This document shows positions 1 through 50,631 of a stretch of DNA of 50,631 nucleotides, one piece after another (positions within the stretch are counted from its first letter, which is position 1; each line of letters starts with the position of its first letter). The stretch lies in the IMG/VR virus record IMGVR_UViG_643348551_000005. One strand, given 5' to 3'. The notes beneath the pieces were generated by a model that had not been told where the DNA came from, made no database searches, and saw nothing but the letters and a program-made list of their open reading frames with translations. The position numbers and the translations under genes were made by a program. The DNA is from a virus (lineage: Duplodnaviria > Heunggongvirae > Uroviricota > Caudoviricetes).

Positions 1-1236
1 CTACGATAACCGCGCATTCAACATGGCTATCTGTTCGTCGTTCATGTCATCAATCCACATACCGTAAATTTCATACACCATCTGCGCAGTTTCATGCCCC
101 ATTTGGCTGGCTATAAATGCCGGGTTCGCTCCTGCCGTCAACAGCCAGCAGGCAAAAGTATGCCGCGTATGGTACGGATTACGGCGGCGAATACCAGCAC
201 GTTTTACTGCTGCATTCCACCTTGCCCCCAAACTGCTTACCGAGTAATAAGGTTTTTGTTTTCCGTTACACACCCTGGGCATGAAAACAAAATGCAGTTT
301 TTGCTTTTCGGTTCTGCCGTACTCCCGATGATAAAAGGTGATTTCGCTTTTGCGATGATGCCCGGTCAGTTTGTATTGCTCCTTCAGTGCTTCAAGAGCA
401 GGCTGCAGTAGTGTTACTGTTCGGATCCCGGCATTTGTTTTTGGGGGACCGAACATATCAAGTATCGTCAGGTTTCTTCTGACATTCACTATTCCCTTTT
501 CGAGATCCACATCCTCCCACGCCAGAGCTGCCAGTTCCCCGTGACGAAGTCCTGAGTAAACGGCAAATTTCCACAAGTTCTGGCTCTGTCCTTTTTCACT
601 TTCCATTAATGCATTGAATTCTGTTTTAGATAACGGATCAGGCTTTATTCTGTTTCGCTGTAATTTTTTTACTCCTTCAAATGGTTTGGTTGATATAAAT
701 CCCGACTGATACGCAAAACGCAACAGCGAACAGAGCAGGGCGATATAGTTATCAACTGTGCGCACGGTTCTTCCTTTTTTGTTGGATCTTGGATTATCCA
801 GGTAAAGCGTTTCTCCATGCAGCAGTTCATTCCGGTAGTTTAAGATATCGCTATAACGAATATGTGATATCGGGGTACTTTCACAAATTATTATTCTGAG
901 TGTTTTTAATTGTGATTTCGTTTTCTTCATTGTGTTTGTTGTTAACTCTGTCTCTTTAATTTTTGTCCAGATATCACAAAGCTCTCCGAACGTTTTTATG
1001 ACTCTCGTTGTCACCATTTTTGCCCCAGTGCTGGACTGGGGAAAACGTCTTAAATACTCAAATTCACCGGAGTTTATTTCATGAACTATCAGCGCTCTTA
1101 AATTTCCGGCCTTTTTAATATTACTGTTTGTAATCTCCCAGCCTTTTAATGTTTCCCGACATCGTTTTCCTCGAAACATGAACCAGATGCGAATGTATCT
1201 ACCTCTAATCTCGACACCTGTTGGTAATTTAGACAT
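1..1236 (-). CDS. intR: Tyrosine-recombinase integrase, Rac IntR-like (411 aa)
   Basis: 411-aa ORF with a C-terminal tyrosine-recombinase catalytic region (HTRHTFA...GHE...Y). Sits at the prophage end next to an excisionase-like gene. Recognised from memory as near-identical to Rac IntR. The stop codon lies at window positions 1-3, so the att site is outside the window. Confidence 0.93.
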   Translation of the reverse strand: MSKLPTGVEIRGRYIRIWFMFRGKRCRETLKGWEITNSNIKKAGNLRALIVHEINSGEFEYLRRFPQSSTGAKMVTTRVIKTFGELCDIWTKIKETELTTNTMKKTKSQLKTLRIIICESTPISHIRYSDILNYRNELLHGETLYLDNPRSNKKGRTVRTVDNYIALLCSLLRFAYQSGFISTKPFEGVKKLQRNRIKPDPLSKTEFNALMESEKGQSQNLWKFAVYSGLRHGELAALAWEDVDLEKGIVNVRRNLTILDMFGPPKTNAGIRTVTLLQPALEALKEQYKLTGHHRKSEITFYHREYGRTEKQKLHFVFMPRVCNGKQKPYYSVSSLGARWNAAVKRAGIRRRNPYHTRHTFACWLLTAGANPAFIASQMGHETAQMVYEIYGMWIDDMNDEQIAMLNARLS

Positions 1237-1237
1237 A

Positions 1238-1477
1238 TCATGAGTCTTTGATAAACTGATTTATCTTTGGATAGTTGTACCAGATAATCCCTCGTTTGCT
1301 GTCTGGCTTACCTAAAGGAGATACTCGTTTGAAGTGGAAGCCCTCCACCCAACAGTTCTGGCGGTATGCTTCAATTTGTCTGGCCCCCAGACCAGTGCGA
1401 AGCATCAGGCCGTATTCAACCATCCACTCTTCATTAAAGATTACTTGTGCCATCGCATCACCTCTGGCAGGCGCCAA
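1238..1477 (-). CDS. xisR: Excisionase-like small DNA-binding protein (YdaQ/XisR-like)
   Basis: 79-aa ORF immediately upstream of and co-oriented with int. Small basic protein with the position and size typical of lambdoid Xis. Exact start uncertain. Confidence 0.7.
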
Positions 1478-1531
1478 TGTTAGACTGAAATTGACGCCCG
1501 ATGTTGATTATTAATAATCAGCTATGAAGTT

Positions 1532-1741
1532 TTAATTTGAATACAATGCAATTCTCGAGGACTGAAGTTTCTCGCAATTAAAATTTATCAGTTTTACTTT
1601 CTGCTCTCTGGAAACGCCTGCTTCTTTTTTACCTGAGAGCATTTTTTCGCATTCTGATTTCGTTAGTTTAGATTTTGAATATCTTGTCCAGTTAGTAGGA
1701 GTGCCACCTTCCTTTTCAATAGTGGCGGTAATTTTATACAT
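1532..1741 (-). CDS. ydaC: Small Rac early-left-operon protein, YdaC-like (69 aa)
   Basis: The internal ATG at 1741 is preceded by a strong SD (GGAGGTG, 5 nt spacer) on the minus strand, giving a 69-aa product, the size I recall for Rac YdaC. The longer 93-aa ORF in the track would overlap ralR by 80 nt. Confidence 0.6.
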   Translation of the reverse strand: MYKITATIEKEGGTPTNWTRYSKSKLTKSECEKMLSGKKEAGVSREQKVKLINFNCEKLQSSRIALYSN

Positions 1742-1928
1742 GAACACCTCCATTATTATTTCCAGTGGTTCGTTTATTCCATCTTTCGAGTGCTTCTTTT
1801 TCACTTCCACCATAACCGGTTCGGGATTCGCATCCGTTACACTTCGCTCGGTAATATCCTGAAATGGCTTTCACCGTTACTGATGGACAACCACAAAATG
1901 GACATGGTTTAACATTGTCATATCTCAT
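1734..1928 (-). CDS. ralR: Lar-family restriction alleviation protein (RalR)
   Basis: 64-aa product MRYDNVKPCPFCGCP...CNGCESRTG with the four-Cys zinc-ribbon signature of the Lar/RalR family. Lies immediately downstream of recT as in Rac. Confidence 0.85.
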   Translation of the reverse strand: MRYDNVKPCPFCGCPSVTVKAISGYYRAKCNGCESRTGYGGSEKEALERWNKRTTGNNNGGVHV

Positions 1929-1984
1929 AATTTTTCTCATAAAAAATATTTCAAGTTGGCGGTGCATTACACCGCCAGGCTGAA

Positions 1985-2794
1985 TTATTCCTCTGAATTA
2001 TCGATTACACTGTATTCCCCGGTTAATACAGAGGAATCTGCAGGATCGATTGTCAGTGGTTCCTTTTCATCCATTGATACTGCACGCTGGATCTCAATTG
2101 ATACGGGCAAATATTTGAACAGGCGACGAATAGCCGTTTTCTTTGCCATTTCTTCCCAGTGAGTTACCCACGGCCCGTTATTACCAGCTTTACTCAGGCT
2201 GCGCACCAGCTCAATCTGTTTGCGCGTCATAACTTCAAACTGAGTACCTCCGTCTTTCAGTCTTGCGACAGCATAGACGTGGGTAACCGGGGCATCTTCG
2301 TTTTCTCCCGGGCGGTGTATTAACTTTTCATCAAGGCCAAATTCGAAGCTAAACTCGTCACCTTCACGGACAACACGGGCTGACAGGCTGGCGATTTGAC
2401 CAGAACGGCGAGCCAGATCAATCATGCCGCGATAGCCAATGATTAGCTGAACGTTCTTTTTACCGCTCTTTTCGTTTTTATTACCAAAAGGCAGTAAATA
2501 TGCATGACCGAGGGCGCTACCTGGCTCAAGTCCGAGCTGTGAACACTGTACGATCGCACTGACAAAACTCATAGTGTCACAGTTTCCTAACGCCGGAACT
2601 TTACGAATTTCTGTGGTGGCGATACGGATCATACGTTCAGCCGTCATATGGCGTGGAAGAGCTGCTGCCAGTTGCTCTTTCATTGATGGCTGGTTAATAA
2701 AACTAATCACGTCGCTATTTTTAACTGCTGCTGGTGCACGATTTCCCTGAGTTTTTTGCAGATCGGCTTTTGCGATTGGTGGTTGCTTAGTCAT
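1985..2794 (-). CDS. recT: RecT single-strand annealing recombinase
   Basis: 269-aa product starting [16 protein letters not shown]..., recognised as essentially identical to E. coli RecT. Start chosen at the ATG matching that N-terminus; it overlaps the recE stop. Confidence 0.95.
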
Positions 2795-5387
2795 TTGCAT
2801 ATTCCTTAGCCCAGCGGGGCAGTGATAATGTCTTAATAGCTGGCCATTCATCGGTATTCAGGCAGTCAGACAGGGTTCGCAGATTGCGGTGATATTCCTG
2901 TTGACCTGCCAGTTTTGCTTCTTCGCCCATCATGAAAATTTCAACCGGATAACGTCCGCATTCAATAGTTGTGCTGGCAACCAGAAAAACGAAAGTTGGC
3001 TGCACTCCAAACTGTGCTTCATAACCGTCACTGTAGAATGCATCCTGAACGTGATAGCGGTAGTCGTAATAAGCGGTTTTGAATCGTTGAATATCCGCCG
3101 TAGTTTTCACGTCCATGATCCAGTGAAATTCAGGGATAATTTTGTCCGGACGGCACCGACACAAAATTCCTGTTTCAGGATCTTCCCAGTAAATTGATGA
3201 TTCAGCGTGTCCGGCGCTTTCAACAAGCCATTGCCCCAGCGGCAAAGCCATAACGCTTTGATACATGAGTTCAATTTTCCGGCCTTCTTCCGCAGTGATA
3301 ACCGTTTTTCCTGTGCTTGCGCATTCCATCAGAAACGCTTTCTCTTCTTCTTTTCCGGCGTTTGTACGGCGGTTAAATTCAGGTGCTACGATAAAGCGGT
3401 TACTGAATTCTTCCGGTTCAAGTACCCGGCAGTGGAAAGCAGTTCCTAAATCGAGCGTTTTTGTCTTTGTGGTGTCCACGGGGGCATTTTTACGCCACAA
3501 ATATAGTGCCGGAGTATCAGCAATGTCATCGAGCTGAGACTTACTGATACCGGGACCCGCGTGGTAATTCTCATTCGAAATTCCGTAATAAATACCTGGC
3601 TCTATGTCTTCTACGATTACGGGATCTGCGACTTCGCCAGTTTCATCACTGCAATCGCGATGCGGATCGCTGCCAGCATTCTCATTGTGCGGATGTTCAG
3701 CGCCTTCCATTTCCTCCGGATCATTTTCCTTAGCTTCAACCTGACTCTCTTCATCGAATGTTTCCTGGTATGTTGCGTCGCCCATCACCGCACCACAGTC
3801 AGGGCAGTTATCCCCGCCAGTCTGGCCGCAGGCATTGCAGGCTATTTCCGGTTCCTGTTGCACTACTGGCTCAGGTTGATTCATATCCGGGCTGGTTTTT
3901 TCCGTTTCTGGCTGGTTCTGGTACACACAATCGCGAGTCTGGATCCCCTTTACCCATTTCGGATCGTTCGGGTCGCTAATTCCGTCAACAAATTCATCAC
4001 GTGATGCAGCAAGCAATTTATCGGCATCGACAGGATTTTTTGATGGAATGTTTTTCCGGGCTTTATGGAGTTCTGCCCGCAGTTCCTGATATTTCGCATC
4101 AACAGAATTTACCTGTGACTGAGCATCCAGCGGCTGCGTGTCCTGATGATGTTCAGTTGCGTCCGGTTCCATTGTTTCAGCCTCTCCCTGTTCAACTGCC
4201 GTTGTTCCAGATGGTTGCGGTTTTTCTTCATCATCCTGTTTTCCTTCTTCTGTTACTCGCTGCGGCATCGGGGCAGAGGAGCGACCGCAGGCAATATCCA
4301 CGATTTCCGGATCAGGGTTGGCATGATCGGTTTCAGTCAGTACTTTGTTCAGATATTCAGTGACGTGCGCGGGGATGACCTCGATCCCAATTGGTGCTTC
4401 TTTTACGGACGCAACCACGATGGCGCGGGAATAATCCAGCCCGCCAGGCATGGTGATGAATTTGTCGCGGAAAACAGAAAAGGGCGGTTTATTTTCAGCG
4501 ATAATTTCCTCAATGCGTTTAGCGTGTGCCGGATGAAGGTTATAGATGTCCAGATCCATTGAACGGGCCAGTACGCCAGTGGCTACGTCGCGCGCCAGTG
4601 ACGTCAGATCGTGTACGAAACCTTCGCCGCGATCGGTGAGGTTTCCGCCGCCAGCATTAGCACCGGAAGCCGTGCGAGTGATGTGTGAAACACGATTACC
4701 CTTCATCCACTCTTTTGTCAGCAGTCCTCGATCGGTGTAGTCAGCGTTCAGGTATGCTTCGAAAAAAGCAGTTATCAGTCCCAGGTTTGAATTACCAGGA
4801 TTAGGGAAAACTTTGTCAGTGTCACGAACCAGTTTGTGGAGTTCGCGAATTTCCAGCGGGTCGAGCAGGCTGGTTTTGTGGGAAACAGCCAGGGCAGTAA
4901 CAGCCGGTAGTTCTTCAGCCCGAGCAATGTGTAATGCCTGGAGTCCGTCGCGTGAAACGTGCGTTACCGGTTTTTCGCTGCCGTGTTGAGCAAGCCAACG
5001 AATGGGCAGTTCCTGGCCAGAAATTGGGAGTAGCATATTCTCCTCAATCTCAGTCATGTCTTCGCCGTTGACGTTGGTATTGCCTTGATAGTGAGCGTTG
5101 TCTGGTGCTGCTCCCGGTTTTAGTTCCCATGTCATGGAGTCTTTGCTGAGTTGATAGCGTTCACTCCAGGTAAAATCGATCTCACCTTCAGCGGGCAGGT
5201 CATTAACGACAGGAAAATTCGTGGCAACAGCTTTAAAATAGCTGCTCAGTTTTTTACCTGACTTAACGATCAGGTAGTCCAGAGTGGCACAGGTCGATTC
5301 AAAATCGTTGCTTGCCCACAGGACGACGTCAGGTTCACCGGATGATTTTTTCGCTTTCCGTAACAGGAAGAGTGGTTTTGTGCTCAT
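2787..5387 (-). CDS. recE: RecE exonuclease VIII (5'-3' dsDNA exonuclease)
   Basis: 866-aa ORF, the length of E. coli RecE, immediately upstream of and overlapping recT. Acidic low-complexity central region with a C-terminal nuclease domain. Confidence 0.93.
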
Positions 5388-5488
5388 TGTTTTTTAACCT
5401 CAACTCAGATTAAAATTCGTTTTGTTCAGTGAATGATCTTGCCGGATACACACTGTTCATAGCCTGCGCCATACGCAGGCTATTTCTT

Positions 5489-5764
5489 TCAGATTTCACC
5501 TTTTAATTTCATTGCAATTAGAGTTGCCAGAAATTCGGCTTTTTTTTCTGCGGGCAGATTCTTTCCGATATGCACCAGGCACATTTTTTTGACACCTTCA
5601 TCAAGTGTTTTTACGTTGCCTGATGGACCATCGATATCAACCACAGTGAATGGGGCTTCTTTATTTTCTGTTTTAATTACGTAGCCAATGCGCTTTCCTT
5701 CCAGATTCACCTCGTGAACAATGTCATCGGTAGTTACAACAGTGGCTTCATAATTGGTAATCAT
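5489..5764 (-). CDS. racC: RacC-like small protein (91 aa)
   Basis: Internal start MITNYEATVVTTDD... preceded by a strong SD (AAGGAG) on the minus strand. Position upstream of recE as in Rac. Confidence 0.72.
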   Translation of the reverse strand: MITNYEATVVTTDDIVHEVNLEGKRIGYVIKTENKEAPFTVVDIDGPSGNVKTLDEGVKKMCLVHIGKNLPAEKKAEFLATLIAMKLKGEI

Positions 5765-5838
5765 GTTTTTCTCCTTAATTAAGGTTGAGCGAATACCTGC
5801 CATTTCTGGCATAAATTCAGTTTCGAATAGTCAATTAA

Positions 5839-6009
5839 TTAAAGTTCATGTGCCATCTGGTCTTTTTCGGCACAAGCTTCACTGCAATATTTTCTCGGTT
5901 CGTCTTTTGATAAAATCCCGTGCATGAAGTGAAGCATTCTTTCAATAGCTTTGCTTTCTTCAACGTCTTTTTTGCAAAGGTGGTAAGCACATTTTATTTT
6001 CTTAGTCAT
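5839..6009 (-). CDS. ydaE: Small Cys-rich (zinc-binding) protein, YdaE-like (56 aa)
   Basis: Not in the supplied ORF track (below 60 aa). Hand translation of the minus strand gives [56 protein letters not shown], with CxxxxC...CxxxC spacing. Its start overlaps the kilR stop by 1 nt (ATGA). Confidence 0.55.
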   Translation of the reverse strand: MTKKIKCAYHLCKKDVEESKAIERMLHFMHGILSKDEPRKYCSEACAEKDQMAHEL

Positions 6010-6230
6010 CACCATGACTCCGCCTTTACAGGTAAACCATCACGACCGAGGAAGACTTTAATCATGCGGTCAGTAATGCATGTTTTTGTGGTCAGGTTAC
6101 GAATATATAGTTTTCGCTTTTTAATATTGTTTGCCGAGGCAATATATGTCCGGCCTTCATGAAGAACATAATCGCCAGGAGTCACACACTGACGTGGTAT
6201 TTCATCAGTTCCGAAGTGATGTGCAATCAT
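6009..6230 (-). CDS. kilR: KilR, FtsZ-targeting cell-division inhibitor (73 aa)
   Basis: Product [35 protein letters not shown]... matches Rac KilR from memory. SD (GGAG) upstream of the chosen ATG. Confidence 0.82.
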
Positions 6231-6672
6231 AATTATCTCCATTTTTACAAATGAACTTTGTTGATGCGGTGCCTGGTGCCTCCAGGTGACTGCAACCAGT
6301 TAACAATTACAGTCGGCTTTCCCACCCAAACCAATAAGGACTAACATGACTTTTAACCTGTGCCACGTGCGCTTAGCCGCATTCACCGCATCACAAAATT
6401 CACTTTAAAAAGGGCGGACATCAGCCGAACTTCAAGAAAAAAACTGATGCCGCCAGGACTACACACAGCAATGTCGTTATTTACAACCGGAGGCGCACTC
6501 CCACCATTTAAATTTAACAGACAAGACCGACGCTTTATGGATATCGGAAATGCGCCTTCGTGTTGTGCCCGGTTTTATTTCACCACCTCCGGGCTTCGGT
6601 GGTCTCGGCTATACCCCTACAGCGAGAGCTTGTGTTAACATTTCAATACCCTTACAGTTGAGAGTTATTGAT

Positions 6673-7161
6673 ATGTTGGATGTATTTACTCCATTGTTGA
6701 AACTTTTTGCTAACGAGCCACTCGAAAGACTTATGTATACGATTATCATTTTTGGTCTCACTCTCTGGCTGATACCGAAAGAGTTTACTGTCGCATTCAA
6801 TGCTTATACTGAAATACCTTGGCTCTTTCAGATTATCGTTTTTGCCTTTTCTTTCGTGGTCGCCATTTCCTTCTCAAGATTGCGAGCACATATTCAAAAG
6901 CATTATTCATTACTACCAGAGCAACGAGTATTGCTTCGTTTATCTGAGAAAGAAATCGCTGTATTTAAAGATTTCCTTAAAACAGGAAATCTTATTATCA
7001 CTTCTCCTTGCCGTAACCCGGTTATGAAAAAATTAGAACGGAAGGGCATCATTCAACATCAGAGTGATAGCGCAAACTGTTCTTATTATCTCGTCACCGA
7101 AAAATACTCCCATTTTATGAAGTTATTCTGGAACAGCAGGAGTAGACGTTTTAATCGTTAG
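6673..7161 (+). CDS. sieB: Superinfection exclusion protein B (SieB), membrane protein
   Basis: 162-aa product starting MLDVFTPLLKLF... with two hydrophobic helices, matching SieB. The track ORF begins upstream at 6550; the internal ATG was chosen to match the known N-terminus. Confidence 0.82.
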   Translation: MLDVFTPLLKLFANEPLERLMYTIIIFGLTLWLIPKEFTVAFNAYTEIPWLFQIIVFAFSFVVAISFSRLRAHIQKHYSLLPEQRVLLRLSEKEIAVFKDFLKTGNLIITSPCRNPVMKKLERKGIIQHQSDSANCSYYLVTEKYSHFMKLFWNSRSRRFNR

Positions 7162-7313
7162 CTTACTGTGTGCTTCTCCAACCATCGGCGCGCACCAGTT
7201 TCGGTTTTAAATGTTTTGCTTTTGGTATACGTCATGGCAGTGAACGTTCCATCCTGGTTGGGGAACACGCCGCACACCAGGGATTCGTTGTTGCCGAGGT
7301 CGATTTTTTGCAT
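7158..7313 (-). CDS. ydaF: Small protein YdaF-like (51 aa)
   Basis: Hand-translated minus-strand ORF MQKIDLGNNESLVCGVFPNQDGTFTAMTYTKSKTFKTETGARRWLEKHTVS. Position between sieB and ydaG as in Rac. Not in the supplied track (below 60 aa). Confidence 0.5.
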   Translation of the reverse strand: MQKIDLGNNESLVCGVFPNQDGTFTAMTYTKSKTFKTETGARRWLEKHTVS

Positions 7314-7323
7314 TTTGCGAATC

Positions 7324-7458
7324 TCACATCTTGTTGCTACGTATAGCGACTTCTGCCTGCCAGAGATCCCAGTCGTTGCTGCGTAAAGCCTGCACAGCCT
7401 GGTTGTAAGTGATACCGCAACAATCCATCAAATACTGAACTACTTCGTAATGCACCAT
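7324..7458 (-). CDS. ydaG: Small protein YdaG-like (44 aa)
   Basis: Hand-translated minus-strand ORF MVHYEVVQYLMDCCGITYNQAVQALRSNDWDLWQAEVAIRSNKM, matching my recollection of Rac YdaG. Confidence 0.55.
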   Translation of the reverse strand: MVHYEVVQYLMDCCGITYNQAVQALRSNDWDLWQAEVAIRSNKM

Positions 7459-7628
7459 CTTATCTATCCCCTTAACGCCGGGTGGCGGAACTAACTGCTG
7501 CACTGCAAAATTTGAATCCCGCCGTCATGTTCATACGCCTCGGGCTGGCTACTTAACCCCTGACCACTGCCTGGTAACTCGAAGTATTGCCCGGCGTTCT
7601 GTGGGGCGGGGTGGGTTGGCAGGTATAT

Positions 7629-7670
7629 AATGTACTTTGTGTTCATCATTGTAAAGTACTTTAAGTACAT
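7629..7670. promoter_or_regulatory. Putative operator/promoter region upstream of racR with repeated TGTACTT / AAGTAC motifs
   Basis: Seen in sequence: AATGTACTTTG at 7629-7638 and AAGTACTTTAAGTACAT at 7654-7670, including the palindrome AAGTACTT. Related ATGTACT motifs recur in the racR-ydaS intergenic region. Confidence 0.4.
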
Positions 7671-7745
7671 TTTATGTATAAAAAAATGAGACGGGATAAA
7701 GTGAAGCACAAACCCGGAGGGGGACGCTACCGGATTTATGCTGGT

Positions 7746-8165
7746 TTAAGAGGCTTTTTGTTTTTTCTTTCGTGCTAACTCTTCGTAAATTGCATTGTAC
7801 TTCTGTTTTTTCTCCTCAAGAGTTTTTAAAAGTTCATCTGTCTCACTGTCAGGGAGCTCGTCCAGAAGGTCAATGATGATTTTTTGTCTTGGATTTAACT
7901 CCTGATAGAAACGTATCTGTCCACTTTCTTCTGTATCCTCTCCCAAAAGATAGGTTGGTGTTGTTCCAATGAGTGTTGCTAATTCCCTTAATTTCTCTCG
8001 GCGAGGAATTGTTTCACCATTAAACCATTTGCTAACCGCTTTTGGTGTTAATTTCATTCGACGGGCAATTTCTGCCTGCCTTCCATGTTGTTCATAACCA
8101 GCGTTTTCACAGGCTAGCGCAAGCCTACTGGCGAACTCTTTACGCGCTTTATCTTCATGAACCAT
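7746..8165 (-). CDS. racR: Prophage repressor RacR (XRE-family HTH)
   Basis: 139-aa ORF with an N-terminal HTH (GRQAEIARRMKLTPKAVSKWFNGETIP). Divergent from a Cro-like gene, the classic immunity-region layout. Confidence 0.82.
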   Translation of the reverse strand: MVHEDKARKEFASRLALACENAGYEQHGRQAEIARRMKLTPKAVSKWFNGETIPRREKLRELATLIGTTPTYLLGEDTEESGQIRFYQELNPRQKIIIDLLDELPDSETDELLKTLEEKKQKYNAIYEELARKKKQKAS

Positions 8166-8188
8166 AAGTTCAATGATATTCGCTCTTG

Positions 8189-8221
8189 AATGTACTGTCA
8201 GTTCTGTTATAGCATGTACTC
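8189..8221. promoter_or_regulatory. Divergent promoter/operator region between racR and ydaS
   Basis: 79-bp intergenic space between divergent genes, containing AATGTACTG (8189-8197) and CATGTACTC (8213-8221), related to the motifs upstream of racR. Confidence 0.4.
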
Positions 8222-8244
8222 AAAGTTCACATTGTGAGGGTGAT

Positions 8245-8499
8245 ATGAACCAGAAAACACTTGAAGATGTAATCAAAACTGTTCGCGTTTCTGTTGTGGC
8301 CGACGTTTGTGGTGTCAGCCAAAGAGCAATCTACAAATGGATGGATAACGGAAAATTGCCTCGCACAGAATATACCGGCGAAACAAATTACGCTGAAAAA
8401 ATCGCTCATGCATCAAACGGATTATTTTCTGCCGATGCAATTTTAACTATTGGCAGAAATAAAACTACTACGAAAAAGCTGATGGGAGTTGATTCATGA
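8245..8499 (+). CDS. ydaS: YdaS, Cro/CII-like HTH protein (repressed by RacR)
   Basis: Start chosen at the ATG with an SD (GAGGG) upstream. HTH-like segment VADVCGVSQRAIYKWM. Position divergent from racR. Confidence 0.72.
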   Translation: MNQKTLEDVIKTVRVSVVADVCGVSQRAIYKWMDNGKLPRTEYTGETNYAEKIAHASNGLFSADAILTIGRNKTTTKKLMGVDS

Positions 8500-8918
8500 A
8501 AATCAAGCATGAGCACATCGAATCAGTGTTGTTAGCCCTGGCAGCCGAAAAAGGGCAGGCGTGGGTCGCTAACGCAATTACTGAAGAATATCTGCGCCAG
8601 GGGGGCGGCGAATTGCCCCTGGTACCAGGCAAGGACTGGAACAATCAGCAGAATATCTATCATCGTTGGTTGAAAGGTGAAACGAATGCGCAAAGGGAAA
8701 AAATTCAGAAACTGATCCCTGCGGTTCTGGCAATTCTTCCTCGCGAGCTGCGTCACCGACTCTGCATCTTCGATACCCTGGAACGCCGTGCATTACTGGC
8801 GGCGCAGGAAGCGTTAAGTAAGGCAATTGATGCGCATGATGATGCAGTCCAAGCCGTTTACCGGAAAGCGCATTTCAGCGGCGGCGGTTCTTCCGACGAT
8901 TCTGTCATTGTTCATTAA
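8496..8918 (+). CDS. ydaT: YdaT (140 aa), toxic partner of YdaS
   Basis: 140-aa ORF whose start overlaps the ydaS stop. Sequence and length match my recollection of Rac YdaT. Confidence 0.78.
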   Translation: MKIKHEHIESVLLALAAEKGQAWVANAITEEYLRQGGGELPLVPGKDWNNQQNIYHRWLKGETNAQREKIQKLIPAVLAILPRELRHRLCIFDTLERRALLAAQEALSKAIDAHDDAVQAVYRKAHFSGGGSSDDSVIVH

Positions 8919-8930
8919 GCAAAAGTTTCC

Positions 8931-9788
8931 ATGCTGTTTGTGCTTATTCTAAGCCACCGGGCAGCATCATACGGGGCAATTATGGCCGCATTACCATACA
9001 TGCAACTGTACATAGCTGATTACCTGGCTGACACCATGCATTTGTCAGCAGAGGAGCATGGTGCGTATTTGTTGCTGATGTTCAATTACTGGCAAACAGG
9101 AAAGCCAATACCTAAAAACAGGCTGGCAAAAATTGCCCGTCTGACTAACGAGCGATGGGCTGATGTTGAACCATCCTTGCAGGAGTTTTTTTGCGATAAC
9201 GGCGAGGAATGGGTGCATCTTCGGATTGAGGAAGATCTGGCATCAGTCAGGGAAAAATTAACCAAAAAATCAGCCGCAGGAAAAGCATCTGTTCAGGCCA
9301 GAAGAAGCAGAAAGGAAGCAGATGTTCAAACAAAACAAGAGAGAAATTTAACAGGTGTTCAAACAGATGTTGAAGTGGTGTTTGAACATGATGTCAACAC
9401 AAAGGCAACTAATAAAGATACAGATAAAGATCTAAAAACAGATCCCCCCCTAAATCCCCCCCGGGGGAATCGAGGTGTCAAAAAGTTTGACCCTCTGGAT
9501 ATTACTTTGCCGAACTGGATTTCTGTCTCGCTTTGGCGTGAGTGGGTTGAATTTCGCCAGGCATTGCGAAAACCGATTCGAACGGAGCAGGGCGCTAACG
9601 GGGCGATACGGGAGCTGGAAAAATTCCGCCAGCAGGGTTTTTCACCTGAGCAGGTGATTCGACACAGCATCGCCAATGAATACCAGGGCTTGTTCGCGCC
9701 GAAAGGTGTTCGACCTGAGACGTTACTCCGACAGGTTAACACCGTCTCGTTACCGGATAGTGCGATCCCGCCAGGCTTCAGGGGGTAA
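8931..9788 (+). CDS. ydaU: YdaU (285 aa), replication-initiation-associated protein
   Basis: 285-aa ORF, the length of Rac YdaU. Sits immediately upstream of the DnaC-like helicase loader, the position of a phage O-type initiator. Confidence 0.75.
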   Translation: MLFVLILSHRAASYGAIMAALPYMQLYIADYLADTMHLSAEEHGAYLLLMFNYWQTGKPIPKNRLAKIARLTNERWADVEPSLQEFFCDNGEEWVHLRIEEDLASVREKLTKKSAAGKASVQARRSRKEADVQTKQERNLTGVQTDVEVVFEHDVNTKATNKDTDKDLKTDPPLNPPRGNRGVKKFDPLDITLPNWISVSLWREWVEFRQALRKPIRTEQGANGAIRELEKFRQQGFSPEQVIRHSIANEYQGLFAPKGVRPETLLRQVNTVSLPDSAIPPGFRG

Positions 9789-9794
9789 CTGACC

Positions 9795-10541
9795 ATGAAA
9801 AATATTGCGACAGGCGATGTTCTTGAACGTATCCGCAGACTGGCCCCGTCACATGTAACCGCGCCATTCAAGACGGTAGCGGAGTGGCGCGAGTGGCAAC
9901 TTTCCGAAGGCCAGAAACGTTGTGAGGAGATCAACCGTCAGAATCGTCAGTTGCGGGTGGAAAAAATTCTGAATCGCTCTGGCATCCAGCCATTGCACCG
10001 CAAATGCTCGTTTTCGAATTACCAGGTGCAGAACGAAGGGCAGCGATACGCGTTGAGTCAGGCGAAATCCATCGCTGATGAACTGATGACCGGGTGTACA
10101 AATTTTGCGTTCAGCGGAAAACCTGGTACCGGGAAGAACCACTTAGCGGCAGCTATCGGGAATCGCCTGCTGAAAGACGGTCAGACAGTGATTGTGGTTA
10201 CCGTGGCTGATGTTATGAGTGCCCTGCACGCCAGCTATGACGATGGGCAGTCAGGCGAAAAATTTTTGCGGGAACTGTGCGAAGTGGATCTGCTGGTTCT
10301 TGATGAAATTGGCATTCAGCGCGAGACGAAAAACGAGCAGGTGGTACTGCACCAGATTGTTGATCGCCGGACAGCGTCGATGCGCAGCGTGGGGATGCTG
10401 ACAAACCTGAACTATGAGGTCATGAAAACATTGCTCGGCGAGCGGATATTGGATCGCATGACCATGAACGGCGGGCGATGGGTGAATTTTAACTGGGAGA
10501 GCTGGCGTCCGAATGTCGTCCAGCCAGGAATTGCGAAGTAA
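9795..10541 (+). CDS. ydaV: DnaC-like replication protein / helicase loader (AAA+ ATPase)
   Basis: Walker A motif [15 protein letters not shown] and Walker B LLVLDEIG are present; the arrangement is that of IstB/DnaC-family proteins. Confidence 0.85.
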
Positions 10542-10563
10542 TTTTTACCGGGAGAAAAATTTA

Positions 10564-11325
10564 ATGGAGACTGTTTTTGACGCACTGAAAGCAATGGGAA
10601 AAGCCACATCCATAGAACTTGCTGCGCGACTTGATATCAGTCGTGAAGAAGTGCTGAACGAACTATGGGAACTGAAAAAGGCTGGTTTTGTTGATAAAAG
10701 CGCGTACACCTGGCGTGTGGCTGATAACAATATTCAGCAGGAACAGCCAGCGCAGGCAGAACTGCCGGAAGAAATCACCACAGCAACAGTAGCGAAAATC
10801 TCAGAGTGCGATTTAACCGCGACGATTGAACAACGAGGACCACAAACGGCTGATGAGCTGGCTACATTGTTTGGTACCACATCACGCAAAGTGGCTTCAA
10901 CGCTGGCAATGGCAATCAGCAAAGGTCGTCTGATTCGCGTAAATCAGGGCGGTAAATTTCGTTACTGCATACCGGGCGATAATTTACCAGCAGAGCCGAA
11001 AGCAGCATCGGTAGCGGAAACTGATGGTAAGGCCTTTCCTCAGACCGCAGGTGTTGCGTTACCAGTACAGGAGGCTGCAACACAGGAAGATATTAAAACA
11101 GAAACTGTGGCGGACATTGTGCAGTCGCTGCCATCGTTTACTGAAACGCGAGCGGATGACCTGGTTTTACCATCACTGCATATGGCAAACCGCGAACTGC
11201 GTCGGGCGAAAAATCATCTCCAGAAGTGGGAGCGTGTCTGCGCCGCGCTGCGTGAGTTGAACAAGCACAGGGATATTGTACGACAGATTACTGATTCTTC
11301 CCGCCATGTTGCATCGGAAAAGTGA
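10564..11325 (+). CDS. Conserved prophage protein with predicted winged-helix domains (intact YdaW-like)
   Basis: 253-aa product from an ATG with an SD (GGAG) upstream. N-terminal winged-helix-like segment ([28 protein letters not shown]). Occupies the position of ydaW, which is a pseudogene in K-12. Confidence 0.55.
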
Positions 11326-11340
11326 TTGCCGGAGGCACCT

Positions 11341-11718
11341 ATGGCAAAAGTATTTACACCAGAAGAGCGAGAAAAAATTAAAGGACAGGTTGTTGAACTT
11401 GTACCTCTGAGCGGTCGCGAGACGTTACGGGCTCTGGAGGCTAAAACCGGTGCATCAAGGTATTACATAAGCACTCTCGCCAGAGAACTAGTCGCCAGTG
11501 GTGATGTTTACAATTCAGGCTACGGATTATTCCCGTCTGAGCAGGCGCGTAAAGACTGGCAAAACGCCCGCAAAAAACTATCAAGGACAAAGGTGAAGAA
11601 ACCGGTTGTGGTTGATCCTGACCTTATCTGGTCATTACCAGACGGAGAAATACGCCGTTACGACAGGCGTCTGAACATAATCTGTCGCGAGTGCCTGAAG
11701 AGTGAAGTTATGCAGTGA
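11341..11718 (+). CDS. Hypothetical prophage protein (125 aa)
   Basis: ATG with a good SD (GGAGG); coding-like composition; no recognisable domain. Confidence 0.5.
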   Translation: MAKVFTPEEREKIKGQVVELVPLSGRETLRALEAKTGASRYYISTLARELVASGDVYNSGYGLFPSEQARKDWQNARKKLSRTKVKKPVVVDPDLIWSLPDGEIRRYDRRLNIICRECLKSEVMQ

Positions 11719-12008
11719 ATATTGGCATTTTATCAGTGAATCATGCTGCATTTATAGGTATTTTTAGTTTAAATAGCATTGGTTCATATGTAAATTGACA
11801 TTTTTATGGTACAGGGTAGAACTAGTGTGGTTGCCTGCTTTGTGCCAGCTGCGGACATTACTTAAACAAATGCTGTATTATTTTATCGGTAAAGGTGGTA
11901 AAGAGTGGCCCTGAAGTGTCAAGATAATTATTAGCAGTATATATCATGCAAGAACCCATTTAATTTAGGCATGAAATTAATTTTAAAAAAGTAGAGGATT
12001 CCAATTAT

Positions 12009-13691
12009 ATGGCCAAACAGTTTATGTTAATGGAACCAAAAAATGAGAACTTCAATGAATTAATTGGAGGGTCAAATAAGTACATTGTTCCTAGATTCCA
12101 GCGAGACTATGCTTGGGATGTAGAACAATGGGAGGACCTTTGGAGTGATGTTACAGCACTTGATGATGAAGGTTTTCATTATATGGGATATATAGTTCTT
12201 CAACAAAAAGAACAGTATCAACATGAGGTCATTGACGGTCAACAACGATTAGTAACCTTGTCGATTATAGTTCTAGCAGCCATGAAAGCCATTAAAAACT
12301 TGATAGATAAAGGAGAGGAGGTTGAACAAAACACAGAGCGACTTGATGCAATAACAAAGACATTTGTGGGTAACAAAAACTTCGTTTCATTAAAGGTGGT
12401 TAGCAAGCTAGATTTAAATAGAAATAATAAAAGATATTTTCAAAGCATCTGTTCAAACTTAGAAGCTCCTAATACTCGTGGAACTACATCTACAAATAAG
12501 CTACTCAAGAAATGCTTTGATTTTTTCCAAAAGAAGGAGTTCGGTAATACCGGCGCTGAGATCGCACAGTTTATTGCCGATTTTTCTTCGAGTATGGTTT
12601 TTACAAAAATAGTTGTTCAAGATGATTTAAATGCATACAAAGTATTTGAAACTTTAAATGCGAGAGGAGTCCAGTTATCCACGCCAGATCTCTTAAAAAA
12701 CTATTTGTTTTCGATAGTAACTAAGGATGAGAAAATCGGAGATGAGGAATTAGATGAGTTAGATGAGCAATGGTCGGAGATTATCGATCAGTTGGGAGAA
12801 AGCAATGTTTCTGATTACATTAGGTATCATCATAATTCTCATAGAAAAATGGTCACAAAAAATAATTTATACACTTCAATGAGAAAAGTAATTACAACCC
12901 CTAAAGAAGCATACGATTATTTAAGATCACTGATAAATTCCGCACCTATTTATGCATCATTGATTAACCCGAATGATTCATGGTGGGCAGAGCAAGATAC
13001 TAAATACAAGAAGGCCATTCATTATCTGAACGGCATTAGACTCTTTAATATTAGACAGCCATTAACAGTATTGCTATCAGCTTTTAATCAATTCAATCCA
13101 GATGAGTTCGTCAGCCTGACTCGTTATTTATATATTTTATCAATTAGATACAATGTTATTTGTCATTTATCACCAAGTGAACAAGAAAGCATGTATAATC
13201 AAATTGCGATTAAGATCTCCAATAAGGAATACAAGAGAGCTAGCAATGTGAAAAATGGGGAGGAGTTTAAGAGGTTATATCCTGATGATAACGTGTTCTT
13301 TAATGCTTTTGAATTTCATCGAATGCCAAGTAGACAAACAGCCAAAAAAATTAGATTTCTCTTGGCTGAAATTGAACAATATCTTGGTAATAATTGCGAT
13401 CATGAAAAAGTTACACTCGAACATATTTGTCCATTTAACCCAGAGAAGGGGTGGTGCAATTCGTTTGGGGAGGGGGTTAATGACGTAAAGGATAGGTTAG
13501 GAAATATGGTTTTGATGGATAAAGATAATCTAAAAAGAGCTTCATTTGAAGTGAAGAAAAATGAATATGGAAAATCAAAGTATAAATTAGCGGCTAAGAT
13601 TACACAGTATCCTGAATGGAATTTAGAGGCTGTCAATGATTTTCAAAAATGGATGTCGGAACAAGCAGTAAATGTATGGAAAGTTGGTTAA
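12009..13691 (+). CDS. DUF262/DUF1524 two-domain nuclease, GmrSD-like (putative Type IV modification-dependent restriction enzyme)
   Basis: 560-aa ORF. N-terminal ParB/Srx-like DUF262 signature (IVPRFQRDYAWDVEQWEDLW ... VIDGQQRLVTLSII). C-terminal His-Me-finger DUF1524-like region (TLEHICPFNPEKGW ... RLGNMVLMDKDNLKRA). Lies in a low-GC island with an AT-rich upstream region. Confidence 0.75.
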   Translation: MAKQFMLMEPKNENFNELIGGSNKYIVPRFQRDYAWDVEQWEDLWSDVTALDDEGFHYMGYIVLQQKEQYQHEVIDGQQRLVTLSIIVLAAMKAIKNLIDKGEEVEQNTERLDAITKTFVGNKNFVSLKVVSKLDLNRNNKRYFQSICSNLEAPNTRGTTSTNKLLKKCFDFFQKKEFGNTGAEIAQFIADFSSSMVFTKIVVQDDLNAYKVFETLNARGVQLSTPDLLKNYLFSIVTKDEKIGDEELDELDEQWSEIIDQLGESNVSDYIRYHHNSHRKMVTKNNLYTSMRKVITTPKEAYDYLRSLINSAPIYASLINPNDSWWAEQDTKYKKAIHYLNGIRLFNIRQPLTVLLSAFNQFNPDEFVSLTRYLYILSIRYNVICHLSPSEQESMYNQIAIKISNKEYKRASNVKNGEEFKRLYPDDNVFFNAFEFHRMPSRQTAKKIRFLLAEIEQYLGNNCDHEKVTLEHICPFNPEKGWCNSFGEGVNDVKDRLGNMVLMDKDNLKRASFEVKKNEYGKSKYKLAAKITQYPEWNLEAVNDFQKWMSEQAVNVWKVG

Positions 13692-13815
13692 TCTATCAAT
13701 AAAACATAGGCGTAAGTGGGATGTTTTACTGACAGTTTGATGAGTCATGGATATCCTGCTAGGCCTACAACATGTCTTCAATTATATCATTACGAGATAG
13801 GCTCGATATTAACAA

Positions 13816-13839
13816 GTCCGCTCCTCGCTCAAAGCGGAC
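13816..13839. repeat. 24-nt motif GTCCGCTCCTCGCTCAAAGCGGAC (7-bp inverted repeat, 10-nt loop); copy 1
   Basis: Seen in sequence. Perfect stem GTCCGCT/AGCGGAC followed by CTTTCTTTTGC. A 20/24 direct-repeat copy lies at 15341-15364 on the other side of the 349-aa gene. Confidence 0.5.
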
Positions 13840-14218
13840 CTTTCTTTTGCATCTACCTTTTACTTTTCCCCTTTCTTCCGTATCTACTTTTCCCATGTAT
13901 ACGATTAATCCCCCCAGATACGACTTTAGCATTTTTCAGCTCTGCCGAGAAGAAAAAGGCGTGATTGTCAAAATTTAACGAAAACAAGCAGATTGTTGCG
14001 GATGGCGATTTTTTGTTTTCTTGGATGAAAAATGTGCATATTTTTGCTAAAAGTGGTTAAATATGTCTAACGGCGAATTAGCGACGAAGCGATACTCAGA
14101 TTTTCAACCAGAACGTTCGTCTGGCCTTAGATAGAATGGACATTTTTGGATCCACTTTGTCCACGGAGGGCCATATAAGTGCCAACGTTTTAAAAAAGCT
14201 ACTCAGGAGTATTTATAA

Positions 14219-15268
14219 ATGGGATTTATTTCACAACTATTCAATTTGCTTACCTCCAGGATAACTTCTGCAAAAACAATGACGCCTTCAAGTTTGCATG
14301 AGTTAACAGCTAACATAACTCCTAAACTCAAGAAACAAAACGGAAATATATCAATCGAAAACGATTGGCTTACTATTGATTCTCCTTATTTTTTTGGACA
14401 GGCGTATCTGTCTGCAAACAAACATTGGGTTGTAGGCTGTAGTGACTTTGATGGCAATGGAAGGGGAGGGCACCGGGAAAGTGGATTTGGAACAGTTGTT
14501 TTAGTTAATAAACCAACTTTTCGTATCCTTCATAAGCTCAGAACTATTGCCCGACCATTTAATGCTGCTGTCGCTGACACAGGTGATTATATTGTTCATG
14601 ACGCTGGATTTGGTTCTGCGCTGCAAGCTGATTTGATTGCTATTGATGTTGAAGGAAATGAAAAGTTTAGACGTCATTATGAAGCAAATATCTATAATAT
14701 CGGAATTTCTCATTGTGGTAAATACGCATCGGTTCAGACAGCCGCAGCGCCCGGTAAAGATGGAAATATCCTTGAGGTAATAAATCTGTGGTCAAAAACA
14801 ACAATATTTTCCATTAAACCTGAGTATGGATGGGCTGATAGTTATTTCTTCGATCTCGATGAAAATGGGGGGCTAAGATCGCTGAAAGTGAAATGCAAAA
14901 ATATTGGATACTTCAGATACACTGCCATCGGTATTCCCATTGACGTGGAAGCGTATAAAGATGCTTGTCTATATAAAGGAAATTTCAACCTTAAAGTAGA
15001 GGCCGCGAGAGCGCTTTTAAGAGAACATCCCAGTGAGAAGAATGCTCAAAAAGCATTGAAAGCAATTGAAATGGCTCTTAATGAAGGAGCGAAAGACCGA
15101 ACTGACTGGGCTGCAGCCGCATTTCGCATCAAAGGTGAAGCAAATGATTTACTTGGTAACTTTAGTGATGCTCTTGATGCCTATGAAAAAGCTTTGAGCT
15201 TTAATCCAAAAATAGGGGTTCAGAGACGAGTTAATGCTCTGCGTAAAAAATTACAGAGATTAAAATAA
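14219..15268 (+). CDS. Hypothetical protein (349 aa) with C-terminal TPR-like helical repeats; function unknown
   Basis: ATG with an SD (AGGAG) upstream. Low-GC codon usage like the neighbouring GmrSD-like gene. The C-terminal roughly 90 aa are helical-repeat-like (KALKAIEMALNEGAKDRTDWAAAAFRIKGEANDLLGNFSDALDAYEKALSFNP). No signal peptide and no catalytic motif that I can recognise. Confidence 0.6.
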   Translation: MGFISQLFNLLTSRITSAKTMTPSSLHELTANITPKLKKQNGNISIENDWLTIDSPYFFGQAYLSANKHWVVGCSDFDGNGRGGHRESGFGTVVLVNKPTFRILHKLRTIARPFNAAVADTGDYIVHDAGFGSALQADLIAIDVEGNEKFRRHYEANIYNIGISHCGKYASVQTAAAPGKDGNILEVINLWSKTTIFSIKPEYGWADSYFFDLDENGGLRSLKVKCKNIGYFRYTAIGIPIDVEAYKDACLYKGNFNLKVEAARALLREHPSEKNAQKALKAIEMALNEGAKDRTDWAAAAFRIKGEANDLLGNFSDALDAYEKALSFNPKIGVQRRVNALRKKLQRLK

Positions 15269-15340
15269 AACCAGCAAGTATCACGATAGAGAAATTTTTT
15301 CGGAACTACCTGTAGTGATTATGTTTCTATATACACCAAA

Positions 15341-15364
15341 GTTAGCTCCTCGTTCAAAGCAGAC
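15341..15364. repeat. Degenerate second copy (GTTAGCTCCTCGTTCAAAGCAGAC) of the 13816-13839 motif
   Basis: 20 of 24 positions identical to copy 1, same orientation, about 1.5 kb away. Together the two copies bracket the 349-aa gene. Confidence 0.45.
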
Positions 15365-15542
15365 TAGATGTTGGCTTCCGTCGGACTTGGCGTATTTAAA
15401 GAAGTGCTGGTAGTGACTGGTTGTTGTATTCCATTTCTACAGAACAAAATCACAGAAACTATACCCAATAGTTGTATTGAATCACTGACGAGACAGCCTC
15501 ATATTTATCAGGGCAGGTGCACGTCTAATACAGGAGGTTGTC

Positions 15543-15632
15543 GTGCTGGTTCTCAAGTGTGCGTTGGCTATTGCGGCTGTGGTGGCAATTTATTGTCTTG
15601 CTATTGTTCTTATGGATCGCCTTTCTGATTGA
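15543..15632 (+). CDS. Candidate small hydrophobic peptide (29 aa, GTG start)
   Basis: AGGAGG SD at 15532-15537, 5 nt before GTG. Hand translation VLVLKCALAIAAVVAIYCLAIVLMDRLSD gives one transmembrane-like helix plus a charged tail. No homology claimed. Confidence 0.3.
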   Translation: MLVLKCALAIAAVVAIYCLAIVLMDRLSD

Positions 15633-15752
15633 TTTCATATTGGCGAAGTAAAGGGGGTTAAATAGTATGGCTGCGGGGGCTTGAGGCTATCTGCCTTGGG
15701 CATGAAAACCAAAGGCAGATAGAAAAAGTCCCAGTTGATATTACTGTAGTGG

Positions 15753-17063
<1,311 letters not shown>

Positions 17064-17561
17064 TAAATCATATCAGGCGTAATACCACAACCCTTAAGTT
17101 AGCGCTTATGGGAGAAATCCCCGCAACCTCTGATGTATTATGCATCCTCAACGCAGCCACAGTTAACCTGATTGGCGGGTTTACTTCATCTGTAAATATT
17201 TTTATAAAAATAATGCCCACGCACAGCATAAAACAAAAAGTATTACAGATAAAAAAGGAACGTAATGTACAGATTTGTTGTTTTCCATATTTACTCACCT
17301 TAATATGATTAACCCTGATAGGGCTATTATTTCAGCGGTTTTCAAATGAGATATTATGGTGATCTGACAAATTTGCATAACATTAAAATTTAATTTGTTT
17401 AACCGCTTTTAATAATAAGCGTTGTTTGTATCCCAGCAATCTGTTGTTTGGTTTTTATTCCATTAAGGTGGGGGCTTTACACTGGAACCAGTTTATTTAT
17501 ACTTTATACGTCAGCCTGAACAACTGGCATCTGCTGCACTGCGCCATCGAGAGATTGAGAA

Positions 17562-18161
17562 ATGGCGCATATACAACTGGTCAAACAAACTTCTTCTGGT
17601 TTACTTCTCCCGGCGACGCCGGAGAGTTGCGATTTTCTGCATCAAATCAAAATAGGTGAGTGGATACACGCAGACTTTAAGCGTGTGCGTAACTACGCAT
17701 TCCACAAGCGTTTTTTCAAACTCCTGCAACTGGGATTCGATTACTGGACTCCGGTCGGTGGGGCGATCACGCCTCGCGAACGAGAACTGCTGTCTGGTTT
17801 CGTTGATTACCTGTGCGAATCAGTTGGTCGGGAACACACGCCAGCCCTGAGTGATGCCGCAGAGCAATACCTTAACACCGTTGCGACTCGTAGAACCCGG
17901 GATACGGCGTTGCTAAAGTCGTTTGAGGCTTTCCGCGAGTGGGTAACCATTCAGGCCGGATTTTACACCGAGCATATTTATCCGGACGGTAGCCGTGGGC
18001 GTCGGGCAAAATCCATCGCTTTTGCGAATATGGACGAAGTCGAGTTTCAGCAGGTTTATAAATCTGTACTGAATGTGCTGTGGAACTGGATTCTGTTCCG
18101 TAAATTCTCCTCTCAGGAGGAAGTTGAAAATGTGGCCGCACAACTACTGGAGTTTGCGTAA
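17562..18161 (+). CDS. Conserved lambdoid nin-region protein (199 aa), function unknown
   Basis: Good SD; lies between the replication/cargo region and the Q antiterminator, as nin-region genes do. Family assignment (possibly DUF1367-like) is uncertain. Confidence 0.55.
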   Translation: MAHIQLVKQTSSGLLLPATPESCDFLHQIKIGEWIHADFKRVRNYAFHKRFFKLLQLGFDYWTPVGGAITPRERELLSGFVDYLCESVGREHTPALSDAAEQYLNTVATRRTRDTALLKSFEAFREWVTIQAGFYTEHIYPDGSRGRRAKSIAFANMDEVEFQQVYKSVLNVLWNWILFRKFSSQEEVENVAAQLLEFA

Positions 18162-18451
18162 TGGTGAATTTACGTAAAGCGGCTAAAGGCCAGATGTGCC
18201 AGATCAGAATCCCTGGCTACTGCAATCACAATCCCGAAACCTCTGTGCTGGCGCATTACAGGCTGGCGGGGACGTGCGGAACAGCGACAAAACCACACGA
18301 TATGCAGGCGGCGATAGCCTGTAGCTCATGCCACGATCTAATCGACGGGCGGGTAAAAACCAGCGATTACACCAAAGAAGAATTGCGCCTGATGCATGCT
18401 GAAGGGGTTTTTCGCACACAAGAAATCTGGAGAAAGAAAGGTCATTTATGA
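18161..18451 (+). CDS. YbcO-like nin-region putative nuclease (DUF1364, Cys/His-rich)
   Basis: 96-aa product MVNLRKAAKGQMCQIRIPGYCNHNPETSVLAHYRLAG...ACSSCHD resembles DLP12 YbcO from memory, with the same Cys/His spacing. Confidence 0.7.
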   Translation: MVNLRKAAKGQMCQIRIPGYCNHNPETSVLAHYRLAGTCGTATKPHDMQAAIACSSCHDLIDGRVKTSDYTKEELRLMHAEGVFRTQEIWRKKGHL

Positions 18452-18990
18452 TTTACCCAACGAATACAGGAAAAAGCGGAGAACACCTTCGCCTCACCAC
18501 GCTGGAAAGTGTCTGGATTCAGGGAAAACTACGTATGTGGGGGCGCTGGTCGTATATTGGCGGTGGCAGGTCAGGGAATATGTTCAATCAGTTGTTGGCA
18601 TCCAAAAAACTGACGAAAACAGCCATTAATGAAGCCCTGCGCAGAATGAAAAAAGCGGGAATAGAGAAAGCTGAGCTGGAAGCGTTTTTGCGAGAGATGA
18701 TCAACGGCAAGCAAAAGAGCTGGCTGGCGCATTGTACTGATGCAGAGGCGTTATGTATTGATCGAGTCATAAGTGAGGTGCTGGCAGAGCATCCAGGATT
18801 GATTTGCATTCTCCGGCAACGCTATGAAGGGCGGGGGATGACTAAGCGCAAAATGGCTGAATTGCTAAATGATGCACACCCAGAGTGGTGTTTTAGCACA
18901 TGCGAAAAACGGATTGCTAATTGGTTAGCTGTTGCTGAGTATGCCCTATATATTCCCATGCGTGAATCATTTGCTGAGAAAATGGCTTGA
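18448..18990 (+). CDS. Late-gene antitermination protein Q (Phage_antitermQ-like)
   Basis: 180-aa ORF directly upstream of an AT-rich region with intrinsic terminators and the lysis cassette. The N-terminal W..GRW...GGG pattern and Cys/His-rich core resemble Q-family antiterminators. Confidence 0.65.
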   Translation: MIYPTNTGKSGEHLRLTTLESVWIQGKLRMWGRWSYIGGGRSGNMFNQLLASKKLTKTAINEALRRMKKAGIEKAELEAFLREMINGKQKSWLAHCTDAEALCIDRVISEVLAEHPGLICILRQRYEGRGMTKRKMAELLNDAHPEWCFSTCEKRIANWLAVAEYALYIPMRESFAEKMA

Positions 18991-19070
18991 TTTCTTACGT
19001 ATAAACTGCTTCAATTTTGCTATGCTTCGCAAAGCTGTATCGCGAGGCGGATTGCAGACATGGACATCGT

Positions 19071-19097
19071 AAAAAAACCGCTTAATGCGGTTTTTTT
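19071..19097. terminator. Bidirectional intrinsic terminator hairpin (AAAAAAACCGC-TTAAT-GCGGTTTTTTT)
   Basis: Perfect inverted repeat with A-tract and T-tract flanks, about 80 nt downstream of the Q stop. Confidence 0.7.
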
Positions 19098-19417
19098 ACG
19101 TCAGGAAAGCAGGGGAGAATGCTGCTAGTTGGGCAACTGGTCTTTCTGCTCCAAATTATAACAGAGACCAATTATAGTTTCGGTGCTGTGTTTTTTTTAC
19201 AATATTGTGATAACACATTGCTGGCGGGAGTTTTGATATTTCTTGGCAGGGGCTGATGATGCGTTATCCTGATGTCGTCAACTCATATAAAATGAGATGA
19301 GAGATCATTGCAGGGTGGTTTGTAATTCGCTGTTTAGCGGGACAATATGTTGTCTGATACAAGACACCCGACGCCTCAGATTACTATAATAAAGACGAAG
19401 CATCCTTTGTATTGACC

Positions 19418-19443
19418 AACCGCCTGTTTAGGCGGTTCTTTTT
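19418..19443 (+). terminator. Intrinsic terminator (AACCGCC-TGTTTA-GGCGGTT-CTTTTT); candidate tR'-like late terminator
   Basis: 7-bp GC-rich stem followed by a T-tract, in the noncoding stretch between Q and the late genes. Confidence 0.55.
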
Positions 19444-20034
19444 GGGCTGGTTTATTGTATGCCAAATGATTATTAAAAAGGTTGTGTTAATAACAAAATC
19501 CGAAATAATATGCCTGCATATTTTTATCTTGCTTATATTCTGCATATTGTGCATAGCAGGCTCATCCCTGCAATCAAAACTGTATGATGAGTATTTTTTG
19601 TTTTCCTTTTTTCCAGTCATCTGATGATGACCTGCTTCTTTTTAATCCGGAACGACATCAGTTTTTTAAGATAATTCCTGCGAGTTATATGCATAAATAC
19701 CACAAACTCCGCATTTTATGTGGTTGGGAGTTGCCGGGCGCGCAGTGAGTTTGCTAAGAAAACTCCTGCATGGTGAATCCCCCTGTGCGGTGGGGTGATA
19801 CCATTAACCTTTTCTGTCGCCGACAGGTATCACGAACATTTTGTTCACCGGGAGGCACCCGGCACCATGCACTTCAATAGATTCTCTCCACATTATGGAT
19901 ATTCTTTCAGAATATCCCACGCAGACTTTGTGTAAATGTTAACAAATGTGCGTTTTATTTGATCTGATTCGCTGTTTGAGCGTCCAAAACAACGGTATAT
20001 ATAATCCTTTACTATATGACATATGTGAGGAAAA

Positions 20035-20463
20035 ATGGGTTTTCGTAGCGCATCAATTCTTACGTTGATTATTAGTGGGATTATTATCGGGTGCACTGAT
20101 GCTGTATCGACAAATTATCATGACCGTACATCATATTACTCCGATAAAGCAATAGAGACACAGTATGTGAGTTCATCTGAACGTACTTCTGATGTTAGTG
20201 AGGATATCCGTCTGTATGCCCATCAAATCAAGAGCGCCATCGAAAAACAGTTCGGGGATGCGAGTAAGTATTCAGGAAAAGAGTGTACACTGAGAATGCA
20301 TATGGCCCCGAATGGCCTTCTACTGGAGGTTAAAAGAGAAAGTGGAGACCTCGATTTATGTCGTGAAGCGATGAATGCGATAAAGAATGCTGATATACCT
20401 GCCCCCCCTTCGCCGGAAGTATATAAAGTATTTCAAAATGGGGTGCTGGATTTTAAACCCTGA
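20035..20463 (+). CDS. Lipoprotein with a C-terminal TolA-domain-III-like domain (paralog 1)
   Basis: SD (GAGGA) upstream. Signal peptide with lipobox (IIIGC). The C-terminal roughly 75 aa (YAHQIKSAIEKQFGDASKYSGKECTLRMHMAPNGLLLEVKRESGDLDLCREAMNAIKNADIPAPPSPEVYKVFQNGVLDFKP) closely resemble the C-terminal domain III of E. coli TolA as I remember it (...YAGQIKSAIESKFYDASSYAGKTCTLRIKLAPDGMLLDIKPEGG...YEVFKNAPLDFKP). Confidence 0.7.
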   Translation: MGFRSASILTLIISGIIIGCTDAVSTNYHDRTSYYSDKAIETQYVSSSERTSDVSEDIRLYAHQIKSAIEKQFGDASKYSGKECTLRMHMAPNGLLLEVKRESGDLDLCREAMNAIKNADIPAPPSPEVYKVFQNGVLDFKP

Positions 20464-20613
20464 TATTTATTGTTTTGTAATAAACGGTTTCGGCTTAGGT
20501 TTGTTCTGACACAGCTACGGCACTGAGCTAAATTTAGCGGATAGTCAGCTCTGAGCCAGTGGCGGACGTAACAACTACTATTGCTGAGATTTTAATGGAT
20601 TGAGGAGCAAGAA

Positions 20614-21009
20614 GTGGGATTAAAGAAAATCGTTATGTTGACTTTTTGGGTCGGTTTTGTTGCGGGATGCACACCTTTACACCCTTCAGATTGCCACAAA
20701 ACTACTGCTACAGGTAGTTGCAGTTCAGGACGCTGGGATGATCAGGATGAATGGGGGGCGCAAGCGCGGGGAATCAGAGCTGCAATTAATGCCAAACTTG
20801 ATGAGCCGCATAACTGGAAAGGGAAAAAATGCAGGTTGCATATGGAATTCTCTCAGGATGGCACGGCGTTAAAAATATCTACCAGTAACGGTGATAAAGC
20901 CTATTGCGAAGCGATAAAGTCCGCAGCTCATAAAGCCAAATTTCCGGCCTTCAACAATCCGGAAGTCTACAGAGATTTTCAGAAATCTGGCTTTGACATG
21001 CGAGGTTAG
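20614..21009 (+). CDS. Lipoprotein with a C-terminal TolA-domain-III-like domain (paralog 2, GTG start)
   Basis: SD (GAGGAG) 6 nt upstream of GTG. Signal peptide with lipobox (VAGC). C-terminal region (GKKCRLHMEFSQDGTALKISTSNGDKAYCEAIKSAAHKAKFPAFNNPEVYRDFQKSGFDMRG) is a diverged copy of the same TolA-III-like fold, with the two cysteines conserved. Confidence 0.65.
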   Translation: MGLKKIVMLTFWVGFVAGCTPLHPSDCHKTTATGSCSSGRWDDQDEWGAQARGIRAAINAKLDEPHNWKGKKCRLHMEFSQDGTALKISTSNGDKAYCEAIKSAAHKAKFPAFNNPEVYRDFQKSGFDMRG

Positions 21010-21260
21010 CTCTTCAATTACTATATCTCATTCATAGCAAACTGACAGATTTGATGATGTTCTATATACGAAACCTGTGATGTCAAGTCTGAGCTAATAC
21101 AAATAAACATAATATCAGAGAAATACATTTTATTAGCTCGCTACGGCGAGCTTTTTATATTGCATCGTCTCCAGCATATATATCAATTAAGGCTCTGATT
21201 GATGTGTCTGAAAGCCTACACATAATAACTATGCCATCCGTTCCGTGCGGAGGTGAGGCT

Positions 21261-21476
21261 ATGAAATCCATGGACAAAATTTCAACAGGCATTGCCTACG
21301 GCACCTCCGCAGGCAGTGCTGGCTACTGGTTTTTACAGTTGCTCGATAGAGTAACTCCGTCACAGTGGGCTGCAATCGGTGTGCTGGGTAGTCTGGTATT
21401 TGGCCTGCTGACGTACCTGACAAACCTTTATTTCAAGATTAAAGAAGATAAGCGCAAGGCTGCGAGAGGTGAATAA
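21261..21476 (+). CDS. essD: Holin (EssD-like pinholin, 71 aa)
   Basis: Strong SD (GGAGGTGAGG). Product [26 protein letters not shown]... with two transmembrane segments, matching DLP12 EssD from memory. Its stop overlaps the endolysin start. Confidence 0.82.
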
Positions 21477-21973
21477 TGCCTCCATCATTACGAAAAGTCG
21501 TTGCTGCTGCTATTGGTGGCGGAGCAATTGCTATAGCATCAGTGTTAATCACTGGCCCAAGTGGTAACGATGGTCTGGAAGGTGTCAGCTACATACCATA
21601 CAAAGATATTGTTGGTGTATGGACTGTATGTCACGGGCATACAGGAAAAGACATCATGCTCGGTAAAACGTATACCAAAGCAGAATGCAAAACACTCTTG
21701 AATAAAGACCTTGCCACGGTCGCCAGACAAATTAACCCGTACATCAAAGTCGATATACCGGAAACAACGCGCGGCGCTCTTTACTCATTCGTTTACAACG
21801 TGGGTGCTGGCAATTTCAGAACATCGACGCTTCTTCGCAAAATAAACCAGGGCGATATCAAAGGCGCATGTGATCAGCTACGTCGCTGGACATATGCTGG
21901 CGGTAAGCAATGGAAAGGTCTCATGACTCGTCGTGAGATTGAGCGTGAAATCTGTTTGTGGGGTCAGCAATGA
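21476..21973 (+). CDS. rrrD: SAR endolysin (lysozyme, GH24 / T4-lysozyme-like), RrrD-like
   Basis: N-terminal signal-anchor-release segment ([18 protein letters not shown]) followed by a lysozyme core ([25 protein letters not shown]). Near-identical to DLP12 RrrD from memory. Confidence 0.88.
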
Positions 21974-22434
21974 ACAGAGTAACCGCGATTATCTCCGCTC
22001 TGGTTATCTGCATCGTCGTCTGCCTGTCATGGGGTGTTAATCATTACCGTGATAACGCCATCGCCTACAAAGAACAGCGCGACAAAAATGCCAGAGAACT
22101 GAAGCTGGCGAACGCGGCAATTACTGACATGCAGATGCGTCAGCGTGATGTTGCTGCGCTCGATGCAAAATACACGAAGGAGTTAGCTGATGCGAAAGCT
22201 GAAAATGATGTTCTGCGTGATGATGTTGCCGCTGGTCGTCGTCGGTTGCACATCAAAGCAGTCTGTCAGTCAGTGCGTGAAGCCACCACCGCCTCCGGCG
22301 TGGATAATGCAGCCTCCCCCCGACTGGCAGACACCGCTGAACGGGATTATTTCACCCTCCGGGAACGACTGGTAATGATGCAGGCCCAACTTGAAGGTGC
22401 TCAGCAATACATAACCGAGCAGTGTTTAAAGTAA
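21970..22434 (+). CDS. Rz (i-spanin, inner-membrane subunit)
   Basis: N-terminal transmembrane segment, coiled-coil body, position right after the endolysin, and an embedded +1-frame Rz1. Confidence 0.82.
22190..22375 (+). CDS. Rz1 (o-spanin, outer-membrane lipoprotein) nested within Rz
   Basis: 61-aa ORF wholly inside Rz in another frame. SD (GAAGGAG) upstream. Lipobox VVGC followed by a proline-rich mature region ([15 protein letters not shown]). Confidence 0.8.
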
Positions 22435-22571
22435 AATCTTAACTACAATATGATTCATTTTGATGATTGTTTCATAAGGAACAGTGAAGTAAGATCTAAG
22501 AGGAGTTAAATTTTATACAGTATAATCATAATATTGCAGCAAGGTGGTTATAATTGAAAGAATATTTAGAT

Positions 22572-24029
22572 ATGAATACATCTCATGTAAGAGTTGTTAC
22601 TCATATGTGTGGGTTCCTGGTTTGGCTCTATAGTCTTTCAATGTTGCCACCAATGGTTGTAGCATTGTTTTATAAAGAAAAAAGCCTGTTCGTTTTCTTT
22701 ATAACTTTCGTTATATTTTTTTGCATTGGTGGCGGAGCGTGGTATACAACTAAGAAATCTGGCATTCAATTACGTACCCGTGATGGGTTTATTATAATTG
22801 TAATGTTTTGGATTTTGTTTTCTGTTATTAGTGCATTCCCTTTATGGATTGACTCAGAACTTAATTTAACGTTCATTGATGCTCTGTTTGAAGGGGTTTC
22901 TGGAATAACAACAACAGGAGCAACTGTAATTGATGATGTTAGTTCATTACCTCGGGCATATTTGTACTATCGGTCACAGTTAAATTTTATAGGTGGTTTA
23001 GGAGTTATTGTTCTGGCGGTTGCTGTATTGCCATTATTGGGTATTGGTGGTGCAAAGCTTTATCAGTCAGAAATGCCGGGGCCATTTAAGGATGACAAAC
23101 TCACTCCCCGCCTGGCCGATACGTCACGGACACTGTGGATAACTTATTCTTTATTAGGTATTGCTTGTATTGTCTGTTATAGACTTGCAGGAATGCCTTT
23201 GTTTGATGCTATTTGTCACGGGATTTCCACAGTTTCGCTTGGTGGTTTCTCAACTCATAGCGAGAGTATCGGATATTTTAATAACTATTTGGTTGAGCTG
23301 GTGGCTGGTTCTTTTTCCCTGCTATCGGCTTTCAACTTCACTCTTTGGTATATTGTTATTAGCAGGAAAACGATAAAACCTTTAATCAGAGATATTGAAC
23401 TTCGTTTCTTTCTGTTAATAGCCTTAGGGGTGATCATTGTTACCTCTTTCCAGGTCTGGCATATAGGTATGTATGACTTGCATGGAAGTTTTATTCATTC
23501 GTTTTTTCTTGCCAGCTCCATGCTCACTGATAATGGTTTAGCTACGCAGGATTATGCAAGTTGGCCCACGCACACGATAGTGTTTTTGCTGTTGTCAAGT
23601 TTCTTTGGGGGATGTATAGGTTCAACTTGTGGTGGAATTAAGTCACTTCGATTTCTTATACTTTTCAAACAAAGCAAACACGAGATAAATCAGCTTTCTC
23701 ATCCCAGAGCGTTGTTGAGTGTAAATGTAGGAGGGAAGATAGTTACAGATCGTGTAATGAGGTCTGTATGGAGTTTCTTTTTTCTTTATACTCTCTTCAC
23801 GGTGTTTTTTATACTGGTGTTAAATGGTATGGGATATGATTTTCTTACATCATTTGCAACAGTGGCTGCATGTATTAATAATATGGGATTAGGTTTTGGG
23901 GCTACTGCATCGTCATTCGGAGTGCTTAATGACATTGCAAAATGTTTAATGTGCATAGCTATGATTCTTGGTCGCCTTGAAATTTATCCTGTTATTATAT
24001 TGTTTTCAGGTTTTTTTTGGCGCTCCTAA
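22572..24029 (+). CDS. trkG: TrkG potassium uptake transporter (TrkH/TrkG family), prophage moron
   Basis: 485-aa polytopic membrane protein starting MNTSHVRVVTHMCGFLVW..., matching Rac-encoded TrkG. Low-GC gene placed after the lysis cassette. Confidence 0.9.
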   Translation: MNTSHVRVVTHMCGFLVWLYSLSMLPPMVVALFYKEKSLFVFFITFVIFFCIGGGAWYTTKKSGIQLRTRDGFIIIVMFWILFSVISAFPLWIDSELNLTFIDALFEGVSGITTTGATVIDDVSSLPRAYLYYRSQLNFIGGLGVIVLAVAVLPLLGIGGAKLYQSEMPGPFKDDKLTPRLADTSRTLWITYSLLGIACIVCYRLAGMPLFDAICHGISTVSLGGFSTHSESIGYFNNYLVELVAGSFSLLSAFNFTLWYIVISRKTIKPLIRDIELRFFLLIALGVIIVTSFQVWHIGMYDLHGSFIHSFFLASSMLTDNGLATQDYASWPTHTIVFLLLSSFFGGCIGSTCGGIKSLRFLILFKQSKHEINQLSHPRALLSVNVGGKIVTDRVMRSVWSFFFLYTLFTVFFILVLNGMGYDFLTSFATVAACINNMGLGFGATASSFGVLNDIAKCLMCIAMILGRLEIYPVIILFSGFFWRS

Positions 24030-24166
24030 TATATGGCTGATTTATAATTGTGAGTTTAATATTATGTTGACTCACTCATTGATCCAATACCTAACTTTAC
24101 CAGCAACCCCTCCGTCCCCAGTAGCACTGGCTGCTGGGGTGCGTTTTATTCATAAAGCAAGGCTGT

Positions 24167-24958
24167 ATGAGCGAGAAATTAAAGATAGTCTATCGCCCAT
24201 TACAAGAATTGTCACCGTATGCGCACAACGCCAGGACGCACAGCCCTGAGCAGGTGGCACAACTGGTAGAAAGTATTAAGCAATTCGGCTGGACTAATCC
24301 GGTGCTGATTGACGAAAAGGGCGAAATTATTGCGGGTCACGGTCGTGTTATGGCGGCTGAAATGCTCAAAATGGATTCTGTTCCGGTCATTGTTCTGTCT
24401 GGCCTGACGGATGAGCAGAAAAAGGCGTACCGCCTGGCAGATAATCGCCTGCCGATGAATGCTGGCTGGGATGAAGATCTGTTGCGGATGGAGCTGTCGG
24501 ACCTAATCAATGCTGATTTTGATGTCTCCCTGACAGGCTTCATCCCGACAGAAATTGATGAACTGTTGACGGATGTTTTGCCCGGTACAGGAAATGAGGA
24601 GGAGCCGTATACGACGAAAATTGATACGCCTGTTTATGAGCCGTCGGGCGGTAAACCGGATATCAGTGAACTGTACGACGATACGAAAACTCAGGAGCTG
24701 ATCAGCCGGATACGTTCGGCGTCCCTTGAGCCTGATATTGAGAAATTCCTCCTGTGTGCGGCAGAACGTCACACGGTGTTTAATTTCAGCAGAATTGCGG
24801 ACTATTACGCTCACGCCCCCTCTGAAATTCAGTGTTTTTTCGAGGAGTCGGCGCTGGTGATCATTGATTATCAGCAGGCTATTGAAAATGGATTTGTCCG
24901 GATGACGCAGCGCATGGTGGAGATCATGCATGGTGGTGAGGAGGAGGAATATGCGTGA
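24167..24958 (+). CDS. ynaK: ParB-like nuclease (ParB N-terminal / Srx-fold) domain protein, intact YnaK-like
   Basis: N-terminal ParB-N signature (IVYRPLQELSPYAHNARTHSPEQVAQLVESIKQFGWTNPVLID...GEIIAGHGR) and an acidic C-terminus. Corresponds to the position of ynaK, which is truncated in K-12 Rac. Confidence 0.7.
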   Translation: MSEKLKIVYRPLQELSPYAHNARTHSPEQVAQLVESIKQFGWTNPVLIDEKGEIIAGHGRVMAAEMLKMDSVPVIVLSGLTDEQKKAYRLADNRLPMNAGWDEDLLRMELSDLINADFDVSLTGFIPTEIDELLTDVLPGTGNEEEPYTTKIDTPVYEPSGGKPDISELYDDTKTQELISRIRSASLEPDIEKFLLCAAERHTVFNFSRIADYYAHAPSEIQCFFEESALVIIDYQQAIENGFVRMTQRMVEIMHGGEEEEYA

Positions 24959-25883
24959 TGATTTTTGCGCCTTTATTCTGACTCACGGGCGACCGGACAA
25001 AGTTCTGACTTACCGGACGTTGCGTCGTGCTGGCTATACCGGGAAAATTTTTATCGTTGTTGATGATGAAGATAAGACACGGAATCAGTACATGGCTGAA
25101 TTTGGTGAACAGGTGCTGGTGTTTTCCAAAGCCGATATCGCCAGTCGTTTTGACGAAGCCGATAATTTCTGTGACCGCCGCTCAATTTTTTACGCCCGTA
25201 ATGCCTGTTTCGACCTGGCAAAACTGGTCGGGTGTAAATACTTCATTCAGCTCGATGATGATTATCACGAGTTCCAGTTTCGGGTGGATCGCAACTATGA
25301 CCAGGCCTATTTTCCGATAAGGAAACTGGATGCGATCCTTTCTGAAATGCTGGCGTACTACGAATCAATACCTGCTCTTTCCATCGCTATGTCGCAGGGC
25401 GGGGATTTTCTTGGTGACAATGGCGGCCATGCTTCGTGGGTGAAACGCAAGGCAATGAACAGCTTTATCTGTTCGGTTGATCGACCGTTCTCATTCATGG
25501 GGCGCATTAACGAGGATGTGAATACGTACACGAATCTCGGTCGCTGTGGTGAATTGTTTATGACGATCGGTGCTGTCCAGTTAGGGCAGAAACAGACGCA
25601 GAAAAACAGCGGCGGAATGACCGAGCTGTATCTGGATTCCGGAACCTACGTTAAAAGTTTTTACTCCGTCATGTATGCGCCGTCGTGCGTAAAAATCTCA
25701 CTGATGGGTGCCAGCCATAAACGCATTCACCATCAGGTCACCTGGAACAACGCTGCAGTAAAAATCCTTCACGAAAAATACAGGAAGAAGACACCCTGCA
25801 TATCAATGGGGGTGACAAATGATTCCGTATTCGAAAGTCGAGTCTCTGGCAGCGTGCCGGATGACTGCACAACAAATCGCTGA
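24951..25883 (+). CDS. Putative GT-A-fold (family-2-like) glycosyltransferase, YdaY-like
   Basis: Start at ATG 24951, preceded by a GAGGAGGAGG SD and overlapping the upstream stop (translational coupling). Motif FILTHGRPDKVLTYRTLRRAGYTGKIFIVVDDED resembles the GT2 N-terminal nucleotide-binding region, and IQLDDDYHEF is a DxD-like motif. The assignment is tentative. Confidence 0.45.
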   Translation: MRDDFCAFILTHGRPDKVLTYRTLRRAGYTGKIFIVVDDEDKTRNQYMAEFGEQVLVFSKADIASRFDEADNFCDRRSIFYARNACFDLAKLVGCKYFIQLDDDYHEFQFRVDRNYDQAYFPIRKLDAILSEMLAYYESIPALSIAMSQGGDFLGDNGGHASWVKRKAMNSFICSVDRPFSFMGRINEDVNTYTNLGRCGELFMTIGAVQLGQKQTQKNSGGMTELYLDSGTYVKSFYSVMYAPSCVKISLMGASHKRIHHQVTWNNAAVKILHEKYRKKTPCISMGVTNDSVFESRVSGSVPDDCTTNR

Positions 25884-26070
25884 CGTTCTGGATGTTGATC
25901 TGAACCGACTGAAAGAAAATCGGGAAGCAATGACAGATTTTTATGCGGCCATCCGTAAGGGCAGAGCGAAAGGTGAAGCCGAGTTACGAGCGGCATTGTT
26001 TAAGCTTGCCAGAAAAGGGGATGCCTTTGCTCTGCGCGAACTACTCAGGGTGGATAAAAATCAGGACTAA
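25819..26070 (+). CDS. Small helical protein (83 aa) upstream of the terminase small subunit
   Basis: SD (GGGGGTGA) before the ATG; overlaps the preceding gene's 3' end by 65 nt; function unknown. Confidence 0.45.
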   Translation: MIPYSKVESLAACRMTAQQIADVLDVDLNRLKENREAMTDFYAAIRKGRAKGEAELRAALFKLARKGDAFALRELLRVDKNQD

Positions 26071-26073
26071 CTG

Positions 26074-27168
26074 ATGAGCAGACCGGACTGGGGGGCGTTG
26101 CAGCAGGAGTATATTGCTGAATACACCCGCTCCGGTATATCTCCGGTGGCATGGTGTGAAGCAAGGGGACTGAATTACGCAACAGCCCGTCGTTACATCA
26201 AAAAAACTCCGAAAAATGCGCAGACAGAAATGTGCAAAACTGCGCAAAAAAGTGCGCAGAAAAAATCTGCGCAGACTGCACAAAAGCGGAACGAAAAATC
26301 TCAGGAAAAAAAGCCAGTATTCGATGCGGGCCTGAATGAGGGCGACGCGGAGGAATTTTCGTTCTGTCCCGATGAATTCGGCATTTCTGACCAGCAGGCT
26401 AAGTTTGCGATGCTTGTTGCTCAGGGTAAAAAGCCGACAGAGGCGTACCGACTAGCCGGTTATGAGGGGCAAGGTGCGACAGCTAACAGCAACGCCAGTC
26501 GTATGCTTAGAAATGCCAGGGTTTTTCGCGCTATCAGCTACTTCCGCAATCAGTACCAGAAACGCTATACCGCAGACCTGGATTTACTAGTGAGTCAGTT
26601 GATGGCTATTGTCCTGGCCGACCCCAATCAGCTTGCACAATTTCGCCGTGTTAACTGCCGTTATTGCTGGGGCGAGAATCATCTCTACCAGTGGCGCGAT
26701 ATAGCAGAATTCGACAAGGCAGCGGCGCAGGCTTCCAGAGATGGCAAACCCGAACCGGAATATGGAGGCCTCGGCTTTGTTGATAACGCCATACCCAATC
26801 CGGACTGCCCGAAGTGCTGCGGTGAGGGAACGGGACAGCTTTATATGGCTGATACCACTCTGCTTGATGGGGATGCGCGGCAATTATATGCAGGGGCAAA
26901 ATTCGGAAAATTCGGCGTTGAGATCCTGCTGGAGGATAAGGCTGCCGCCCGGCGTGAATTGTTGCGTTTGTTTTCTGCTGGCGGGGCTTTATGTGCAGAT
27001 AAACGGCTACAGGAACTGGAAATTGAACGGCGCAGAATGGAAAACCAGAAGCTGCGCAAAGAGATCGAAACGGTGGAAGATAATGAACATCCCCAGCCTG
27101 TGGCGATCAATATTAATGTGGTTGATGCCAGAGTAAGGAGTGATGAAGATGATCTCTCCGACGCTTAA
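26074..27168 (+). CDS. Terminase small subunit (Terminase_2-like)
   Basis: Central motif KPTEAYRLAGYEGQGATANSNASRMLRNARV typical of phage small terminase subunits, an N-terminal HTH-like region, and position immediately upstream of the large subunit. Confidence 0.78.
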   Translation: MSRPDWGALQQEYIAEYTRSGISPVAWCEARGLNYATARRYIKKTPKNAQTEMCKTAQKSAQKKSAQTAQKRNEKSQEKKPVFDAGLNEGDAEEFSFCPDEFGISDQQAKFAMLVAQGKKPTEAYRLAGYEGQGATANSNASRMLRNARVFRAISYFRNQYQKRYTADLDLLVSQLMAIVLADPNQLAQFRRVNCRYCWGENHLYQWRDIAEFDKAAAQASRDGKPEPEYGGLGFVDNAIPNPDCPKCCGEGTGQLYMADTTLLDGDARQLYAGAKFGKFGVEILLEDKAAARRELLRLFSAGGALCADKRLQELEIERRRMENQKLRKEIETVEDNEHPQPVAININVVDARVRSDEDDLSDA

Positions 27169-28450
27169 TGTGCCTCAGGCGCGATTTCTTTCAATGCCCC
27201 ATAAATTTAAAGCCTATATTGCTGGTTTTGGCTCGGGCAAAACATGGGTTGGGTGTGGCGGCATATGCAAGGGGATTTGGGAGCATCCAGGTATAAATCA
27301 GGGATATTTTGCGCCAACGTATCCCCAAATTCGCGATATTTTTTACCCTACAGTGGAAGAAGTTGCTGCTGACTGGGGATTGAACGTAAAAATTAATGAG
27401 GGAAATAAAGAGGTTCACTTTTATTACGGACGCCAGTATCGGGGAACCACTATCTGCAGATCGATGGAGAAGCCACAAACGATCGTCGGTTTCAAAATTG
27501 GTAATGCGTTGGTGGATGAACTGGACATTTTGCCGAAGGAAAAAGCCAGAACGGCGTGGCGCAAGATAATTGCACGTATGCGTTATAAGATTGATGGACT
27601 TCGCAACGGTATTGACGTTACAACCACGCCGGAAGGATTCAAATTTGTCTACGAGCAGTTTGTTAAAGCCGTGCGTGAAAAAACAGAGCTGGCCTCACTG
27701 TATGGTCTGGTGCAGGCATCTACTTTCGATAATGAAAAGAACCTGCCAGCAGATTACATTCCTTCGCTTCTTGAATCATACCCTCCAGAGCTGATTAAAG
27801 CCTATCTTCGAGGACAGTTTACTAACCTGACAAGTGGTACTGTTTACCATCAGTTTGACCGGAAACTGAATAATTGCGAAGAAGTGGAGCAGCCAGGGGA
27901 GCCGATTTATATTGGGATGGATTTTAACGTTGGAAAGATGGCGGGAATCGTCCATGTGCTGCGTTTGGGGCTTCCATGTGCGGTAACTGAAATCATCAAT
28001 GCCTACGATACGCCGGATATGATCCGCATCATTAAAGAACGCTTCTGGCTGTATGATGGGAATGATTACCGGAAAGTGAGGGAAATTTATATTTATCCAG
28101 ATGCTTCCGGGGATTCCAGAAAATCAAGTAACGCAAGTACGACGGATATAGCCCAGCTTAAGCAGGCTGGTTTTAACGTTGTGGTGAACAGCTCGAACCC
28201 GCCAGTAAAAGATCGCGTTAACTCAATGAATGCAATGTTCTGCAATGCCAATGGTGAGCGTCGCTATAAAGTTAATGTGAAGCGTTGCCCGTTATATGCC
28301 GAATCTCTGGAGCAACAGGTCTGGGATGAGAAAGGGGAGCCTGATAAAAAATCTGGCAATGATCACCCGAATGATGCCGGAGGTTATTTCATCGTTAAGC
28401 AATTCCCTATTGTCAAACCGACCGGAAGAGTCACATCACTTCGGATTTAA
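27149..28450 (+). CDS. Terminase large subunit (ATPase/nuclease)
   Basis: Walker A (AGFGSGKT) and Walker B-like (ALVDELD) motifs. SD TAAGGAG upstream. Start ambiguous among 27140, 27143 and 27149. Confidence 0.85.
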   Translation: MISPTLNVPQARFLSMPHKFKAYIAGFGSGKTWVGCGGICKGIWEHPGINQGYFAPTYPQIRDIFYPTVEEVAADWGLNVKINEGNKEVHFYYGRQYRGTTICRSMEKPQTIVGFKIGNALVDELDILPKEKARTAWRKIIARMRYKIDGLRNGIDVTTTPEGFKFVYEQFVKAVREKTELASLYGLVQASTFDNEKNLPADYIPSLLESYPPELIKAYLRGQFTNLTSGTVYHQFDRKLNNCEEVEQPGEPIYIGMDFNVGKMAGIVHVLRLGLPCAVTEIINAYDTPDMIRIIKERFWLYDGNDYRKVREIYIYPDASGDSRKSSNASTTDIAQLKQAGFNVVVNSSNPPVKDRVNSMNAMFCNANGERRYKVNVKRCPLYAESLEQQVWDEKGEPDKKSGNDHPNDAGGYFIVKQFPIVKPTGRVTSLRI

Positions 28451-28452
28451 TT

Positions 28453-29859
28453 ATGGCTGATATATCAACACCCAACCTCGACTATAACGATATGCTGGAG
28501 GCGTGGGATATTAACGACGCACTGATGGGCGGTACGCTTGAAATGCGCAGGCAGGGGGAAAATTATCTCCCAAAATGGCCTAACGAAGATGAAGACGCTT
28601 ATAAAAAACGCCTGTCTGTGGCTACGCTACTTCCTGTGTATGAAGAAAGCATCAAGCAAAATATTGGGCGCATATTTGCAGAGCCGACAGTATTGAGTGA
28701 GGAAACGCCGGCAAAAATCAGGGAATATGCAGAAAATATCGACATGGAGGGGAGCCGACTGGATGTGTGGGCGCAGCAATTTTTCAGCCTCGCATTTCAG
28801 TATGGTGTGGCACATGCGCTGGTGGACTATCCACGAACGGATATGAAAGAGATTCGTACAAAAGCCGATGAAAACGCGACCGGTGGTCGTCCGTACGTTA
28901 CGATGCTGAATCCACGCCAGGTTATTGGATGGAAATCGAAAGTTGAAAAAGGGAAAGTTGTTCTCACTGATTTGCGTATAAAAGAGGTCATCATTATTGA
29001 TGGTGATGATTTCGGGCAGAAGAAGGTGGAGCAGATCCGCCATATTATGCCCCGTCGAGTTGAAATTTATCGACGTAGCGAAGGCACTAATGGCGAATCT
29101 GTCTGGACGCTTCATGAGTCATGGAATACCAGCCGTGATGATATTCCTCTGGTAACACTGTACACGAAGAAAACAGGATTTATGCGTGGTACACCGCCAT
29201 TGCTTAATCTTGGCTTGCTGAATATCAAGCACTGGCAAAGCCAGAGCGAGCAGGACAATATTCTTCATGTTACCCGCGTTCCATTGCTGGTGGCCTACGG
29301 GCTGGACAGGAATGAAGAACTGACGGTTGGTGCATCCACCGCTACGATTTTTGAGGACAGAACAAAAAATGGCCTCGAATATGTTGAACATAGTGGCGCA
29401 GCGATAGAATCTGGCGAAACATCACTTGAGAAGCTGGAAAATCAGATGCGTCATGCCGGCGCTAAACTTCTGCGTGCTGAAAATACATCCACCAAATCTG
29501 TTGATCAGACTAATGAAGAGCGAATGCAGGAAAACTCGCCGCTTTATACAATGGCGAACTCCCTCGAAGATGCCCTCGATAATATTCTCCAGATAATGGC
29601 GGAATGGATCGGAGAGAGTTGCGGTGGCAATGTGGATGTGCGCACTGAACTGGATGTATCTGCCCAGGTGTTTGACTCATCCTCCGCGCTGGCTGTTCAG
29701 TCATTGCGTCAGGGCGGTGATATACGTCAGATTGATGCGGTTCGGGTGTTGCAGGCGTTGAAATTTATCGATCAGGATTCCCGTCCAGAGGAAGTGATCG
29801 ATGAATTAAAAAATCAGAGTGTAATGCTGATGGAAATCAATGATGCAAACCGTGAATGA
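28453..29859 (+). CDS. Portal protein
   Basis: 468-aa ORF immediately after the large terminase, the canonical portal position and size. Confidence 0.75.
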   Translation: MADISTPNLDYNDMLEAWDINDALMGGTLEMRRQGENYLPKWPNEDEDAYKKRLSVATLLPVYEESIKQNIGRIFAEPTVLSEETPAKIREYAENIDMEGSRLDVWAQQFFSLAFQYGVAHALVDYPRTDMKEIRTKADENATGGRPYVTMLNPRQVIGWKSKVEKGKVVLTDLRIKEVIIIDGDDFGQKKVEQIRHIMPRRVEIYRRSEGTNGESVWTLHESWNTSRDDIPLVTLYTKKTGFMRGTPPLLNLGLLNIKHWQSQSEQDNILHVTRVPLLVAYGLDRNEELTVGASTATIFEDRTKNGLEYVEHSGAAIESGETSLEKLENQMRHAGAKLLRAENTSTKSVDQTNEERMQENSPLYTMANSLEDALDNILQIMAEWIGESCGGNVDVRTELDVSAQVFDSSSALAVQSLRQGGDIRQIDAVRVLQALKFIDQDSRPEEVIDELKNQSVMLMEINDANRE

Positions 29860-30955
29860 ACGGCTGCGTGATGAATCAATTGCTCATGCAGTCTGGATAT
29901 CCCGCTATAGCACTGGCGTGGCTGCCAGAATGGTGAAAATACTGAATGACAGCGATGCGGAACTTACTGCTCGCCTGCTGATAGCACTGGACAGCCTCGA
30001 TCCAGGTAATTTTACCGTTAAGCGCCTGGAGTCACTTCTGGCGAGCGTCAGAAAGGTTAACCGCACTGCTATTAACAGCATGTTTACCAGTCTCTCCGGA
30101 GAGCTGAACGAGCTGGCAATTTATGAGGCTGGTTATCAGTTAAGTCTGTTTGATTCTATGCTACCTGATTTTGTTGCTGATGTTCACCCTCTGGTTGGTA
30201 TCTCTCCTGATGCACTTTATGCCGCTGCAATGGCGCGACCATTCCAGGGACGACTGCTCAGTGAGTGGGCCTCAGATCTTGAGGCGGATCGGCTCAGACG
30301 CATAACAAATACAGTGCGTCAGGGTTTTTTGCTGGGGGATACCAATGAGCAGATCGCAAGAAAAATTCGGGGACATGTCAGTAAGGGATTTCAGGATGGT
30401 GCATTGCAGATGAGCCGGGCTAATGCGGCCAGCATTGCAAAAACAGCGGTTGGACATCTTGCTGCTACTGCCCGTGAGAGTTTTGCCAGCGCGAATAATG
30501 ATTTGATTAAGGGTAAGCAATGGTTATCAACGCTTGATAATCGTACTACGCCACAATGTCGAATCAGGGATCGCCTCAAATATACGCTGAATAATAAACC
30601 TGTAGGTCACAGCGTGCCTTATTTGCAGGGGCCGGGAAAAATTCATTTCTGCTGCCGCTCAACGGAAACGTTCATTCTGAAATCAGCGAAGGAACTGGGT
30701 ATTGATGTTCGCGATATTTCCCCGGCTGAGCGGGCCAGCATGGATGGCGTGGTGGCCGGAGATACAACCTACAGGGAATGGTTTTTGCGTCAGCCTTACA
30801 CCAGACAAAAACAGATTGTGGGGGAAACCCGAGCAAAGCTGATTCGGGATGGTGGTATGTCGCCAGATGAATTTTACACCGATAAAGGCGAATGGCTGAC
30901 GCTGAAGCAGCTCCGTGAGCGTGATGCACAGGTATTCAGAAAAGCAGGGATTTAA
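29840..30955 (+). CDS. Head morphogenesis / minor head protein (Mu F-like / SPP1 gp7-like)
   Basis: 371-aa ORF directly after the portal, overlapping its end; position and size typical of a minor head protein. Confidence 0.6.
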   Translation: MMQTVNERLRDESIAHAVWISRYSTGVAARMVKILNDSDAELTARLLIALDSLDPGNFTVKRLESLLASVRKVNRTAINSMFTSLSGELNELAIYEAGYQLSLFDSMLPDFVADVHPLVGISPDALYAAAMARPFQGRLLSEWASDLEADRLRRITNTVRQGFLLGDTNEQIARKIRGHVSKGFQDGALQMSRANAASIAKTAVGHLAATARESFASANNDLIKGKQWLSTLDNRTTPQCRIRDRLKYTLNNKPVGHSVPYLQGPGKIHFCCRSTETFILKSAKELGIDVRDISPAERASMDGVVAGDTTYREWFLRQPYTRQKQIVGETRAKLIRDGGMSPDEFYTDKGEWLTLKQLRERDAQVFRKAGI

Positions 30956-30974
30956 ATAAATCATTTATTACAAC

Positions 30975-31001
30975 AGGCTACCTTCGGGTGGCCTTTTTTA
31001 T
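30975..31001 (+). terminator. Intrinsic terminator-like hairpin (AGGCTACC-TTCG-GGTGGCCT + TTTTTTA)
   Basis: GC-rich stem with one mismatch, a tetraloop, and a T-tract, just after the head morphogenesis gene. Confidence 0.5.
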
Positions 31002-31059
31002 TGCTGCGATCCGGATGGTGAGCAGCGTAACTGTCGGAAGACTTAAACCAGGTACTAAT

Positions 31060-31824
31060 ATGAAACTGAAAACGGTCGAGATTAACGGAAAACAATACGC
31101 AGAAATTGATACTGCTGGCCTGCCAGTTTATGTGCACGACGATGGTAAAGAAATTGGCTTCGATGCACCGCTGGCGACAAAAAAAATTACAGAGCTTAAT
31201 GGCGAGGCAAAAAATCATCGCCTGGCTAAAGAAGCTGCAGAGGAAAAACTGGCTAAGTTTGCCGCTATCGAAGACCCGAAGAAGGCGATCGAGGCACTGG
31301 AAATGCTGTCAAAAATCGACCAGAAAAAGCTGCTCGATGCGGGACAGGTTGACCAGGTTAAGGCAGAAATTACGAAAAATTTTCAGCAGCAATTAGATGA
31401 AGAAAAGCAACGCTCTCAGATGCTGGAGAAGCAGCTTTACGATTCTATGATTGGCGGTAGTTTTGCGGGTTCAAAATATATTGCCGATAAAATTGCGATC
31501 CCGGCAGATTTATTACAAGCCCGCTTCGGGCAGGCATTCAAAGTGGAAGAAGGGAGGATCGTTGCTTATGACGCTTCCGGCAACAAAATTTATTCCCGCG
31601 CGAAGCCAGGCGAACTGGCGCAGTTTGATGAGGCGCTGGAGTTCCTTGTCGAAAATTACCCTCAGAAAGACTACATCCTGAAAGCCAGTGGCAACAATGG
31701 CGGCGGCTCCCGTCCGACACAGCATGATATTGGTCAGAAAACGATGAAACGCTCTGCTTTTGATGCACTGGATGTTGCAGGTAAGCAAAACGCATTGAAA
31801 GACGGTATCACAATCGTTGATTAA
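31060..31824 (+). CDS. Putative scaffolding protein (coiled-coil rich)
   Basis: Charged, helical, Lys/Glu/Gln-rich sequence positioned between the head morphogenesis and major capsid genes. Start placed at the ATG downstream of the terminator hairpin. Confidence 0.55.
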   Translation: MKLKTVEINGKQYAEIDTAGLPVYVHDDGKEIGFDAPLATKKITELNGEAKNHRLAKEAAEEKLAKFAAIEDPKKAIEALEMLSKIDQKKLLDAGQVDQVKAEITKNFQQQLDEEKQRSQMLEKQLYDSMIGGSFAGSKYIADKIAIPADLLQARFGQAFKVEEGRIVAYDASGNKIYSRAKPGELAQFDEALEFLVENYPQKDYILKASGNNGGGSRPTQHDIGQKTMKRSAFDALDVAGKQNALKDGITIVD

Positions 31825-31922
31825 CACATTTGTCAGCTTCCGGATGGGAGCTGGTGTCAGGGCTGGATAGCTCATTACTCCATCTATTCACAATTACGCA
31901 AATTTTTAAGGAATATTTAATT

Positions 31923-33062
31923 ATGGCTGGAAATACCCTGACCGGGTTGATCCCGACTATTTATACCGCCCTGGATGTTGTATCCCGTGAGCAGGTAGGT
32001 TTTATCCCTGCGGTAGCAAAAAACGCAAAAGCTGACGCCGCAGCAAAAGATCAGACGGTAACCGCGCCAGTTGCGCCTGAGGCGAAAACCGAAGATATCG
32101 TACCGGGGCCGTCAGCTCCGAATACCGGTGATCAAAATATTGGCACTGTTGATGTAAAAATTACTAAATCCAAAATGGCACCGGTTAAATGGAATGGTGA
32201 AGAACAACTGGCTCTTGGCCCTTCAGGGACTTACAACACCATTCTGGCTGATCAGTTCAAGCAGGCTTTTCGCGCCCTTGCAAACGAGGTTGAGGCTGAT
32301 CTTGGTGCGTTGTATTTCGGTGCTTCCCGCGCCGTGGGAACCGCAGGGACAACGCCGTTTGGTGTTAAAGATGATCTTTCTGATGCTGCTCTGGCTCGTC
32401 AGGTTCTGGAGGATAACGGCGCACCGACAACCGATCTGCAGATGGTGCTTGGCTCCACTGCCATTGCTAATTTGCGCGGAAAACAGTCTGTATTGTTTAA
32501 AGTGAATGAATCCGGCACTGAACAGCTACTGCGTGAGGGCGTGTTGGGGCGTCTGGAGGGATTCAATATTCACAGTTCGGCAGGTGTGAAACGAGCGCCA
32601 AAGGTTGCTGCAACTGGTTATCTCGTGAATGGAGAGAAAAAAGAAGGCGATGTTCTTATTTCCATTGATACTGGTTCGGGGAGTATTTCTGCAGGTCAGA
32701 TTGTTACGTTCGCTGGTGATCCGAATCAGTATGTTGTGGCAGCAGCGACCAGCAATCTGATTACTCTTGCAGCGCCCGGACTGCGTCAGGATCTGGCCGA
32801 TGATACTGCCATCACAGTTGTTGGGGCCTTTACGGCAAATATGGCGTTTGATCGCAACGCGTTTCTGCTGGCATCCCGTACTCCGGCAATGCCGGAAGGT
32901 GGCGATAATGCTGATGATGTAATGAATGTTACGGACCCGATTTCAGGGATTACGTTCCAGATTGCACTGTATCGTCAGTATCGCCAGGTGCGCTATGAAG
33001 TTGGACTGGCATGGGGTGTTTCATCAGTGAAGCCGGCACATGGTTGTCTGATTCTTGGTTAA
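31923..33062 (+). CDS. Major capsid protein
   Basis: 379-aa ORF after the scaffold-like gene, with an SD (AAGGA) and followed by a strong intrinsic terminator, as is common for capsid genes. Confidence 0.7.
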   Translation: MAGNTLTGLIPTIYTALDVVSREQVGFIPAVAKNAKADAAAKDQTVTAPVAPEAKTEDIVPGPSAPNTGDQNIGTVDVKITKSKMAPVKWNGEEQLALGPSGTYNTILADQFKQAFRALANEVEADLGALYFGASRAVGTAGTTPFGVKDDLSDAALARQVLEDNGAPTTDLQMVLGSTAIANLRGKQSVLFKVNESGTEQLLREGVLGRLEGFNIHSSAGVKRAPKVAATGYLVNGEKKEGDVLISIDTGSGSISAGQIVTFAGDPNQYVVAAATSNLITLAAPGLRQDLADDTAITVVGAFTANMAFDRNAFLLASRTPAMPEGGDNADDVMNVTDPISGITFQIALYRQYRQVRYEVGLAWGVSSVKPAHGCLILG

Positions 33063-33070
33063 ACATTCAA

Positions 33071-33092
33071 ACGGGGCTTCGGCCCCATTTTT
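33071..33092 (+). terminator. Intrinsic terminator (GGGGC-TTCG-GCCCC + ATTTTT) after the capsid gene
   Basis: Perfect 5-bp GC stem with a TTCG tetraloop and a T-tract, 10 nt after the capsid stop. Confidence 0.7.
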
Positions 33093-33104
33093 AATGGGGG
33101 GCAT

Positions 33105-33281
33105 ATGGCCGGATTAACTAAAGAGCAAAGAGCACAGCGTGAAGCCGCACAAAAAACGCAAATTGAGTTAGTGGTTATGGTGACCGATTATCAGATGTTT
33201 CCCGGCGCACCAACTATCGCTAATGTTCATCCTGATGAAGTTGACAACTGGAAGGCTATGGGCTGGAAAACTCAGGAGTAA
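33105..33281 (+). CDS. Possible small head-associated protein (58 aa)
   Basis: Hand-translated ORF MAGLTKEQRAQREAAQKTQIELVVMVTDYQMFPGAPTIANVHPDEVDNWKAMGWKTQE fills the 220-bp gap between the capsid gene and the next gene. Not in the supplied track. Confidence 0.35.
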   Translation: MAGLTKEQRAQREAAQKTQIELVVMVTDYQMFPGAPTIANVHPDEVDNWKAMGWKTQE

Positions 33282-33284
33282 CAC

Positions 33285-33680
33285 ATGATCACTTACGTGA
33301 CCTGTGATGACGTTGATAATGCGTTTGGGAACGCCTGGACGAGTGAGAACGCTAAAAATAAAGCTGTTTTAATGGCTAATGCCTGGCTTAATGGCTTCAA
33401 CCTGAAAATTAACCCATCCCGTATTCCGGAAGAGGTAAAACTTGCGGGAGCATATGCAGCCAGAATTGCCTCATTCGGTAAGTTGTTTCAGCAGAAAAAT
33501 GATTCTGGCGTTGTTATCAGTAAAGCCGTGTCGGCTGACGGGGTCAGTGTATCGAAATCATTTTCTGAGTTGCCAGCAAACAGCACTGCATTGCTTGAAC
33601 CCGATTTACAGCTTGCGATAGCACTGCTGAAACCGTACGGACTTAGTCGCTCACAAGTCAGGGTTGTGAGGGGGGGATAA
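33285..33680 (+). CDS. Head-tail connector / head completion protein (131 aa)
   Basis: Position in the head-to-tail joining gene block; tightly packed with its neighbours. Confidence 0.5.
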   Translation: MITYVTCDDVDNAFGNAWTSENAKNKAVLMANAWLNGFNLKINPSRIPEEVKLAGAYAARIASFGKLFQQKNDSGVVISKAVSADGVSVSKSFSELPANSTALLEPDLQLAIALLKPYGLSRSQVRVVRGG

Positions 33681-34063
33681 TGGGGCTTCGTGAAGAGATT
33701 CAGTCAGAGGTTGCCGCTGCTTTTGATGAGGATTTAGCGGACGCCGTGAGTGATTTTTCTGGTTCTTACGTTACGCACCGGCACTGGGATCCTGTGACGG
33801 AAACTGGCGGCGAATCCACCGCAATCTATACCGGGCGAGGCGTGTTGACACGTTATAAGCTGGGCAGAATTGATGGGATTAATATTTTGCATGGTGACCT
33901 TAAATTAACCGCTCTGGTATGCGAGGTTACGGATAAACCAGCTGTCGACCATATTATTGAGATTTATGATCCTGTATCAAGGCAGTTACAACGATACGAG
34001 GTAATTACAGCAAGTGTAGATCCTTCCGCATCAGTTTACTCTATCCAGTTAAGGAGAGCGTAA
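33680..34063 (+). CDS. Head-tail joining protein (127 aa)
   Basis: Start overlaps the preceding stop; position in the head-tail joining block. Confidence 0.5.
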   Translation: MGLREEIQSEVAAAFDEDLADAVSDFSGSYVTHRHWDPVTETGGESTAIYTGRGVLTRYKLGRIDGINILHGDLKLTALVCEVTDKPAVDHIIEIYDPVSRQLQRYEVITASVDPSASVYSIQLRRA

Positions 34064-34444
34064 ATGGCAAAGGCATGGGATATAGAACCGTCAATATTTG
34101 CCGGGATGATTGAGGAAGATGTAGGGCTGAAGATTCGCTACATCGCTATTCAGATTCTTACTGCTATTGATATTGCTGCTCCGGTTGATACCGGACGTTT
34201 CAGAAATAACAACCTGGTGTCGTTACAGCATCCCGATTTTGGTATATCTGATAACGTGGATCCGAACGGTACGATTGCTGTTCAGCGTGGGATCGGGGTT
34301 ATTTCGAAAGCTGCAAATTACGGAGTTATTTATATCCAGAATAACCTTCCTTATGCAGAGGCTCTTGAAAACGGTCATTCACAACAAGCGCCAACTGGCG
34401 TGTATGCCAACGCTTTTCATGGTGTTTTACAGGCTTACAAATGA
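34064..34444 (+). CDS. Tail completion / head-tail adaptor protein (126 aa)
   Basis: Position in the head-tail joining block. Confidence 0.5.
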   Translation: MAKAWDIEPSIFAGMIEEDVGLKIRYIAIQILTAIDIAAPVDTGRFRNNNLVSLQHPDFGISDNVDPNGTIAVQRGIGVISKAANYGVIYIQNNLPYAEALENGHSQQAPTGVYANAFHGVLQAYK

Positions 34445-34833
34445 CGTTTACTGAAATCAGAAATACGGTTATTTCCAGAATGACGGCACAGACGATTATT
34501 GATGGAAAAGACGTATTGTATCCGAACGCGCCAACGTTCGATCCTTCCGGTAAGTTAATCTGGGCGCGGTTAAGTAATATTCCCGGGCAGGCTGGAGTTA
34601 ATGAAATTGGCGCGGGGCCGATTGTTTATCGCACGGGGATAATCATTATTCAGTTATTTGTCCCCGCAGGTTCTGGTTCAAAACTCATTACTGAGACAGC
34701 CGATAAATTGCGGGAACTGTTTGAGTTTCAGGATGACGATCGTCTCAGTTACCAGGCTGTTTCCTCAATAGCCGTTGGCGAAAAGAATGGCTGGTTCCAG
34801 CTTAATCTTCAAATTCCATATCGCGCGCTCTAG
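34441..34833 (+). CDS. Tail terminator-like protein (130 aa)
   Basis: Position immediately upstream of the major tail protein; overlaps the preceding gene. Confidence 0.5.
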   Translation: MTFTEIRNTVISRMTAQTIIDGKDVLYPNAPTFDPSGKLIWARLSNIPGQAGVNEIGAGPIVYRTGIIIIQLFVPAGSGSKLITETADKLRELFEFQDDDRLSYQAVSSIAVGEKNGWFQLNLQIPYRAL

Positions 34834-34859
34834 CGCAATTAATGACATAGGAGGCTCCT

Positions 34860-35822
34860 GTGAGTTCAGGTGCAAAGGTTATCTCGGCATTTATCCGGGA
34901 GACGGTTGCAGGCACTACGCCAGCAAGTGGTGACTGGAGTTTATTAAAACGCACAAGCTGGGGAGTAAAACCCACCCAGAATAAAGGCGAAAATAATGAG
35001 ATTGGTGGCTCCCGGATGGCTCAGGGGGCGACGCCTGGCACTGTGGATGTCGGCGGTGATGTTGGTACCAAATTTCGCTGGGGTCAACATGATGATTTTC
35101 TTGCATCCTGTTTCGGCGCGGAATGGTCAGGCGATTCTCTGACAATGGGGAATGAGCGAATAACATTTTCTCTGGCGACCTATGCGTCCGATGTCGGAAT
35201 TGCCTCTGTCGTCAGAGGAGCGCAGGTTGGCTCATGGAAAATGCAGATCCCTAACGACGGCGATATTACAGCGACCGTAACCTTTGCCGGACTGGACTGG
35301 GAATCAAAGGCCGATGATACGAATTTTATCAAAGGCGAACCTGTGGATAGTGCAGGAAAGCTACGTTATTCGTTTAAGGAGGTTTCAGCAGTAAGCCTGA
35401 ATGGTGTTGCCGGAGGTAACGGTTTTTGTATCGACAGTTTTGATATTCAGTTCGATAACAAACTCCAGACACAGCGTTGTATCGGGACTGGCTCGCCTTA
35501 TGCAGGAGCAAATATTCCGACTACTTTTACACCGTCCGGTACGGTGACGCTTTCATGGTCTAAAGCCGCGTGGGAAATCTGGAGTAAAACACTGACTGGA
35601 GAAACAGTTCCGTTCAGCTTCACGCTTTCGAATGGAGAGGGGGCATACACTTTCAGTTTCCCGAAGGTTCAGGTGTCAGGTGAATGGCCTGATGGGGGTA
35701 ATAGCGACATTATCCAGGTTCAATTGAGCATTACCGCAGCAGATGAAGCACCTACGATAACCAGAAAAAAAAATTCCCCGGCTGCCGTGATCGCAAAAGC
35801 CAGTGCTGAGGCGATTAGTTGA
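34860..35822 (+). CDS. Major tail (tube) protein
   Basis: 320-aa ORF with a strong SD (AGGAGG) and GTG start, directly upstream of the tail-chaperone frameshift pair and tape measure, the canonical position of the tail tube gene. Confidence 0.65.
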   Translation: MSSGAKVISAFIRETVAGTTPASGDWSLLKRTSWGVKPTQNKGENNEIGGSRMAQGATPGTVDVGGDVGTKFRWGQHDDFLASCFGAEWSGDSLTMGNERITFSLATYASDVGIASVVRGAQVGSWKMQIPNDGDITATVTFAGLDWESKADDTNFIKGEPVDSAGKLRYSFKEVSAVSLNGVAGGNGFCIDSFDIQFDNKLQTQRCIGTGSPYAGANIPTTFTPSGTVTLSWSKAAWEIWSKTLTGETVPFSFTLSNGEGAYTFSFPKVQVSGEWPDGGNSDIIQVQLSITAADEAPTITRKKNSPAAVIAKASAEAIS

Positions 35823-35870
35823 TTTTCCGTTATTCCTCCTGTGGTACTGCCCTACAGGGGGACGCATTGA

Positions 35871-36332
35871 ATGAGGTTATGGATGTTTATTCTTAATCAG
35901 AAAATTATCATTGGTGGAGAACGCTGGTTTACGCCAATGAAGGACTTAAAACCTGTAGACGGGTTAAAACTGTTGGTGGCAAGCAGCGATAACGATCAGT
36001 ATCGCTCCCGTAATGCATTAATCCGTCGCCACATTGAGAAAATGGATGCCAGTTTGCACGTCGGAACGAAGGAGTTTGATATTTCAAAGGTTTCCGAGGT
36101 GGATTCTGTTGATGATTTACTCATTGATAATGCCGCTCGTTATCTGCTGAAAGACTGGAAAGGGGTTGGTGAACTGGTTAATGGTGTTGAGGTTGCACTG
36201 GAATATACGGCAGAACGAGGGATCGCGCTGCTTAAGCAGAATCCAGAGTTGTACTGGCAGATCCTTGCAGAAGCAGCCAGCATCGCCCAGGGTAAAGAGC
36301 AGCAGAAGCAGGATACGATAAAAAAGCCATAG
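35871..36332 (+). CDS. Tail assembly chaperone (lambda G-like)
   Basis: Position upstream of the tape measure. The slippery heptamer A AAA AAG at 36320-36326 lies just before the stop, and the -1 frame continues into the next ORF. Confidence 0.7.
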   Translation: MRLWMFILNQKIIIGGERWFTPMKDLKPVDGLKLLVASSDNDQYRSRNALIRRHIEKMDASLHVGTKEFDISKVSEVDSVDDLLIDNAARYLLKDWKGVGELVNGVEVALEYTAERGIALLKQNPELYWQILAEAASIAQGKEQQKQDTIKKP

Positions 36333-36640
36333 CTGCCCAGCGGTGGTTATCGGAGTTCGGGGGAGAAAGGGGGGAAAAGGCAAGATGGAAGCGAGAAAAA
36401 CTCAGGTTGCCACCGATACCGGAACCAGAAATAGACCCGGTGCTTAAGGAGTTGTTGTACGCCTATTCGGTAATATCCCGTGCCCGACGTTATGCTGGAA
36501 TGGCTGGGGTGCCTTTGCCTTTATCTCTGACAGAGATAAATGAATATTTAGCCACTCATCCGGTATTGATTGAGCGCGATGAATTTGAAGCAGTGATCTT
36601 TGCACTGGATGACCAGTATTTTCAGGAGCAGTGTGTGTAG
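36320..36640 (+). CDS. Tail assembly chaperone frameshift extension (lambda GT-like), made by -1 frameshift at 36320-36326
   Basis: The -1 frame from the A AAA AAG site runs open through the track ORF at 36407-36640 (...LPPIPEPEIDPVLKELL...), as in the lambda G/GT arrangement. Confidence 0.6.
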   Translation, partial: KKAIAAQRWLSEFGGERGEKARWKREKLRLPPIPEPEIDPVLKELLYAYSVISRARRYAGMAGVPLPLSLTEINEYLATHPVLIERDEFEAVIFALDDQYFQEQCV

Positions 36641-36760
36641 TTGTTAATTACGTACACTCTGTTACAGAGATGTGATGGTGTCTTTAATTAAATCGATGAT
36701 GCTCCTGGAGAAAAGCATTGCGTGGCCTCGTAATCGCTATATCTACTATTATGTCGCCTG

Positions 36761-36786
36761 AAACCCACTTCGCGGTGGGTTTTTTG
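36761..36786 (+). terminator. Intrinsic terminator-like hairpin (AAACCCAC-TTCGCG-GTGGGTTT + T-tract) before the tape measure gene
   Basis: Inverted repeat followed by TTTTTGTTGT. It lies between the chaperone genes and the tape measure gene, so it may act as an attenuator. Confidence 0.5.
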
Positions 36787-36805
36787 TTGTCAGGAGTTTT
36801 AATAA

Positions 36806-39800
36806 ATGGCAGAGCAAACCTCGCGTCTCGCAATAATTATTGATAGCACTGGAGCGAAAAATAATGCTGACAATCTGACCTCCTCATTAGTCAAAATGAC
36901 GCAGGCTGGGGAAACTGCTGCAAATAGCGCAGGGAAAGTGACTAAGGCAACAGAAGATGAGAAGAACGCGCTCGCAAAATTAAAAGCAGCTATTGATCCA
37001 GTTGGTGCCGCAATTGATACTGTCGGTCGACGCTATTCTGAATTAAAGAAATTTTTCGATAAAGGGCTTATTGATAAAGAAGAATATGAATTTCTTGTCC
37101 GTAAACTTAATGAAACCACAGAGGAATTGAGCGGGGTTGCGCAAGCGCAGAGAGAAGCCGAGAAGGCCGGAAAACTTGCTGCCGCCCAGCAGGAAGCGCA
37201 GGCTCAGGCCTTTCAAAGAATGCTGGACAAGATCGACCCTCTGGCTGCGGCGCTAAGAAATCTTGAACAACAGCATGATGAACTTAATGCTGCGTTTGCA
37301 TCCGGGAAAATAAATGGTTCTCAGTTTGAGAATTATAGCCGAAAAATACAGGAAACACGGCGAGAGCTTACCGGAGAGGCTCAGGCAGAGCGAGAAGCAG
37401 CAAAAGCGCATGATGAACAGGTTGTTGCTTTGCAACGTCTGATTGCTCAACTTGATCCTGTCGGAACTGCTTTTAATCGTCTGGTAGAACAACAGAAACA
37501 GCTCAATGAAGCAAAAGCTAAGGGGATGCTTTCTCCTGAAATGTATGAGGAGCTTTCTGGAAAACTTCGTGCTATGCGGAGTGAGCTTGAGGTTACTCAA
37601 TCACAATTAAGCAAAACCGGAATGTCGGCAAAACAAACGGCTTTTGCTATGCGCATGTTGCCTGCACAAATGACGGATATTGTTGTTGGGTTGTCCACTG
37701 GTCAGTCGCCATTTATGGTGTTAATGCAGCAGGGCGGCCAGCTAAAAGATATGTTCGGTGGGATTGGCCCGGCGATCAAAGGTGTAGGTTCTTATGTGCT
37801 GGGATTAATTAATCCTTTTACCCTGGCCGCAGCAGCCGTTGGGGTCTTAGGACTGGCTTACTATAAAGGCTCTCAGGAGCAGGACGAATTTAATAAATCT
37901 CTTATTCTTACCGGAAATCAGTTGGGGACAACCAGCGGGCAATTGGGCGATATAGCTCAACGTGCCGGGAATGCGGCTGATTCGACAACTGGTGCTGCGG
38001 CGGCAGTATTAAATCAGCTTGTGCGTTCGGGAAAGGTAGCGAGCAGTTCGCTGGAGCAAGTGACGACAGCGATAGTAAAAACGAGCGAAGTAACAGGAAT
38101 ATCAACCGAACAACTGGTTAATGACTTCAATGAAATTGCAAAGGATCCTGTCAGTGCCATATCAAAACTTAATGATCAGTACCATTTTCTGACACTTGCG
38201 ACTTATAACCAGATTAAGGCGCTACAGGATGAAGGGAACCAGCAGGAGGCCGCCCGCATTGCGACAGAAGAATACTCATCCTCAATGATCCAGCGCACCA
38301 ACCAGATTAAAGAAAATCTTGGTTATCTTGAGACTGCATGGAAAGCTGTCGCAGACTCCGCAAAATGGGCATGGGATTCCATGCTGGATATTGGCCGTGA
38401 GGCCTCCCTTGATCAAAAAATCTCAGATGTTCTCCGTCAAATTGATGAAATAGAAAAAAATACCCGACCCGGAGTTTTCGGGTTAGGTGGCATTGGAGAT
38501 GGCGGAGCTCAAAATAAAAGGCTGGCACGATTAAAGCAGCAATTGGGCGTACTTCAAGCAGAAAAAATTGCTCAGGACGTACTAAATTCATCAATAAACG
38601 ATTACAACAAGCGACAACAGGAAGGAATTGAACTCAGACAGAGAGCAGATGCCTTTTCAAAACAATATCAGACCCGGGAGCAGCAGAGAGCTAGTGAACT
38701 TGCAAAACTGGAAAAGCTAAAGAATCAGTATTCAAAGGAAGAATATAATAATCTTATCGCTCAAATAAATGAGCGTTATAAAGATCCAAAGCAACCAAAG
38801 GCGAAAGGTTATTCTGATGATGCAGCCCAACGAATGATTGATCATCTGAATCAACAGAATGCGTTACTAAGTTCACAAGCTGAGTTGACCGTTAAATTAA
38901 GTTCCTCTGAACAGGAACTGGTTAAGTGGCGTCAGCGGATTGCCGACCTAGAGTCACGACCATCATCGAAATTAACCCAGGATCAGAAATCGCTTCTCTT
39001 ACACCGGGAAGAAATAACCGCGTTGATGGAGAAAAATGTTGCGATTGAAAAGAATAACAGGCTAATCAAGGAATCCGCCGAAATAACAGCATGGCGTGAT
39101 TCATTGCAGGCTTCGATTGATAATCGTCAGCAGGGGTATGATATTCAGATTGCTGGTTATGGGGTTGGCGATAAAAATCAGCAACGCCAGCAGGAATTAC
39201 TGCGGATTGAACATGGATATAACAATCAGCGTCTGCAACTTGAACGTGACTATGCAGATAAATCCCGTGGAATGTCAGATCATGTTTTTCAAGAGAAAAT
39301 GCAGGCTCTGAATGATGCTCTGGAACGGGAAAAAGAAATTGTCAGACAGAAAAACGAGCAGCTCGATATTCAGGCAGGAGACTGGGTTAGTGGTGCCTCC
39401 CAGGGATTCAATAACTGGCTGGATGACACTAAGGATATCAGTGAGCAGATAAAATCAACCACGACTCAGATGTTTGATGGGATGACCGATGCGCTGGGTG
39501 ATTTTGTCACGACAGGCAAGGCAAATTTTCGTTCTTTCGCTACTTCCGTGATTTCGGATCTTAGTCGAATGGCATTAAAGGCTTCAATTACTGGGATTTT
39601 CGACAGCATTAGTAACAGTTCTTCTGGGGGGATTTTAGGAACTATCGGGAGTGCTATTAGTAAATTTATTCCGAATGCAAAGGGCGGTGTTTATGAGTCT
39701 CCGTCATTGAGCACGTATTCGAACGGTATTTATGATTCCCCGCAATTTTTTGCTTTTGCAAAAGGGGCTGGTGTTTTTGGTGAGGCTGGACCGGAAGCCA

Positions 39801-40039
39801 TTATGCCATTAACACGAACTTCCGATGGTTCTCTTGGTGTCAGAGCTATTAATAGTAAAAGTGGTAATGGAGGCGGAGATATTACCTATGCCCCTGTATA
39901 CCAAATCACTATTCAAAATGACGGCCAGAATGGAGAGATTGGCCCTCAGGCAATAAAAGCACTTATGGGGATGGTTGATCAGCGGGTGCAGGGCAATCTG
40001 TTAAATATGCGACGTGATGGGGGAATATTAAGTGGCTAA
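36806..40039 (+). CDS. Tail tape measure protein
   Basis: 1077-aa ORF with long coiled-coil regions and a hydrophobic central segment, downstream of the G/GT pair. Confidence 0.9.
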
Positions 40040-40370
40040 TACGGAAGAATTTCACTGGTTACCAGAGGATGGAATGAAAACAGAAAATAAACCATCGATA
40101 AAAACTGTAAGATTTGGCGATGGTTATGAGCAACGAAGTCCAAATGGACTTAATCATTCTCTGCGCGTTTTCACCTGTGATTTCAAAGTTGAGGCGAATG
40201 AACGTGATTCATTTGAAAAATTTTTAGCCCGGCATGAAGGCTATAAATCTTTTTTTTGGCGCCCGCCGGGTATTAACAGAAAAATCAGAGTGGTGTGTCG
40301 AACGTGGTCAGCGACAGAACATATCACCTATACCGATTTTTCGTGTCAGTTTGACGAAGTGGTGATCTGA
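40032..40370 (+). CDS. Minor tail protein M (lambda gpM-like)
   Basis: 112-aa ORF directly after the tape measure, overlapping its end; same order as lambda H-M-L-K-I-J. Confidence 0.8.
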
Positions 40371-41068
40371 TGCAGGACATACAACAGGAAACGCTGAATG
40401 AATGCATTCGTGCGGAGCAGTCGGCCAGCGTGGTGCTCTGGGAAATCGACCTGACCGAGGTAGGCGGGGATCGCTACTTTTTCTGTAATGAGCAGAACGA
40501 AAAAGGTGAGTCTGTCACCTGGCAGAGTCGGCAGTATCAGGCCTATCCCATTCAGGGGAGTGGATTTGAGATGAACGGCAAGGGCAGTGCTGCCCGTCCG
40601 ACACTGACGGTCTCTAACCTGCACGGCATGATCACCGGGATGGCGGAAGATCTGCAGAGTCTGGTCGGCGGAACGGTGGTCCGGCGTAAGGTTTACGCCC
40701 GCTTTCTGGATGCGGTGAACTTCGTCAACGGAAACAGCGAAGCCGATCCGGAGCAGGAGGTGATCAGCCGCTGGCGCATCGAGCAGTGCAGCGAACTGAG
40801 CGCGGTCAGTGCCTCTTTTGTACTGTCCACGCCGACTGAAACGGATGGCGCTGTTTTTCCGGGACGTATCATGCTGGCCAACACCTGCACCTGGACCTAT
40901 CGCGGCGATGAGTGCGGTTATAGCGGTCCGGCGGTCGCGGATGAATATGACCAGCCGACGTCCGATATCACGAAGGATAAATGCAGCAAATGCCTGAGTG
41001 GCTGTAAGTTTCGCAATAATGTCGGCAACTTTGGCAGCTTCCTTTCCATTAACAAACTTTCGCAGTAA
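40370..41068 (+). CDS. Minor tail protein L (lambda gpL-like)
   Basis: 232-aa product [33 protein letters not shown]... recognised as near-identical to lambda gpL, with a C-terminal Cys cluster. Confidence 0.9.
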   Translation: MQDIQQETLNECIRAEQSASVVLWEIDLTEVGGDRYFFCNEQNEKGESVTWQSRQYQAYPIQGSGFEMNGKGSAARPTLTVSNLHGMITGMAEDLQSLVGGTVVRRKVYARFLDAVNFVNGNSEADPEQEVISRWRIEQCSELSAVSASFVLSTPTETDGAVFPGRIMLANTCTWTYRGDECGYSGPAVADEYDQPTSDITKDKCSKCLSGCKFRNNVGNFGSFLSINKLSQ

Positions 41069-41073
41069 ATCCC

Positions 41074-41817
41074 ATGACAGAGACAGAATCAGCGATTCTG
41101 GCGCACGCCCGGCGATGTGCGCCAGCGGAGTCGTGCGGCTTCGTGGTGAGAACGCCGGAGGAGGAAAGATATTTTCCCTGCGTGAATATCTCCGGTGAGC
41201 CGGAGGCGTATTTCCGGATGTCGCCGGAGGACTGGCTGAGTGCAGAAATGCAGGGAGAGATTGTGGCGCTGGTCCACAGCCACCCCGGTGGTCTGCCCTG
41301 GCTGAGTGAGGCCGACCGGCGGCTGCAGGTACAGAGTGATTTGCCGTGGTGGCTGGTCTGCCGGGGGGCGATTCATAAATTCCGCTGTGTGCCGCATCTC
41401 ACCGGGCGGCGCTTTGAGCACGGGGTAACGGACTGTTACACGCTGTTCCGGGACGCTTACCATCTGGCGGGAATTGAGATGCCGGATTTTCATCGCGGGG
41501 ATGACTGGTGGCGTAACGGTCAGAATCTCTATCTGGATAATCTGGAGGCCACAGGGCTGTATCAGGTGCCGTTGTCAGCGGCGCAGCCGGGCGATGTGCT
41601 GCTGTGCTGTTTTGGTTCATCGGTGCCGAATCATGCCGCCATTTACTGTGGTGACAGCGAGCTGCTGCACCATATTCCTGAACAACTGAGCAAACGAGAG
41701 AGGTACACCGACAAATGGCAGCGACGCACACACTCCCTCTGGCGTCACCGGGCATGGCACGCATCTGCCTTTACGGGGATTTACAACGATTTGGCCGCCG
41801 CATCGACCTTCGAGTGA
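41074..41817 (+). CDS. Tail assembly protein K (lambda gpK-like; JAB/MPN plus NlpC/P60 domains)
   Basis: HSHPGG motif (JAB/MPN-like) and a C-terminal Cys/His region, in the lambda K position. Confidence 0.85.
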   Translation: MTETESAILAHARRCAPAESCGFVVRTPEEERYFPCVNISGEPEAYFRMSPEDWLSAEMQGEIVALVHSHPGGLPWLSEADRRLQVQSDLPWWLVCRGAIHKFRCVPHLTGRRFEHGVTDCYTLFRDAYHLAGIEMPDFHRGDDWWRNGQNLYLDNLEATGLYQVPLSAAQPGDVLLCCFGSSVPNHAAIYCGDSELLHHIPEQLSKRERYTDKWQRRTHSLWRHRAWHASAFTGIYNDLAAASTFE

Positions 41818-42356
41818 AAACGGGGTCCGAAGCCATCCGGGCGCTGGCCATGCAGATCCCGGCATTTCGTCAGAAACTGAGCGACGGCTGGTACCAGGTA
41901 CGCATTGCCGGGCGTGATGCAGGTGAAACCGAATTGTCTGCCCGTCTTAATGAGCCGCTGGAAAATGGTGCCGTGATCCATATCGTGCCGCGTCTGGCAG
42001 GAGCCAAAAGTGGCGGTGTGTTTCAGGCTGTGCTGGGGGCGGCTGTTATGGCGGTTGCTATATGGATGCCGGGGGTAGGAATTATGGCGAGTAATCTGCT
42101 GTTTTCTCTCGGTGCCAGTATGACGCTTGGCGGTGTTGCACAGATGCTGGCCCCTAAACCCAAAACCCCCCGCACACAGACAACGGATAACGGCAAACAG
42201 AATACCTATTTTTCTTCACTGGATAACATGGTTGCCCAGGGCAATGTTCTGCCTGTTCTGTACGGGGAAATGCGCGTGGGGTCACGCGTGGTTTCTCAGG
42301 AGATCAGCACGGCAGACGAAGGGGACGGTGGTCAGGTTGTGGTGATTGGTCGCTGA
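41715..42356 (+). CDS. Tail assembly protein I (lambda gpI-like)
   Basis: Overlaps the 3' end of K as in lambda; the C-terminal ...NGKQNTYFSSLDNMVAQGNVLPVLYGEMRVG... matches lambda gpI from memory. Confidence 0.8.
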   Translation: MAATHTLPLASPGMARICLYGDLQRFGRRIDLRVKTGSEAIRALAMQIPAFRQKLSDGWYQVRIAGRDAGETELSARLNEPLENGAVIHIVPRLAGAKSGGVFQAVLGAAVMAVAIWMPGVGIMASNLLFSLGASMTLGGVAQMLAPKPKTPRTQTTDNGKQNTYFSSLDNMVAQGNVLPVLYGEMRVGSRVVSQEISTADEGDGGQVVVIGR

Positions 42357-42416
42357 TGCAAAATGTTTTATGTGAAACCGCCTGCGGGCGGTTTTGTCAT
42401 TTATGGAGCGTGAGGA

Positions 42417-45400
42417 ATGGGTAAAGGAAGCAGTAAGGGGCATACCCCGCGCGAAGCGAAGGACAACCTGAAGTCCACGCAGTTGCTGAGTGTGATCGAT
42501 GCCATCAGCGAAGGGCCGGTTGAAGGTCCGGTGGATGGATTAAAAAGCGTGCTGCTGAACAGTACGCCGGTGCTGGACACTGAGGGGAATACCAACATCT
42601 CCGGTGTCACGGTGGTGTTCCGTGCCGGTGAGCAGGAGCAGACACCGCCGGAGGGGTTTGAATCCTCCGGCTCCGAGACGGTGCTGGGTACGGAAGTGAA
42701 ATATGACACGCCGATCACCCGCACCATTACGTCTGCAAACATCGACCGTCTGCGCTTTACCTTCGGTGTGCAGGCACTGGTGGAAACCACCTCAAAGGGG
42801 GACCGGAATCCATCGGAAGTCCGCCTGCTGGTTCAGATACAACGTAACGGTGGCTGGGTGACGGAAAAGGACATCACCATTAAGGGCAAAACCACCTCGC
42901 AGTATCTGGCCTCGGTGGTGGTGGATAACCTGCCGCCGCGCCCGTTCAGTATCCGGATGCGCAGAATGACGCCGGACAGCACCACAGACCAGTTGCAGAA
43001 CAAAACGCTCTGGTCGTCATACACCGAAATTATCGATGTGAAACAGGGCTACCCGAACACGGCACTGGTCGGCGTACAGGTGGATTCGGAGCAGTTCGGC
43101 AGCCAGCAGGTGAGCCGTAATTATCATCTTCGCGGGCGCATTCTGCAGGTGCCGTCGAACTATAACCCGCAGACGCGACAATACAGCGGTATCTGGGACG
43201 GAACGTTAAAACCAGCATACAGCAACAACATGGCCTGGTGTCTGTGGGATATGCTGACCCACCCGCGCTACGGCATGGGAAAACGTCTTGGTGCGGCGGA
43301 TGTGGACAAATGGGCGCTGTATGTCATCGGCCAGTACTGCGACCAGTCAGTGCCGGACGGCTTTGGCGGCACGGAGCCGCGCATCACCTGTAATGCGTAC
43401 CTGACCACACAGCGCAAGGCGTGGGATGTGCTCAGTGATTTCTGCTCGGCGATGCGCTGTATGCCGGTATGGAACGGGCAGACGCTGACGTTCGTGCAGG
43501 ACCGACCGTCGGATAAGGTGTGGGCCTATAACCGCAGTAATGTAGTGATGCCGGATGATGGCGCGCCGTTCCGCTACAGTTTCAGCGCCCTGAAAGACCG
43601 CCATAATGCCGTTGAGGTGAACTGGATTGACCCGGATAACGGCTGGGAGACGGCGACAGAGCTTGTTGAAGATACGCAGGCCATTGCCCGTTACGGTCGT
43701 AACGTCACGAAGATGGATGCCTTTGGCTGTACCAGCCGGGGGCAGGCGCACCGCGCCGGGCTGTGGCTGATTAAAACGGAACTGCTGGAAACGCAGACCG
43801 TGGACTTCAGCGTGGGTGCGGAAGGGCTTCGCCATGTACCGGGGGATGTCATTGAAATCTGCGATGATGACTATGCGGGTATCAGCACCGGCGGGCGCGT
43901 GCTGGCGGTGAACAGCCAGACCCGGACGCTGACGCTCGACCGTGAAATCACGCTGCCATCCTCCGGTACCACGCTGATAAGCCTGGTTGACGGTCAGGGT
44001 AATCCGGTCAGCGTGGAGGTCCAGTCCGTCACCGACGGCGTGAAGGTGAAAGTGAGCCGTGTTCCTGACGGCGTTGCAGAATACAGCGTGTGGGGGCTGA
44101 AGCTGCCGACGCTGCGCCAGCGCCTGTTCCGCTGCGTGAGTATCCGTGAGAACGACGACGGCACGTATGCCATCACCGCCGTGCAGCATGTACCGGAAAA
44201 AGAAGCCATCGTGGATAACGGGGCGCACTTTGACGGCGACCAGAGCGGCACGGTGAATGGTGTCACGCCGCCAGCGGTGCAGCATCTGACCGCAGAAGTC
44301 ACCGCAGACAGCGGGGAATACCAGGTGCTGGCGCGCTGGGACACGCCGAAGGTGGTGAAGGGCGTGAGCTTCCTGCTTCGCCTGACCGTGGCAGCGGATG
44401 ACGGCCGTGAGCGGCTGGTCAGCACGGCCCGGACGACGGAAACCACTTACCGCTTCACACAACTGGCTCTGGGGAACTACAGGCTGACAGTCCGAGCAGT
44501 AAATGCGTGGGGGCAGCAGGGCGATCCGGCGTCGGTATCGTTCCGGATTGCCGCACCGGCAGCGCCGTCGCGGATTGAGCTGACGCCGGGCTATTTTCAG
44601 ATAACCGCCACGCCGCATCTTGCGGTTTATGACCCGACGGTACAGTTTGAGTTCTGGTTCTCGGAAAAACGGATTGCGGATATCAGGCAGGTTGAAACCA
44701 GCGCGCGTTATCTTGGTACGGCACTGTACTGGATAGCCGCCAGTATCAATATCAAACCGGGCCATGATTATTATTTTTACGTTCGCAGTGTGAACACCGT
44801 TGGCAAATCGGCATTCGTGGAGGCTGTCGGTCAGCCGAGTGATGATGCATCAGGCTATCTGGATTTTTTCAAAGGCGAGATAGGGAAAACCCATCTGGCT
44901 CAGGAGCTGTGGACGCAGATTGATAACGGTCAGCTTGCGCCTGACCTGACTGAAATCAGGACGTCCATAACGGATGTCAGCAATGAAATAACACAGACCG
45001 TCAATAAGAAACTGGAAGACCAGAGTGCAGCGATCCAGCAGATACAGAAGGTTCAGGTTGATACAAATAATAACCTGAACAGCATGTGGGCAGTGAAGCT
45101 GCAGCAGATGCAGGACGGACGCCTTTATATTGCGGGTATCGGTGCCGGTATTGAGAACACCCCTGACGGCATGCAGAGTCAGGTGCTGCTGGCAGCAGAC
45201 AGGATTGCGATGATTAATCCTGCGAATGGCAACACAAAGCCGATGTTTGTTGGTCAGGGCGATCAGATATTCATGAATGAAGTGTTCCTGAAACGCCTGA
45301 CGGCCCCCACCATTACCAGCGGCGGTAATCCTCCGGCATTTTCCCTGACATCAGACGGGAGACTGACGGCGAAAAATGCGGATATCAGTGGCAGTGTGAA

Positions 45401-45914
45401 TGCGAACTCAGGAACGCTCAACAATGTCACGATTAACCAGAACTGTACGATTAAGGGCATGCTGGAGGCGACCCAGGTCAGAGGAGATTTCGTTAAAGCT
45501 GTATCAAAAGCCTTCCCGAAAAAAGTCGGTACGTGGGGTAACACGGAAACACCAAACGGTACGGTTACAGTCACCATCAGCGATGATCATAACTTTGACC
45601 GCCAGATTATTATTCCGCCCATTATTTTTAACGGTATAGCGTATGACGATCCGGGGAGCGGAAATAACCCAGGAGGCACGCGATACACGGGTTATGGTTT
45701 TGAAGTTCGCAAAAACGGCGTATTAATCGCATCCAGAGAAACTAAAGGGGCCATTCCCGGTAGTTACAGTGCAGTTATTGATATGCCGAGTGGCAGGGGA
45801 AGCGTCACTCTGGAGTTTAAGATTTTCCAGAAAGGCAATCAGGGGGCAGGCAATATCACCGACTGTACGGTGATTGTGACCAAAAAAGCCGCTTCCGGCA
45901 TCAGTATTCGTTGA
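42417..45914 (+). CDS. Host-specificity / central tail fibre protein J (lambda gpJ-like)
   Basis: 1165-aa ORF in the J position, with fibronectin-III-like repeats and a C-terminal receptor-binding region. Confidence 0.9.
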
Positions 45915-45936
45915 AATATTTATAACCCCAATAAAG

Positions 45937-45961
45937 GGCGTCAGGAATGACGCCTTTTTTA
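45937..45961 (+). terminator. Intrinsic terminator after J (GGCGTCA-GGAA-TGACGCC + TTTTTTA)
   Basis: Perfect 7-bp stem, tetraloop and T-tract, 23 nt after the J stop. Confidence 0.75.
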
Positions 45962-45984
45962 TTGCAGAAAAGCGAGAGGTAATT

Positions 45985-46584
45985 ATGCGTAAAGTTTGTG
46001 CAGCAATTTTGTCCGCAGCCATTTGTCTGGCCGTATCCGGTGCGCCTGCATGGGCGTCTGAACATCAGTCCACGCTGAGCGCGGGGTATCTTCATGCCTC
46101 GACGAACGTCCCCGGCAGTGATGATCTGAACGGGATTAACGTGAAATACCGTTATGAGTTTACGGACACACTGGGGCTGGTGACGTCATTCAGCTATGCA
46201 GGAGACAAGAATCGCCAGCTGACCCGTTACAGCGATACCCGCTGGCATGAAGATTCCGTTCGTAACCGCTGGTTCAGCGTAATGGCGGGGCCGTCTGTGC
46301 GCGTGAATGAATGGTTCAGCGCGTATGCGATGGCGGGTGTGGCTTACAGCCGTGTGTCGACTTTCTCCGGGGATTATCTCCGCGTAACTGACAACAAGGG
46401 GAAAAAGCACGATGTGCTGACCGGAAGTGATGACGGTCGCCACAGCAACACGTCTCTGGCGTGGGGGGCTGGCGTGCAGTTTAACCCGACCGAATCCGTG
46501 GCCATTGATATTGCTTATGAAGGCTCCGGCAGTGGTGACTGGCGCACTGACGGTTTCATCGTTGGTGTCGGTTATAAATTCTGA
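45985..46584 (+). CDS. lom: Lom-like outer-membrane beta-barrel protein (Ail/Lom family)
   Basis: Signal peptide (MRKVCAAILSAAICLAVSGAPAWA) and sequence near-identical to lambda Lom from memory, ending in the beta-barrel terminus GVGYKF. Confidence 0.9.
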   Translation: MRKVCAAILSAAICLAVSGAPAWASEHQSTLSAGYLHASTNVPGSDDLNGINVKYRYEFTDTLGLVTSFSYAGDKNRQLTRYSDTRWHEDSVRNRWFSVMAGPSVRVNEWFSAYAMAGVAYSRVSTFSGDYLRVTDNKGKKHDVLTGSDDGRHSNTSLAWGAGVQFNPTESVAIDIAYEGSGSGDWRTDGFIVGVGYKF

Positions 46585-46610
46585 TTAGCCAGGTAACACA
46601 GTGTTATGAC

Positions 46611-46638
46611 AGCCCGCCGGTTCAGGCGGGCTTTTTTG
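46611..46638 (+). terminator. Intrinsic terminator after lom (AGCCCGCC-GGTTCA-GGCGGGCT + TTTTTT)
   Basis: Perfect 8-bp GC-rich inverted repeat followed by a T-tract. Confidence 0.75.
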
Positions 46639-46648
46639 TGGGGGGAAT

Positions 46649-49600
46649 ATGGCAGTACGGATTTCAGGTGTACTGAAAGATGGCGCAGGTAAGCCGATAC
46701 AAAACTGCACCATTCAGCTAAAGGCCAGGCGCAACAGCACCACGGTGGTGGTGAACACAGTGGCCTCAGAAAACCCGGATGAAGCCGGGCGTTACACAAT
46801 GGACGTCGAGTATGGTCAGTACAGCGTCAGTCTGTTGGTGGAGGGATTCCCGCCGTCACACGCCGGGATTATCACCGTATATGAGGACTCAAAGCCGGGC
46901 ACACTGAATGATTTCCTCGGTGCAATGACGGAGGATGATGTCCGGCCAGAGGCACTGCGCCGTTTTGAACTGATGGTGGAAGAGGTGGCGCGTAACGCGT
47001 CCGCAGTGGCACAGAACACGGCAGCCGCGAAGAAGTCAGCCGGCGATGCCGGCACATCTGCCCGTGAGGCGGCAACCCATGCGACTGATGCTGCAGGCTC
47101 AGCACGCGCAGCCAGCACGTCAGCCGGACAGGCCGCTTCGTCGGCTCAGTCAGCGTCTTCCAGCGCAGGAACGGCATCAGCAAAGGCCACTGAAGCATCA
47201 AAAAGTGCTGCCGCTGCAGAGTCCTCAAAAAGCGCGGCGGCCACCAGTGCCGCTGCGGCAAAAACGTCAGAAACGAATGCGGCAGCGTCACAACAATCAG
47301 CAGCCACTTCAGCATCCACCGCGACCACGAAAGCGTCAGAAGCTGCCACCTCAGCCCGGGATGCGTCGGCTTCAAAAGAGGCAGCGAAATCATCAGAAAC
47401 GAACGCATCATCAAGCGCCAGTAGTGCCGCTTCCTCGGCAACGGCGGCAGGCAATTCCGCGAAGGCGGCAAAGACGTCTGAGACAAACGCCAGGTCTTCT
47501 GAAACGGCAGCGGGACAGAGCGCCTCGGCTGCGGCAGGCTCAAAAACAGCGGCTGCGTCGTCTGCCAGTGCCGCGTCAACAAGTGCCGGGCAGGCCTCAG
47601 CCAGTGCCACCGCCGCCGGAAAATCGGCAGAAAGTGCTGCATCGTCCGCTTCAACAGCCACAACGAAGGCTGGCGAAGCCGCTGTACAGGCCAGCGCAGC
47701 AGCGAGGTCTGCTTCCGCAGCGAAGACATCCGAAACGAATGCGAAAGCGTCGGAAACCCGTGCAGAATCCTCAAAAACGGCAGCCGCATCGTCCGCCAGT
47801 TCGGCAGCGTCATCGGCATCATCTGCGTCTGCTTCAAAAGATGAGGCGACCAGACAGGCGTCAGCAGCGAAGGGCAGCGCCACGACGGCATCCACGAAAG
47901 CAACAGAGGCGGCAGGCAGTGCGACGGCGGCATCTCAGAGCAAAACTACTGCTGAATCCGCTGCGACCCGTGCGGAAGCTGCTGCTGATCGTGCTGAAGA
48001 GATTGCCGGTGCAGTTGCGATGGAAGACGCAAGCCTTACAACTAAAGGTGTTGTGAAACTTAGCAGTGCTGTTGATAGCACCAGTGAATCGCTGGCGGCA
48101 ACGCCAAAGGCAGTAAAATCAGCCTATGACAATGCAGAGAAACGTCTGCAGAAAGACCAGAACGGCGCTGATATACCCGATAAGGGACGCTTCCTGAACA
48201 ACATTAACGCGGTCAGTAAAACAGACTTTGCTGATAAGCGTGGTATGCGTTATGTGCGGGTTAACGCTCCTGCAGGTGCAACATCTGGAAAATATTACCC
48301 TGTTGTTGTTATGCGTTCTGCTGGCTCAGTAAGCGAACTGGCATCAAGGGTCATTATCACCACGGCAACGCGAACCGCAGGCGATCCGATGAATAACTGC
48401 GAGTTTAACGGATTTGTTATGCCTGGTGGCTGGACTGACAGGGGGCGTTATGCTTATGGAATGTTCTGGCAATATCAAAACAATGAACGAGCCATCCACT
48501 CAATAATGATGAGTAATAAGGGCGATGATTTGCGCTCTGTGTTCTATGTTGATGGCGCTGCTTTCCCTGTTTTTGCGTTTATCGAAGATGGCCTGTCAAT
48601 ATCCGCACCTGGTGCTGATCTCGTTGTTAATGATACGACCTATAAGTTTGGGGCAACAAATCCGGCGACTGAATGTATCGCGGCGGACGTTATCCTTGAT
48701 TTTAAGAGTGGGCGTGGTTTTTATGAGTCTCATTCGTTAATCGTTAACGATAACTTGTCGTGCAAAAAACTTTTTGCCACAGACGAAATTGTAGCGCGTG
48801 GTGGTAATCAGATTCGAATGATAGGTGGGGAGTATGGGGCATTATGGCGTAATGATGGCGCTAAAACTTACCTGCTGCTTACCAATCAAGGTGATGTTTA
48901 TGGTGGCTGGAATACATTAAGACCGTTTGCTATTGATAACGCAACCGGCGAACTGGTTATTGGAACCAAACTGTCCGCAAGTCTGAACGGTAATGCATTA
49001 ACAGCAACAAAGCTGCAAACGCCAAGACGGGTTTCTGGTGTTGAGTTTGATGGTTCCAAAGATATTACTTTAACCGCCGCGCATGTGGCTGCTTTTGCCA
49101 GAAGGGCAACGGATACATATGCCGATGCGGATGGTGGCGTTCCCTGGAATGCCGAATCAGGCGCTTACAATGTCACCCGCTCTGGCGACAGCTATATTCT
49201 GGTTAACTTCTATACCGGAGTCGGAAGTTGCCGGACCCTGCAGATGAAGGCGCATTACAGAAATGGTGGTCTGTTCTACCGTTCTTCAAGAGATGGCTAT
49301 GGTTTTGAGGAAGACTGGGCAGAAGTTTATACCTCGAAAAATCTTCCACCAGAAAGCTACCCAGTCGGCGCACCAATCCCGTGGCCATCAGATACCGTTC
49401 CGTCTGGTTATGCCCTGATGCAGGGGCAGACTTTTGACAAATCTGCCTACCCGAAACTTGCTGCCGCTTATCCGTCAGGCGTGATCCCTGATTTGCGTGG
49501 CTGGACGATTAAGGGCAAGCCCGCCAGTGGTCGTGCCGTATTGTCTCAGGAACAGGACGGCATAAAATCGCATACCCACAGCGCCAGCGCATCCAGTACG

Positions 49601-50047
49601 GATTTGGGGACGAAAACCACATCGTCGTTTGATTACGGCACTAAATCCACGAATAACACTGGTGCGCATACCCATAGTTTAAGTGGCAGCACGAATGCAG
49701 CTGGTAATCACAGCCATAGAGATGGCCGTCGATTTAACCCCAGTGTTTTTAAAGATACTTATCAATATGGTTATACAAGCTCAGGTCAAAATACCTGGGG
49801 TGTACAAGGCTCAGTAGGTATGTCTACGGGGTGGTTAGCGAATACCAGTACAGATGGTAATCATAGCCATTCACTGTCCGGCACAGCAGCATCTGCAGGT
49901 GCACACGCGCATACTGTCGGTATTGGTGCTCATACGCACTCCGTTGCGATTGGTTCACATGGACACACCATCACCGTTAACGCTGCTGGTAACGCGGAAA
50001 ACACCGTCAAAAACATCGCATTTAACTATATTGTGAGGCTTGCATAA
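46649..50047 (+). CDS. stf: Side tail fibre protein (Stf) with an Ala/Ser-rich repetitive shaft
   Basis: 1132-aa ORF; N-terminus [26 protein letters not shown]... as in lambda Stf; long Ala/Ser/Thr-rich repeat region; C-terminal His-rich receptor-binding domain; followed by tfa. Confidence 0.9.
47040..47990 (+). repeat. Low-complexity Ala/Ser/Thr-rich repeat region inside stf
   Basis: Reiterated SAAAS / KTSETNA / ASSA units, about 950 nt of GC-rich repeats. This region produces long spurious ORFs in the other frames and strand. Confidence 0.8.
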
Positions 50048-50631
50048 TGGCATTCAGAATGAGTGAACAACCACGGACCATAAAAATTTATAATCTGCTG
50101 GCCGGAACTAATGAATTTATTGGTGAAGGTGACGCATATATTCCGCCTCATACAGGTCTGCCAGCAAACAGTACCGATATTGCACCACCAGATATTCCTG
50201 CTGGCTTTGTGGCTGTTTTCAACAGTGATAAGGCATCGTGGCATCTCGATGAAGACCATCGGGGTAAAACGGTTTATGACGTAGCGTCAGGGGACGCGTT
50301 ATTTATTTCTGAACTCGGTCCGTTACCGGAAAATGTTACCTGGTTATCGCCGGAAGGGGAGTTTCAGAAGTGGAACGGCACAGCCTGGGTGAAAGATGCA
50401 GAAGCAGAAAAACTGTTCCGGATCCGGGAGGCGGAAGAAACAAAAAACAGCCTGATGCAGGTAGCCAGTGAGCATATAGCGCCACTTCAGGATGCTGTAG
50501 ATCTGGAGATCGCAACGGAGGAAGAAACCTCATTGCTGGAAGCCTGGAAAAAATATCGGGTGTTGCTGAACCGTGTTAATACAACAACTGCACCGGATAT
50601 TGAATGGCCAACAGTACCCATTATCGAATAG
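50047..50631 (+). CDS. tfa: Tail fibre assembly protein (Tfa)
   Basis: 194-aa product [61 protein letters not shown]... matches lambda/Rac Tfa from memory. Overlaps the stf stop (ATAATG). The stop is the last codon of the window. Confidence 0.9.

Follow-up and report, generated by a model that had tools for sequence, protein, structure and literature searches.

Organization of the locus

The window, i.e. the whole stretch of DNA that was analysed (50,631 nucleotides of the Caudoviricetes record IMGVR_UViG_643348551_000005), carries two genes of the same orientation between positions 11719 and 15744, followed by an insertion sequence. The following features were assigned (methods in brackets):

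11719-12008, plus strand: left junction and HEC-06 upstream region (homology comparison)
12009-13691, plus strand: HEC-06, a single-polypeptide GmrSD-like (DUF262 + DUF1524) anti-phage nuclease of 560 aa (PADLOC, Pfam, clone identity)
12054-12710, plus strand: GmrSD_N/DUF262 (ParB-like NTPase) domain, aa 16-234 (Pfam)
12234-12248, plus strand: DGQQR motif in GmrSD_N, aa 76-80 (sequence)
13278-13661, plus strand: GmrSD_C/DUF1524 His-Me (HNH) nuclease domain, aa 424-551 (Pfam)
13419-13433, plus strand: EHICP motif (His-Me/HNH) in GmrSD_C, aa 471-475 (sequence)
13692-14218: intergenic spacer, 527 bp (homology blocks)
14219-15268, plus strand: 349-aa propeller+TPR protein, WP_000505828.1 (ORF, AF2 model, homology)
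14219-14257, plus strand: short, conserved amphipathic N-terminal peptide MGFISQLFNLLTS (family N-termini)
14348-14923, plus strand: WD40-like partial propeller, all-beta with about 17 strands, aa 44-235
14945-15262, plus strand: C-terminal TPR-like helical domain, aa 243-348
15269-15744: right junction (homology comparison)
about 15745-17002, minus strand: IS3-family insertion sequence (terminal inverted repeats, transposase with programmed frameshift)

Both open reading frames are as given in the preliminary description, which had also proposed that they lie in an AT-rich island of prophage cargo. This was confirmed. The cassette at 11769-15365 has a GC content of 0.364, the lowest among all 3.6-kb spans of the window (mean 0.472, sd 0.045), with flanks of 0.496 (left) and 0.491 (right); the originally described span 11719-15744 has a value of 0.370. 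In this Rac-type lambdoid prophage, the island is flanked by the DUF977/lygF gene and the hok-DUF1367 (nin-like) region. It represents a variable cargo slot, since different genes occupy the position in other lambdoid phages. A near-identical cassette is common to two different prophage backbones and starts at about 11769, the position at which the match to TA8571-type genomes begins (query position 51). A promoter-like site at 11852-11881 is recognised only by its match to the consensus, and sites of this kind were not more numerous than expected from shuffled sequences.

On its right side, the cargo naturally ends at about 15345-15365, and the unit comprising the TPR gene ends at about 15365. 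The adjoining stretch 15345-15744 is prophage backbone that precedes hok/mok in other phages. Matches to query positions 4046-4445 were found in the phages Tritos, Evi and mEp460, and in mEp460 MokW lies downstream of the matching stretch. The IS3 element, whose transposase ORFs span 15753-16966 on the minus strand, had been taken as the right boundary of the island. The element is indeed present, but it lies outside the cargo as a strain-specific secondary insertion replacing hok: homology to the IS-free relative L002 ends at 15744 and restarts at 17110, and L002 positions 8446-8710 (265 bp, hok included) are absent from the window. The same site holds hok in IS-free relatives and IS421 in others. 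The IS3 element is a later insertion which deleted hok.

The 560-aa gene encodes HEC-06

The preliminary description had assigned the 560-aa protein to the DUF262/DUF1524 family and regarded it as a Type IV-like defence nuclease of the GmrSD type. The HMM searches proposed there bore out the assignment and sharpened it to a published and tested system. Both Pfam profiles exceeded their gathering scores (GmrSD_N 1.7e-37, GmrSD_C 1.9e-17), and the PADLOC HEC-06 model PDLC04154 matched over the full length (4.3e-221). Compared with the tested HEC-06 clone from E. coli MOD1-EC1687, the window gene has the same length (1683 nt) and is identical in 399/399 aa and 398/399 nt, a comparison covering the 399 of 560 residues that are printed in Table S2 of Payne et al. 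The two proteins have different accessions (WP_001118594.1 for the window protein in RefSeq, WP_096851903.1 for the clone), so that aa 400-560 may differ by one or a few substitutions. Residues S46, Q79, R80, E471 and H472 are found at identical positions in both. Judged by the residues compared, the 560-aa protein is effectively the published HEC-06 and hence the already known part of the island.

According to Payne et al. (10.1101/2024.01.29.577857), HEC-06 was cloned without a partner and with about 150 bp of its native promoter, defended as a single gene, and lost defence in the mutants Q79A, R80A, E471A and H472A. A second group described HEC-05 and HEC-06 as each functioning independently. 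A citing paper reports that T4 is blocked by HEC-06, and a 22%-identical homologue is described as protecting against T-even phages, with unmodified T4-GT7 as reference in the assay. By analogy with this homologue and other relatives, and from the citing paper, we infer a preference for modified DNA. The DUF262 domain with its DGQQR motif would bind and hydrolyse nucleotides, and the DUF1524 His-Me nuclease with its EHICP motif would cleave the DNA of incoming phages. Its most probable target is DNA carrying modified bases as in T-even phages, and no partner is required.

The 349-aa protein belongs to a conserved family without a model

The second gene encodes a protein that starts with the amphipathic N-terminal peptide and continues with a disordered linker (aa 14-43; pLDDT below 50 at aa 8-39 in the AF2 model), the partial propeller and the helical domain. 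The TPR-like C-terminus, already noticed in the preliminary description, was recovered by sub-threshold Pfam matches at aa 300-331, the only Pfam matches to this protein, and by a helical tail in the AF2 model. Searches with PADLOC, NCBIfam and functional Pfam models gave no match, and neither a signal peptide nor a Cys or lipobox was found within the first 40 aa. No catalytic domain was found either, and the earlier suggestion of an effector is therefore unlikely. The amphipathic start is shared by 117 of 173 family members, while 13 of the 173 have predicted transmembrane helices instead, and the peptide may serve as a membrane tether.

At E <= 1e-30 the family comprises 282 clusters; it is conserved and not covered by existing models. 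Its distribution is patchy and on mobile elements rather than in the core genome. The gene moves as an independent cassette (unit about 14163/14188-15365) and is not a structural phage gene.

Genomic neighbourhoods and possible role of the 349-aa protein

Members of the family adjoin Mokosh, CBASS, RosmerTA and NACHT-like genes, with values of 2e-265 for MkoC and 5.5e-214 for the CBASS SAVED nuclease. Further neighbours are PDC-S06, PDC-S37/Hhe, RmrA, a DrmD-like SNF2 helicase and NACHT-like plus Mrr/TOPRIM genes, and one relative adjoins a NACHT-like protein of 2,138 aa. Many members are located in chromosomal defence islands and not in phages; this association is to be read qualitatively, as generic helicase and HTH models of PADLOC inflate the match counts. 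Also, a sister subfamily with more than 110 clusters consists of propeller+TPR+VRR-NUC fusions, which adjoin AbiE, Bub-like and CBASS systems and are found in ICE cargo and defence islands. One such fusion gives a direct alignment with aa 51-344 of the window protein (E = 4e-30, 29% identity). Another nuclease fusion among the sister subfamilies carries a DEDD exonuclease plus BRCT.

The 349-aa protein is a reasonable stand-alone defence candidate, and of the defence link proposed earlier, the version with an independent gene is plausible, whereas the version with a HEC-06 partner is not supported. Even so, a defence role of the gene on its own is tentative and falls somewhat short of even odds. 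The protein would be a cytoplasmic protein-binding scaffold consisting of a WD40-like beta domain and a TPR domain, and the short N-terminal helix probably anchors it to the inner membrane. Acting alone, it would most likely sense or exclude phages by binding a protein of phage or host origin close to the membrane.

A passenger or moron unrelated to defence, either a host-physiology scaffold of the envelope or chaperone type or another factor of benefit to the prophage, is rather unlikely but has several observations on its side. TPR and propeller folds are generic, the protein has neither a catalytic domain nor a functional match in the databases searched, ordinary metabolic genes adjoin some family members, and the label 'YfgM family' on some records suggests an envelope or chaperone-type role. 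However, NCBIfam gives no YfgM match for the window protein, which also lacks a signal peptide and a lipobox. Strong defence neighbours specific to the family are found repeatedly in several unrelated clades, the nuclease-fused sister subfamily resides in ICE cargo and defence islands, and the family is patchy and borne by mobile elements, all of which speaks against a passenger.

Relation between the two genes

The preliminary description had treated both genes as one defence locus, in which the 349-aa protein might be a specificity partner. Neither proposal is supported. A two-component system with the propeller+TPR protein as sensor, specificity factor or regulator of HEC-06 would agree with the adjacent position of the genes on the same strand and with their joint presence in all E. 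coli carriers (31 of 5,426 genomes). Two-protein GmrSD-like systems such as TgvAB provide a precedent, and the propeller+TPR module can act with a nuclease, because it is covalently fused to nucleases in the sister subfamilies. However, the 31 genomes share a single near-clonal cassette (at least 99.7% identical), and the linkage thus has no independent evolutionary weight; each of the genes was also found inactivated beside an intact other. HEC-06 alone was sufficient in the published assays.

Furthermore, each gene has its own block of DNA homology: that of HEC-06 spans 11980-13707 (76% DNA identity to L062/L063, starting at 11980), that of the TPR gene about 14163-15365. Between them, 13708-14162 (about 455 bp) lies outside both units. 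This part of the spacer contains a weak, terminator-like hairpin at 13816-13839 with a U-rich tail after it. The hairpin was not better than in shuffled sequences (z = -0.6), and 13816-13945 matches unannotated DNA elsewhere in E. coli with 72-78% identity. The spacer matched no Rfam family.

Beyond this cassette, no co-occurrence was found. A GmrSD gene was absent within 10 kb at 37 genome loci of relatives of the 349-aa protein and likewise at diverged viral and other loci (about 45 loci in all), including those of relatives with 81% (Pectobacterium) and 52% (Serratia) identity. At nine loci with HEC-06 homologues (about 80-86% identity), the DNA examined contained no propeller-TPR gene; these homologues are solitary cargo of unrelated mobile elements or lie on viral contigs. 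A two-component system is accordingly improbable. An opportunistic interaction of the two proteins in the window cassette is compatible with the lack of co-occurrence elsewhere.

The least probable explanation of the 349-aa protein is a counter-defence or self-protection factor of the prophage, which would bind and neutralise an immune protein of the host or a rival, or phage inhibitors of GmrSD-type enzymes. It fits a protein composed wholly of protein-binding domains, the carriage by prophages and other mobile elements and the many kinds of adjoining immune genes. However, many members reside in chromosomal defence islands rather than in phages, the nuclease effector domains of the sister subfamily are more in keeping with an immune protein than with an inhibitor, and the protein resembles no known anti-defence protein.

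We conclude that the 349-aa protein and HEC-06 are independent cargo genes and not partners, and assign a probability of roughly 0.7 to this reading together with the HEC-06 identity. The slot would hold two single-gene cassettes, which arrived separately and move separately.

Comparison with known systems

HEC-06 (Hma-embedded candidate 06; Payne et al., bioRxiv 10.1101/2024.01.29.577857; PADLOC PDLC04154-04157) belongs to a family discovered in Hma-embedded genes, whereas the window copy is cargo of a Rac-type lambdoid prophage. It shares with the Type IV-like enzymes GmrSD (EcoCTGmrSD), BrxU and SspE the DUF262+DUF1524 architecture with its long linker, as well as the NTPase motif DGQQR and the His-Me nuclease. 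The RLFDS motif of BrxU is absent from it, as also noted by Payne et al. (10.1101/2024.01.29.577857), who give 23.7% identity to BrxU over 11% of the alignment for the tested HEC-06. PADLOC models of SspE match only the N-terminal residues (about 100), and no phosphorothioation genes lie near the window gene. TgvAB from Vibrio cholerae VPI-2 also combines a GmrSD-like nuclease with an adjacent gene. There, both proteins are required, whereas HEC-06 functions independently, and its neighbour in the window is a propeller+TPR protein without conserved linkage to GmrSD.

SieB-type superinfection exclusion relies on single prophage morons which counter incoming phage at or close to the inner membrane, and SieB is annotated in the window prophage. 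The 349-aa protein, also a single prophage-borne gene product with a putative membrane association, has no sequence or fold similarity to SieB. In bacterial STAND/Avs/NLR-like immune proteins, which occur in defence islands, TPR or beta-propeller repeats provide the binding surfaces. The 349-aa protein has TPR and WD40-like repeats as these sensors do, but is far smaller and has neither an NTPase (NACHT/STAND) nor an effector domain. The propeller+TPR+VRR-NUC proteins found in Sphingomonadales and Rhodobacterales carry no annotation beyond 'VRR-NUC domain-containing protein' and show the same order of modules; they extend by about 230 C-terminal residues with a PD-(D/E)XK VRR-NUC nuclease, whereas the 349-aa protein stops after the TPR domain.

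Prophage setting and cargo slot

The window is 100% identical to the chromosome of E. coli SE11 (NC_011415.1), in which the region is a Rac-type lambdoid prophage with the annotated order recE, racC, kilR, sieB, a cI/cro-like pair, ydaT/U/V, DUF1627, DUF977, the island, DUF1367/DUF1364/DUF1133, lysis genes and trkG. The AT-rich island of the preliminary description was confirmed, with a GC content of 0.364 in the cassette (11769-15365) and 0.370 in the span 11719-15744, compared with 0.49-0.50 in the flanks. The cassette value is the minimum of all 3.6-kb spans in the window (mean 0.472, sd 0.045). Both predicted ORFs were found at their expected positions. The following features are considered:

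1557-1735, plus strand: RalA antitoxin sRNA of the Rac RalR/RalA system (Rfam, gathering level)
12009-13691, plus strand: 560-aa ORF, HEC-06 (WP_001118594.1)
14219-15268, plus strand: 349-aa ORF (WP_000505828.1)
15368-15628, plus strand: 86-aa Cys/Gly-rich ORF
About 15745-17002: IS3-family element
16812-16934, minus strand: isrC match (Rfam, 150 bits)
19738-19924, plus strand: STnc100 (Rfam, gathering level)
20035-20463 and 20635-21009: ORFs annotated as TolA or TolA C-terminal-domain proteins
22554-24029: trkG
24167-50631, plus strand: long series of ORFs
50390-50588, plus strand: IS009 (Rfam, gathering level)

Inside the island no RNA family was detected with Rfam, and the window contains no tRNAs. 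The slot between lygF/DUF977 and hok/mok-DUF1367 is filled by quite different genes in other lambdoid phages, for example by several small ORFs and a DNA-binding protein in phage vB_EcoS-666R9 or by a 449-aa ORF on the opposite strand in mEp460. Comparison of related phages thus upheld the proposal of a cargo site between functional modules.

Outside the island, trkG in the middle of the prophage is itself low in GC (about 0.37-0.39). The ORF series following it includes a GC-rich part (0.56-0.62) at 40.5-48 kb, which could comprise putative tail genes. In contrast to the defective Rac of K-12, the prophage copy in the window may be complete. Also, the two TolA-type ORFs (14736-15164 and 15336-15710 in comparison locus L001), located just upstream of the lysis cassette, are unusual cargo and might interfere with Tol-dependent entry of phages or colicins.

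Right edge of the island

Immediately to the right of the island lies an element of the IS3 family whose terminal inverted repeats are imperfect. It had been taken as the right boundary; the element is indeed present, but the cargo already stops at about 15345-15365. Homology to the IS-free relative NCTC9699 ends at 15744 and restarts at 17110, and the 265-bp hok/mok-bearing segment of this relative (8446-8710 in its locus, L002) is replaced in SE11 by the IS3-family element and about 100 bp. Many other cassette carriers have IS421 at the same place and others have IS1 at or near this spot, suggesting that IS elements repeatedly target the hok region. The match to the Hfq-binding sRNA isrC falls within the IS3-family element, where it covers the 5′ portion of the first transposase ORF, and the isrC model may simply recognise IS sequence. 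The 86-aa ORF matched no Pfam or PADLOC family and sits in backbone DNA conserved upstream of hok in other phages; it was therefore treated as spurious and is probably not a gene.

The 560-aa protein is HEC-06

The assignment of the 560-aa protein to the GmrSD-type nucleases was borne out by Pfam matches above the gathering scores for two domains on the same polypeptide, GmrSD_N/DUF262 (PF03235; 1.7e-37, 129.9 bits, cut-off 33.2; aa 16-234) and the His-Me nuclease domain GmrSD_C/DUF1524 (PF07510; 1.9e-17, 63.8 bits, cut-off 23; aa 424-551). The motifs DGQQR (aa 76-80) and EHICP, a His-Me (D/E)H nuclease motif (aa 471-475), are present. With PADLOC, residues 1-559 aligned to positions 1-566 of the 569 positions of the HEC-06 model PDLC04154 (4.3e-221).

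HEC-06 belongs to the Hma-embedded candidates described by Payne et al. (bioRxiv 10.1101/2024.01.29.577857), whose Table S2 lists the tested clone as a 1683-nt gene of E. coli MOD1-EC1687 (WP_096851903.1). The window gene has the same length and is identical to it in 399 of 399 aa and 398 of 399 nt over the part printed in this table, which leaves aa 400-560 outside the comparison. According to the same preprint, the gene was synthesised by itself behind its native promoter (about 150 bp) and expressed in E. coli K-12 deltaRM, where it reduced plaquing; the exchanges Q79A, R80A, E471A and H472A abolished defence, and S46A had no effect (10.1101/2024.01.29.577857). All five residues are found at identical positions in the window protein. 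A citing 2025 preprint notes that HEC-06 was reported to block T4; in that work, a Bacteroides homologue with 22% identity conferred defence against T-even phages, unmodified T4-GT7 serving as the reference phage.

Because of the Pfam and PADLOC matches, the identity with the tested clone, the conserved mutated residues and the published single-gene defence, we conclude that this gene is an already described single-gene system, experimentally validated on a near-identical clone. According to the published data, HEC-06 requires both its NTPase and its nuclease motifs for defence, and by analogy it may attack modified DNA of the T-even type. Nothing new was learned about the gene beyond its natural location, a swappable cargo slot of Rac-type prophages that is occupied by the cassette in about 0.6% of complete E. 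coli genomes.

There are thousands of HEC-06 homologues. Those that share 80-86% identity occur singly, as cargo in four unrelated slots:

Salmonella: relaxase/T4SS element
Erwinia: conjugative element, beside Pycsar
Klebsiella: end of a P4-like satellite
Cronobacter: prophage, adjoining the integrase

Evidence against a pair of genes

The preliminary description had combined both genes into one credible defence locus with the 349-aa protein as a possible new effector or specificity partner. The genes are separated by 527 bp, and each has its own block of DNA homology. The block at 11980-13707 shares 76% identity with two viral contigs that contain HEC-06 homologues (L062 and L063), while the block from about 14163/14188 to 15365 is 85-89% identical to a Pectobacterium island and a phage-like contig with a homologue of the 349-aa gene. 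The spacer at 13708-14162 is common to neither block. Part of it (13816-13945, including a hairpin at 13816-13839) matches unannotated E. coli DNA on one chromosome and one plasmid with 72-78% identity. Promoter-like sites in the island were no more numerous than in shuffled sequences, and the hairpin after HEC-06 was not better than those of shuffles.

The cassette was found in 31 of 5,426 complete E. coli genomes, always with both genes and at an identity of at least 99.7%, and it occurs on at least two prophage backbones, namely Rac with ydaUVW and a TA8571-type replication module. Since this represents one recent cassette, the linkage in E. coli has no independent weight. Within this set either gene can be inactivated, in independent events: in PSJ-16 and LR-03 the 349-aa gene carries an IS1 insertion with HEC-06 remaining intact, and HEC-06 is disrupted by IS1, a frameshift or a 5′ truncation in W409, OY754416/OY754389 and LR-45 with an intact 349-aa gene.

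More distant loci were compared starting from either gene. A HEC-06 homologue within 10 kb was absent from all 37 genome loci that contain relatives of the 349-aa protein (24-52% identity), and likewise from the diverged viral loci and from those of the 81% Pectobacterium and 52% Serratia copies of the gene. The 81% copy lies at the edge of an AlpA/DUF6387 island, and an 88% copy belongs to another phage moron region, which contains Arc, Bro and ANT genes and is cut off on its upstream side. Conversely, tblastn searches with ten diverse family members as queries found no relative of the 349-aa protein in nine loci with HEC-06 homologues. The contigs L062 and L063 end 300-500 bp downstream of their HEC-06 homologue and therefore cannot show a downstream neighbour; the downstream DNA they do contain has no homology to the window spacer.

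Based on the published sufficiency of HEC-06, the separate homology blocks, the single-cassette linkage and the two-sided comparison, the two genes are most probably not a pair. The proposed two-gene locus is not supported: co-occurrence was seen only in the E. coli cassette of at least 99.7% identity, and the published single-gene activity argues against a requirement of both genes. A functional link of the 349-aa protein to HEC-06, for which the constant presence of both genes in the 31 genomes could be cited, is accordingly improbable. Of the preliminary description as a whole, the observation and the GmrSD-type identification hold, for a gene that was already known and tested, and the partnership is not supported.

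Family, fold and predicted membrane tether of the 349-aa protein

The 349-aa protein is labelled as a tetratricopeptide repeat protein or as YfgM family in different records. It has no PADLOC match and no NCBIfam match at E ≤ 0.01, and all Pfam TPR matches are below threshold. A test for TPR helical repeats was positive, in agreement with the TPR-like C-terminus recognised before. A word-indexed search yielded 44 clusters with conservation over the full length and numerous invariant residues (Gly, Asp, Trp and Asn), and an exhaustive profile search yielded 282 clusters (50% identity) at E ≤ 1e-30 and 1,015 at E ≤ 1e-10, nearly all of 300-350 aa. Judged by these alignments, the protein belongs to a real, conserved family, of which we found no description in the literature.

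AlphaFold2 applied to the family alignment gave a confident model (pLDDT 87.6, pTM 0.79) in which a short helix at the N-terminus and a disordered linker (aa 8-39) precede an all-beta domain of about 17 strands (aa 44-235) and six helices (aa 243-348). The predicted fold consists of a beta domain that may be a WD40-like propeller, and C-terminal TPR helices. The viral fold library BFVD contained only generic WD40 matches (TM 0.25-0.39), and in the PDB, matches by sequence were limited to consensus TPR proteins and, weakly, designed propellers.

Several other assignments were rejected. The label YfgM, which stands for an N-terminal transmembrane anchor and a periplasmic TPR domain, is contradicted by the missing NCBIfam match and the absence of a predicted transmembrane helix, the likeness being confined to the TPR part. 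A STAND/Avs-type sensor would need a central NTPase domain and an effector within one protein, and no NTPase domain (NACHT or NB-ARC) was detected by Pfam or in the model. The protein is also not a conserved structural phage protein, a possibility left by the preliminary description: no structural or packaging PHROG matched significantly, the sole match (phrog_74, E = 0.0026) covers only the TPR tail and is spurious, and the position is not conserved in relatives, the slot content varying among lambdoid phages.

In 117 of 173 near-full-length members, the N-terminus is a hydrophobic/amphipathic peptide of the type M-x-phi-phi-S-K-L-L, which is replaced by one or two predicted transmembrane helices in 13 members. 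In the sequences inspected, basic residues flanking these helices would place the propeller and TPR body in the cytoplasm. The window protein has neither a Cys/lipobox nor a classical signal peptide nor a predicted transmembrane helix. Taking these N-terminal features together, we infer that the 349-aa protein is a cytoplasmic scaffold tethered to the inner membrane.

Nuclease-fused relatives

In longer members of the family, the same propeller and TPR module is followed by a C-terminal VRR-NUC domain (proteins P0123 and P0173). Such fusions of about 550-560 aa form more than 110 clusters, mostly from Sphingomonadales and Rhodobacterales, that cover at least 92% of the fusion query; an artefact can thus be dismissed for this nuclease-fused sister subfamily. 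A direct alignment of the window protein to one VRR-NUC fusion was obtained (E = 4e-30, 29% identity, aa 51-344). In the distant 662-aa member P0138, the module is combined with a DEDD RNase_T exonuclease and a BRCT domain, and its C-terminal part matches the PADLOC candidate PDC-S48. The likewise distant 545-aa member P0150 has a Cys-rich, zinc-ribbon-like tail. PADLOC v2 has no model for the stand-alone or the VRR-NUC form, and in the vicinity of stand-alone members, phmmer and tblastn revealed no separately encoded counterpart of the nuclease domains found in the fusions.

The fusions of Erythrobacter and Croceicoccus are ICE cargo beside a ubiquitin-like cluster (Multi_ubiq/ThiF/BubE) and an HTH+M78 pair. 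In these two genera, and also on a metagenome contig, the fusion gene overlaps the end of an AbiEii gene by 4 bp, with a DUF6088/AbiEi-like gene preceding. The AbiE toxin-antitoxin pair and the fusion could form a three-gene operon at these loci:

L073, 5958-8680
L078, 5958-8665
L079, 1200-3907

The Sphingobium fusion adjoins a CBASS operon and a Mrr-type nuclease.

Defence neighbours of the family

The two genes on either side of relatives of the 349-aa protein were pooled (112 proteins). PADLOC detected RmrA, the RosmerTA antitoxin, as well as Mokosh MkoA/MkoC, PDC-S37, CBASS SAVED effectors, Hhe, CapP, PbeA and PDC-S06, and Pfam detected HTH+M78, HipA and ResIII. In Noviherbaspirillum/Oxalobacteraceae loci, the gene directly upstream, in the same orientation, is MkoC (2e-265), and in Rhodopseudomonas the relative adjoins a PDC-S37/Hhe-like helicase. 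Further direct neighbours include a DrmD/BrxH-like SNF2 helicase as well as a SAVED nuclease (5.5e-214). In Serratia fonticola (L071, 184-9270), a 2,138-aa protein with a faint NACHT match, the propeller and TPR gene and a 366-aa Mrr_cat/OLD-TOPRIM-like protein follow each other on one strand and may constitute a multi-gene defence locus. Clustering of the ORFs of 35 loci gave no neighbour conserved beyond closely related genomes. Neighbours that vary by clade, with none conserved, are the pattern of an autonomous defence-island resident, and we regard the family as qualitatively associated with defence islands.

Possible role of the 349-aa protein

What remains of interest is the family of the 349-aa protein, whose links to immunity are good but circumstantial. 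A defence role of the window protein is possible, at somewhat less than even odds; it would then act as a stand-alone phage-sensing or exclusion factor, by binding rather than by catalysis. For the family, the most far-reaching reading (probability roughly 0.35) is that it represents an undescribed immune or conflict family of inner-membrane-tethered modules that recognise a component of phages or mobile elements. The module would work either alone, as in the window, or fused to a nuclease, as with VRR-NUC or the DEDD exonuclease plus BRCT, and the effector-less form might sequester its target, exclude it or recruit a nuclease in trans.

The protein could also be a passenger without a defence role; we consider this unlikely, though only somewhat less probable than a defence role. 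That it is a counter-defence factor is very improbable.

The gene leads to a sizeable uncharacterised family of propeller and TPR proteins near Mokosh, CBASS, RosmerTA, AbiE and Bub-like systems. If phage protection holds true for one member, a new sensor module of bacterial immunity with effector-fused and effector-less versions would be obtained.

Comparison with known systems

Among the GmrSD-like enzymes named in the preliminary description, BrxU and SspE could be discarded for the 560-aa protein. HEC-06 of the window differs from BrxU by the absence of the nucleotide-binding motif RLFDS (searched as R[LIV]FDS) from its DUF262 domain; no BrxU model was among the best 25 PADLOC matches, and the context is a prophage and not BREX. 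SspE models match only the first about 100 residues (aa ~15-120; 3.9e-16 and weaker), and the locus contains no SspABCD genes. TgvAB is a GmrSD-like system of two proteins, whereas HEC-06 is a single-gene system; in an independent publication, HEC-05 and HEC-06 are stated to "function independently", in contrast to TgvAB (PMC11411939).

Follow-up and report, generated by a model that had tools for sequence, protein, structure and literature searches.

SieB, RexAB and HK97 gp15 are superinfection-exclusion or abortive-infection morons of lambdoid phages, and they are small integral membrane proteins. HEC-06, a GmrSD-type Type IV restriction enzyme, has been shown by experiment to defend as a single protein, and its EHICP motif is needed for that defense. 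A 7-bladed propeller fused to an Mrr-family nuclease is likewise a validated defense protein (Vassallo et al. 2022). Here we describe a gene that shares features with each of these, a 349-aa open reading frame with an ATG start at 14219..15268 (plus strand) in a 50,631-nucleotide stretch of DNA from a Caudoviricetes virus (IMG/VR record IMGVR_UViG_643348551_000005, called the window below). We favor, with moderate confidence, the reading that this self-contained cassette encodes a membrane-held cytoplasmic scaffold and that its product is most likely a stand-alone anti-phage or inter-element conflict protein.

The reading frame appears in the ORF list and in the RefSeq annotation of locus L001, where the protein is WP_000505828.1, labeled 'tetratricopeptide repeat protein'. 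It is a real gene and no chance ORF, because full-length homologues exist and because its dN/dS, measured against 81-88% identical relatives, is 0.24-0.28 (about 0.25), which indicates purifying selection; among close relatives, the TPR region is the fastest-evolving part of the protein. The preliminary description of the locus had given the gene its own Shine-Dalgarno sequence, and we find AGGAG at 14205..14209 (plus strand), 9 nt 5' of the ATG, in a stretch (AAAAAGCTACTCAGGAGTATTTA) that is invariant in the Pectobacterium copy (L043) and in an 88%-identity copy (L044). The 527-bp gap to the GmrSD-like gene was also correctly placed, since the upstream ORF stops at 13691, and the low GC content of the island does extend to the gene (0.39, compared with 0.343 for GmrSD, 0.371 for the island at 11719-15734 and 0.472 for the whole window). 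A sigma-70 consensus scan of the 380 bp upstream of the gene returned no convincing promoter, and an Rfam scan returned nothing inside the cassette defined below, the sole match nearby being the IS-associated isrC.

An AlphaFold2 model of the protein (mean pLDDT 86.8, pTM 0.79) has 17 beta strands in residues 44-235 and six helices in residues 243-348, in agreement with the earlier proposal of a beta-rich N-terminal two-thirds and a TPR-like tail. Calling the N-terminal two-thirds Gly/Asp-rich fits the composition poorly, with Gly at 9.3% of residues 1-236 and Asp outside the eight commonest residues there. Residues 1-13 (MGFISQLFNLLTS; 14219..14257, plus strand) make up a conserved N-terminal amphipathic helix that, on the model and on conservation, is a proposed membrane tether; the helix spans residues 4-12 in the model, its hydrophobic moment is 0.45-0.51, and conservation in the family alignment is 1.62 bits over residues 1-13 versus 0.34-0.43 bits in the linker that follows. 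An MG(F/L)(I/F)SKLxxL motif at the N terminus is kept across the family, whereas the linker is not. This linker, residues 14-43 (14258..14347, plus strand), is of low complexity and disordered and has the lowest conservation in the alignment, and pLDDT is below 50 for residues 1-39. The N terminus is Ser/Thr-rich and acid-poor. Residues 44-236 (14348..14926, plus strand) form an all-beta domain of about four propeller blades (17 strands), and residues 237-349 (14927..15265, plus strand) form six helices, about three TPR-like repeats, ending in a conserved NPKIGVQRR...LRKKL motif. Residues R112/P113, Q173/T174, D181/N183, W205 and the K331/G333/V334 motif are among the conserved positions.

Profile models of the Pfam TPR clan recognize TPR repeats in the protein and its relatives; the TPR_1 match in the protein itself (residues 301-331) is slightly sub-threshold (25.7 versus 27.8 bits), and TPR_1 or TPR_2 is found at E<=1e-3 in 88-91 of 137 relatives. 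The six to eight blades and the WD40-, PQQ- or NHL-type sequence repeats of a closed WD40 propeller were not found in the protein, Pfam WD40 does not match it, and structure comparison of the model returned matches only to generic propellers and TPRs. The protein itself has no signal peptide or transmembrane helix. A transmembrane helix replaces the N-terminal motif in 12 of 174 relatives, and in the examples inspected Lys/Arg residues come after it, which by the positive-inside rule places the body in the cytoplasm; the nucleases fused to some relatives also imply a cytoplasmic location. From these sequence features, we infer a propeller-TPR protein that is probably tethered at the membrane with its body in the cytoplasm. 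We rejected a secreted or periplasmic protein of the YfgM, BamB or TolB kind on the lack of a signal peptide and on the basic residues after the relatives' transmembrane helices.

Alignment by blastn delimits a mobile single-gene cassette of roughly 1.2 kb (14163..15364, plus strand) common to relatives in other genomic contexts. The match to L044 covers 14163-15364 at 89% identity and that to L043 covers 14188-15365 at 85%; the alignments support the cassette bounds at both ends, and GmrSD lies outside. Homology to both copies stops at related hairpin elements, and the 3' end of the cassette in the window is marked by a 26-nt element, AAGTTAGCTCCTCGTTCAAAGCAGAC (15339..15364, plus strand; direct repeat D2), for which 0 chance matches are expected. 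Its second copy (13814..13839, plus strand), 123 nt past the GmrSD stop codon, is terminator-like, a hairpin and then a T-rich run (fold -10.5 kcal/mol, z -2.5; a terminator scan flags 13825-13837). The gene lies in a Rac-type E. coli prophage, and its cassette fills one and the same slot, between replication genes and DUF1367/antiterminator Q, in E. coli prophages of this type and in lambdoid prophages of Morganella; propeller-TPR genes also lie in integrase islands and on plasmids.

When the neighbors in 37 loci were clustered all against all, none proved conserved; the best neighbor cluster was present in only five of the 37, on which count we rejected a conserved partner gene, and 19 of 34 loci had no tightly linked same-strand neighbor. 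DUF2026 was also rejected as a general partner, being linked in four loci of one close subclade and leaving no remnant in the window by tblastn. Disrupted copies occur in 6 of 37 loci, as expected of accessory cargo. The gene is present in 30 of 5,426 complete E. coli genomes, and the distribution of the family is patchy and horizontally transferred, with no fixed chromosomal site. We conclude that the gene is a self-contained cassette moving as a single gene.

The protein had been described as an orphan, which is wrong. There are 44 full-length homologue clusters at 90% identity, and a profile search yields 291 representative clusters at E<=1e-30, mostly from Pseudomonadota. The protein is the founding member here of an uncharacterized propeller-TPR family, and the family is broad, with hundreds of diverged clusters in Pseudomonadota and some other phyla and roughly 1,000 members at E<=1e-10. 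No model in Pfam, PADLOC, PHROGs or NCBIfam spans the N-terminal two-thirds. PADLOC-DB v2.0.0 gave 0 families for the protein at E<=1 and left the module itself unmatched in 137 relatives, its sole matches there being to the fused exonuclease of one of them (P0138); NCBIfam gave nothing for the protein, YfgM included, better than MamA at E = 0.064; and PHROGs gave weak matches, all of them within the helical tail (terminase small subunit phrog_74, E = 0.0026, residues 287-347). The family is absent from these four collections, and current defense-annotation pipelines therefore miss it. Nuclease fusions are rare (3 of 137 scanned relatives): the module is joined to VRR-NUC in P0122 and P0179 (3e-12 and 3e-7) and to RNase_T/DEDDh plus BRCT in P0138, whose exonuclease part matches the PADLOC candidate PDC-S48 (1.8e-32, residues 377-550 of the fusion).

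A tblastn search of 50,697 deposited phage genomes found no homologue of the protein, which argues against a phage counter-defense or structural role, and homologues were rare in viral contigs as well, with 12 loci among 2.9 million contigs, of which three have copies 100% identical to the window gene. Homology to a housekeeping or phage structural family, which the preliminary description had named as evidence against a defense role, was not found for the protein; we rejected a structural or packaging role because the PHROGs matches are weak and restricted to the helical tail and because none of those phage genomes carries the gene. Our literature search found no published mention of the protein and no paper naming WP_000505828 or PDC-S37. 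In the accessible portion of the DefensePredictor supplements, WP_000505828 is not among the accessions, and a domain-centric discovery paper mentions neither TPR nor propellers.

The genomic neighborhoods were counted in pooled scans, with genes at least five positions off in the same loci as the sole control. At least 12 of 36 genomic loci have a recognized or candidate defense gene within two genes, the pooled scans leaving some matches without a locus: PDC-S37/Mokosh-like genes in L012, L014, L016 and L020; ResIII and/or HipA in L025, L026 and L036; CBASS genes in L024, L030 and L032, with an unannotated member of that neighbor cluster in L033; and AbiEii in L002. Counted by family, the 130 proteins within two genes of the 36 homologues include MkoA/MkoC and PDC-S37 (4-5 proteins), SAVED-nuclease CBASS effectors (3), CapP/RmrA-type M78 peptidases (3-4), HipA (3), ResIII helicases (3), Hhe (2) and AbiEii. 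A CD-NTase (3.8e-221 to PDB 7ljn) adjoins the homologue in L030, and members of its cluster are found at that position in L024 and L032 too. On a Sphingobium plasmid, CBASS, AbiE and a propeller-TPR homologue lie together between IS21 copies; one island reads integrase, toxin-antitoxin pair, DUF2026, homologue, type III CBASS, CapH/CapP, Mrr-ResIII; and a Serratia locus has a 2138-aa protein with a faint NACHT match and an Mrr_cat protein near the homologue, Mrr nucleases being among the neighbors of the family.

The more distant genes in these loci include JetD, LmuA, a 2TM CBASS effector and methyltransferases; since the control thus also contains defense genes, the signal is that the family lives in islands rather than that it is specifically linked to any defense gene. 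In about half of the loci, the neighbors have no recognized defense role, and some homologues have housekeeping or metabolic genes next to them, others an autotransporter, a DUF11 surface protein or a histidine kinase. In the early region of a Morganella prophage, the homologue comes directly after two anti-restriction genes, Dam and Lar. The initial idea of an independent defense gene in a defense island thus survives in part: the gene is independent of GmrSD and defense-island contexts exist, but PADLOC does not match it and about half of the loci offer no defense neighbors. Absence from all such contexts, which had been named as counting against the idea, is not what we see, as AbiEii, CBASS, Mokosh-like/PDC-S37 and HipA genes are all present.

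Taken as a conflict protein, the gene is a credible candidate for a new anti-phage protein family, carried by prophages, plasmids and integrative islands. The protein would serve as a scaffold for protein interactions in the cytoplasm, anchored to the inner membrane, with the N-terminal amphipathic helix as tether, a flexible linker of about 30 residues, about four propeller blades in a probably open arc, and three TPR-like repeats ending in the strongly conserved basic motif. Close to the membrane, the propeller-TPR body could work as a sensor, recognizing a target, or as an adaptor, and relatives combine it with different effectors, some fused to it (VRR-NUC nuclease, DEDDh exonuclease-BRCT) and others encoded by closely linked genes (helicase-nucleases, AbiEii, papain-like DUF2026). 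Since no effector or enzymatic domain is recognizable in the E. coli protein, its executing step is speculative; it would bind a component of the phage or the host at the membrane and trap or block it, much as in superinfection exclusion or abortive infection, possibly after oligomerizing. Anti-phage activity and the manner of its execution are both putative. A broader proposal, which we regard as possible but doubtful, is that the module is a widespread, unrecognized immune recognition domain at the cytoplasmic face of the inner membrane that works without an NTPase switch: alone, it would trap a phage component at the site of DNA entry or replication, and in relatives it would be the sensor steering effectors (VRR-NUC, DEDDh exonuclease, SF1/SF2 helicase-nucleases, AbiEii, papain-like DUF2026) to incoming DNA.

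It is unlikely that the protein is mobile cargo outside phage conflict, in which case a scaffold associated with the membrane would change some aspect of host physiology (envelope, stress or signaling) and be in variable regions by chance. TPR and propeller scaffolds have many housekeeping roles, some automated annotations read 'YfgM family protein', several loci have no defense genes nearby and place the homologue amid metabolic or housekeeping genes, and an autotransporter, a DUF11 protein and a histidine kinase are other neighbors. On the other side stand the recurrence of known defense genes close by, the nuclease fusions in relatives, and a patchy, horizontally transferred distribution with no conserved chromosomal location and so few carriers in E. 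coli. No NCBIfam family, YfgM included, matches above E = 0.06; we rejected YfgM itself on this lack of a match and on topology, as YfgM is anchored by a transmembrane helix at its N terminus and has its TPR-like domain in the periplasm, whereas the protein lacks such a helix and the relatives that have one point to a cytoplasmic body.

Less probable still is a mobile-element counter-defense or fitness factor, either an inhibitor or decoy acting against host immunity or a regulator of neighboring toxic systems. Counter-defense genes also cluster in islands, the propeller-TPR gene is carried by prophages, plasmids and integrative islands, its Morganella homologue directly follows anti-restriction genes, and a repeat scaffold without an enzymatic domain is what one would expect of a binder or inhibitor. 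Against this, the gene is missing from the phage genomes and found at so few loci in viral contigs, it is common in chromosomal islands beside CBASS, AbiE and Mokosh-like genes, 349 aa is large for an anti-defense protein, and C-terminal nuclease fusions and transmembrane-anchored versions suit effector-bearing immune proteins better. A type III secretion effector, an idea raised by the Ser/Thr-rich, acid-poor N terminus, was rejected because the family spans many lineages, some relatives have transmembrane anchors or nuclease fusions, and the gene lies outside any effector locus.

Very improbable is the reading of a two-gene system in which the protein would serve the adjacent GmrSD as an accessory, sensor or regulatory subunit. 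That neighbor (12009..13691, plus strand) is a restriction enzyme of the HEC-06 type that lies outside the cassette (Pfam GmrSD_N 1.7e-37 and GmrSD_C 1.9e-17; PADLOC HEC-06 4.3e-221), and the EHICP motif is present in its translation. The two genes adjoin on one strand within a single low-GC island, each has a copy of the 26-nt element 3', both are present in the same 30 of the 5,426 E. coli genomes, and relatives of the module adjoin or fuse with other nucleases. However, the co-occurrence reflects one clonal E. coli island (at least 99% identity) and so is not independent evidence, HEC-06 defends alone, and 527 bp with a terminator-like hairpin separate the genes. The 81% and 88% identical relatives have only the single-gene cassette in common; the Pectobacterium locus (L043) lacks GmrSD, as does the available sequence of L044, which extends only 161 bp upstream. 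The GmrSD domain is not among the 25 commonest families in the 130 neighbor proteins, and no GmrSD lies beside the homologue in the examined Pectobacterium, Morganella, Aeromonas, Achromobacter, Pandoraea, Burkholderia and Serratia loci or in several metagenomic contigs. GmrSD is disrupted in 4 of the 30 E. coli genomes, and the 349-aa gene is annotated as intact among the 25 genomes listed. We rejected the two-gene system, as there is no linkage beyond the clonal island and HEC-06 works alone. Conserved co-occurrence with DUF262/DUF1524 genes, earlier put forward as a check, did not hold, being confined to that island, and the view that the gene is independent of GmrSD did, since the cassette (14163/14188-15365) shared with the 81-88% identical relatives leaves GmrSD out.

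If the favored stand-alone reading is right and the protein is anti-phage, it would represent a new effector-less, probably membrane-tethered family of repeat scaffolds in bacterial immunity and would offer, in E. coli, a simple one-gene model for asking how infection is stopped by a scaffold without enzymatic activity and what a propeller-TPR sensor recognizes; its recurrent pairing with different effectors would be useful for the study of immune-module shuffling. Even without a phage phenotype, it offers a well-defined case of a one-gene cassette that moves among different lambdoid prophages while keeping to the same slot.

Among known systems, HEC-06/GmrSD has in common with the gene a low-GC cargo island, the 26-nt 3' element and co-occurrence in E. 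coli, but it is an unrelated protein and a validated stand-alone system, with linkage limited to the clonal island. The likeness to PDC-S48 is limited to the C-terminal DEDDh exonuclease of P0138, a domain absent from the window protein, and does not involve the propeller-TPR module. WD40/PROPPIN beta-propellers (Atg18, Atg21, WIPI) and consensus TPR proteins (CTPR2/3) are 7-19% identical and alike at the fold level only, about four of the seven blades of the Atg18/Atg21/WIPI propellers being matched, and we found no evidence of lipid binding or another function that the protein would share with either group. As with SieB, RexAB and HK97 gp15, one accessory gene occupies a variable slot in the early region of a lambdoid prophage, is non-essential for the phage, and has a product predicted to associate with the membrane; that product, however, resembles none of them in sequence or fold, being a soluble repeat scaffold of 349 aa whose anchor is just a short amphipathic stretch, and its family is also common outside prophages. 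Compared with Avs/STAND NTPases and the propeller-nuclease of Vassallo et al. 2022, the protein lacks an NTPase/STAND or effector domain, has about four blades and an N-terminal membrane-targeting element, and shows no sequence relationship by PADLOC. It resembles them in using TPR or propeller repeats as a presumed recognition surface, in being modular with varied effectors, nucleases especially, and in being carried in defense islands and prophages, and if the sensor reading is true, it would define a new modular bacterial pattern-recognition family outside the STAND superfamily.

The propeller-TPR gene lies in a Rac-type prophage of E. coli integrated beside ttcA, and the window matched strain LD91-1 at 99.99-100% identity in the alignment except for one IS-associated deletion. 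The preliminary description was accurate about the ORF (14219-15268, + strand, ATG start, 349 aa), its own SD (AGGAG at 14205-14209, with the ATG 9 nt on), the 527 bp gap below the GmrSD-like gene (the preceding ORF, 12009-13691), and the low GC content (0.39 for the gene and 0.371 for the island at 11719-15734, versus 0.472 for the whole window); GmrSD itself has a GC of 0.343. Replication genes (ydaU, ydaV, DUF1627, DUF977) occupy one side of the slot and DUF1367/DUF1364/DUF1133 (Q-like) the other. No consensus sigma-70 promoter was found upstream of the gene in 13840-14218. The spacer below GmrSD contains two overlapping small ORFs at 13716-13978 (82 aa with a GTG start and 68 aa with an ATG start), which fall outside the conserved cassette, are unannotated in LD91-1, and are probably non-coding remnants. 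At 15735-17012, imperfect inverted repeats of 36 nt bound an IS3-family insertion sequence with an Rfam isrC match (16812-16934, - strand); beside it, ~1.5 kb of LD91-1 carrying an IS4 pseudogene and the gene of a Hok/Gef toxin is missing from the window, where only the part upstream of hok (15401-15744) is left. Further along, two prophage ORFs (20035-20463 and 20614-21009) bear the RefSeq name of TolA or of a TolA C-terminal-domain protein. The N terminus of one is lipoprotein-like (LTFWVGFVAGC), the other has a Cys behind a hydrophobic stretch, and they may be candidate entry-blocking (exclusion) proteins of the prophage. Near the right end, 41001-48000 is compositionally distinct (GC up to 0.56-0.62 versus 0.47 overall), and the AT skew reaches 0.349 over 47001-48000.

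The protein had been described as an orphan, a view that homologue searches overturned. A word-indexed search recovered 44 full-length clusters, the non-identical ones at 37-88% identity, with hosts including Pectobacterium, Serratia, Morganella, Aeromonas, Burkholderia, Pandoraea, Achromobacter, and Variovorax, and an exhaustive profile search returned 1,051 representative clusters at E≤1e-10 and 291 at E≤1e-30, nearly all of 300-350 aa and matching end to end. The 38 homologue loci from a scan of one genome per species were mainly from Beta-, Gamma-, and Alphaproteobacteria, with a few metagenome bins of other phyla. The sole Pfam match was to TPR_1 and was sub-threshold (residues 301-331; 25.7 versus 27.8 bits), PHROGs matched weakly and over the helical tail only, and PADLOC and NCBIfam scans gave no match. 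RefSeq calls the protein 'tetratricopeptide repeat protein' (WP_000505828.1); none of the papers searched mentions this accession, and it was not among the entries in the portions of the DefensePredictor supplements that were covered.

An AlphaFold2 model built with 21 aligned homologues (mean pLDDT 86.8, pTM 0.79) consists of a short helix (residues 4-12), a low-confidence stretch up to residue 39, 17 beta strands (residues 44-235) arranged as four four-stranded sheets and one spare strand, and six helices (residues 243-348). Because four contiguous blades of the model superpose on seven-bladed rings, we infer that the beta domain would be an open arc and not a closed four-bladed ring. The earlier characterization of this part as Gly/Asp-rich was weakly true: Gly makes up 9.3% of residues 1-236, but Asp is outside the top eight residues there. 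The gene's dN/dS was 0.27 versus the 88%-identity relative and 0.24 versus the 81%-identity relative. Across the family, conservation peaks in blades 2-4 (residues 111-190; 1.9-2.8 bits for each block of ten residues) and in the last TPR, which holds the motif NPKIGVQRR (residues 321-340; 2.4-2.6 bits). Between close relatives, from small counts, constraint was strongest in the beta domain (dN/dS 0.12-0.15) and weakest in the TPR region (0.41-0.86), a pattern consistent with a conserved core activity or partner and a helical surface that evolves faster.

Conservation also extends to the extreme N terminus, where residues 1-10 (MGFISQLFNL) scored 1.62 bits over 137 diverse members and the linker that follows scored 0.34-0.43. 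The motif MG(F/L)(I/F)SKLxxL recurs across the whole family with a hydrophobic moment of 0.45-0.51, and 12 of 174 near-full-length relatives have a hydrophobic transmembrane helix in place of this amphipathic motif. In the examples read, Lys/Arg directly follows that helix (e.g., MTWLIIISIVAILLYLLLRDQNNKSSKR), so by the positive-inside rule the propeller-TPR body would be cytoplasmic. Judging from sequence, the family is probably tethered to the inner membrane on its cytoplasmic side, in some members by a transmembrane helix and in most by an amphipathic helix and a flexible linker. Rarely (3/137 members), an enzyme is fused C-terminal to the propeller-TPR module: VRR-NUC in P0122 (3.1e-12), which also has a transmembrane segment, and in P0179 (2.8e-7), and an RNase_T/DEDDh exonuclease plus BRCT in P0138. 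PADLOC candidate PDC-S48 matched the exonuclease part of P0138 (residues 377-550, 1.8e-32), and among the 137 members the module itself drew no PADLOC match.

We examined whether the neighbours are defence genes by pooling the 130 proteins encoded within two genes of 36 genomic homologues, with same-locus genes at least five positions away as the control. The pool contained SF1 helicases that gave matches to Mokosh MkoA/MkoC and PDC-S37. Four of them (L012, L014, L016, and L020; 1,061-1,562 aa, AAA_11/AAA_12), assigned by common cluster and Pfam domains, matched PDC-S37 at E = 0 and stand directly upstream of a homologue on the same strand, with 5-24 bp separating the end of the helicase ORF from the longest homologue ORF in L012, L016, and L020 and 55 bp separating it from the tblastn match in L014. 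An MTES_1575 restriction-endonuclease domain occurs in two neighbours, one being the L020 helicase, and a 1,100-aa ResIII helicase takes the same upstream position in L025 and L026; these pairs may be operons of the module with helicase-nucleases. The pool also held SAVED-nuclease CBASS effectors (3), M78 peptidases of CapP/RmrA type (3-4), HipA (3), ResIII helicases (3), Hhe (2), DUF6035 (2), and AbiEii. A CD-NTase adjoins the homologue in L030 (3.8e-221 to PDB 7ljn), with cluster-mates at the same position in L024 and L032. On a Sphingobium plasmid, IS21 copies flank CapP/HTH, CD-NTase, phospholipase, AbiEi/AbiEii, and the homologue, which overlaps the AbiEii stop codon; an integrase-bounded island combines a Gp49/HI1420 toxin-antitoxin pair, DUF2026, the homologue, a type III CBASS (SAVED, AAA, HORMA, SMODS), CapH/CapP, and an Mrr-ResIII protein. 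Elsewhere the homologue is flanked by a 2,138-aa protein with a faint NACHT match and an Mrr_cat protein (Serratia), lies ~3 kb from AbiEii and Endonuclease_NS (Achromobacter), or has a Panacea-domain gene two genes upstream at ~0.3 kb (a Pandoraea prophage-like region). One closely related subclade carries a DUF2026 gene 79-93 bp upstream on the same strand (L006 9283-9918; L064 6271-6909; L068 6260-6907; L069 2863-3510). DUF2026 is a papain-like fold family of unassigned function, and restriction endonucleases and PIWI-like proteins are among its own neighbours; the pair may be a two-gene variant of the system, and the window has no trace of DUF2026.

Counter-examples were lone insertions among housekeeping or metabolic genes and, at other loci, neighbours of the kind of a histidine kinase, an autotransporter, or a DUF11 surface protein; the control set also contained JetD, LmuA, methyltransferases, and a 2TM effector. 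The earlier defence interpretation is therefore supported in part: the family lives in defence-rich variable regions, but linkage to one particular system was not seen. That the gene is cargo outside conflict, as such lone insertions would allow, is unlikely in our judgement, given the defence-rich surroundings of the family.

The gene moves between contexts singly. The 81%-identity Pectobacterium copy is terminal in an AlpA/DUF6387/H-NS island, the 88%-identity copy is beside phage Arc/Bro/Ant genes, and a Pantoea plasmid copy has an antiterminator-holin-lysozyme block ~4.4 kb downstream, with umuC and several small genes between. A 46%-identity Morganella morganii copy (L046/L047, gene 7001-8020; present in 171 collection blocks) belongs to a lambdoid prophage and occupies the slot that the gene has in the window; the order is replication genes, Dam, Lar, homologue, DUF1367, DUF968, antiterminator Q, and the intergenic gaps measure 157 and 208 bp. 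This suggests a possible cargo hotspot common to lambdoid prophages of different genera. The Dam-Lar neighbourhood hints at a counter-defence or other mobile-element fitness role, which we consider quite improbable; homologues were absent from 50,697 phage genomes searched and are rare in viral contigs, observations that favour a conflict or defence protein. Neighbour clustering over 37 loci found no conserved partner (the top cluster occurred in 5), and 19 of 34 loci had no same-strand neighbour within 40 bp, the remaining 15 involving at least 11 different partner clusters.

GmrSD, which matched GmrSD_N (1.7e-37), GmrSD_C (1.9e-17), and PADLOC HEC-06 (4.3e-221), retains the EHICP nuclease motif needed for HEC-06 defence. 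The two genes occur in the same 30 of 5,426 complete E. coli genomes, always chromosomally and at ≥99% identity, so this co-occurrence is one clonal island and carries no independent weight. Of the 30 genomes, 4 have a GmrSD that is truncated, split, or interrupted by IS1, and the propeller-TPR gene was annotated intact in 25/25 genomes among the matches listed. A role as a GmrSD accessory is very improbable, since HEC-06 defends alone and GmrSD was absent beside the homologue at every non-E. coli locus examined, which upholds the earlier view of a separate unit.

DNA homology with the 88% and 81% relatives runs from 14163 or 14188 to 15364/15365. On the 5' side only 31-56 bp are common, with invariant AAAAAGCTACTCAGGAGTATTTA, and the 3' homology ends, to within a base, where the 26-nt element AAGTTAGCTCCTCGTTCAAAGCAGAC (15339-15364) ends; hairpin versions mark the exact cassette 3' end in both relatives (L043 and L044). 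A second copy (13814-13839; 22/26 bases identical, none expected by chance) lies 123 nt past the stop codon of GmrSD; in it, GTCCGCT and AGCGGAC pair into a hairpin (-10.5 kcal/mol, z -2.5), after which comes a T-rich run. Both cargo genes of the slot thus end with one common element (AAGTYNGCTCCTCGYTCAAAGCRGAC), which may be either a terminator common to the two or a scar left by recombination.

We give an even chance to the propeller-TPR protein being a conflict or defence protein. This reading draws on its membrane-proximal repeat scaffold, its single-gene mobility among prophages, plasmids, and islands, the occasional nuclease fusion, and a patchy distribution in which 6 of 37 loci are disrupted, together with the surroundings and phage-genome absence. 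Any specific mechanism would be less probable than that. Because the E. coli protein lacks an enzymatic domain and its gene travels alone, we propose that it may bind, then block or trap, a phage or host component at the membrane, possibly as an oligomer, with exclusion or abortive infection as the outcome; the module of relatives would serve to deliver or regulate effectors that are fused to it or adjacent. Among many such candidates this one is well supported; it comes from an undescribed family of mobile-element-borne candidate immune scaffolds and is unusual for an effector-less, apparently membrane-tethered architecture and a common 3' cassette element. The protein matches the TPR clan alone, over its last third, and differs from the systems most like it in being without an NTPase, an effector domain, or a PADLOC match. 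It is not a member of any of them, and its closest functional analogies are with Avs/STAND proteins that have TPR or WD40 sensor domains, with prophage exclusion morons, and with the propeller-Mrr nuclease system, validated as defence (Vassallo et al. 2022).

Follow-up and report, generated by a model that had tools for sequence, protein, structure and literature searches.

The question raised by this locus is what two small neighbouring prophage genes, here called ORF1 and ORF2, do with a domain that normally belongs to the cell envelope of their host. Domain III of TolA (TolA-III) is the entry point common to group A colicins and filamentous phages, and immunity to these invaders is usually ascribed to specific immunity proteins or to loss of a receptor. 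Both genes lie in a 50,631-nucleotide stretch of DNA (the window), their host element is a Rac-type E. coli prophage, and their family, although widespread, is unstudied. In the literature search no functional study of prophage TolA-III lipoproteins was found; such proteins were mentioned solely in a genome table of UPEC, as entries of a gene list ('TolA protein, hypothetical protein'). The features of the locus are collected in Table 1.

Table 1. Features in and around the ORF1-ORF2 block (positions in the window; aa, residues of the encoded protein).
Feature	Position	Strand	Basis or description
Q-like gene, upstream boundary of the slot	18448..18990	+	Pfam DUF1133 2.5e-107; PGAP 'DUF1133 family protein'
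Bidirectional intrinsic-terminator-like hairpin (AAAAAAACCGCTTAATGCGGTTTTTTT) directly after the Q-like gene	19072..19098	.	Read from sequence
Promoter-like AAGACA-18-TATAAT, then hairpin and T-run	19361..19445	+	Consensus scan and sequence
STnc100 prophage sRNA, directly upstream of ORF1	19738..19924	+	Rfam RF02076, full length
Sigma-70 promoter-like TTGAGC-18-TATAAT, 10/12	19976..20005	+	Consensus scan only; 30 bp upstream of ORF1
ORF1	20035..20463	+	142 aa, ATG start, GAGGA 5 nt upstream
ORF1 signal peptide			aa 1-19
ORF1 lipid-modified cysteine (predicted)	20092-20094		Cys20
ORF1 tether			aa 21-50
ORF1 TolA-III	20185-20460		aa 51-142
ORF2	20614..21009	+	131 aa, GTG start, AGGAG 6 nt upstream
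ORF2 signal peptide			aa 1-18
ORF2 cysteine	20668-20670		Cys19
ORF2 tether			aa 20-44
ORF2 TolA-III	20746-21006		aa 45-131
Intrinsic-terminator-like hairpin (AGCTCGCTACGGCGAGCT + TTTTT) between the ORF1-ORF2 unit and the holin	21135..21160	+	Consensus scan only
Lysis cassette, downstream boundary of the slot	21261..22434	+	Pfam Phage_holin_2_1, Phage_lysozyme, Phage_lysis, Rz1
S21-type holin	21261-21476	+	Pfam
Lysozyme	21476-21973	+	Pfam
Rz	21958-22434	+	Pfam
Rz1, embedded	22190-22375	+	Pfam

Both reading frames begin with a signal peptide that ends in front of a cysteine, read from the sequence as MGFRSASILTLIISGIIIG followed by C20 in ORF1 and MGLKKIVMLTFWVGFVAG followed by C19 in ORF2; for the latter gene PGAP places the start at an ATG at 20635 instead of the GTG. 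Positively charged n-region, hydrophobic h-region and lipobox are MGFR-SASILTLIISGII-IGC in ORF1 and MGLKK-IVMLTFWVGF-VAGC in ORF2, and both match the lipobox pattern [LVI][ASTVI][GAS]C, in agreement with the first-pass annotation, which had called both proteins lipoproteins. The residue at position +2 after the cysteine is threonine and not aspartate in either protein (C-T-D and C-T-P), so that by the Lol-avoidance rule both are predicted to be sorted to the outer membrane; we infer that ORF1 and ORF2 are outer membrane lipoproteins. The lipobox is retained in homologues and is present in 61 of the 94 short TolA-III representatives, by which a lipoprotein-anchored TolA-III is a common architecture. 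The tethers that follow the cysteine are modeled with low confidence; the one of ORF1 is rich in Ser, Thr and Tyr, whereas that of ORF2 has an extra cysteine pair (C27/C36), which is conserved in the family.

The C-terminal domains were matched by the Pfam family PF06519 (TolA C-terminal) with 82.6 bits (2.4e-23) for ORF1 and 54.6 bits (1.3e-14) for ORF2, at a gathering cut-off of 25 bits, and phmmer against the PDB found E. coli TolA-III at 5e-28 and 5e-9, respectively. The alignment to E. coli TolA is significant, with column identities to residues 334-421 of 52/88 (59%) for ORF1 and 27/81 (about 33%) for ORF2. AlphaFold models reach a pLDDT of ~90 over residues 51-142 of ORF1 and 45-131 of ORF2. 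They have an alpha/beta fold with a three-stranded sheet and superpose on solved TolA-III: the best Foldseek match of the ORF1 model is 2x9a_B, the TolA-III of a complex with the g3p of phage If1 (rmsd 0.6 Å over 88 columns, target-normalised TM 0.96), and that of the ORF2 model is 3qdp (1.1 Å over 86 columns, TM 0.92). Equivalents of TolA C363 and C388 are found in both proteins and are invariant across both families. The resemblance to TolA-III and the two conserved cysteines, both noted in the first-pass annotation, are thus borne out, and judged from sequence and models the C-termini are bona fide TolA-III domains. With domain III of E. coli TolA (residues ~330-421; structures 1TOL, 2X9A, 3QDP/3QDR and 1S62) they have the Pfam family, the fold, the cysteine pair and the beta3 strand in common.

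Nevertheless, neither protein is a complete TolA. TolA itself has transmembrane and helical domains and is encoded in the tol-pal operon, whereas ORF1 and ORF2 have a predicted N-terminal lipid anchor and are found on mobile elements, here in a Rac-type prophage outside of that operon. Against the TolA equivalog model NF007065 they score 107.8 and 53.7 bits, below the cut-off of 213; against TIGR02794 ORF2 stays below the cut-off (47.2 against 59.45 bits), while ORF1 passes with 75.6 bits on the C-terminal 98 positions only. All these matches start at model position 265 or 293 and run to the end. Transmembrane domain I, which engages TolQ-TolR, is missing, with a cleavable lipoprotein signal peptide in its place, and helical domain II is missing as well, leaving just the 25-30-residue low-confidence tether between anchor and domain. 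Without domains I and II ORF1 and ORF2 would be unable to couple to the TolQR motor.

The position of the genes was described in the first-pass annotation as the Q-to-holin moron slot, and this description stands, with a Q-like gene on one side and an S21-type holin on the other; the Q call itself is borderline, as the gene barely reaches the Phage_antitermQ threshold (26.1 against 26 bits). Other lambdoid phages have stx2 or nanS-p, and the STnc100 sRNA, at this place. In Stx2 phages STnc100 follows stx2 at a distance of 75 nt (PMC12370729), and in the window it is matched with 86.6 bits (gathering cut-off 47, E 4e-18). The slot typically contains tRNA genes in Stx phages; none were found in the window. 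In phage mEp460 the same block of two genes stands behind a different Q. The ORF1-ORF2 block is thus an exchangeable lambdoid accessory unit, flanked by the late antiterminator gene and the lysis genes. With regard to its transcription, the promoter-like site with hairpin and T-run upstream of STnc100 is a candidate late promoter with a leader terminator, and the hairpin directly after the Q-like gene overlaps sub-threshold isrK-like matches on both strands. The promoter-like site before ORF1 and the terminator-like hairpin behind ORF2 (21135-21152), which could let the unit be expressed in the lysogen, are consensus matches, from a scan that found 11 promoter-like sites where 7.1 are expected. 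The site directly upstream of ORF1 is not conserved in front of a divergent ORF1-type gene (66% identity), but there the whole upstream DNA is unrelated, so that the comparison carries no information on the site.

The first-pass annotation had regarded the two genes as paralogs that diversified in place. This was not upheld, and an origin by tandem duplication was dropped: only 25 of the 81 aligned residues are identical between ORF1 and ORF2, each type occurs alone elsewhere, and the DNA homology to plasmid copies is limited to ORF2 and ~30 bp upstream of it. Low identity, separate distributions and this tight edge of homology mark them as two separately acquired lineages. ORF1-type genes without an ORF2 partner are found in other E. 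coli prophages, including a third prophage type, where the gene neighbours nanS-p. Genes of the ORF2-type are found singly on pO157 and on I-complex conjugative plasmids (on IncI1 and IncK2/Z plasmids at the nikB-trbC junction; the archetype I-complex plasmid R64 has no copy) and at non-phage chromosomal sites in Enterobacter, Citrobacter and Serratia. In Enterobacter this position is fixed, conserved and non-mobile, which also fits a housekeeping role in the envelope and counts against the decoy reading given below. As single genes in prophages, plasmids and chromosomes, they behave as self-sufficient accessory genes.

Among 5426 complete E. coli genomes, 1269 carry an ORF2-type and 898 an ORF1-type gene, and ORF1 and ORF2 are intact at at least 99% identity in about 780 genomes, in a largely cryptic prophage. 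The Rac prophage of K-12 is not known to contain them. When the phage genome database was searched with the DNA and with the ORF1 protein, the block was found in mEp460_ev081 only, which makes the genes rare in sequenced free phages, though common in prophages. In the ORF2 family dN/dS lies at 0.06-0.17 (dS 0.4-1.1), and in the ORF1 domain it is 0.26. Selection on both is purifying, and strong for the ORF2-type.

For the function of the domain the surfaces by which TolA-III is bound are decisive. Its beta3 edge strand (A415-K420, with backbone hydrogen bonds of D418 and K420) docks g3p-N1 and ColN (PMC4339652), and TolB uses the same site (PMC4339652; PMC7391070). The first-pass annotation had also listed Pal as a contact of TolA-III, but this partnership is disputed (PMC7391070). 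The strand reads APLDFKP in TolA; ORF1 has GVLDFKP and ORF2 has SGFDMRG, neither with a newly introduced proline. L417, D418 and F419 are conserved in 56 lipobox-bearing short homologues at least at the level seen in 51 full-length TolAs, and D418 even more so (0.68 against 0.33), with the limit that beta-strand augmentation is mostly a matter of the backbone and sequence conservation therefore cannot show which ligands bind. The colicin A site comprises L375-P380, K368, K379 and K396 (PMC3365938). ORF1 keeps LLEVK, K379 and K396, so that the contact lysines are largely retained, whereas in ORF2 all three lysines of TolA are lost and changed to E, S and H. ORF2 is also far more basic, with a net charge of about +5 against +1.7 for TolA-III. 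The differences in the colicin A lysines fit the view that the two proteins differ in ligand range.

The explanation we favour, tentatively and at a little under an even chance, is that ORF1 and ORF2 are uncoupled decoys, tethered to the outer membrane, for TolA-dependent colicins and filamentous phages. A tether of ~25-30 residues would suspend a free-standing TolA-III at the inner side of the outer membrane, with the beta-strand edges by which TolA-III is caught still exposed. The translocation domain of a colicin, threaded in via a porin, or the N1 domain of g3p would meet the tethered decoy first and would be stuck in a dead-end complex unable to drive import, and the lysogen or plasmid host would become tolerant. 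ORF1 and ORF2 would probably be tuned to different ligand ranges. Parasite ligands bind TolA-III at ~1 uM and TolB binds at ~40 uM; at moderate expression a decoy could therefore hold invaders while Tol-Pal keeps working. On the other hand, a TolA-III tethered beside TolB-Pal could equally compete for TolB and harm the host, which counts against a decoy.

Several known systems resemble the proposed decoys in part. Levengood-Freyermuth, Click and Webster reportedly observed in 1993 that cells with soluble TolA-III in the periplasm become tolerant to colicins and leaky at the outer membrane, by titration of the domain's ligands. Like ORF1 and ORF2, that construct is a free domain uncoupled from the motor, but it is artificial, over-expressed and soluble, whereas ORF1 and ORF2 are genes found in nature, whose products have a lipid anchor and a tether, by which the domain would be localised at the outer membrane and the damage to Tol-Pal could be limited. 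Cor of phi80, N15 and HK022, Llp of T5 and TraT of F are likewise small outer membrane lipoproteins of mobile elements that protect their carrier, as is proposed here for ORF1 and ORF2. Cor and Llp inactivate the outer membrane receptor FhuA, whereas ORF1 and ORF2 would mimic a co-receptor in the periplasm. Searches of PHROG and PADLOC revealed no relationship in sequence to these exclusion families: the only strong PHROG match is phrog_5772, a family of unknown function, and none of the PADLOC defence models matched at E<=1. The reverse arrangement is given by g3p-N1 made in the host, which uses the same interface to block Tol-dependent entry. Periplasmic g3p/pIII-N1 sequesters TolA, by which phage uptake is reduced by 4 logs and colicin A is blocked or altered (PMC10424213). 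In that case it is the receptor that is titrated, by its ligand, with tol phenotypes as a result, whereas in ORF1 and ORF2 a copy of the receptor would titrate the ligand.

That the genes are non-functional remnants, with ORF1 as a decayed piece of a captured tolA and ORF2 as a roleless passenger, is very improbable. This reading could draw on the frequently cryptic state of Rac and on RefSeq/PGAP, which calls ORF1 a tolA pseudogene ('incomplete; missing N-terminus'); all ORF1 search matches listed carry the label 'tolA'. The call is an artefact of scoring a short protein against a full-length TolA equivalog model. ORF1 is a complete reading frame with ribosome-binding site, signal peptide and lipobox and a confident structure model, variants at 65-91% identity are of full length and have retained the lipobox and the two cysteines, and dN/dS is below 1; the pseudogene reading was dropped on these grounds. 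A somewhat unlikely alternative, which deserves more weight, takes ORF1 and ORF2 as modulators of Tol-Pal: the tethered domain would bind the N-terminus of TolB, compete with TolA, lower the mobilisation of Pal and loosen the outer membrane. In the phage, as the first genes of the late transcript, they would weaken this membrane and aid spanin-mediated lysis, and on plasmids and chromosomes they could raise vesicle production. The beta3 site shared by TolB, g3p and ColN is retained in both proteins, their predicted location brings the domain next to TolB-Pal, the holin follows directly after the two genes and the Q-like gene precedes them, and tuning of TolB interactions has been suggested in a review as a way to regulate vesicle production (PMC7391070). 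However, the affinity between TolA and TolB is weak (40-200 uM; PMC7391070; PMC4339652), a terminator-like hairpin separates the genes from the holin, and such genes also occur on plasmids and chromosomes outside any lysis context. A tol phenotype is moreover costly; the genes have nevertheless stayed intact in the about 780 genomes counted above.

It is unlikely that the fold now serves to bind some other periplasmic or outer membrane protein, in an envelope role that has nothing to do with colicins, filamentous phages or TolB. The TolA-III/TonB-CTD fold is a general module for the capture of beta-strands, and ORF2 in particular would suit this reading by its low identity to TolA-III, its basic charge, the loss of all colicin A lysines, the family-specific conserved Cys-loop in its tether, the fixed Enterobacter site and the strong conservation of its family across genera, since arms-race proteins often diversify. 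Yet in no context examined was a candidate partner gene co-located, and ORF1, at 59% identity to E. coli TolA-III, keeps both known docking edges nearly intact.

Extending the decoy reading, lipid-anchored TolA-III may form a widespread mobile class of broad-spectrum receptor-mimic immunity in prophages, I-complex plasmids, pO157 and enterobacterial chromosomes, with lineages tuned to different invaders, a possibility against which the balance still leans. Such a class would intercept Tol-dependent bacteriocins and pilus-specific filamentous phages ahead of the energised TolQRA complex. I-complex plasmids encode pili that are exploited by If1-type filamentous phages. If the decoys are real, tolerance to colicins and resistance to filamentous phages could be gained in a new way, from a natural, horizontally spread copy of the entry point. 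Roughly one in four complete E. coli genomes would carry it, with pO157 and common resistance plasmids among the carriers, and there could be effects on therapeutics based on colicins or phages, on the hosts used for phage display and on gut competition. Should the proteins tune TolB/Pal instead, outer membrane stability or vesiculation would for the first time have regulators encoded by mobile elements. On the practical side, ORF1, which carries the tolA pseudogene label in RefSeq, is a mislabelled member of this family.

The C-terminal parts of ORF1 and ORF2, the two small genes between the Q-like gene and the holin, are TolA domain III (TolA-III) by every measure tried. Both exceed the Pfam PF06519 cut-off of 25 (82.6 bits for ORF1 and 54.6 bits for ORF2), and a phmmer search against the PDB returned E. 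coli TolA-III at 5e-28 and 5e-9, respectively. AlphaFold predicts both domains confidently (residues 51-142 of ORF1 and 45-131 of ORF2), and the models superimpose on solved TolA-III at 0.6 Å (2x9a_B) and 1.1 Å (3qdp). In the alignment to TolA 334-421, 52/88 columns are identical for ORF1 and 27/81 for ORF2, and both ORFs have counterparts of the cysteines C363 and C388, which are invariant throughout both families. The resemblance to TolA-III and the cysteine pair, both put forward in the first-pass annotation, are therefore solid.

Matches to the NCBIfam TolA models are limited to the final ~80-98 model positions. As domains I and II are absent, neither protein can be TolA or be energised. 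Nevertheless, RefSeq/PGAP lists ORF1 at the identical locus as a tolA pseudogene fragment, "incomplete, missing N-terminus" (L002 20304-20564), and among the matches listed every row of the ORF1 search carries the label tolA. The RefSeq label arises artefactually, from scoring a short protein against a full-length model. For ORF2, PGAP uses an internal ATG (20635), whereby the signal peptide loses its Lys-Lys n-region; the GTG at 20614 is preceded by AGGAG at a distance of 6 nt and appears to be the better start.

As had been proposed, both N-termini read as textbook lipoprotein signal peptides, MGFRSASILTLIISGIIIG in ORF1 and MGLKKIVMLTFWVGFVAG in ORF2, each followed by the lipobox Cys. The next residue is Thr in both, for which the established +2 rule of lipoprotein sorting predicts an outer-membrane location. 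In the AlphaFold models the ORF1 tether (residues 21-50) has a pLDDT <50, and the ORF2 tether is of low confidence only in part (pLDDT <50 to residue 24, rising to 54 and 68 over 21-40). It holds an extra, invariant and ORF2-family-specific Cys pair (C-HKTTAxGS-C, residues 27 and 36, window 20692-20721), modelled as a small hairpin; nothing comparable was found in ORF1.

Ligands capture TolA-III by beta-strand augmentation at two edges, β3 (A415-K420), which binds g3p-N1, ColN and the TolB N-terminus, and β2 (L375-P380, with K368, K379 and K396), the colicin A site (PMC7391070, PMC4339652, PMC3365938). The β3 strand APLDFKP of TolA reads GVLDFKP in ORF1 and SGFDMRG in ORF2, and the β2 strand LLDIKP reads LLEVKR and ALKIST. 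The three lysines are H/K/K in ORF1 and E/S/H in ORF2, which is also far more basic. In the lipoprotein family, conservation of L417, D418 and F419 is at least as high as in true TolAs. Judged from these residues, ligand capture at β3 is compatible with both sequences, colicin-A-type binding with that of ORF1 only.

Searched with a profile, 1.84 billion representative proteins yielded 589 relatives. Among the best 148 of these, 94 are ≤170 aa long, and 61 of the 94 have a lipobox within the first 45 residues, indicating that lipid-anchored TolA-III is a common architecture. Erwinia, Klebsiella and Serratia supply the named members, which, like the common ORF1 and ORF2 types in public databases, are annotated generically; no name or function beyond generic TolA labels was found, and the architecture and any function for it are absent from the literature searched. 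Selection on the ORF2 family is strongly purifying (dN/dS 0.06-0.17 at dS 0.4-1.1). Comparison of ORF1 with a 66%-identical variant gives a dN/dS of 0.26 for the domain and 0.45 for signal peptide and tether.

Of 5426 complete E. coli genomes, 898 have an ORF1-type gene, nearly always on the chromosome, and the homologue search found no such gene outside E. coli and Shigella; their N-terminal halves are divergent and the domains conserved. The 66% variant stands alone in a different lambdoid prophage (Q(PF03589), TfpB, AraC, TolA-like, nanS-p, holin). ORF2-type genes were found in 1269/5426 genomes, with 536 of 1362 copies plasmid-borne. They lie between an IS3 element and toxB on pO157, and on I-complex conjugative plasmids, IncI1 and IncK2/Z, they are inserted at the nikB-trbC junction (pHUSEC41-1, L003; an S. 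sonnei IncK2/Z plasmid, L019). In the archetype IncI1 plasmid R64 (L022, 67391-72418) nikB abuts trbC, and no homologue was found anywhere on the plasmid. Single ORF2-type genes are also present in unrelated, non-phage neighbourhoods of Enterobacter (same site in many genomes), Citrobacter and Serratia chromosomes. The Serratia neighbourhood (L016/L017/L018 5957-7736), where the gene directly adjoins a GmrSD-type nuclease and a HEPN-domain gene, is defence-island-like.

At the DNA level, the plasmid copies match the window from ~30 bp 5' of the ORF2 start to its stop codon. Given this tight boundary and the separate distributions, the pair, present in Rac and mEp460, represents two independent lineages juxtaposed. 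The earlier view of two diverged paralogs is not supported, and tandem duplication is rejected; identity between ORF1 and ORF2 is 25/81.

The function of both proteins we wholly infer. Our tentative preference is an uncoupled decoy, tethered to the outer membrane, that would intercept Tol-dependent colicins and the g3p of filamentous phages. In its favour are the intact docking edges and the gene distribution, which is that of self-sufficient accessory genes carried by prophages, conjugative plasmids and chromosomes. Soluble periplasmic TolA-III reportedly produces tolerance, which also argues for such a decoy. A precedent exists in the reverse direction, as g3p-N1 titrates TolA (PMC10424213). 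The main rival, unlikely in our view, is that TolB, itself a β3 ligand, is titrated at the outer membrane and the envelope loosened for lysis or vesiculation; the ~40-fold affinity gap, with parasite ligands at ~1 uM and TolB at ~40 uM (PMC4339652), favours the decoy. Less likely again is a re-use of the fold for another partner, which would apply mainly to ORF2. That the genes are decay products, as the pseudogene entry would have it for ORF1, is very unlikely; dN/dS is below 1.

Cor, Llp and TraT exclude by masking an outer-membrane receptor, whereas the decoy would imitate a periplasmic co-receptor. If true, exclusion of this kind would be new; the hypothesis lends itself to direct testing and is of real interest to research on colicins, Tol-Pal and phages.

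The window comes from an E. coli chromosome and carries a full-length Rac-type prophage (PGAP annotation of the identical locus; Pfam). The genes run intR, xisR, recET, kilR, sieB, replication genes, a 6-kb non-phage cargo, hokD, DUF1367, YbcO, DUF1133, ORF1, ORF2, S21-type holin, lysozyme, Rz/Rz1, trkG, head and tail genes. Apart from ORF1 and ORF2, the interval from Q-like gene to holin holds no substantial ORF.

Features of the accessory slot and its surroundings (window coordinates; promoter and terminator calls are consensus matches only)
Feature	Position	Strand	Remarks
Cargo block	~9970-16220		L002 10068-16318; BCCT transporter, DUF2254, LysR regulator, gamma-glutamylcyclotransferase, MFS transporter
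isrC match	16812-16934	-	RF01387, 150 bits; adjoins hokD toxin gene
Terminator-like hairpin, bidirectional	19072-19098	both	perfect, AAAAAAACCGCTTAATGCGGTTTTTTT; after Q-like gene; read from sequence
Promoter-like site	19361-19445		AAGACA-18-TATAAT plus the GC hairpin and T-run that follow within ~30 nt
STnc100 sRNA element	19738-19924	+	full length; Rfam RF02076, 86.6 bits; immediately 5' of ORF1
Second promoter-like site	30 bp upstream of ORF1
ORF1	20035-20463		142 aa
ORF2	20614-21009		131 aa
Terminator-like hairpin	21135-21152		downstream of ORF2

The proposed slot between Q and holin stands as an accessory-gene slot before the S21-type holin; the name Q antiterminator is reasonable, not firm, as the DUF1133 protein barely reaches the Phage_antitermQ threshold (Pfam). 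STnc100 is found 75 nt 3' of stx2 in Stx2 phages (PMC12370729), and another prophage has an ORF1-type gene adjoining nanS-p, ahead of a holin of the same kind; together these mark a classic lambdoid accessory-gene slot. STnc100, an sRNA related to PasD, looks like a modular element of this slot and could serve as leader of ORF1 and ORF2. The first promoter-like site, ~270 bp beyond the bidirectional hairpin, could be a late promoter with a very short leader terminator. The strong isrC match is presumably the antisense or regulatory RNA of a hok-type module.

Follow-up and report, generated by a model that had tools for sequence, protein, structure and literature searches.

A ParB-like gene and a putative glycosyltransferase (GT) gene stand side by side just upstream of the packaging genes of an E. 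coli Rac-like prophage, which raises the question of whether they form one functional unit and what such a unit would modify. We analysed the locus in the whole 50,631-nucleotide stretch of DNA that contains it, hereafter the window, and compared it with related loci in other genomes.

Layout of the locus and its counterpart in K-12

Both genes are full open reading frames, coding for 263 residues in the case of the ParB-like protein, hereafter the adaptor, and for 310 residues in the case of the GT, each followed by a stop codon (Table 1). The adaptor gene ends with a TGA at 24956-24958 and the GT gene starts at 24951, so that the two overlap by 8 nt (ATGCGTGA, 24951-24958). We took this start codon rather than the ATG further upstream at 24930, since the homologues all start at MRDDFCAF. 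It is preceded by the Shine-Dalgarno-like sequence GAGGAGGAGGAA, at a spacing of 1 nt counting the AA and 3 nt from the last G, as the first-pass annotation had recognized in the last codons of the upstream gene. The dN/dS ratio is 0.07-0.15 for both genes wherever dS is unsaturated; this purifying selection rules out a chance pair of ORFs. Both genes are intact, as they had looked in the first-pass annotation.

Table 1. Positions of the features discussed, in window coordinates
Feature	Coordinates	Strand	Basis or context
Terminator-like hairpin and T run	24116..24139	+	After trkG; 27 nt upstream of the adaptor gene
Adaptor: ParB/Srx N-terminal domain, acidic linker, conserved C-terminal domain (CTD)	24167..24958	+	Domain matches, models, alignment
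ParB/Srx nucleotide-binding-type domain, residues 1-135	24167..24571	+	Pfam ParB_N, PADLOC, phrog_498, AF2/Foldseek
Partner CTD, residues 148-263: linear motif, then helical domain	24608..24955	+	Alignment of 51 partners; no Pfam model
Shine-Dalgarno-like sequence	24938..24949	+	Direct sequence reading; within the last codons of the adaptor gene
TAGT-family GT-A glycosyltransferase	24951..25883	+	Pfam PF20691, phrog_842, AF2/Foldseek fold
Catalytic-motif codons R14 and E188-D189	24990-24992; 25512-25517	+	Invariant in homologue alignment
DxD/DDD metal and nucleotide-sugar motif, D102-D103-D104	25254..25262	+	Invariant in homologue alignment
Small ORF between GT and terS	25861..26070	+	phrog_309 'terminase small subunit' region, 8.3e-23
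Terminase small subunit (terS)	26074-27168	+	Downstream of the pair; Pfam Terminase_2, Terminase_6N and Terminase_6C over both terminase subunits
Terminase large subunit	27140-28450	+	Downstream of the pair; same Pfam matches over both subunits

The hairpin upstream of the pair has a 10-bp stem with 7 GC pairs and the tail TGCGTTTTAT, and no promoter-like site was found between it and the adaptor gene. The gene order, which runs from a Q-like gene (18448-18990) through the lysis genes and trkG to the pair and the terminase, suggests that the two genes are expressed by Q-antiterminated late read-through. On the downstream side, the small ORF overlaps the lineage-specific tail of the GT; it is annotated by PGAP (L001 21695-21904, the same ORF), and an alternative start at 25819 would extend its product to 83 aa. 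A search for parS-like or pac-like repeats or palindromes around the pair yielded short weak repeats only, the clearest of which sit within terS. Accessory genes found elsewhere in the prophage comprise trkG, TolA-domain genes and a GmrSD homologue (12009-13691).

Among 5426 complete E. coli genomes, 888 have an intact pair, including copies identical to the window, and K-12 and about 690 other genomes retain only fragments. In K-12, Rac carries an 11.56-kb deletion that corresponds to window 24421-35980, which makes ynaK the 5' stump of the adaptor gene. The GT gene is deleted outright rather than decayed. ydaY is a remnant of the tail region; it maps to window positions of about 35981-36332, on the far side of the tail tube gene in the downstream direction. 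Of the two K-12 genes previously taken for decayed equivalents of the pair, ynaK thus keeps that status and ydaY loses it. A literature search on ynaK returned nothing relevant.

The glycosyltransferase and its ParB-type partner

The downstream protein is confirmed as a GT-A enzyme of the TET-associated glycosyltransferase (TAGT) family (PF20691) in which the catalytic R...DDD...ED motif is kept. Its match to PF20691 scores 121.1 bits (cut-off 27.5; E 7.6e-35) and covers residues 8-222, or positions 4-205 of the 205 in the model; the match to phrog_842 has an E-value of 1.1e-103. In precomputed annotation, PF20691 is recorded for 120 of 120 GT homologues among the matches listed. The TAGT family was reportedly defined in a 2013 NAR paper by Iyer and Aravind. 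A profile of the GT found nothing among PDB sequences at E-values up to 1, and PADLOC has no model for it. Structure prediction, proposed in the first-pass annotation as a check of what was then a tentative GT-A call, came out in its favor. In the AF2 model, built like that of the adaptor on an alignment of 16-17 sequences, residues 1-150 have pLDDT values mostly of 85-96 and form a confident GT-A half, while the C-terminal half is of low confidence. Foldseek places SpsA and other GT-A enzymes at the top of the PDB matches (E about 1e-5) and TAGT-domain proteins at the top of the viral structures in BFVD (E 7.7e-19, TM 0.62-0.68).

Alignment of 16 homologues with 61-83% identity shows R14, D102-D103-D104 and E188-D189 to be invariant in all 16, with V190 occupying the third position in place of the Y/F of ED(Y/F). 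The two motifs singled out earlier are real: IFIVVDDED covers residues 33-41, with D38 and D41 invariant, and LDDDYH covers residues 101-106, with D102-D104 and Y105 invariant. The motif R...DDD...ED(Y/F) has been reported for phage GT-A DNA glycosyltransferases and the base-J GT (bioRxiv 10.1101/2023.12.21.572611).

Among characterized enzymes, the second glucosyltransferase of T2/T6 (beta-glucosyl-HMC-alpha-glucosyltransferase), a PF20691 protein that glycosylates DNA bases (PMC13216743), shares with the GT its Pfam family, phrog_842, the GT-A fold and the R...DDD...ED motif. In T-even phages this enzyme acts at the end of a pathway with dCMP hydroxymethylase and alpha-GT, where it attaches a second glucose to alpha-glucosyl-5hmC, whereas no hydroxymethylase, alpha- or beta-GT or TET accompanies the GT here. 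Using tblastn, the GT aligns with TAGTs of T4-like Aeromonas phages at 23-26% identity (E about 1e-4), and the T2/T6 enzymes themselves were not retrieved. The GT belongs to the 'solitary TAGT homologs' counted by a 2026 survey in 288 of 753 phage genomes, whose function is undefined (PMC13216743). The base-J glucosyltransferase (JGT) and the metavirome 5mYOX-associated GT-A enzymes have the same active-site motif but use 5hmU or 5hmC made by JBP/TET-type dioxygenases (bioRxiv 10.1101/2023.12.21.572611), and none of these is encoded here.

The ParB (Srx-fold) signature seen earlier in the N-terminal part of the 263-aa protein holds up: ParB_N (PF02195), the only Pfam match of the adaptor, covers residues 23-90 (28.9 bits, cut-off 26.3; E 1.2e-6), and phrog_620 matches the full length (8.5e-91). 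No support was found for the label 'nuclease' that had been attached to this domain. The identical protein represents a cluster of 1812 sequences. In the AF2 model the N domain has pLDDT values of about 80-90 and the C-terminal half is of low confidence; the top Foldseek matches are CTP/CDP-bound ParB, Noc, PadC and KorB (E about 1e-6 over about 140 columns), and a profile search against PDB sequences gave matches confined to the N domains of ParB, Noc and Srx. The box II-like G57-H-G-R60 and D92-N93, together with A63 and A64, are invariant among close homologues, some of which have M or I instead of the box I arginine, R23. All parts of the adaptor are strongly acidic (pI 4.5), and the Pfam scan detected no HTH. 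A canonical partition ParB was considered and rejected, as TIGR00180 (parB_part) reaches 38.5 bits against a cut-off of 58.45 over residues 11-94 only, and neither an HTH match nor a ParA-like gene in the window nor a convincing palindrome close by was found.

The closest relatives of the N domain lie in fusions of ParB domains with DNA methyltransferases (phrog_498; PADLOC MTase_II, PDLC03229; PF01555 fusions, PMC12704722), which contain a matching ParB module and occupy the same prophage, near-terminase habitat. The domain matches the methyltransferase-fused modules at 2.2e-38 (the N-terminal ParB module of PADLOC MTase_II) and 1.2e-50 (phrog_498), compared to 1e-6 to 1e-10 for partition ParBs. 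In contrast to these fusions, the catalytic module here is a separate, translationally coupled GT, and a dedicated CTD intervenes.

In an alignment of 51 partner proteins from many phyla, the CTD begins with the linear motif Y148-T-x-K-I-x-x-P155-x-Y157-E-P, and Y148, P155, Y157, L195, R201, A211, Y214, E226 and D234 are invariant in all 51. The linear motif is probably unstructured, as pLDDT falls below 50 over residues 136-170. The CTD had no match in a profile search against the PDB, and its fold is left unassigned because AF2 confidence is low in this part on an alignment of 16-17 sequences. ParB_N is matched by 31 of the 51 partners, and seven are proteins of 132-145 aa made up of the CTD alone; four of these seven have at least 6 kb of upstream sequence, with a ParB N domain nowhere in the locus. 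One partner bears an additional SAM-methyltransferase domain. Clustering at 50% identity gives 1189 CTD representatives, and no natural CTD-GT fusion, which would be Rosetta-stone evidence, occurs among the best 150 of them.

Conservation of the pair across phyla

We collected 61 related loci from one-genome-per-species data, with GT identities of 40-100%, in Proteobacteria, Bacteroidota, Firmicutes, Verrucomicrobiota, Spirochaetes and archaeal MAGs. A partner lies upstream of the GT on the same strand in 56 of them, abutting or overlapping it in 52, and the other five are contig-truncated or contain GT fragments. The same arrangement is found in Lactobacillus phages c5 and phi jlb1, in the haloarchaeal virus HHTV-2, in Nocardia phage NTR1 and in a Porphyromonas phage with a GT identity of only 27%; the adaptor-GT pair is also present in 191-kb Vibrio phages. 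Judged by this gene order, the pairing of partner and GT is obligatory across phyla. The CTD is detected in 55 of the 61 loci and the N domain in 39. Mean pairwise identity is 0.47 for the CTD, 0.48 for the GT and 0.30 for the ParB domain, and the divergences of GT and CTD are correlated (r 0.46, a value reached by 0 of 999 permutations). The best explanation is that the CTD would be the conserved, GT-specific element of the partner, with the ParB/Srx domain as a frequent but dispensable add-on. The cross-phylum pairing, the CTD as conserved element and the lack of a dioxygenase are additions to the first-pass annotation.

A terminase is the usual downstream neighbor of the pair and belongs to one of four unrelated types (Terminase_6N here; TerL_ATPase, GpA_ATPase and Terminase_3 elsewhere), and in the cos phage c5 the pair forms the first two genes after cos. 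Clustering of 567 neighboring ORFs from the 61 loci and a Pfam scan of 102 representatives revealed no recurrent third gene, the commonest families occurring only twice. Two contigs with the same arrangement contain a gene for an NDP-sugar epimerase/dehydratase between GT and terS. Such NDP-sugar genes feature in known DNA-sugar pathways.

This distribution bears on two further readings. The pair could serve lysogenic conversion by altering a cell-envelope glycan, in the manner of TarP, a prophage GT-A enzyme that alters surface receptors. TarP heads the PDB matches of related phage GT-A enzymes (bioRxiv 10.1101/2023.12.21.572611), and the element is a prophage with the other accessory genes named above. 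We nevertheless regard this as very improbable. The pair follows a terminator in the late region and lacks a promoter-like site of its own, and it occurs in the small phage c5, where neither an integrase nor a cI-type repressor is annotated (Cro-like only), as well as in the large Vibrio phages and an archaeal virus. No flippase or membrane partner is encoded, and a GT acting on envelope glycans would have no use for an obligatory ParB-type partner in the cytoplasm. Even less probable is an inactive relic of a dioxygenase-ParB-GT pathway, or a canonical partition or nuclease ParB beside an unrelated GT. The fragments in K-12 and other E. coli genomes and the sole Pfam match of the adaptor would suit such a reading, but a relic is at odds with the dN/dS values of both genes, with the invariant catalytic motif and with the conservation of the pair across phyla without any dioxygenase.

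Possible acceptors of the sugar

All understood DNA-glycosylation pathways, to our knowledge, begin by providing a pyrimidine with a hydroxyl handle, and we know of no precedent for direct glycosylation of an unmodified DNA constituent. Pfam scans for Tet_JBP/5mYOX, a thymidylate-synthase-like or other dNMP hydroxymethylase or a C5-methyltransferase found none in the window (including its unidentified ORFs with a length of 100 aa or more), in the whole 31.8-kb genome of phage c5 or in eight Pfam-annotated contexts, and neither a TET/JBP dioxygenase nor a hydroxymethyl-pyrimidine pathway is represented in the 25 commonest of the 62 families matched by the 102 neighbor representatives. Because the phage lacks an enzyme making the usual hydroxymethyl acceptor, a role in DNA modification can only be inferred. 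The authors of a metavirome survey judged GT contigs without an adjacent base-modification enzyme less likely to act on DNA (bioRxiv 10.1101/2023.12.21.572611). A literature search on DNA modification in HHTV-2 returned nothing relevant.

With a probability of roughly one half, we favor a module for DNA glycosylation that depends on the adaptor, is expressed late and acts before packaging. The adaptor and the nucleotide-sugar-dependent GT would interact physically as one functional unit, made late, alongside the packaging machinery. Their acceptor would most likely be replicated phage DNA, glycosylated before it is packaged, and the modified DNA, on entering the next host, would be masked from nucleases in a counter-defence role. 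By analogy with the ParB homologues of thymine dioxygenases, the adaptor may enable the enzyme or hold it on dsDNA. This reading fits, again by analogy, the glycosylation of DNA bases by characterized TAGT/GT-A relatives, and the adaptor ParB domain is closest to modules that are fused with DNA methyltransferases; the cytosine carboxymethyltransferase CmoX, too, has ParB-domain proteins at its side. The constant pairing, the correlated divergence of GT and CTD, the position ahead of unrelated terminases, the NDP-sugar gene in two contigs and the selection on both genes likewise speak for it. The earlier proposal of a DNA-modification or anti-restriction module is thus compatible with the TAGT family and with ParB partners, but is an inference for a phage that encodes no acceptor-making enzyme. 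Other observations speak against DNA: an acidic adaptor without HTH would be an odd DNA-loading factor, seven of the 51 partners have no ParB domain, and GREB1, a TAGT-domain protein, glycosylates protein (PMC7968844). The low confidence of both AF2 models in their C-terminal halves, the distance from the T2/T6-type enzymes and the lack of a recurrent third gene also count against this reading.

Phage T-dioxygenases offer a precedent for the adaptor: they are activated on dsDNA by cognate ParB homologues that combine a nucleotide-binding domain with a CTD and lack an HTH (PMC13229309). In 5mYOX176/ParB176 (O'Toole et al., PNAS 2026, PMC13229309) the ParB has the same two-part architecture without HTH, and the likeness is one of architecture only. 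Common to both systems are a position beside a (here putative) post-replicative DNA-modifying enzyme, often near terminase genes, and the ParB proteins of M. xanthus and C. crescentus as closest structures. However, the client of ParB176 is a dioxygenase, in clusters with kinases and amino-acid:DNA transferases, whereas here it would be a GT without a dioxygenase; among 5mYOX systems the GT-linked dioxygenases are the ParB-independent ones. Unlike in ParB176, the conserved element here is a CTD that is able to stand alone. Constant adjacency and correlated divergence may offer indirect support for a GT that needs its partner on dsDNA.

A bolder version of the DNA reading, which we hold to be unlikely, is that the sugar is put directly on DNA that bears no other modification, be it on a canonical base, on a base methylated in the manner of the host or on the end of a DNA molecule, with no hydroxymethyl handle. 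The CTD would then make the acceptor accessible, and the pair would represent a new DNA-modification chemistry in roughly a sixth of sequenced E. coli strains as well as in phages of many phyla and archaea.

The main rival of the DNA reading is protein glycosylation, with the sugar transferred to the adaptor itself, for example to an invariant Tyr/Thr of the linear motif, or to a co-made packaging or virion protein. Glycogenin self-glucosylates, and both glycogenin and the S-glycosyltransferases SunS/ThuS are among the GT-A structural matches, which are generic fold matches though. The invariant, probably unstructured Tyr/Thr/Pro motif just before the conserved domain of the partner, the acidic partner without DNA-binding domain, the lack of an encoded DNA acceptor pathway and the proximity of the GT gene to structural and packaging genes would all be in line with a protein acceptor. 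The TAGT domain of GREB1 O-GlcNAcylates ER-alpha (PMC7968844). This eukaryotic protein has the TAGT domain in common with the E. coli GT, whose UniRef name is 'GREB1-related protein', but differs in its other architecture and in having no ParB partner. On the other side, the ParB subtype of the adaptor is the one fused to DNA methyltransferases, ParB partners are recurrently linked to DNA-modifying enzymes, and all characterized phage TAGT/GT-A enzymes act on DNA (PMC13216743; bioRxiv 10.1101/2023.12.21.572611). No structural or packaging protein family is kept across the loci, the terminases being of unrelated types, which leaves the adaptor as the one possible protein acceptor common to all. 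On balance we consider protein glycosylation unlikely.

DNA could also be marked sparsely, for the packaging or regulation of the phage itself, the ParB-type domain confining the GT near pac or cos. The constant position of the pair beside terminase genes, and beside cos in c5, would agree with this, as would the T-dioxygenase/ParB pairs, which modify only some sites, with sequence preference, and for which epigenetic-like roles have been suggested (PMC13229309). Aravind's proposal, as cited by Burke et al., has ParB directing modification apparatuses to specific sites during packaging. However, the surroundings of the pair show no conspicuous parS-like repeat or palindrome, the adaptor has no HTH, CTD-only partners exist, and the region upstream of the terminase is a common insertion point for accessory late genes anyway. 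The missing acceptor is a problem here as well, and we rate sparse marking as distinctly improbable.

Phage DNA glycosylation in general is a major means of counter-defence and a source of enzymes for molecular biology. Within the clade sampled, a solitary TAGT comes with a dedicated partner and without a handle-making enzyme, and an intact copy resides in a common E. coli prophage. K-12 naturally lacks the GT and therefore offers a clean background, and the presence of the intact pair in so many E. coli genomes makes it readily testable. Standard genetics in E. coli, combined with mass spectrometry of nucleosides, can thus address what solitary TAGTs modify and what role the ParB-type partner has. 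It would be instructive to find either a new modification of DNA or a glycosylation of protein linked to ParB, and the answer would also touch on how the pair relates to type IV nucleases, of which this prophage itself encodes a GmrSD homologue.

The TAGT glycosyltransferase

The 310-aa protein encoded by the downstream gene (GT) matches the Pfam family of TET-associated glycosyltransferases (TAGT, PF20691; E 7.6e-35, 121 bits against a 27.5-bit cut-off) and phrog_842 (1e-103). The AlphaFold2 model is confident for residues 1-150 only, which form a GT-A Rossmann-like domain with PDB matches to SpsA and other nucleotide-sugar transferases; of predicted viral structures, TAGT-domain proteins match it best (E 7.7e-19, TM 0.62-0.68). 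The first-pass annotation had tentatively proposed a GT-A fold, a call now borne out by both the modelled domain and the family match. The two motifs it had picked out, IFIVVDDED and LDDDYH, are real, with D38 and D41 of the first and D102-D104 and Y105 of the second invariant in GT homologues. Together, R14, D102-D104 and E188-D189 correspond to the R...DDD...ED(Y/F) motif of phage GT-A DNA glycosyltransferases and of the trypanosome base-J glucosyltransferase (bioRxiv 10.1101/2023.12.21.572611). The sequence is that of a catalytically intact TAGT enzyme. PF20691 includes the T2/T6 beta-glucosyl-HMC-alpha-glucosyltransferase, modelled as GT-A, and 'solitary TAGT homologs' of undefined function were reported in 288 of 753 phage genomes (PMC13216743, NAR 2026).

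The GT gene shares 8 nt (ATGCGTGA) with the gene upstream. A start at ATG 24930 (317-aa reading) was rejected because every homologue starts at MRDDFCAF. At its other end, the protein carries a 30-residue acidic tail that is confined to the Escherichia lineage and absent from all other homologues; this tail runs into the beginning of the next ORF and probably arose by a shifted stop codon.

A constant partner with a conserved C-terminal domain

Scanning one genome per species gave 61 loci with a GT relative (40-100% identity), from Enterobacteria, Bacteroidota, Veillonella, Clostridia, Verrucomicrobiota, Kiritimatiellia, Spirochaetes, Ignavibacteria, alphaproteobacteria and archaeal MAGs. In 56 of them, the gene immediately before the GT, in the same orientation, codes for a homologue of the 263-aa upstream product (the partner), and in 52 the two genes abut or overlap; of the five loci without a partner call, three end at a contig edge and two are GT fragments. 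The pair also occurs in the isolated Lactobacillus delbrueckii phages c5, LL-Ku, phiLdb, Ld17 and PMBT4, in L. gasseri phi jlb1, haloarchaeal virus HHTV-2 and Nocardia phage NTR1, and in a Porphyromonas phage despite a GT identity of only 27%. The partner is obligatory and translationally coupled, with a C-terminal domain (CTD, residues 148-263) that is conserved like the GT and diverges in step with it.

This CTD is the conserved element of the partner. In an alignment of 51 partners, the linear motif Y148-T-x-K-I-x-x-P155-x-Y157-E-P is invariant, and so are L195, R201, A211, Y214, E226 and D234 in the helical domain that comes next. Mean pairwise identity is 0.47 for the CTD and 0.48 for the GT, whereas the N-terminal ParB domain is far more variable (0.30). 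The divergence of GT and CTD is correlated (r 0.46, a value reached in 0 of 999 permutations). Seven of the 51 partners (132-145 aa) consist of the CTD only, and four loci whose upstream sequence runs to 6 kb or more, that of the 191-kb Vibrio phage pv27 among them, have no detectable ParB domain at all. Two CTD genes stand in tandem in one locus, L118. Another partner (516 aa) has an extra N-terminal SAM-dependent methyltransferase domain (Methyltransf_23/12/25 matches) ahead of the ParB domain and CTD, linking the GT adaptor to ParB-methyltransferase fusions. No Pfam model covers the CTD, for which an exhaustive search returned 1189 representatives at 50% identity, almost always C-terminal in proteins of 130-300 aa; no CTD-GT fusion was found among the best 150 of these.

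The N-terminal ParB (Srx-fold) signature noted in the first-pass annotation agrees with a Pfam ParB_N match above threshold and with structural matches to CTP- or CDP-bound ParB, Noc, PadC and KorB. That the partner is a true partition or nuclease ParB is nevertheless unlikely: TIGR00180 scores well under its cut-off, and no HTH, ParA gene or parS-like site was found for it. The domain lies far nearer to the ParB modules of phage DNA methyltransferase fusions (PADLOC MTase_II 2.2e-38, phrog_498 1.2e-50).

Prophage setting and the K-12 remnant

The Rac-like lambdoid prophage of E. coli is ordered integrase, recT/recE, sieB, repressor region, replication genes, Q-like antiterminator, lysis genes, trkG and packaging/head/tail genes. 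Within this order, the pair lies among the late genes that come after the Q-like gene, with a terminator on one side and the terminase on the other. The terminase is usually downstream of the pair elsewhere too, but belongs to unrelated types (Terminase_6N here; TerL_ATPase, GpA_ATPase and Terminase_3 elsewhere), and in cos phage c5 the two genes are ORF1 and ORF2, straight after the cos end. The pair thus moves as a cassette that lodges at the start of the packaging operon. The repeats within terS (see table) may be pac/TerS-binding repeats, or just the DNA face of a repetitive AQK-rich peptide stretch. Two TolA C-terminal-domain genes sit between the antiterminator and the lysis cassette.

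Of 5426 complete E. coli genomes, 1579 contain the 1717-bp segment itself or a close relative, and 888 retain 80% or more of it. With both genes under purifying selection (dN/dS 0.07-0.15 where dS is measurable), the pair is unlikely to be a decayed relic. K-12 (MG1655 gene order trkG, ynaK, ydaY, ynaA) lacks the GT, terminase and head genes: alignment shows that one clean 11.56-kb deletion begins within the ParB-like gene and ends shortly after the tail tube gene. The earlier reading of ynaK and ydaY as decayed equivalents of the pair holds for ynaK, which the deletion left as the first ~85 codons of the ParB-like gene, and fails for ydaY, a remnant of sequence beyond the tail tube gene. Where a genome is 100% identical to the window, PGAP labels the intact 263-aa gene a 258-bp 'partial, missing C-terminus' ynaK pseudogene, presumably following the K-12 reference, and the GT a 'hypothetical protein'. 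The pseudogene call appears to be a reference-driven annotation artefact affecting many E. coli genomes.

Coordinates of the features discussed (L-numbers denote the loci compared)
Feature	Sequence	Coordinates	Remarks
Partner ORF, 263 aa	window	24167-24958 (+)	intact
GT ORF, 310 aa	window	24951-25883 (+)	ATG preceded by GAGGAGGAGGAA
GT acidic tail	window	25791-25883	residues 281-310
Next ORF	window	25819 or 25861 to 26070	
terS	window	26074-27168	
Three direct repeats in terS	window	26210-26224, 26246-26260, 26261-26275	A-rich + TGCGCAGA; within 26199-26275
GmrSD-family gene	window	12009-13691 (+)	GmrSD_N 1.7e-37, GmrSD_C 1.9e-17 (Pfam); PADLOC HEC-06 4e-221
TPR protein, then IS3-family element	window	14219-15268 (+), 15753-16966 (-)	
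Q-like antiterminator	window	18448-18990	
TolA-domain genes	window	20035-20463, 20614-21009 (+)	Pfam TolA 2.4e-23, 1.3e-14
K-12 Rac deletion (L147)	window	24421-35980	24420 joined to 35981
PGAP ynaK pseudogene	L001	20001-20258	window 24167-24424; 24425-24950 left without annotation
CTD-only partner	L104	7607-8008	
CTD-only partners	L118	6460-6798, 7606-8001	
CTD-only partner	L131	7574-8008	
CTD-only partner	L148	6459-6875	Vibrio phage pv27
Methyltransferase-ParB-CTD partner	L103	189-1736	
Epimerase/dehydratase	L155	3418-4380	
Epimerase/dehydratase	L156	3009-3971	

Acceptor and proposed role

All characterised relatives use a pre-installed hydroxyl, provided by 5hmC (T-even dCMP hydroxymethylase), 5hmC/5hmU (TET/JBP-type 5mYOX dioxygenases) or glucose on 5hmC (PMC13216743; bioRxiv 10.1101/2023.12.21.572611). 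No dioxygenase, hydroxymethylase or C5-methyltransferase was found in the complete-prophage window (scan of unidentified ORFs of at least 100 aa), in the complete 31.8-kb phage c5 genome as annotated, or in eight Pfam-annotated contexts with 8-10 kb flanks, and no neighbour family recurred more than twice among 102 representative neighbour proteins of the 61 loci. The 2023 preprint on virus-encoded GTs noted ParB-like neighbours; about 65% of its GT contigs had no base-modification neighbour, and these it rated as 'less likely' to modify DNA (bioRxiv 10.1101/2023.12.21.572611). Just one accessory gene was found with an evident connection to glycosylation: an NDP-sugar epimerase/dehydratase (Pfam Epimerase, GDP_Man_Dehyd, RmlD_sub_bind) between GT and terS in two contigs of the same arrangement, a sign that the activity does use nucleotide sugars and that these sugars diversify. 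Envelope modification is an unlikely role for the pair.

A cognate thymine dioxygenase needs a phage ParB homologue on dsDNA, one that combines a nucleotide-binding domain with a CTD and has no DNA-binding domain; the GT-associated dioxygenases are the ParB-independent ones (PMC13229309, PNAS 2026). ParB-domain proteins also partner CmoX cytosine carboxymethyltransferases, and those of prophages are often fused to methyltransferases (PMC12704722). We infer that the pair would be made late via antiterminated read-through, that the CTD would bind the GT, and that the complex would glycosylate replicated phage DNA before packaging, as a counter-defence. By analogy with ParB176 and KorB-KorA, the ParB/Srx domain, in partners that have one, may contribute nucleotide-dependent control or retention on DNA.

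We put the probability that DNA is the acceptor at only about 0.5, since no acceptor-making enzyme was found with the pair and every part of the partner is acidic (pI 4.5, compared with 8.6 in the GT core); the odds become slightly favourable when sparse marking of DNA is included. Handle-free glycosylation of ordinary DNA by the pair is doubtful. The main rival is protein glycosylation, perhaps with the invariant Tyr/Thr motif of the partner itself as the target; one eukaryotic protein with a TAGT domain, GREB1, has a protein as its substrate (PMC7968844). We regard this rival as rather improbable. One accessory gene of the prophage's early region encodes a type IV restriction enzyme of the GmrSD family; a TPR protein gene and an IS3-family element come after it. 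Enzymes of this type target glycosylated or otherwise modified DNA, so that the prophage carries both a putative DNA glycosyltransferase and a nuclease of that kind; only 15 complete E. coli genomes have exactly this arrangement.

Both protein families are already known and ParB-assisted DNA modification is established for dioxygenases, so the pair is not categorically new. New relative to the cited literature is that a ParB-type partner, specifically its unannotated CTD, is the constant companion of a large TAGT clade, and that this clade comes without any handle-making enzyme, which implies an acceptor other than those known. New as well is an intact copy in a common E. coli prophage, for which K-12 provides a natural null background.
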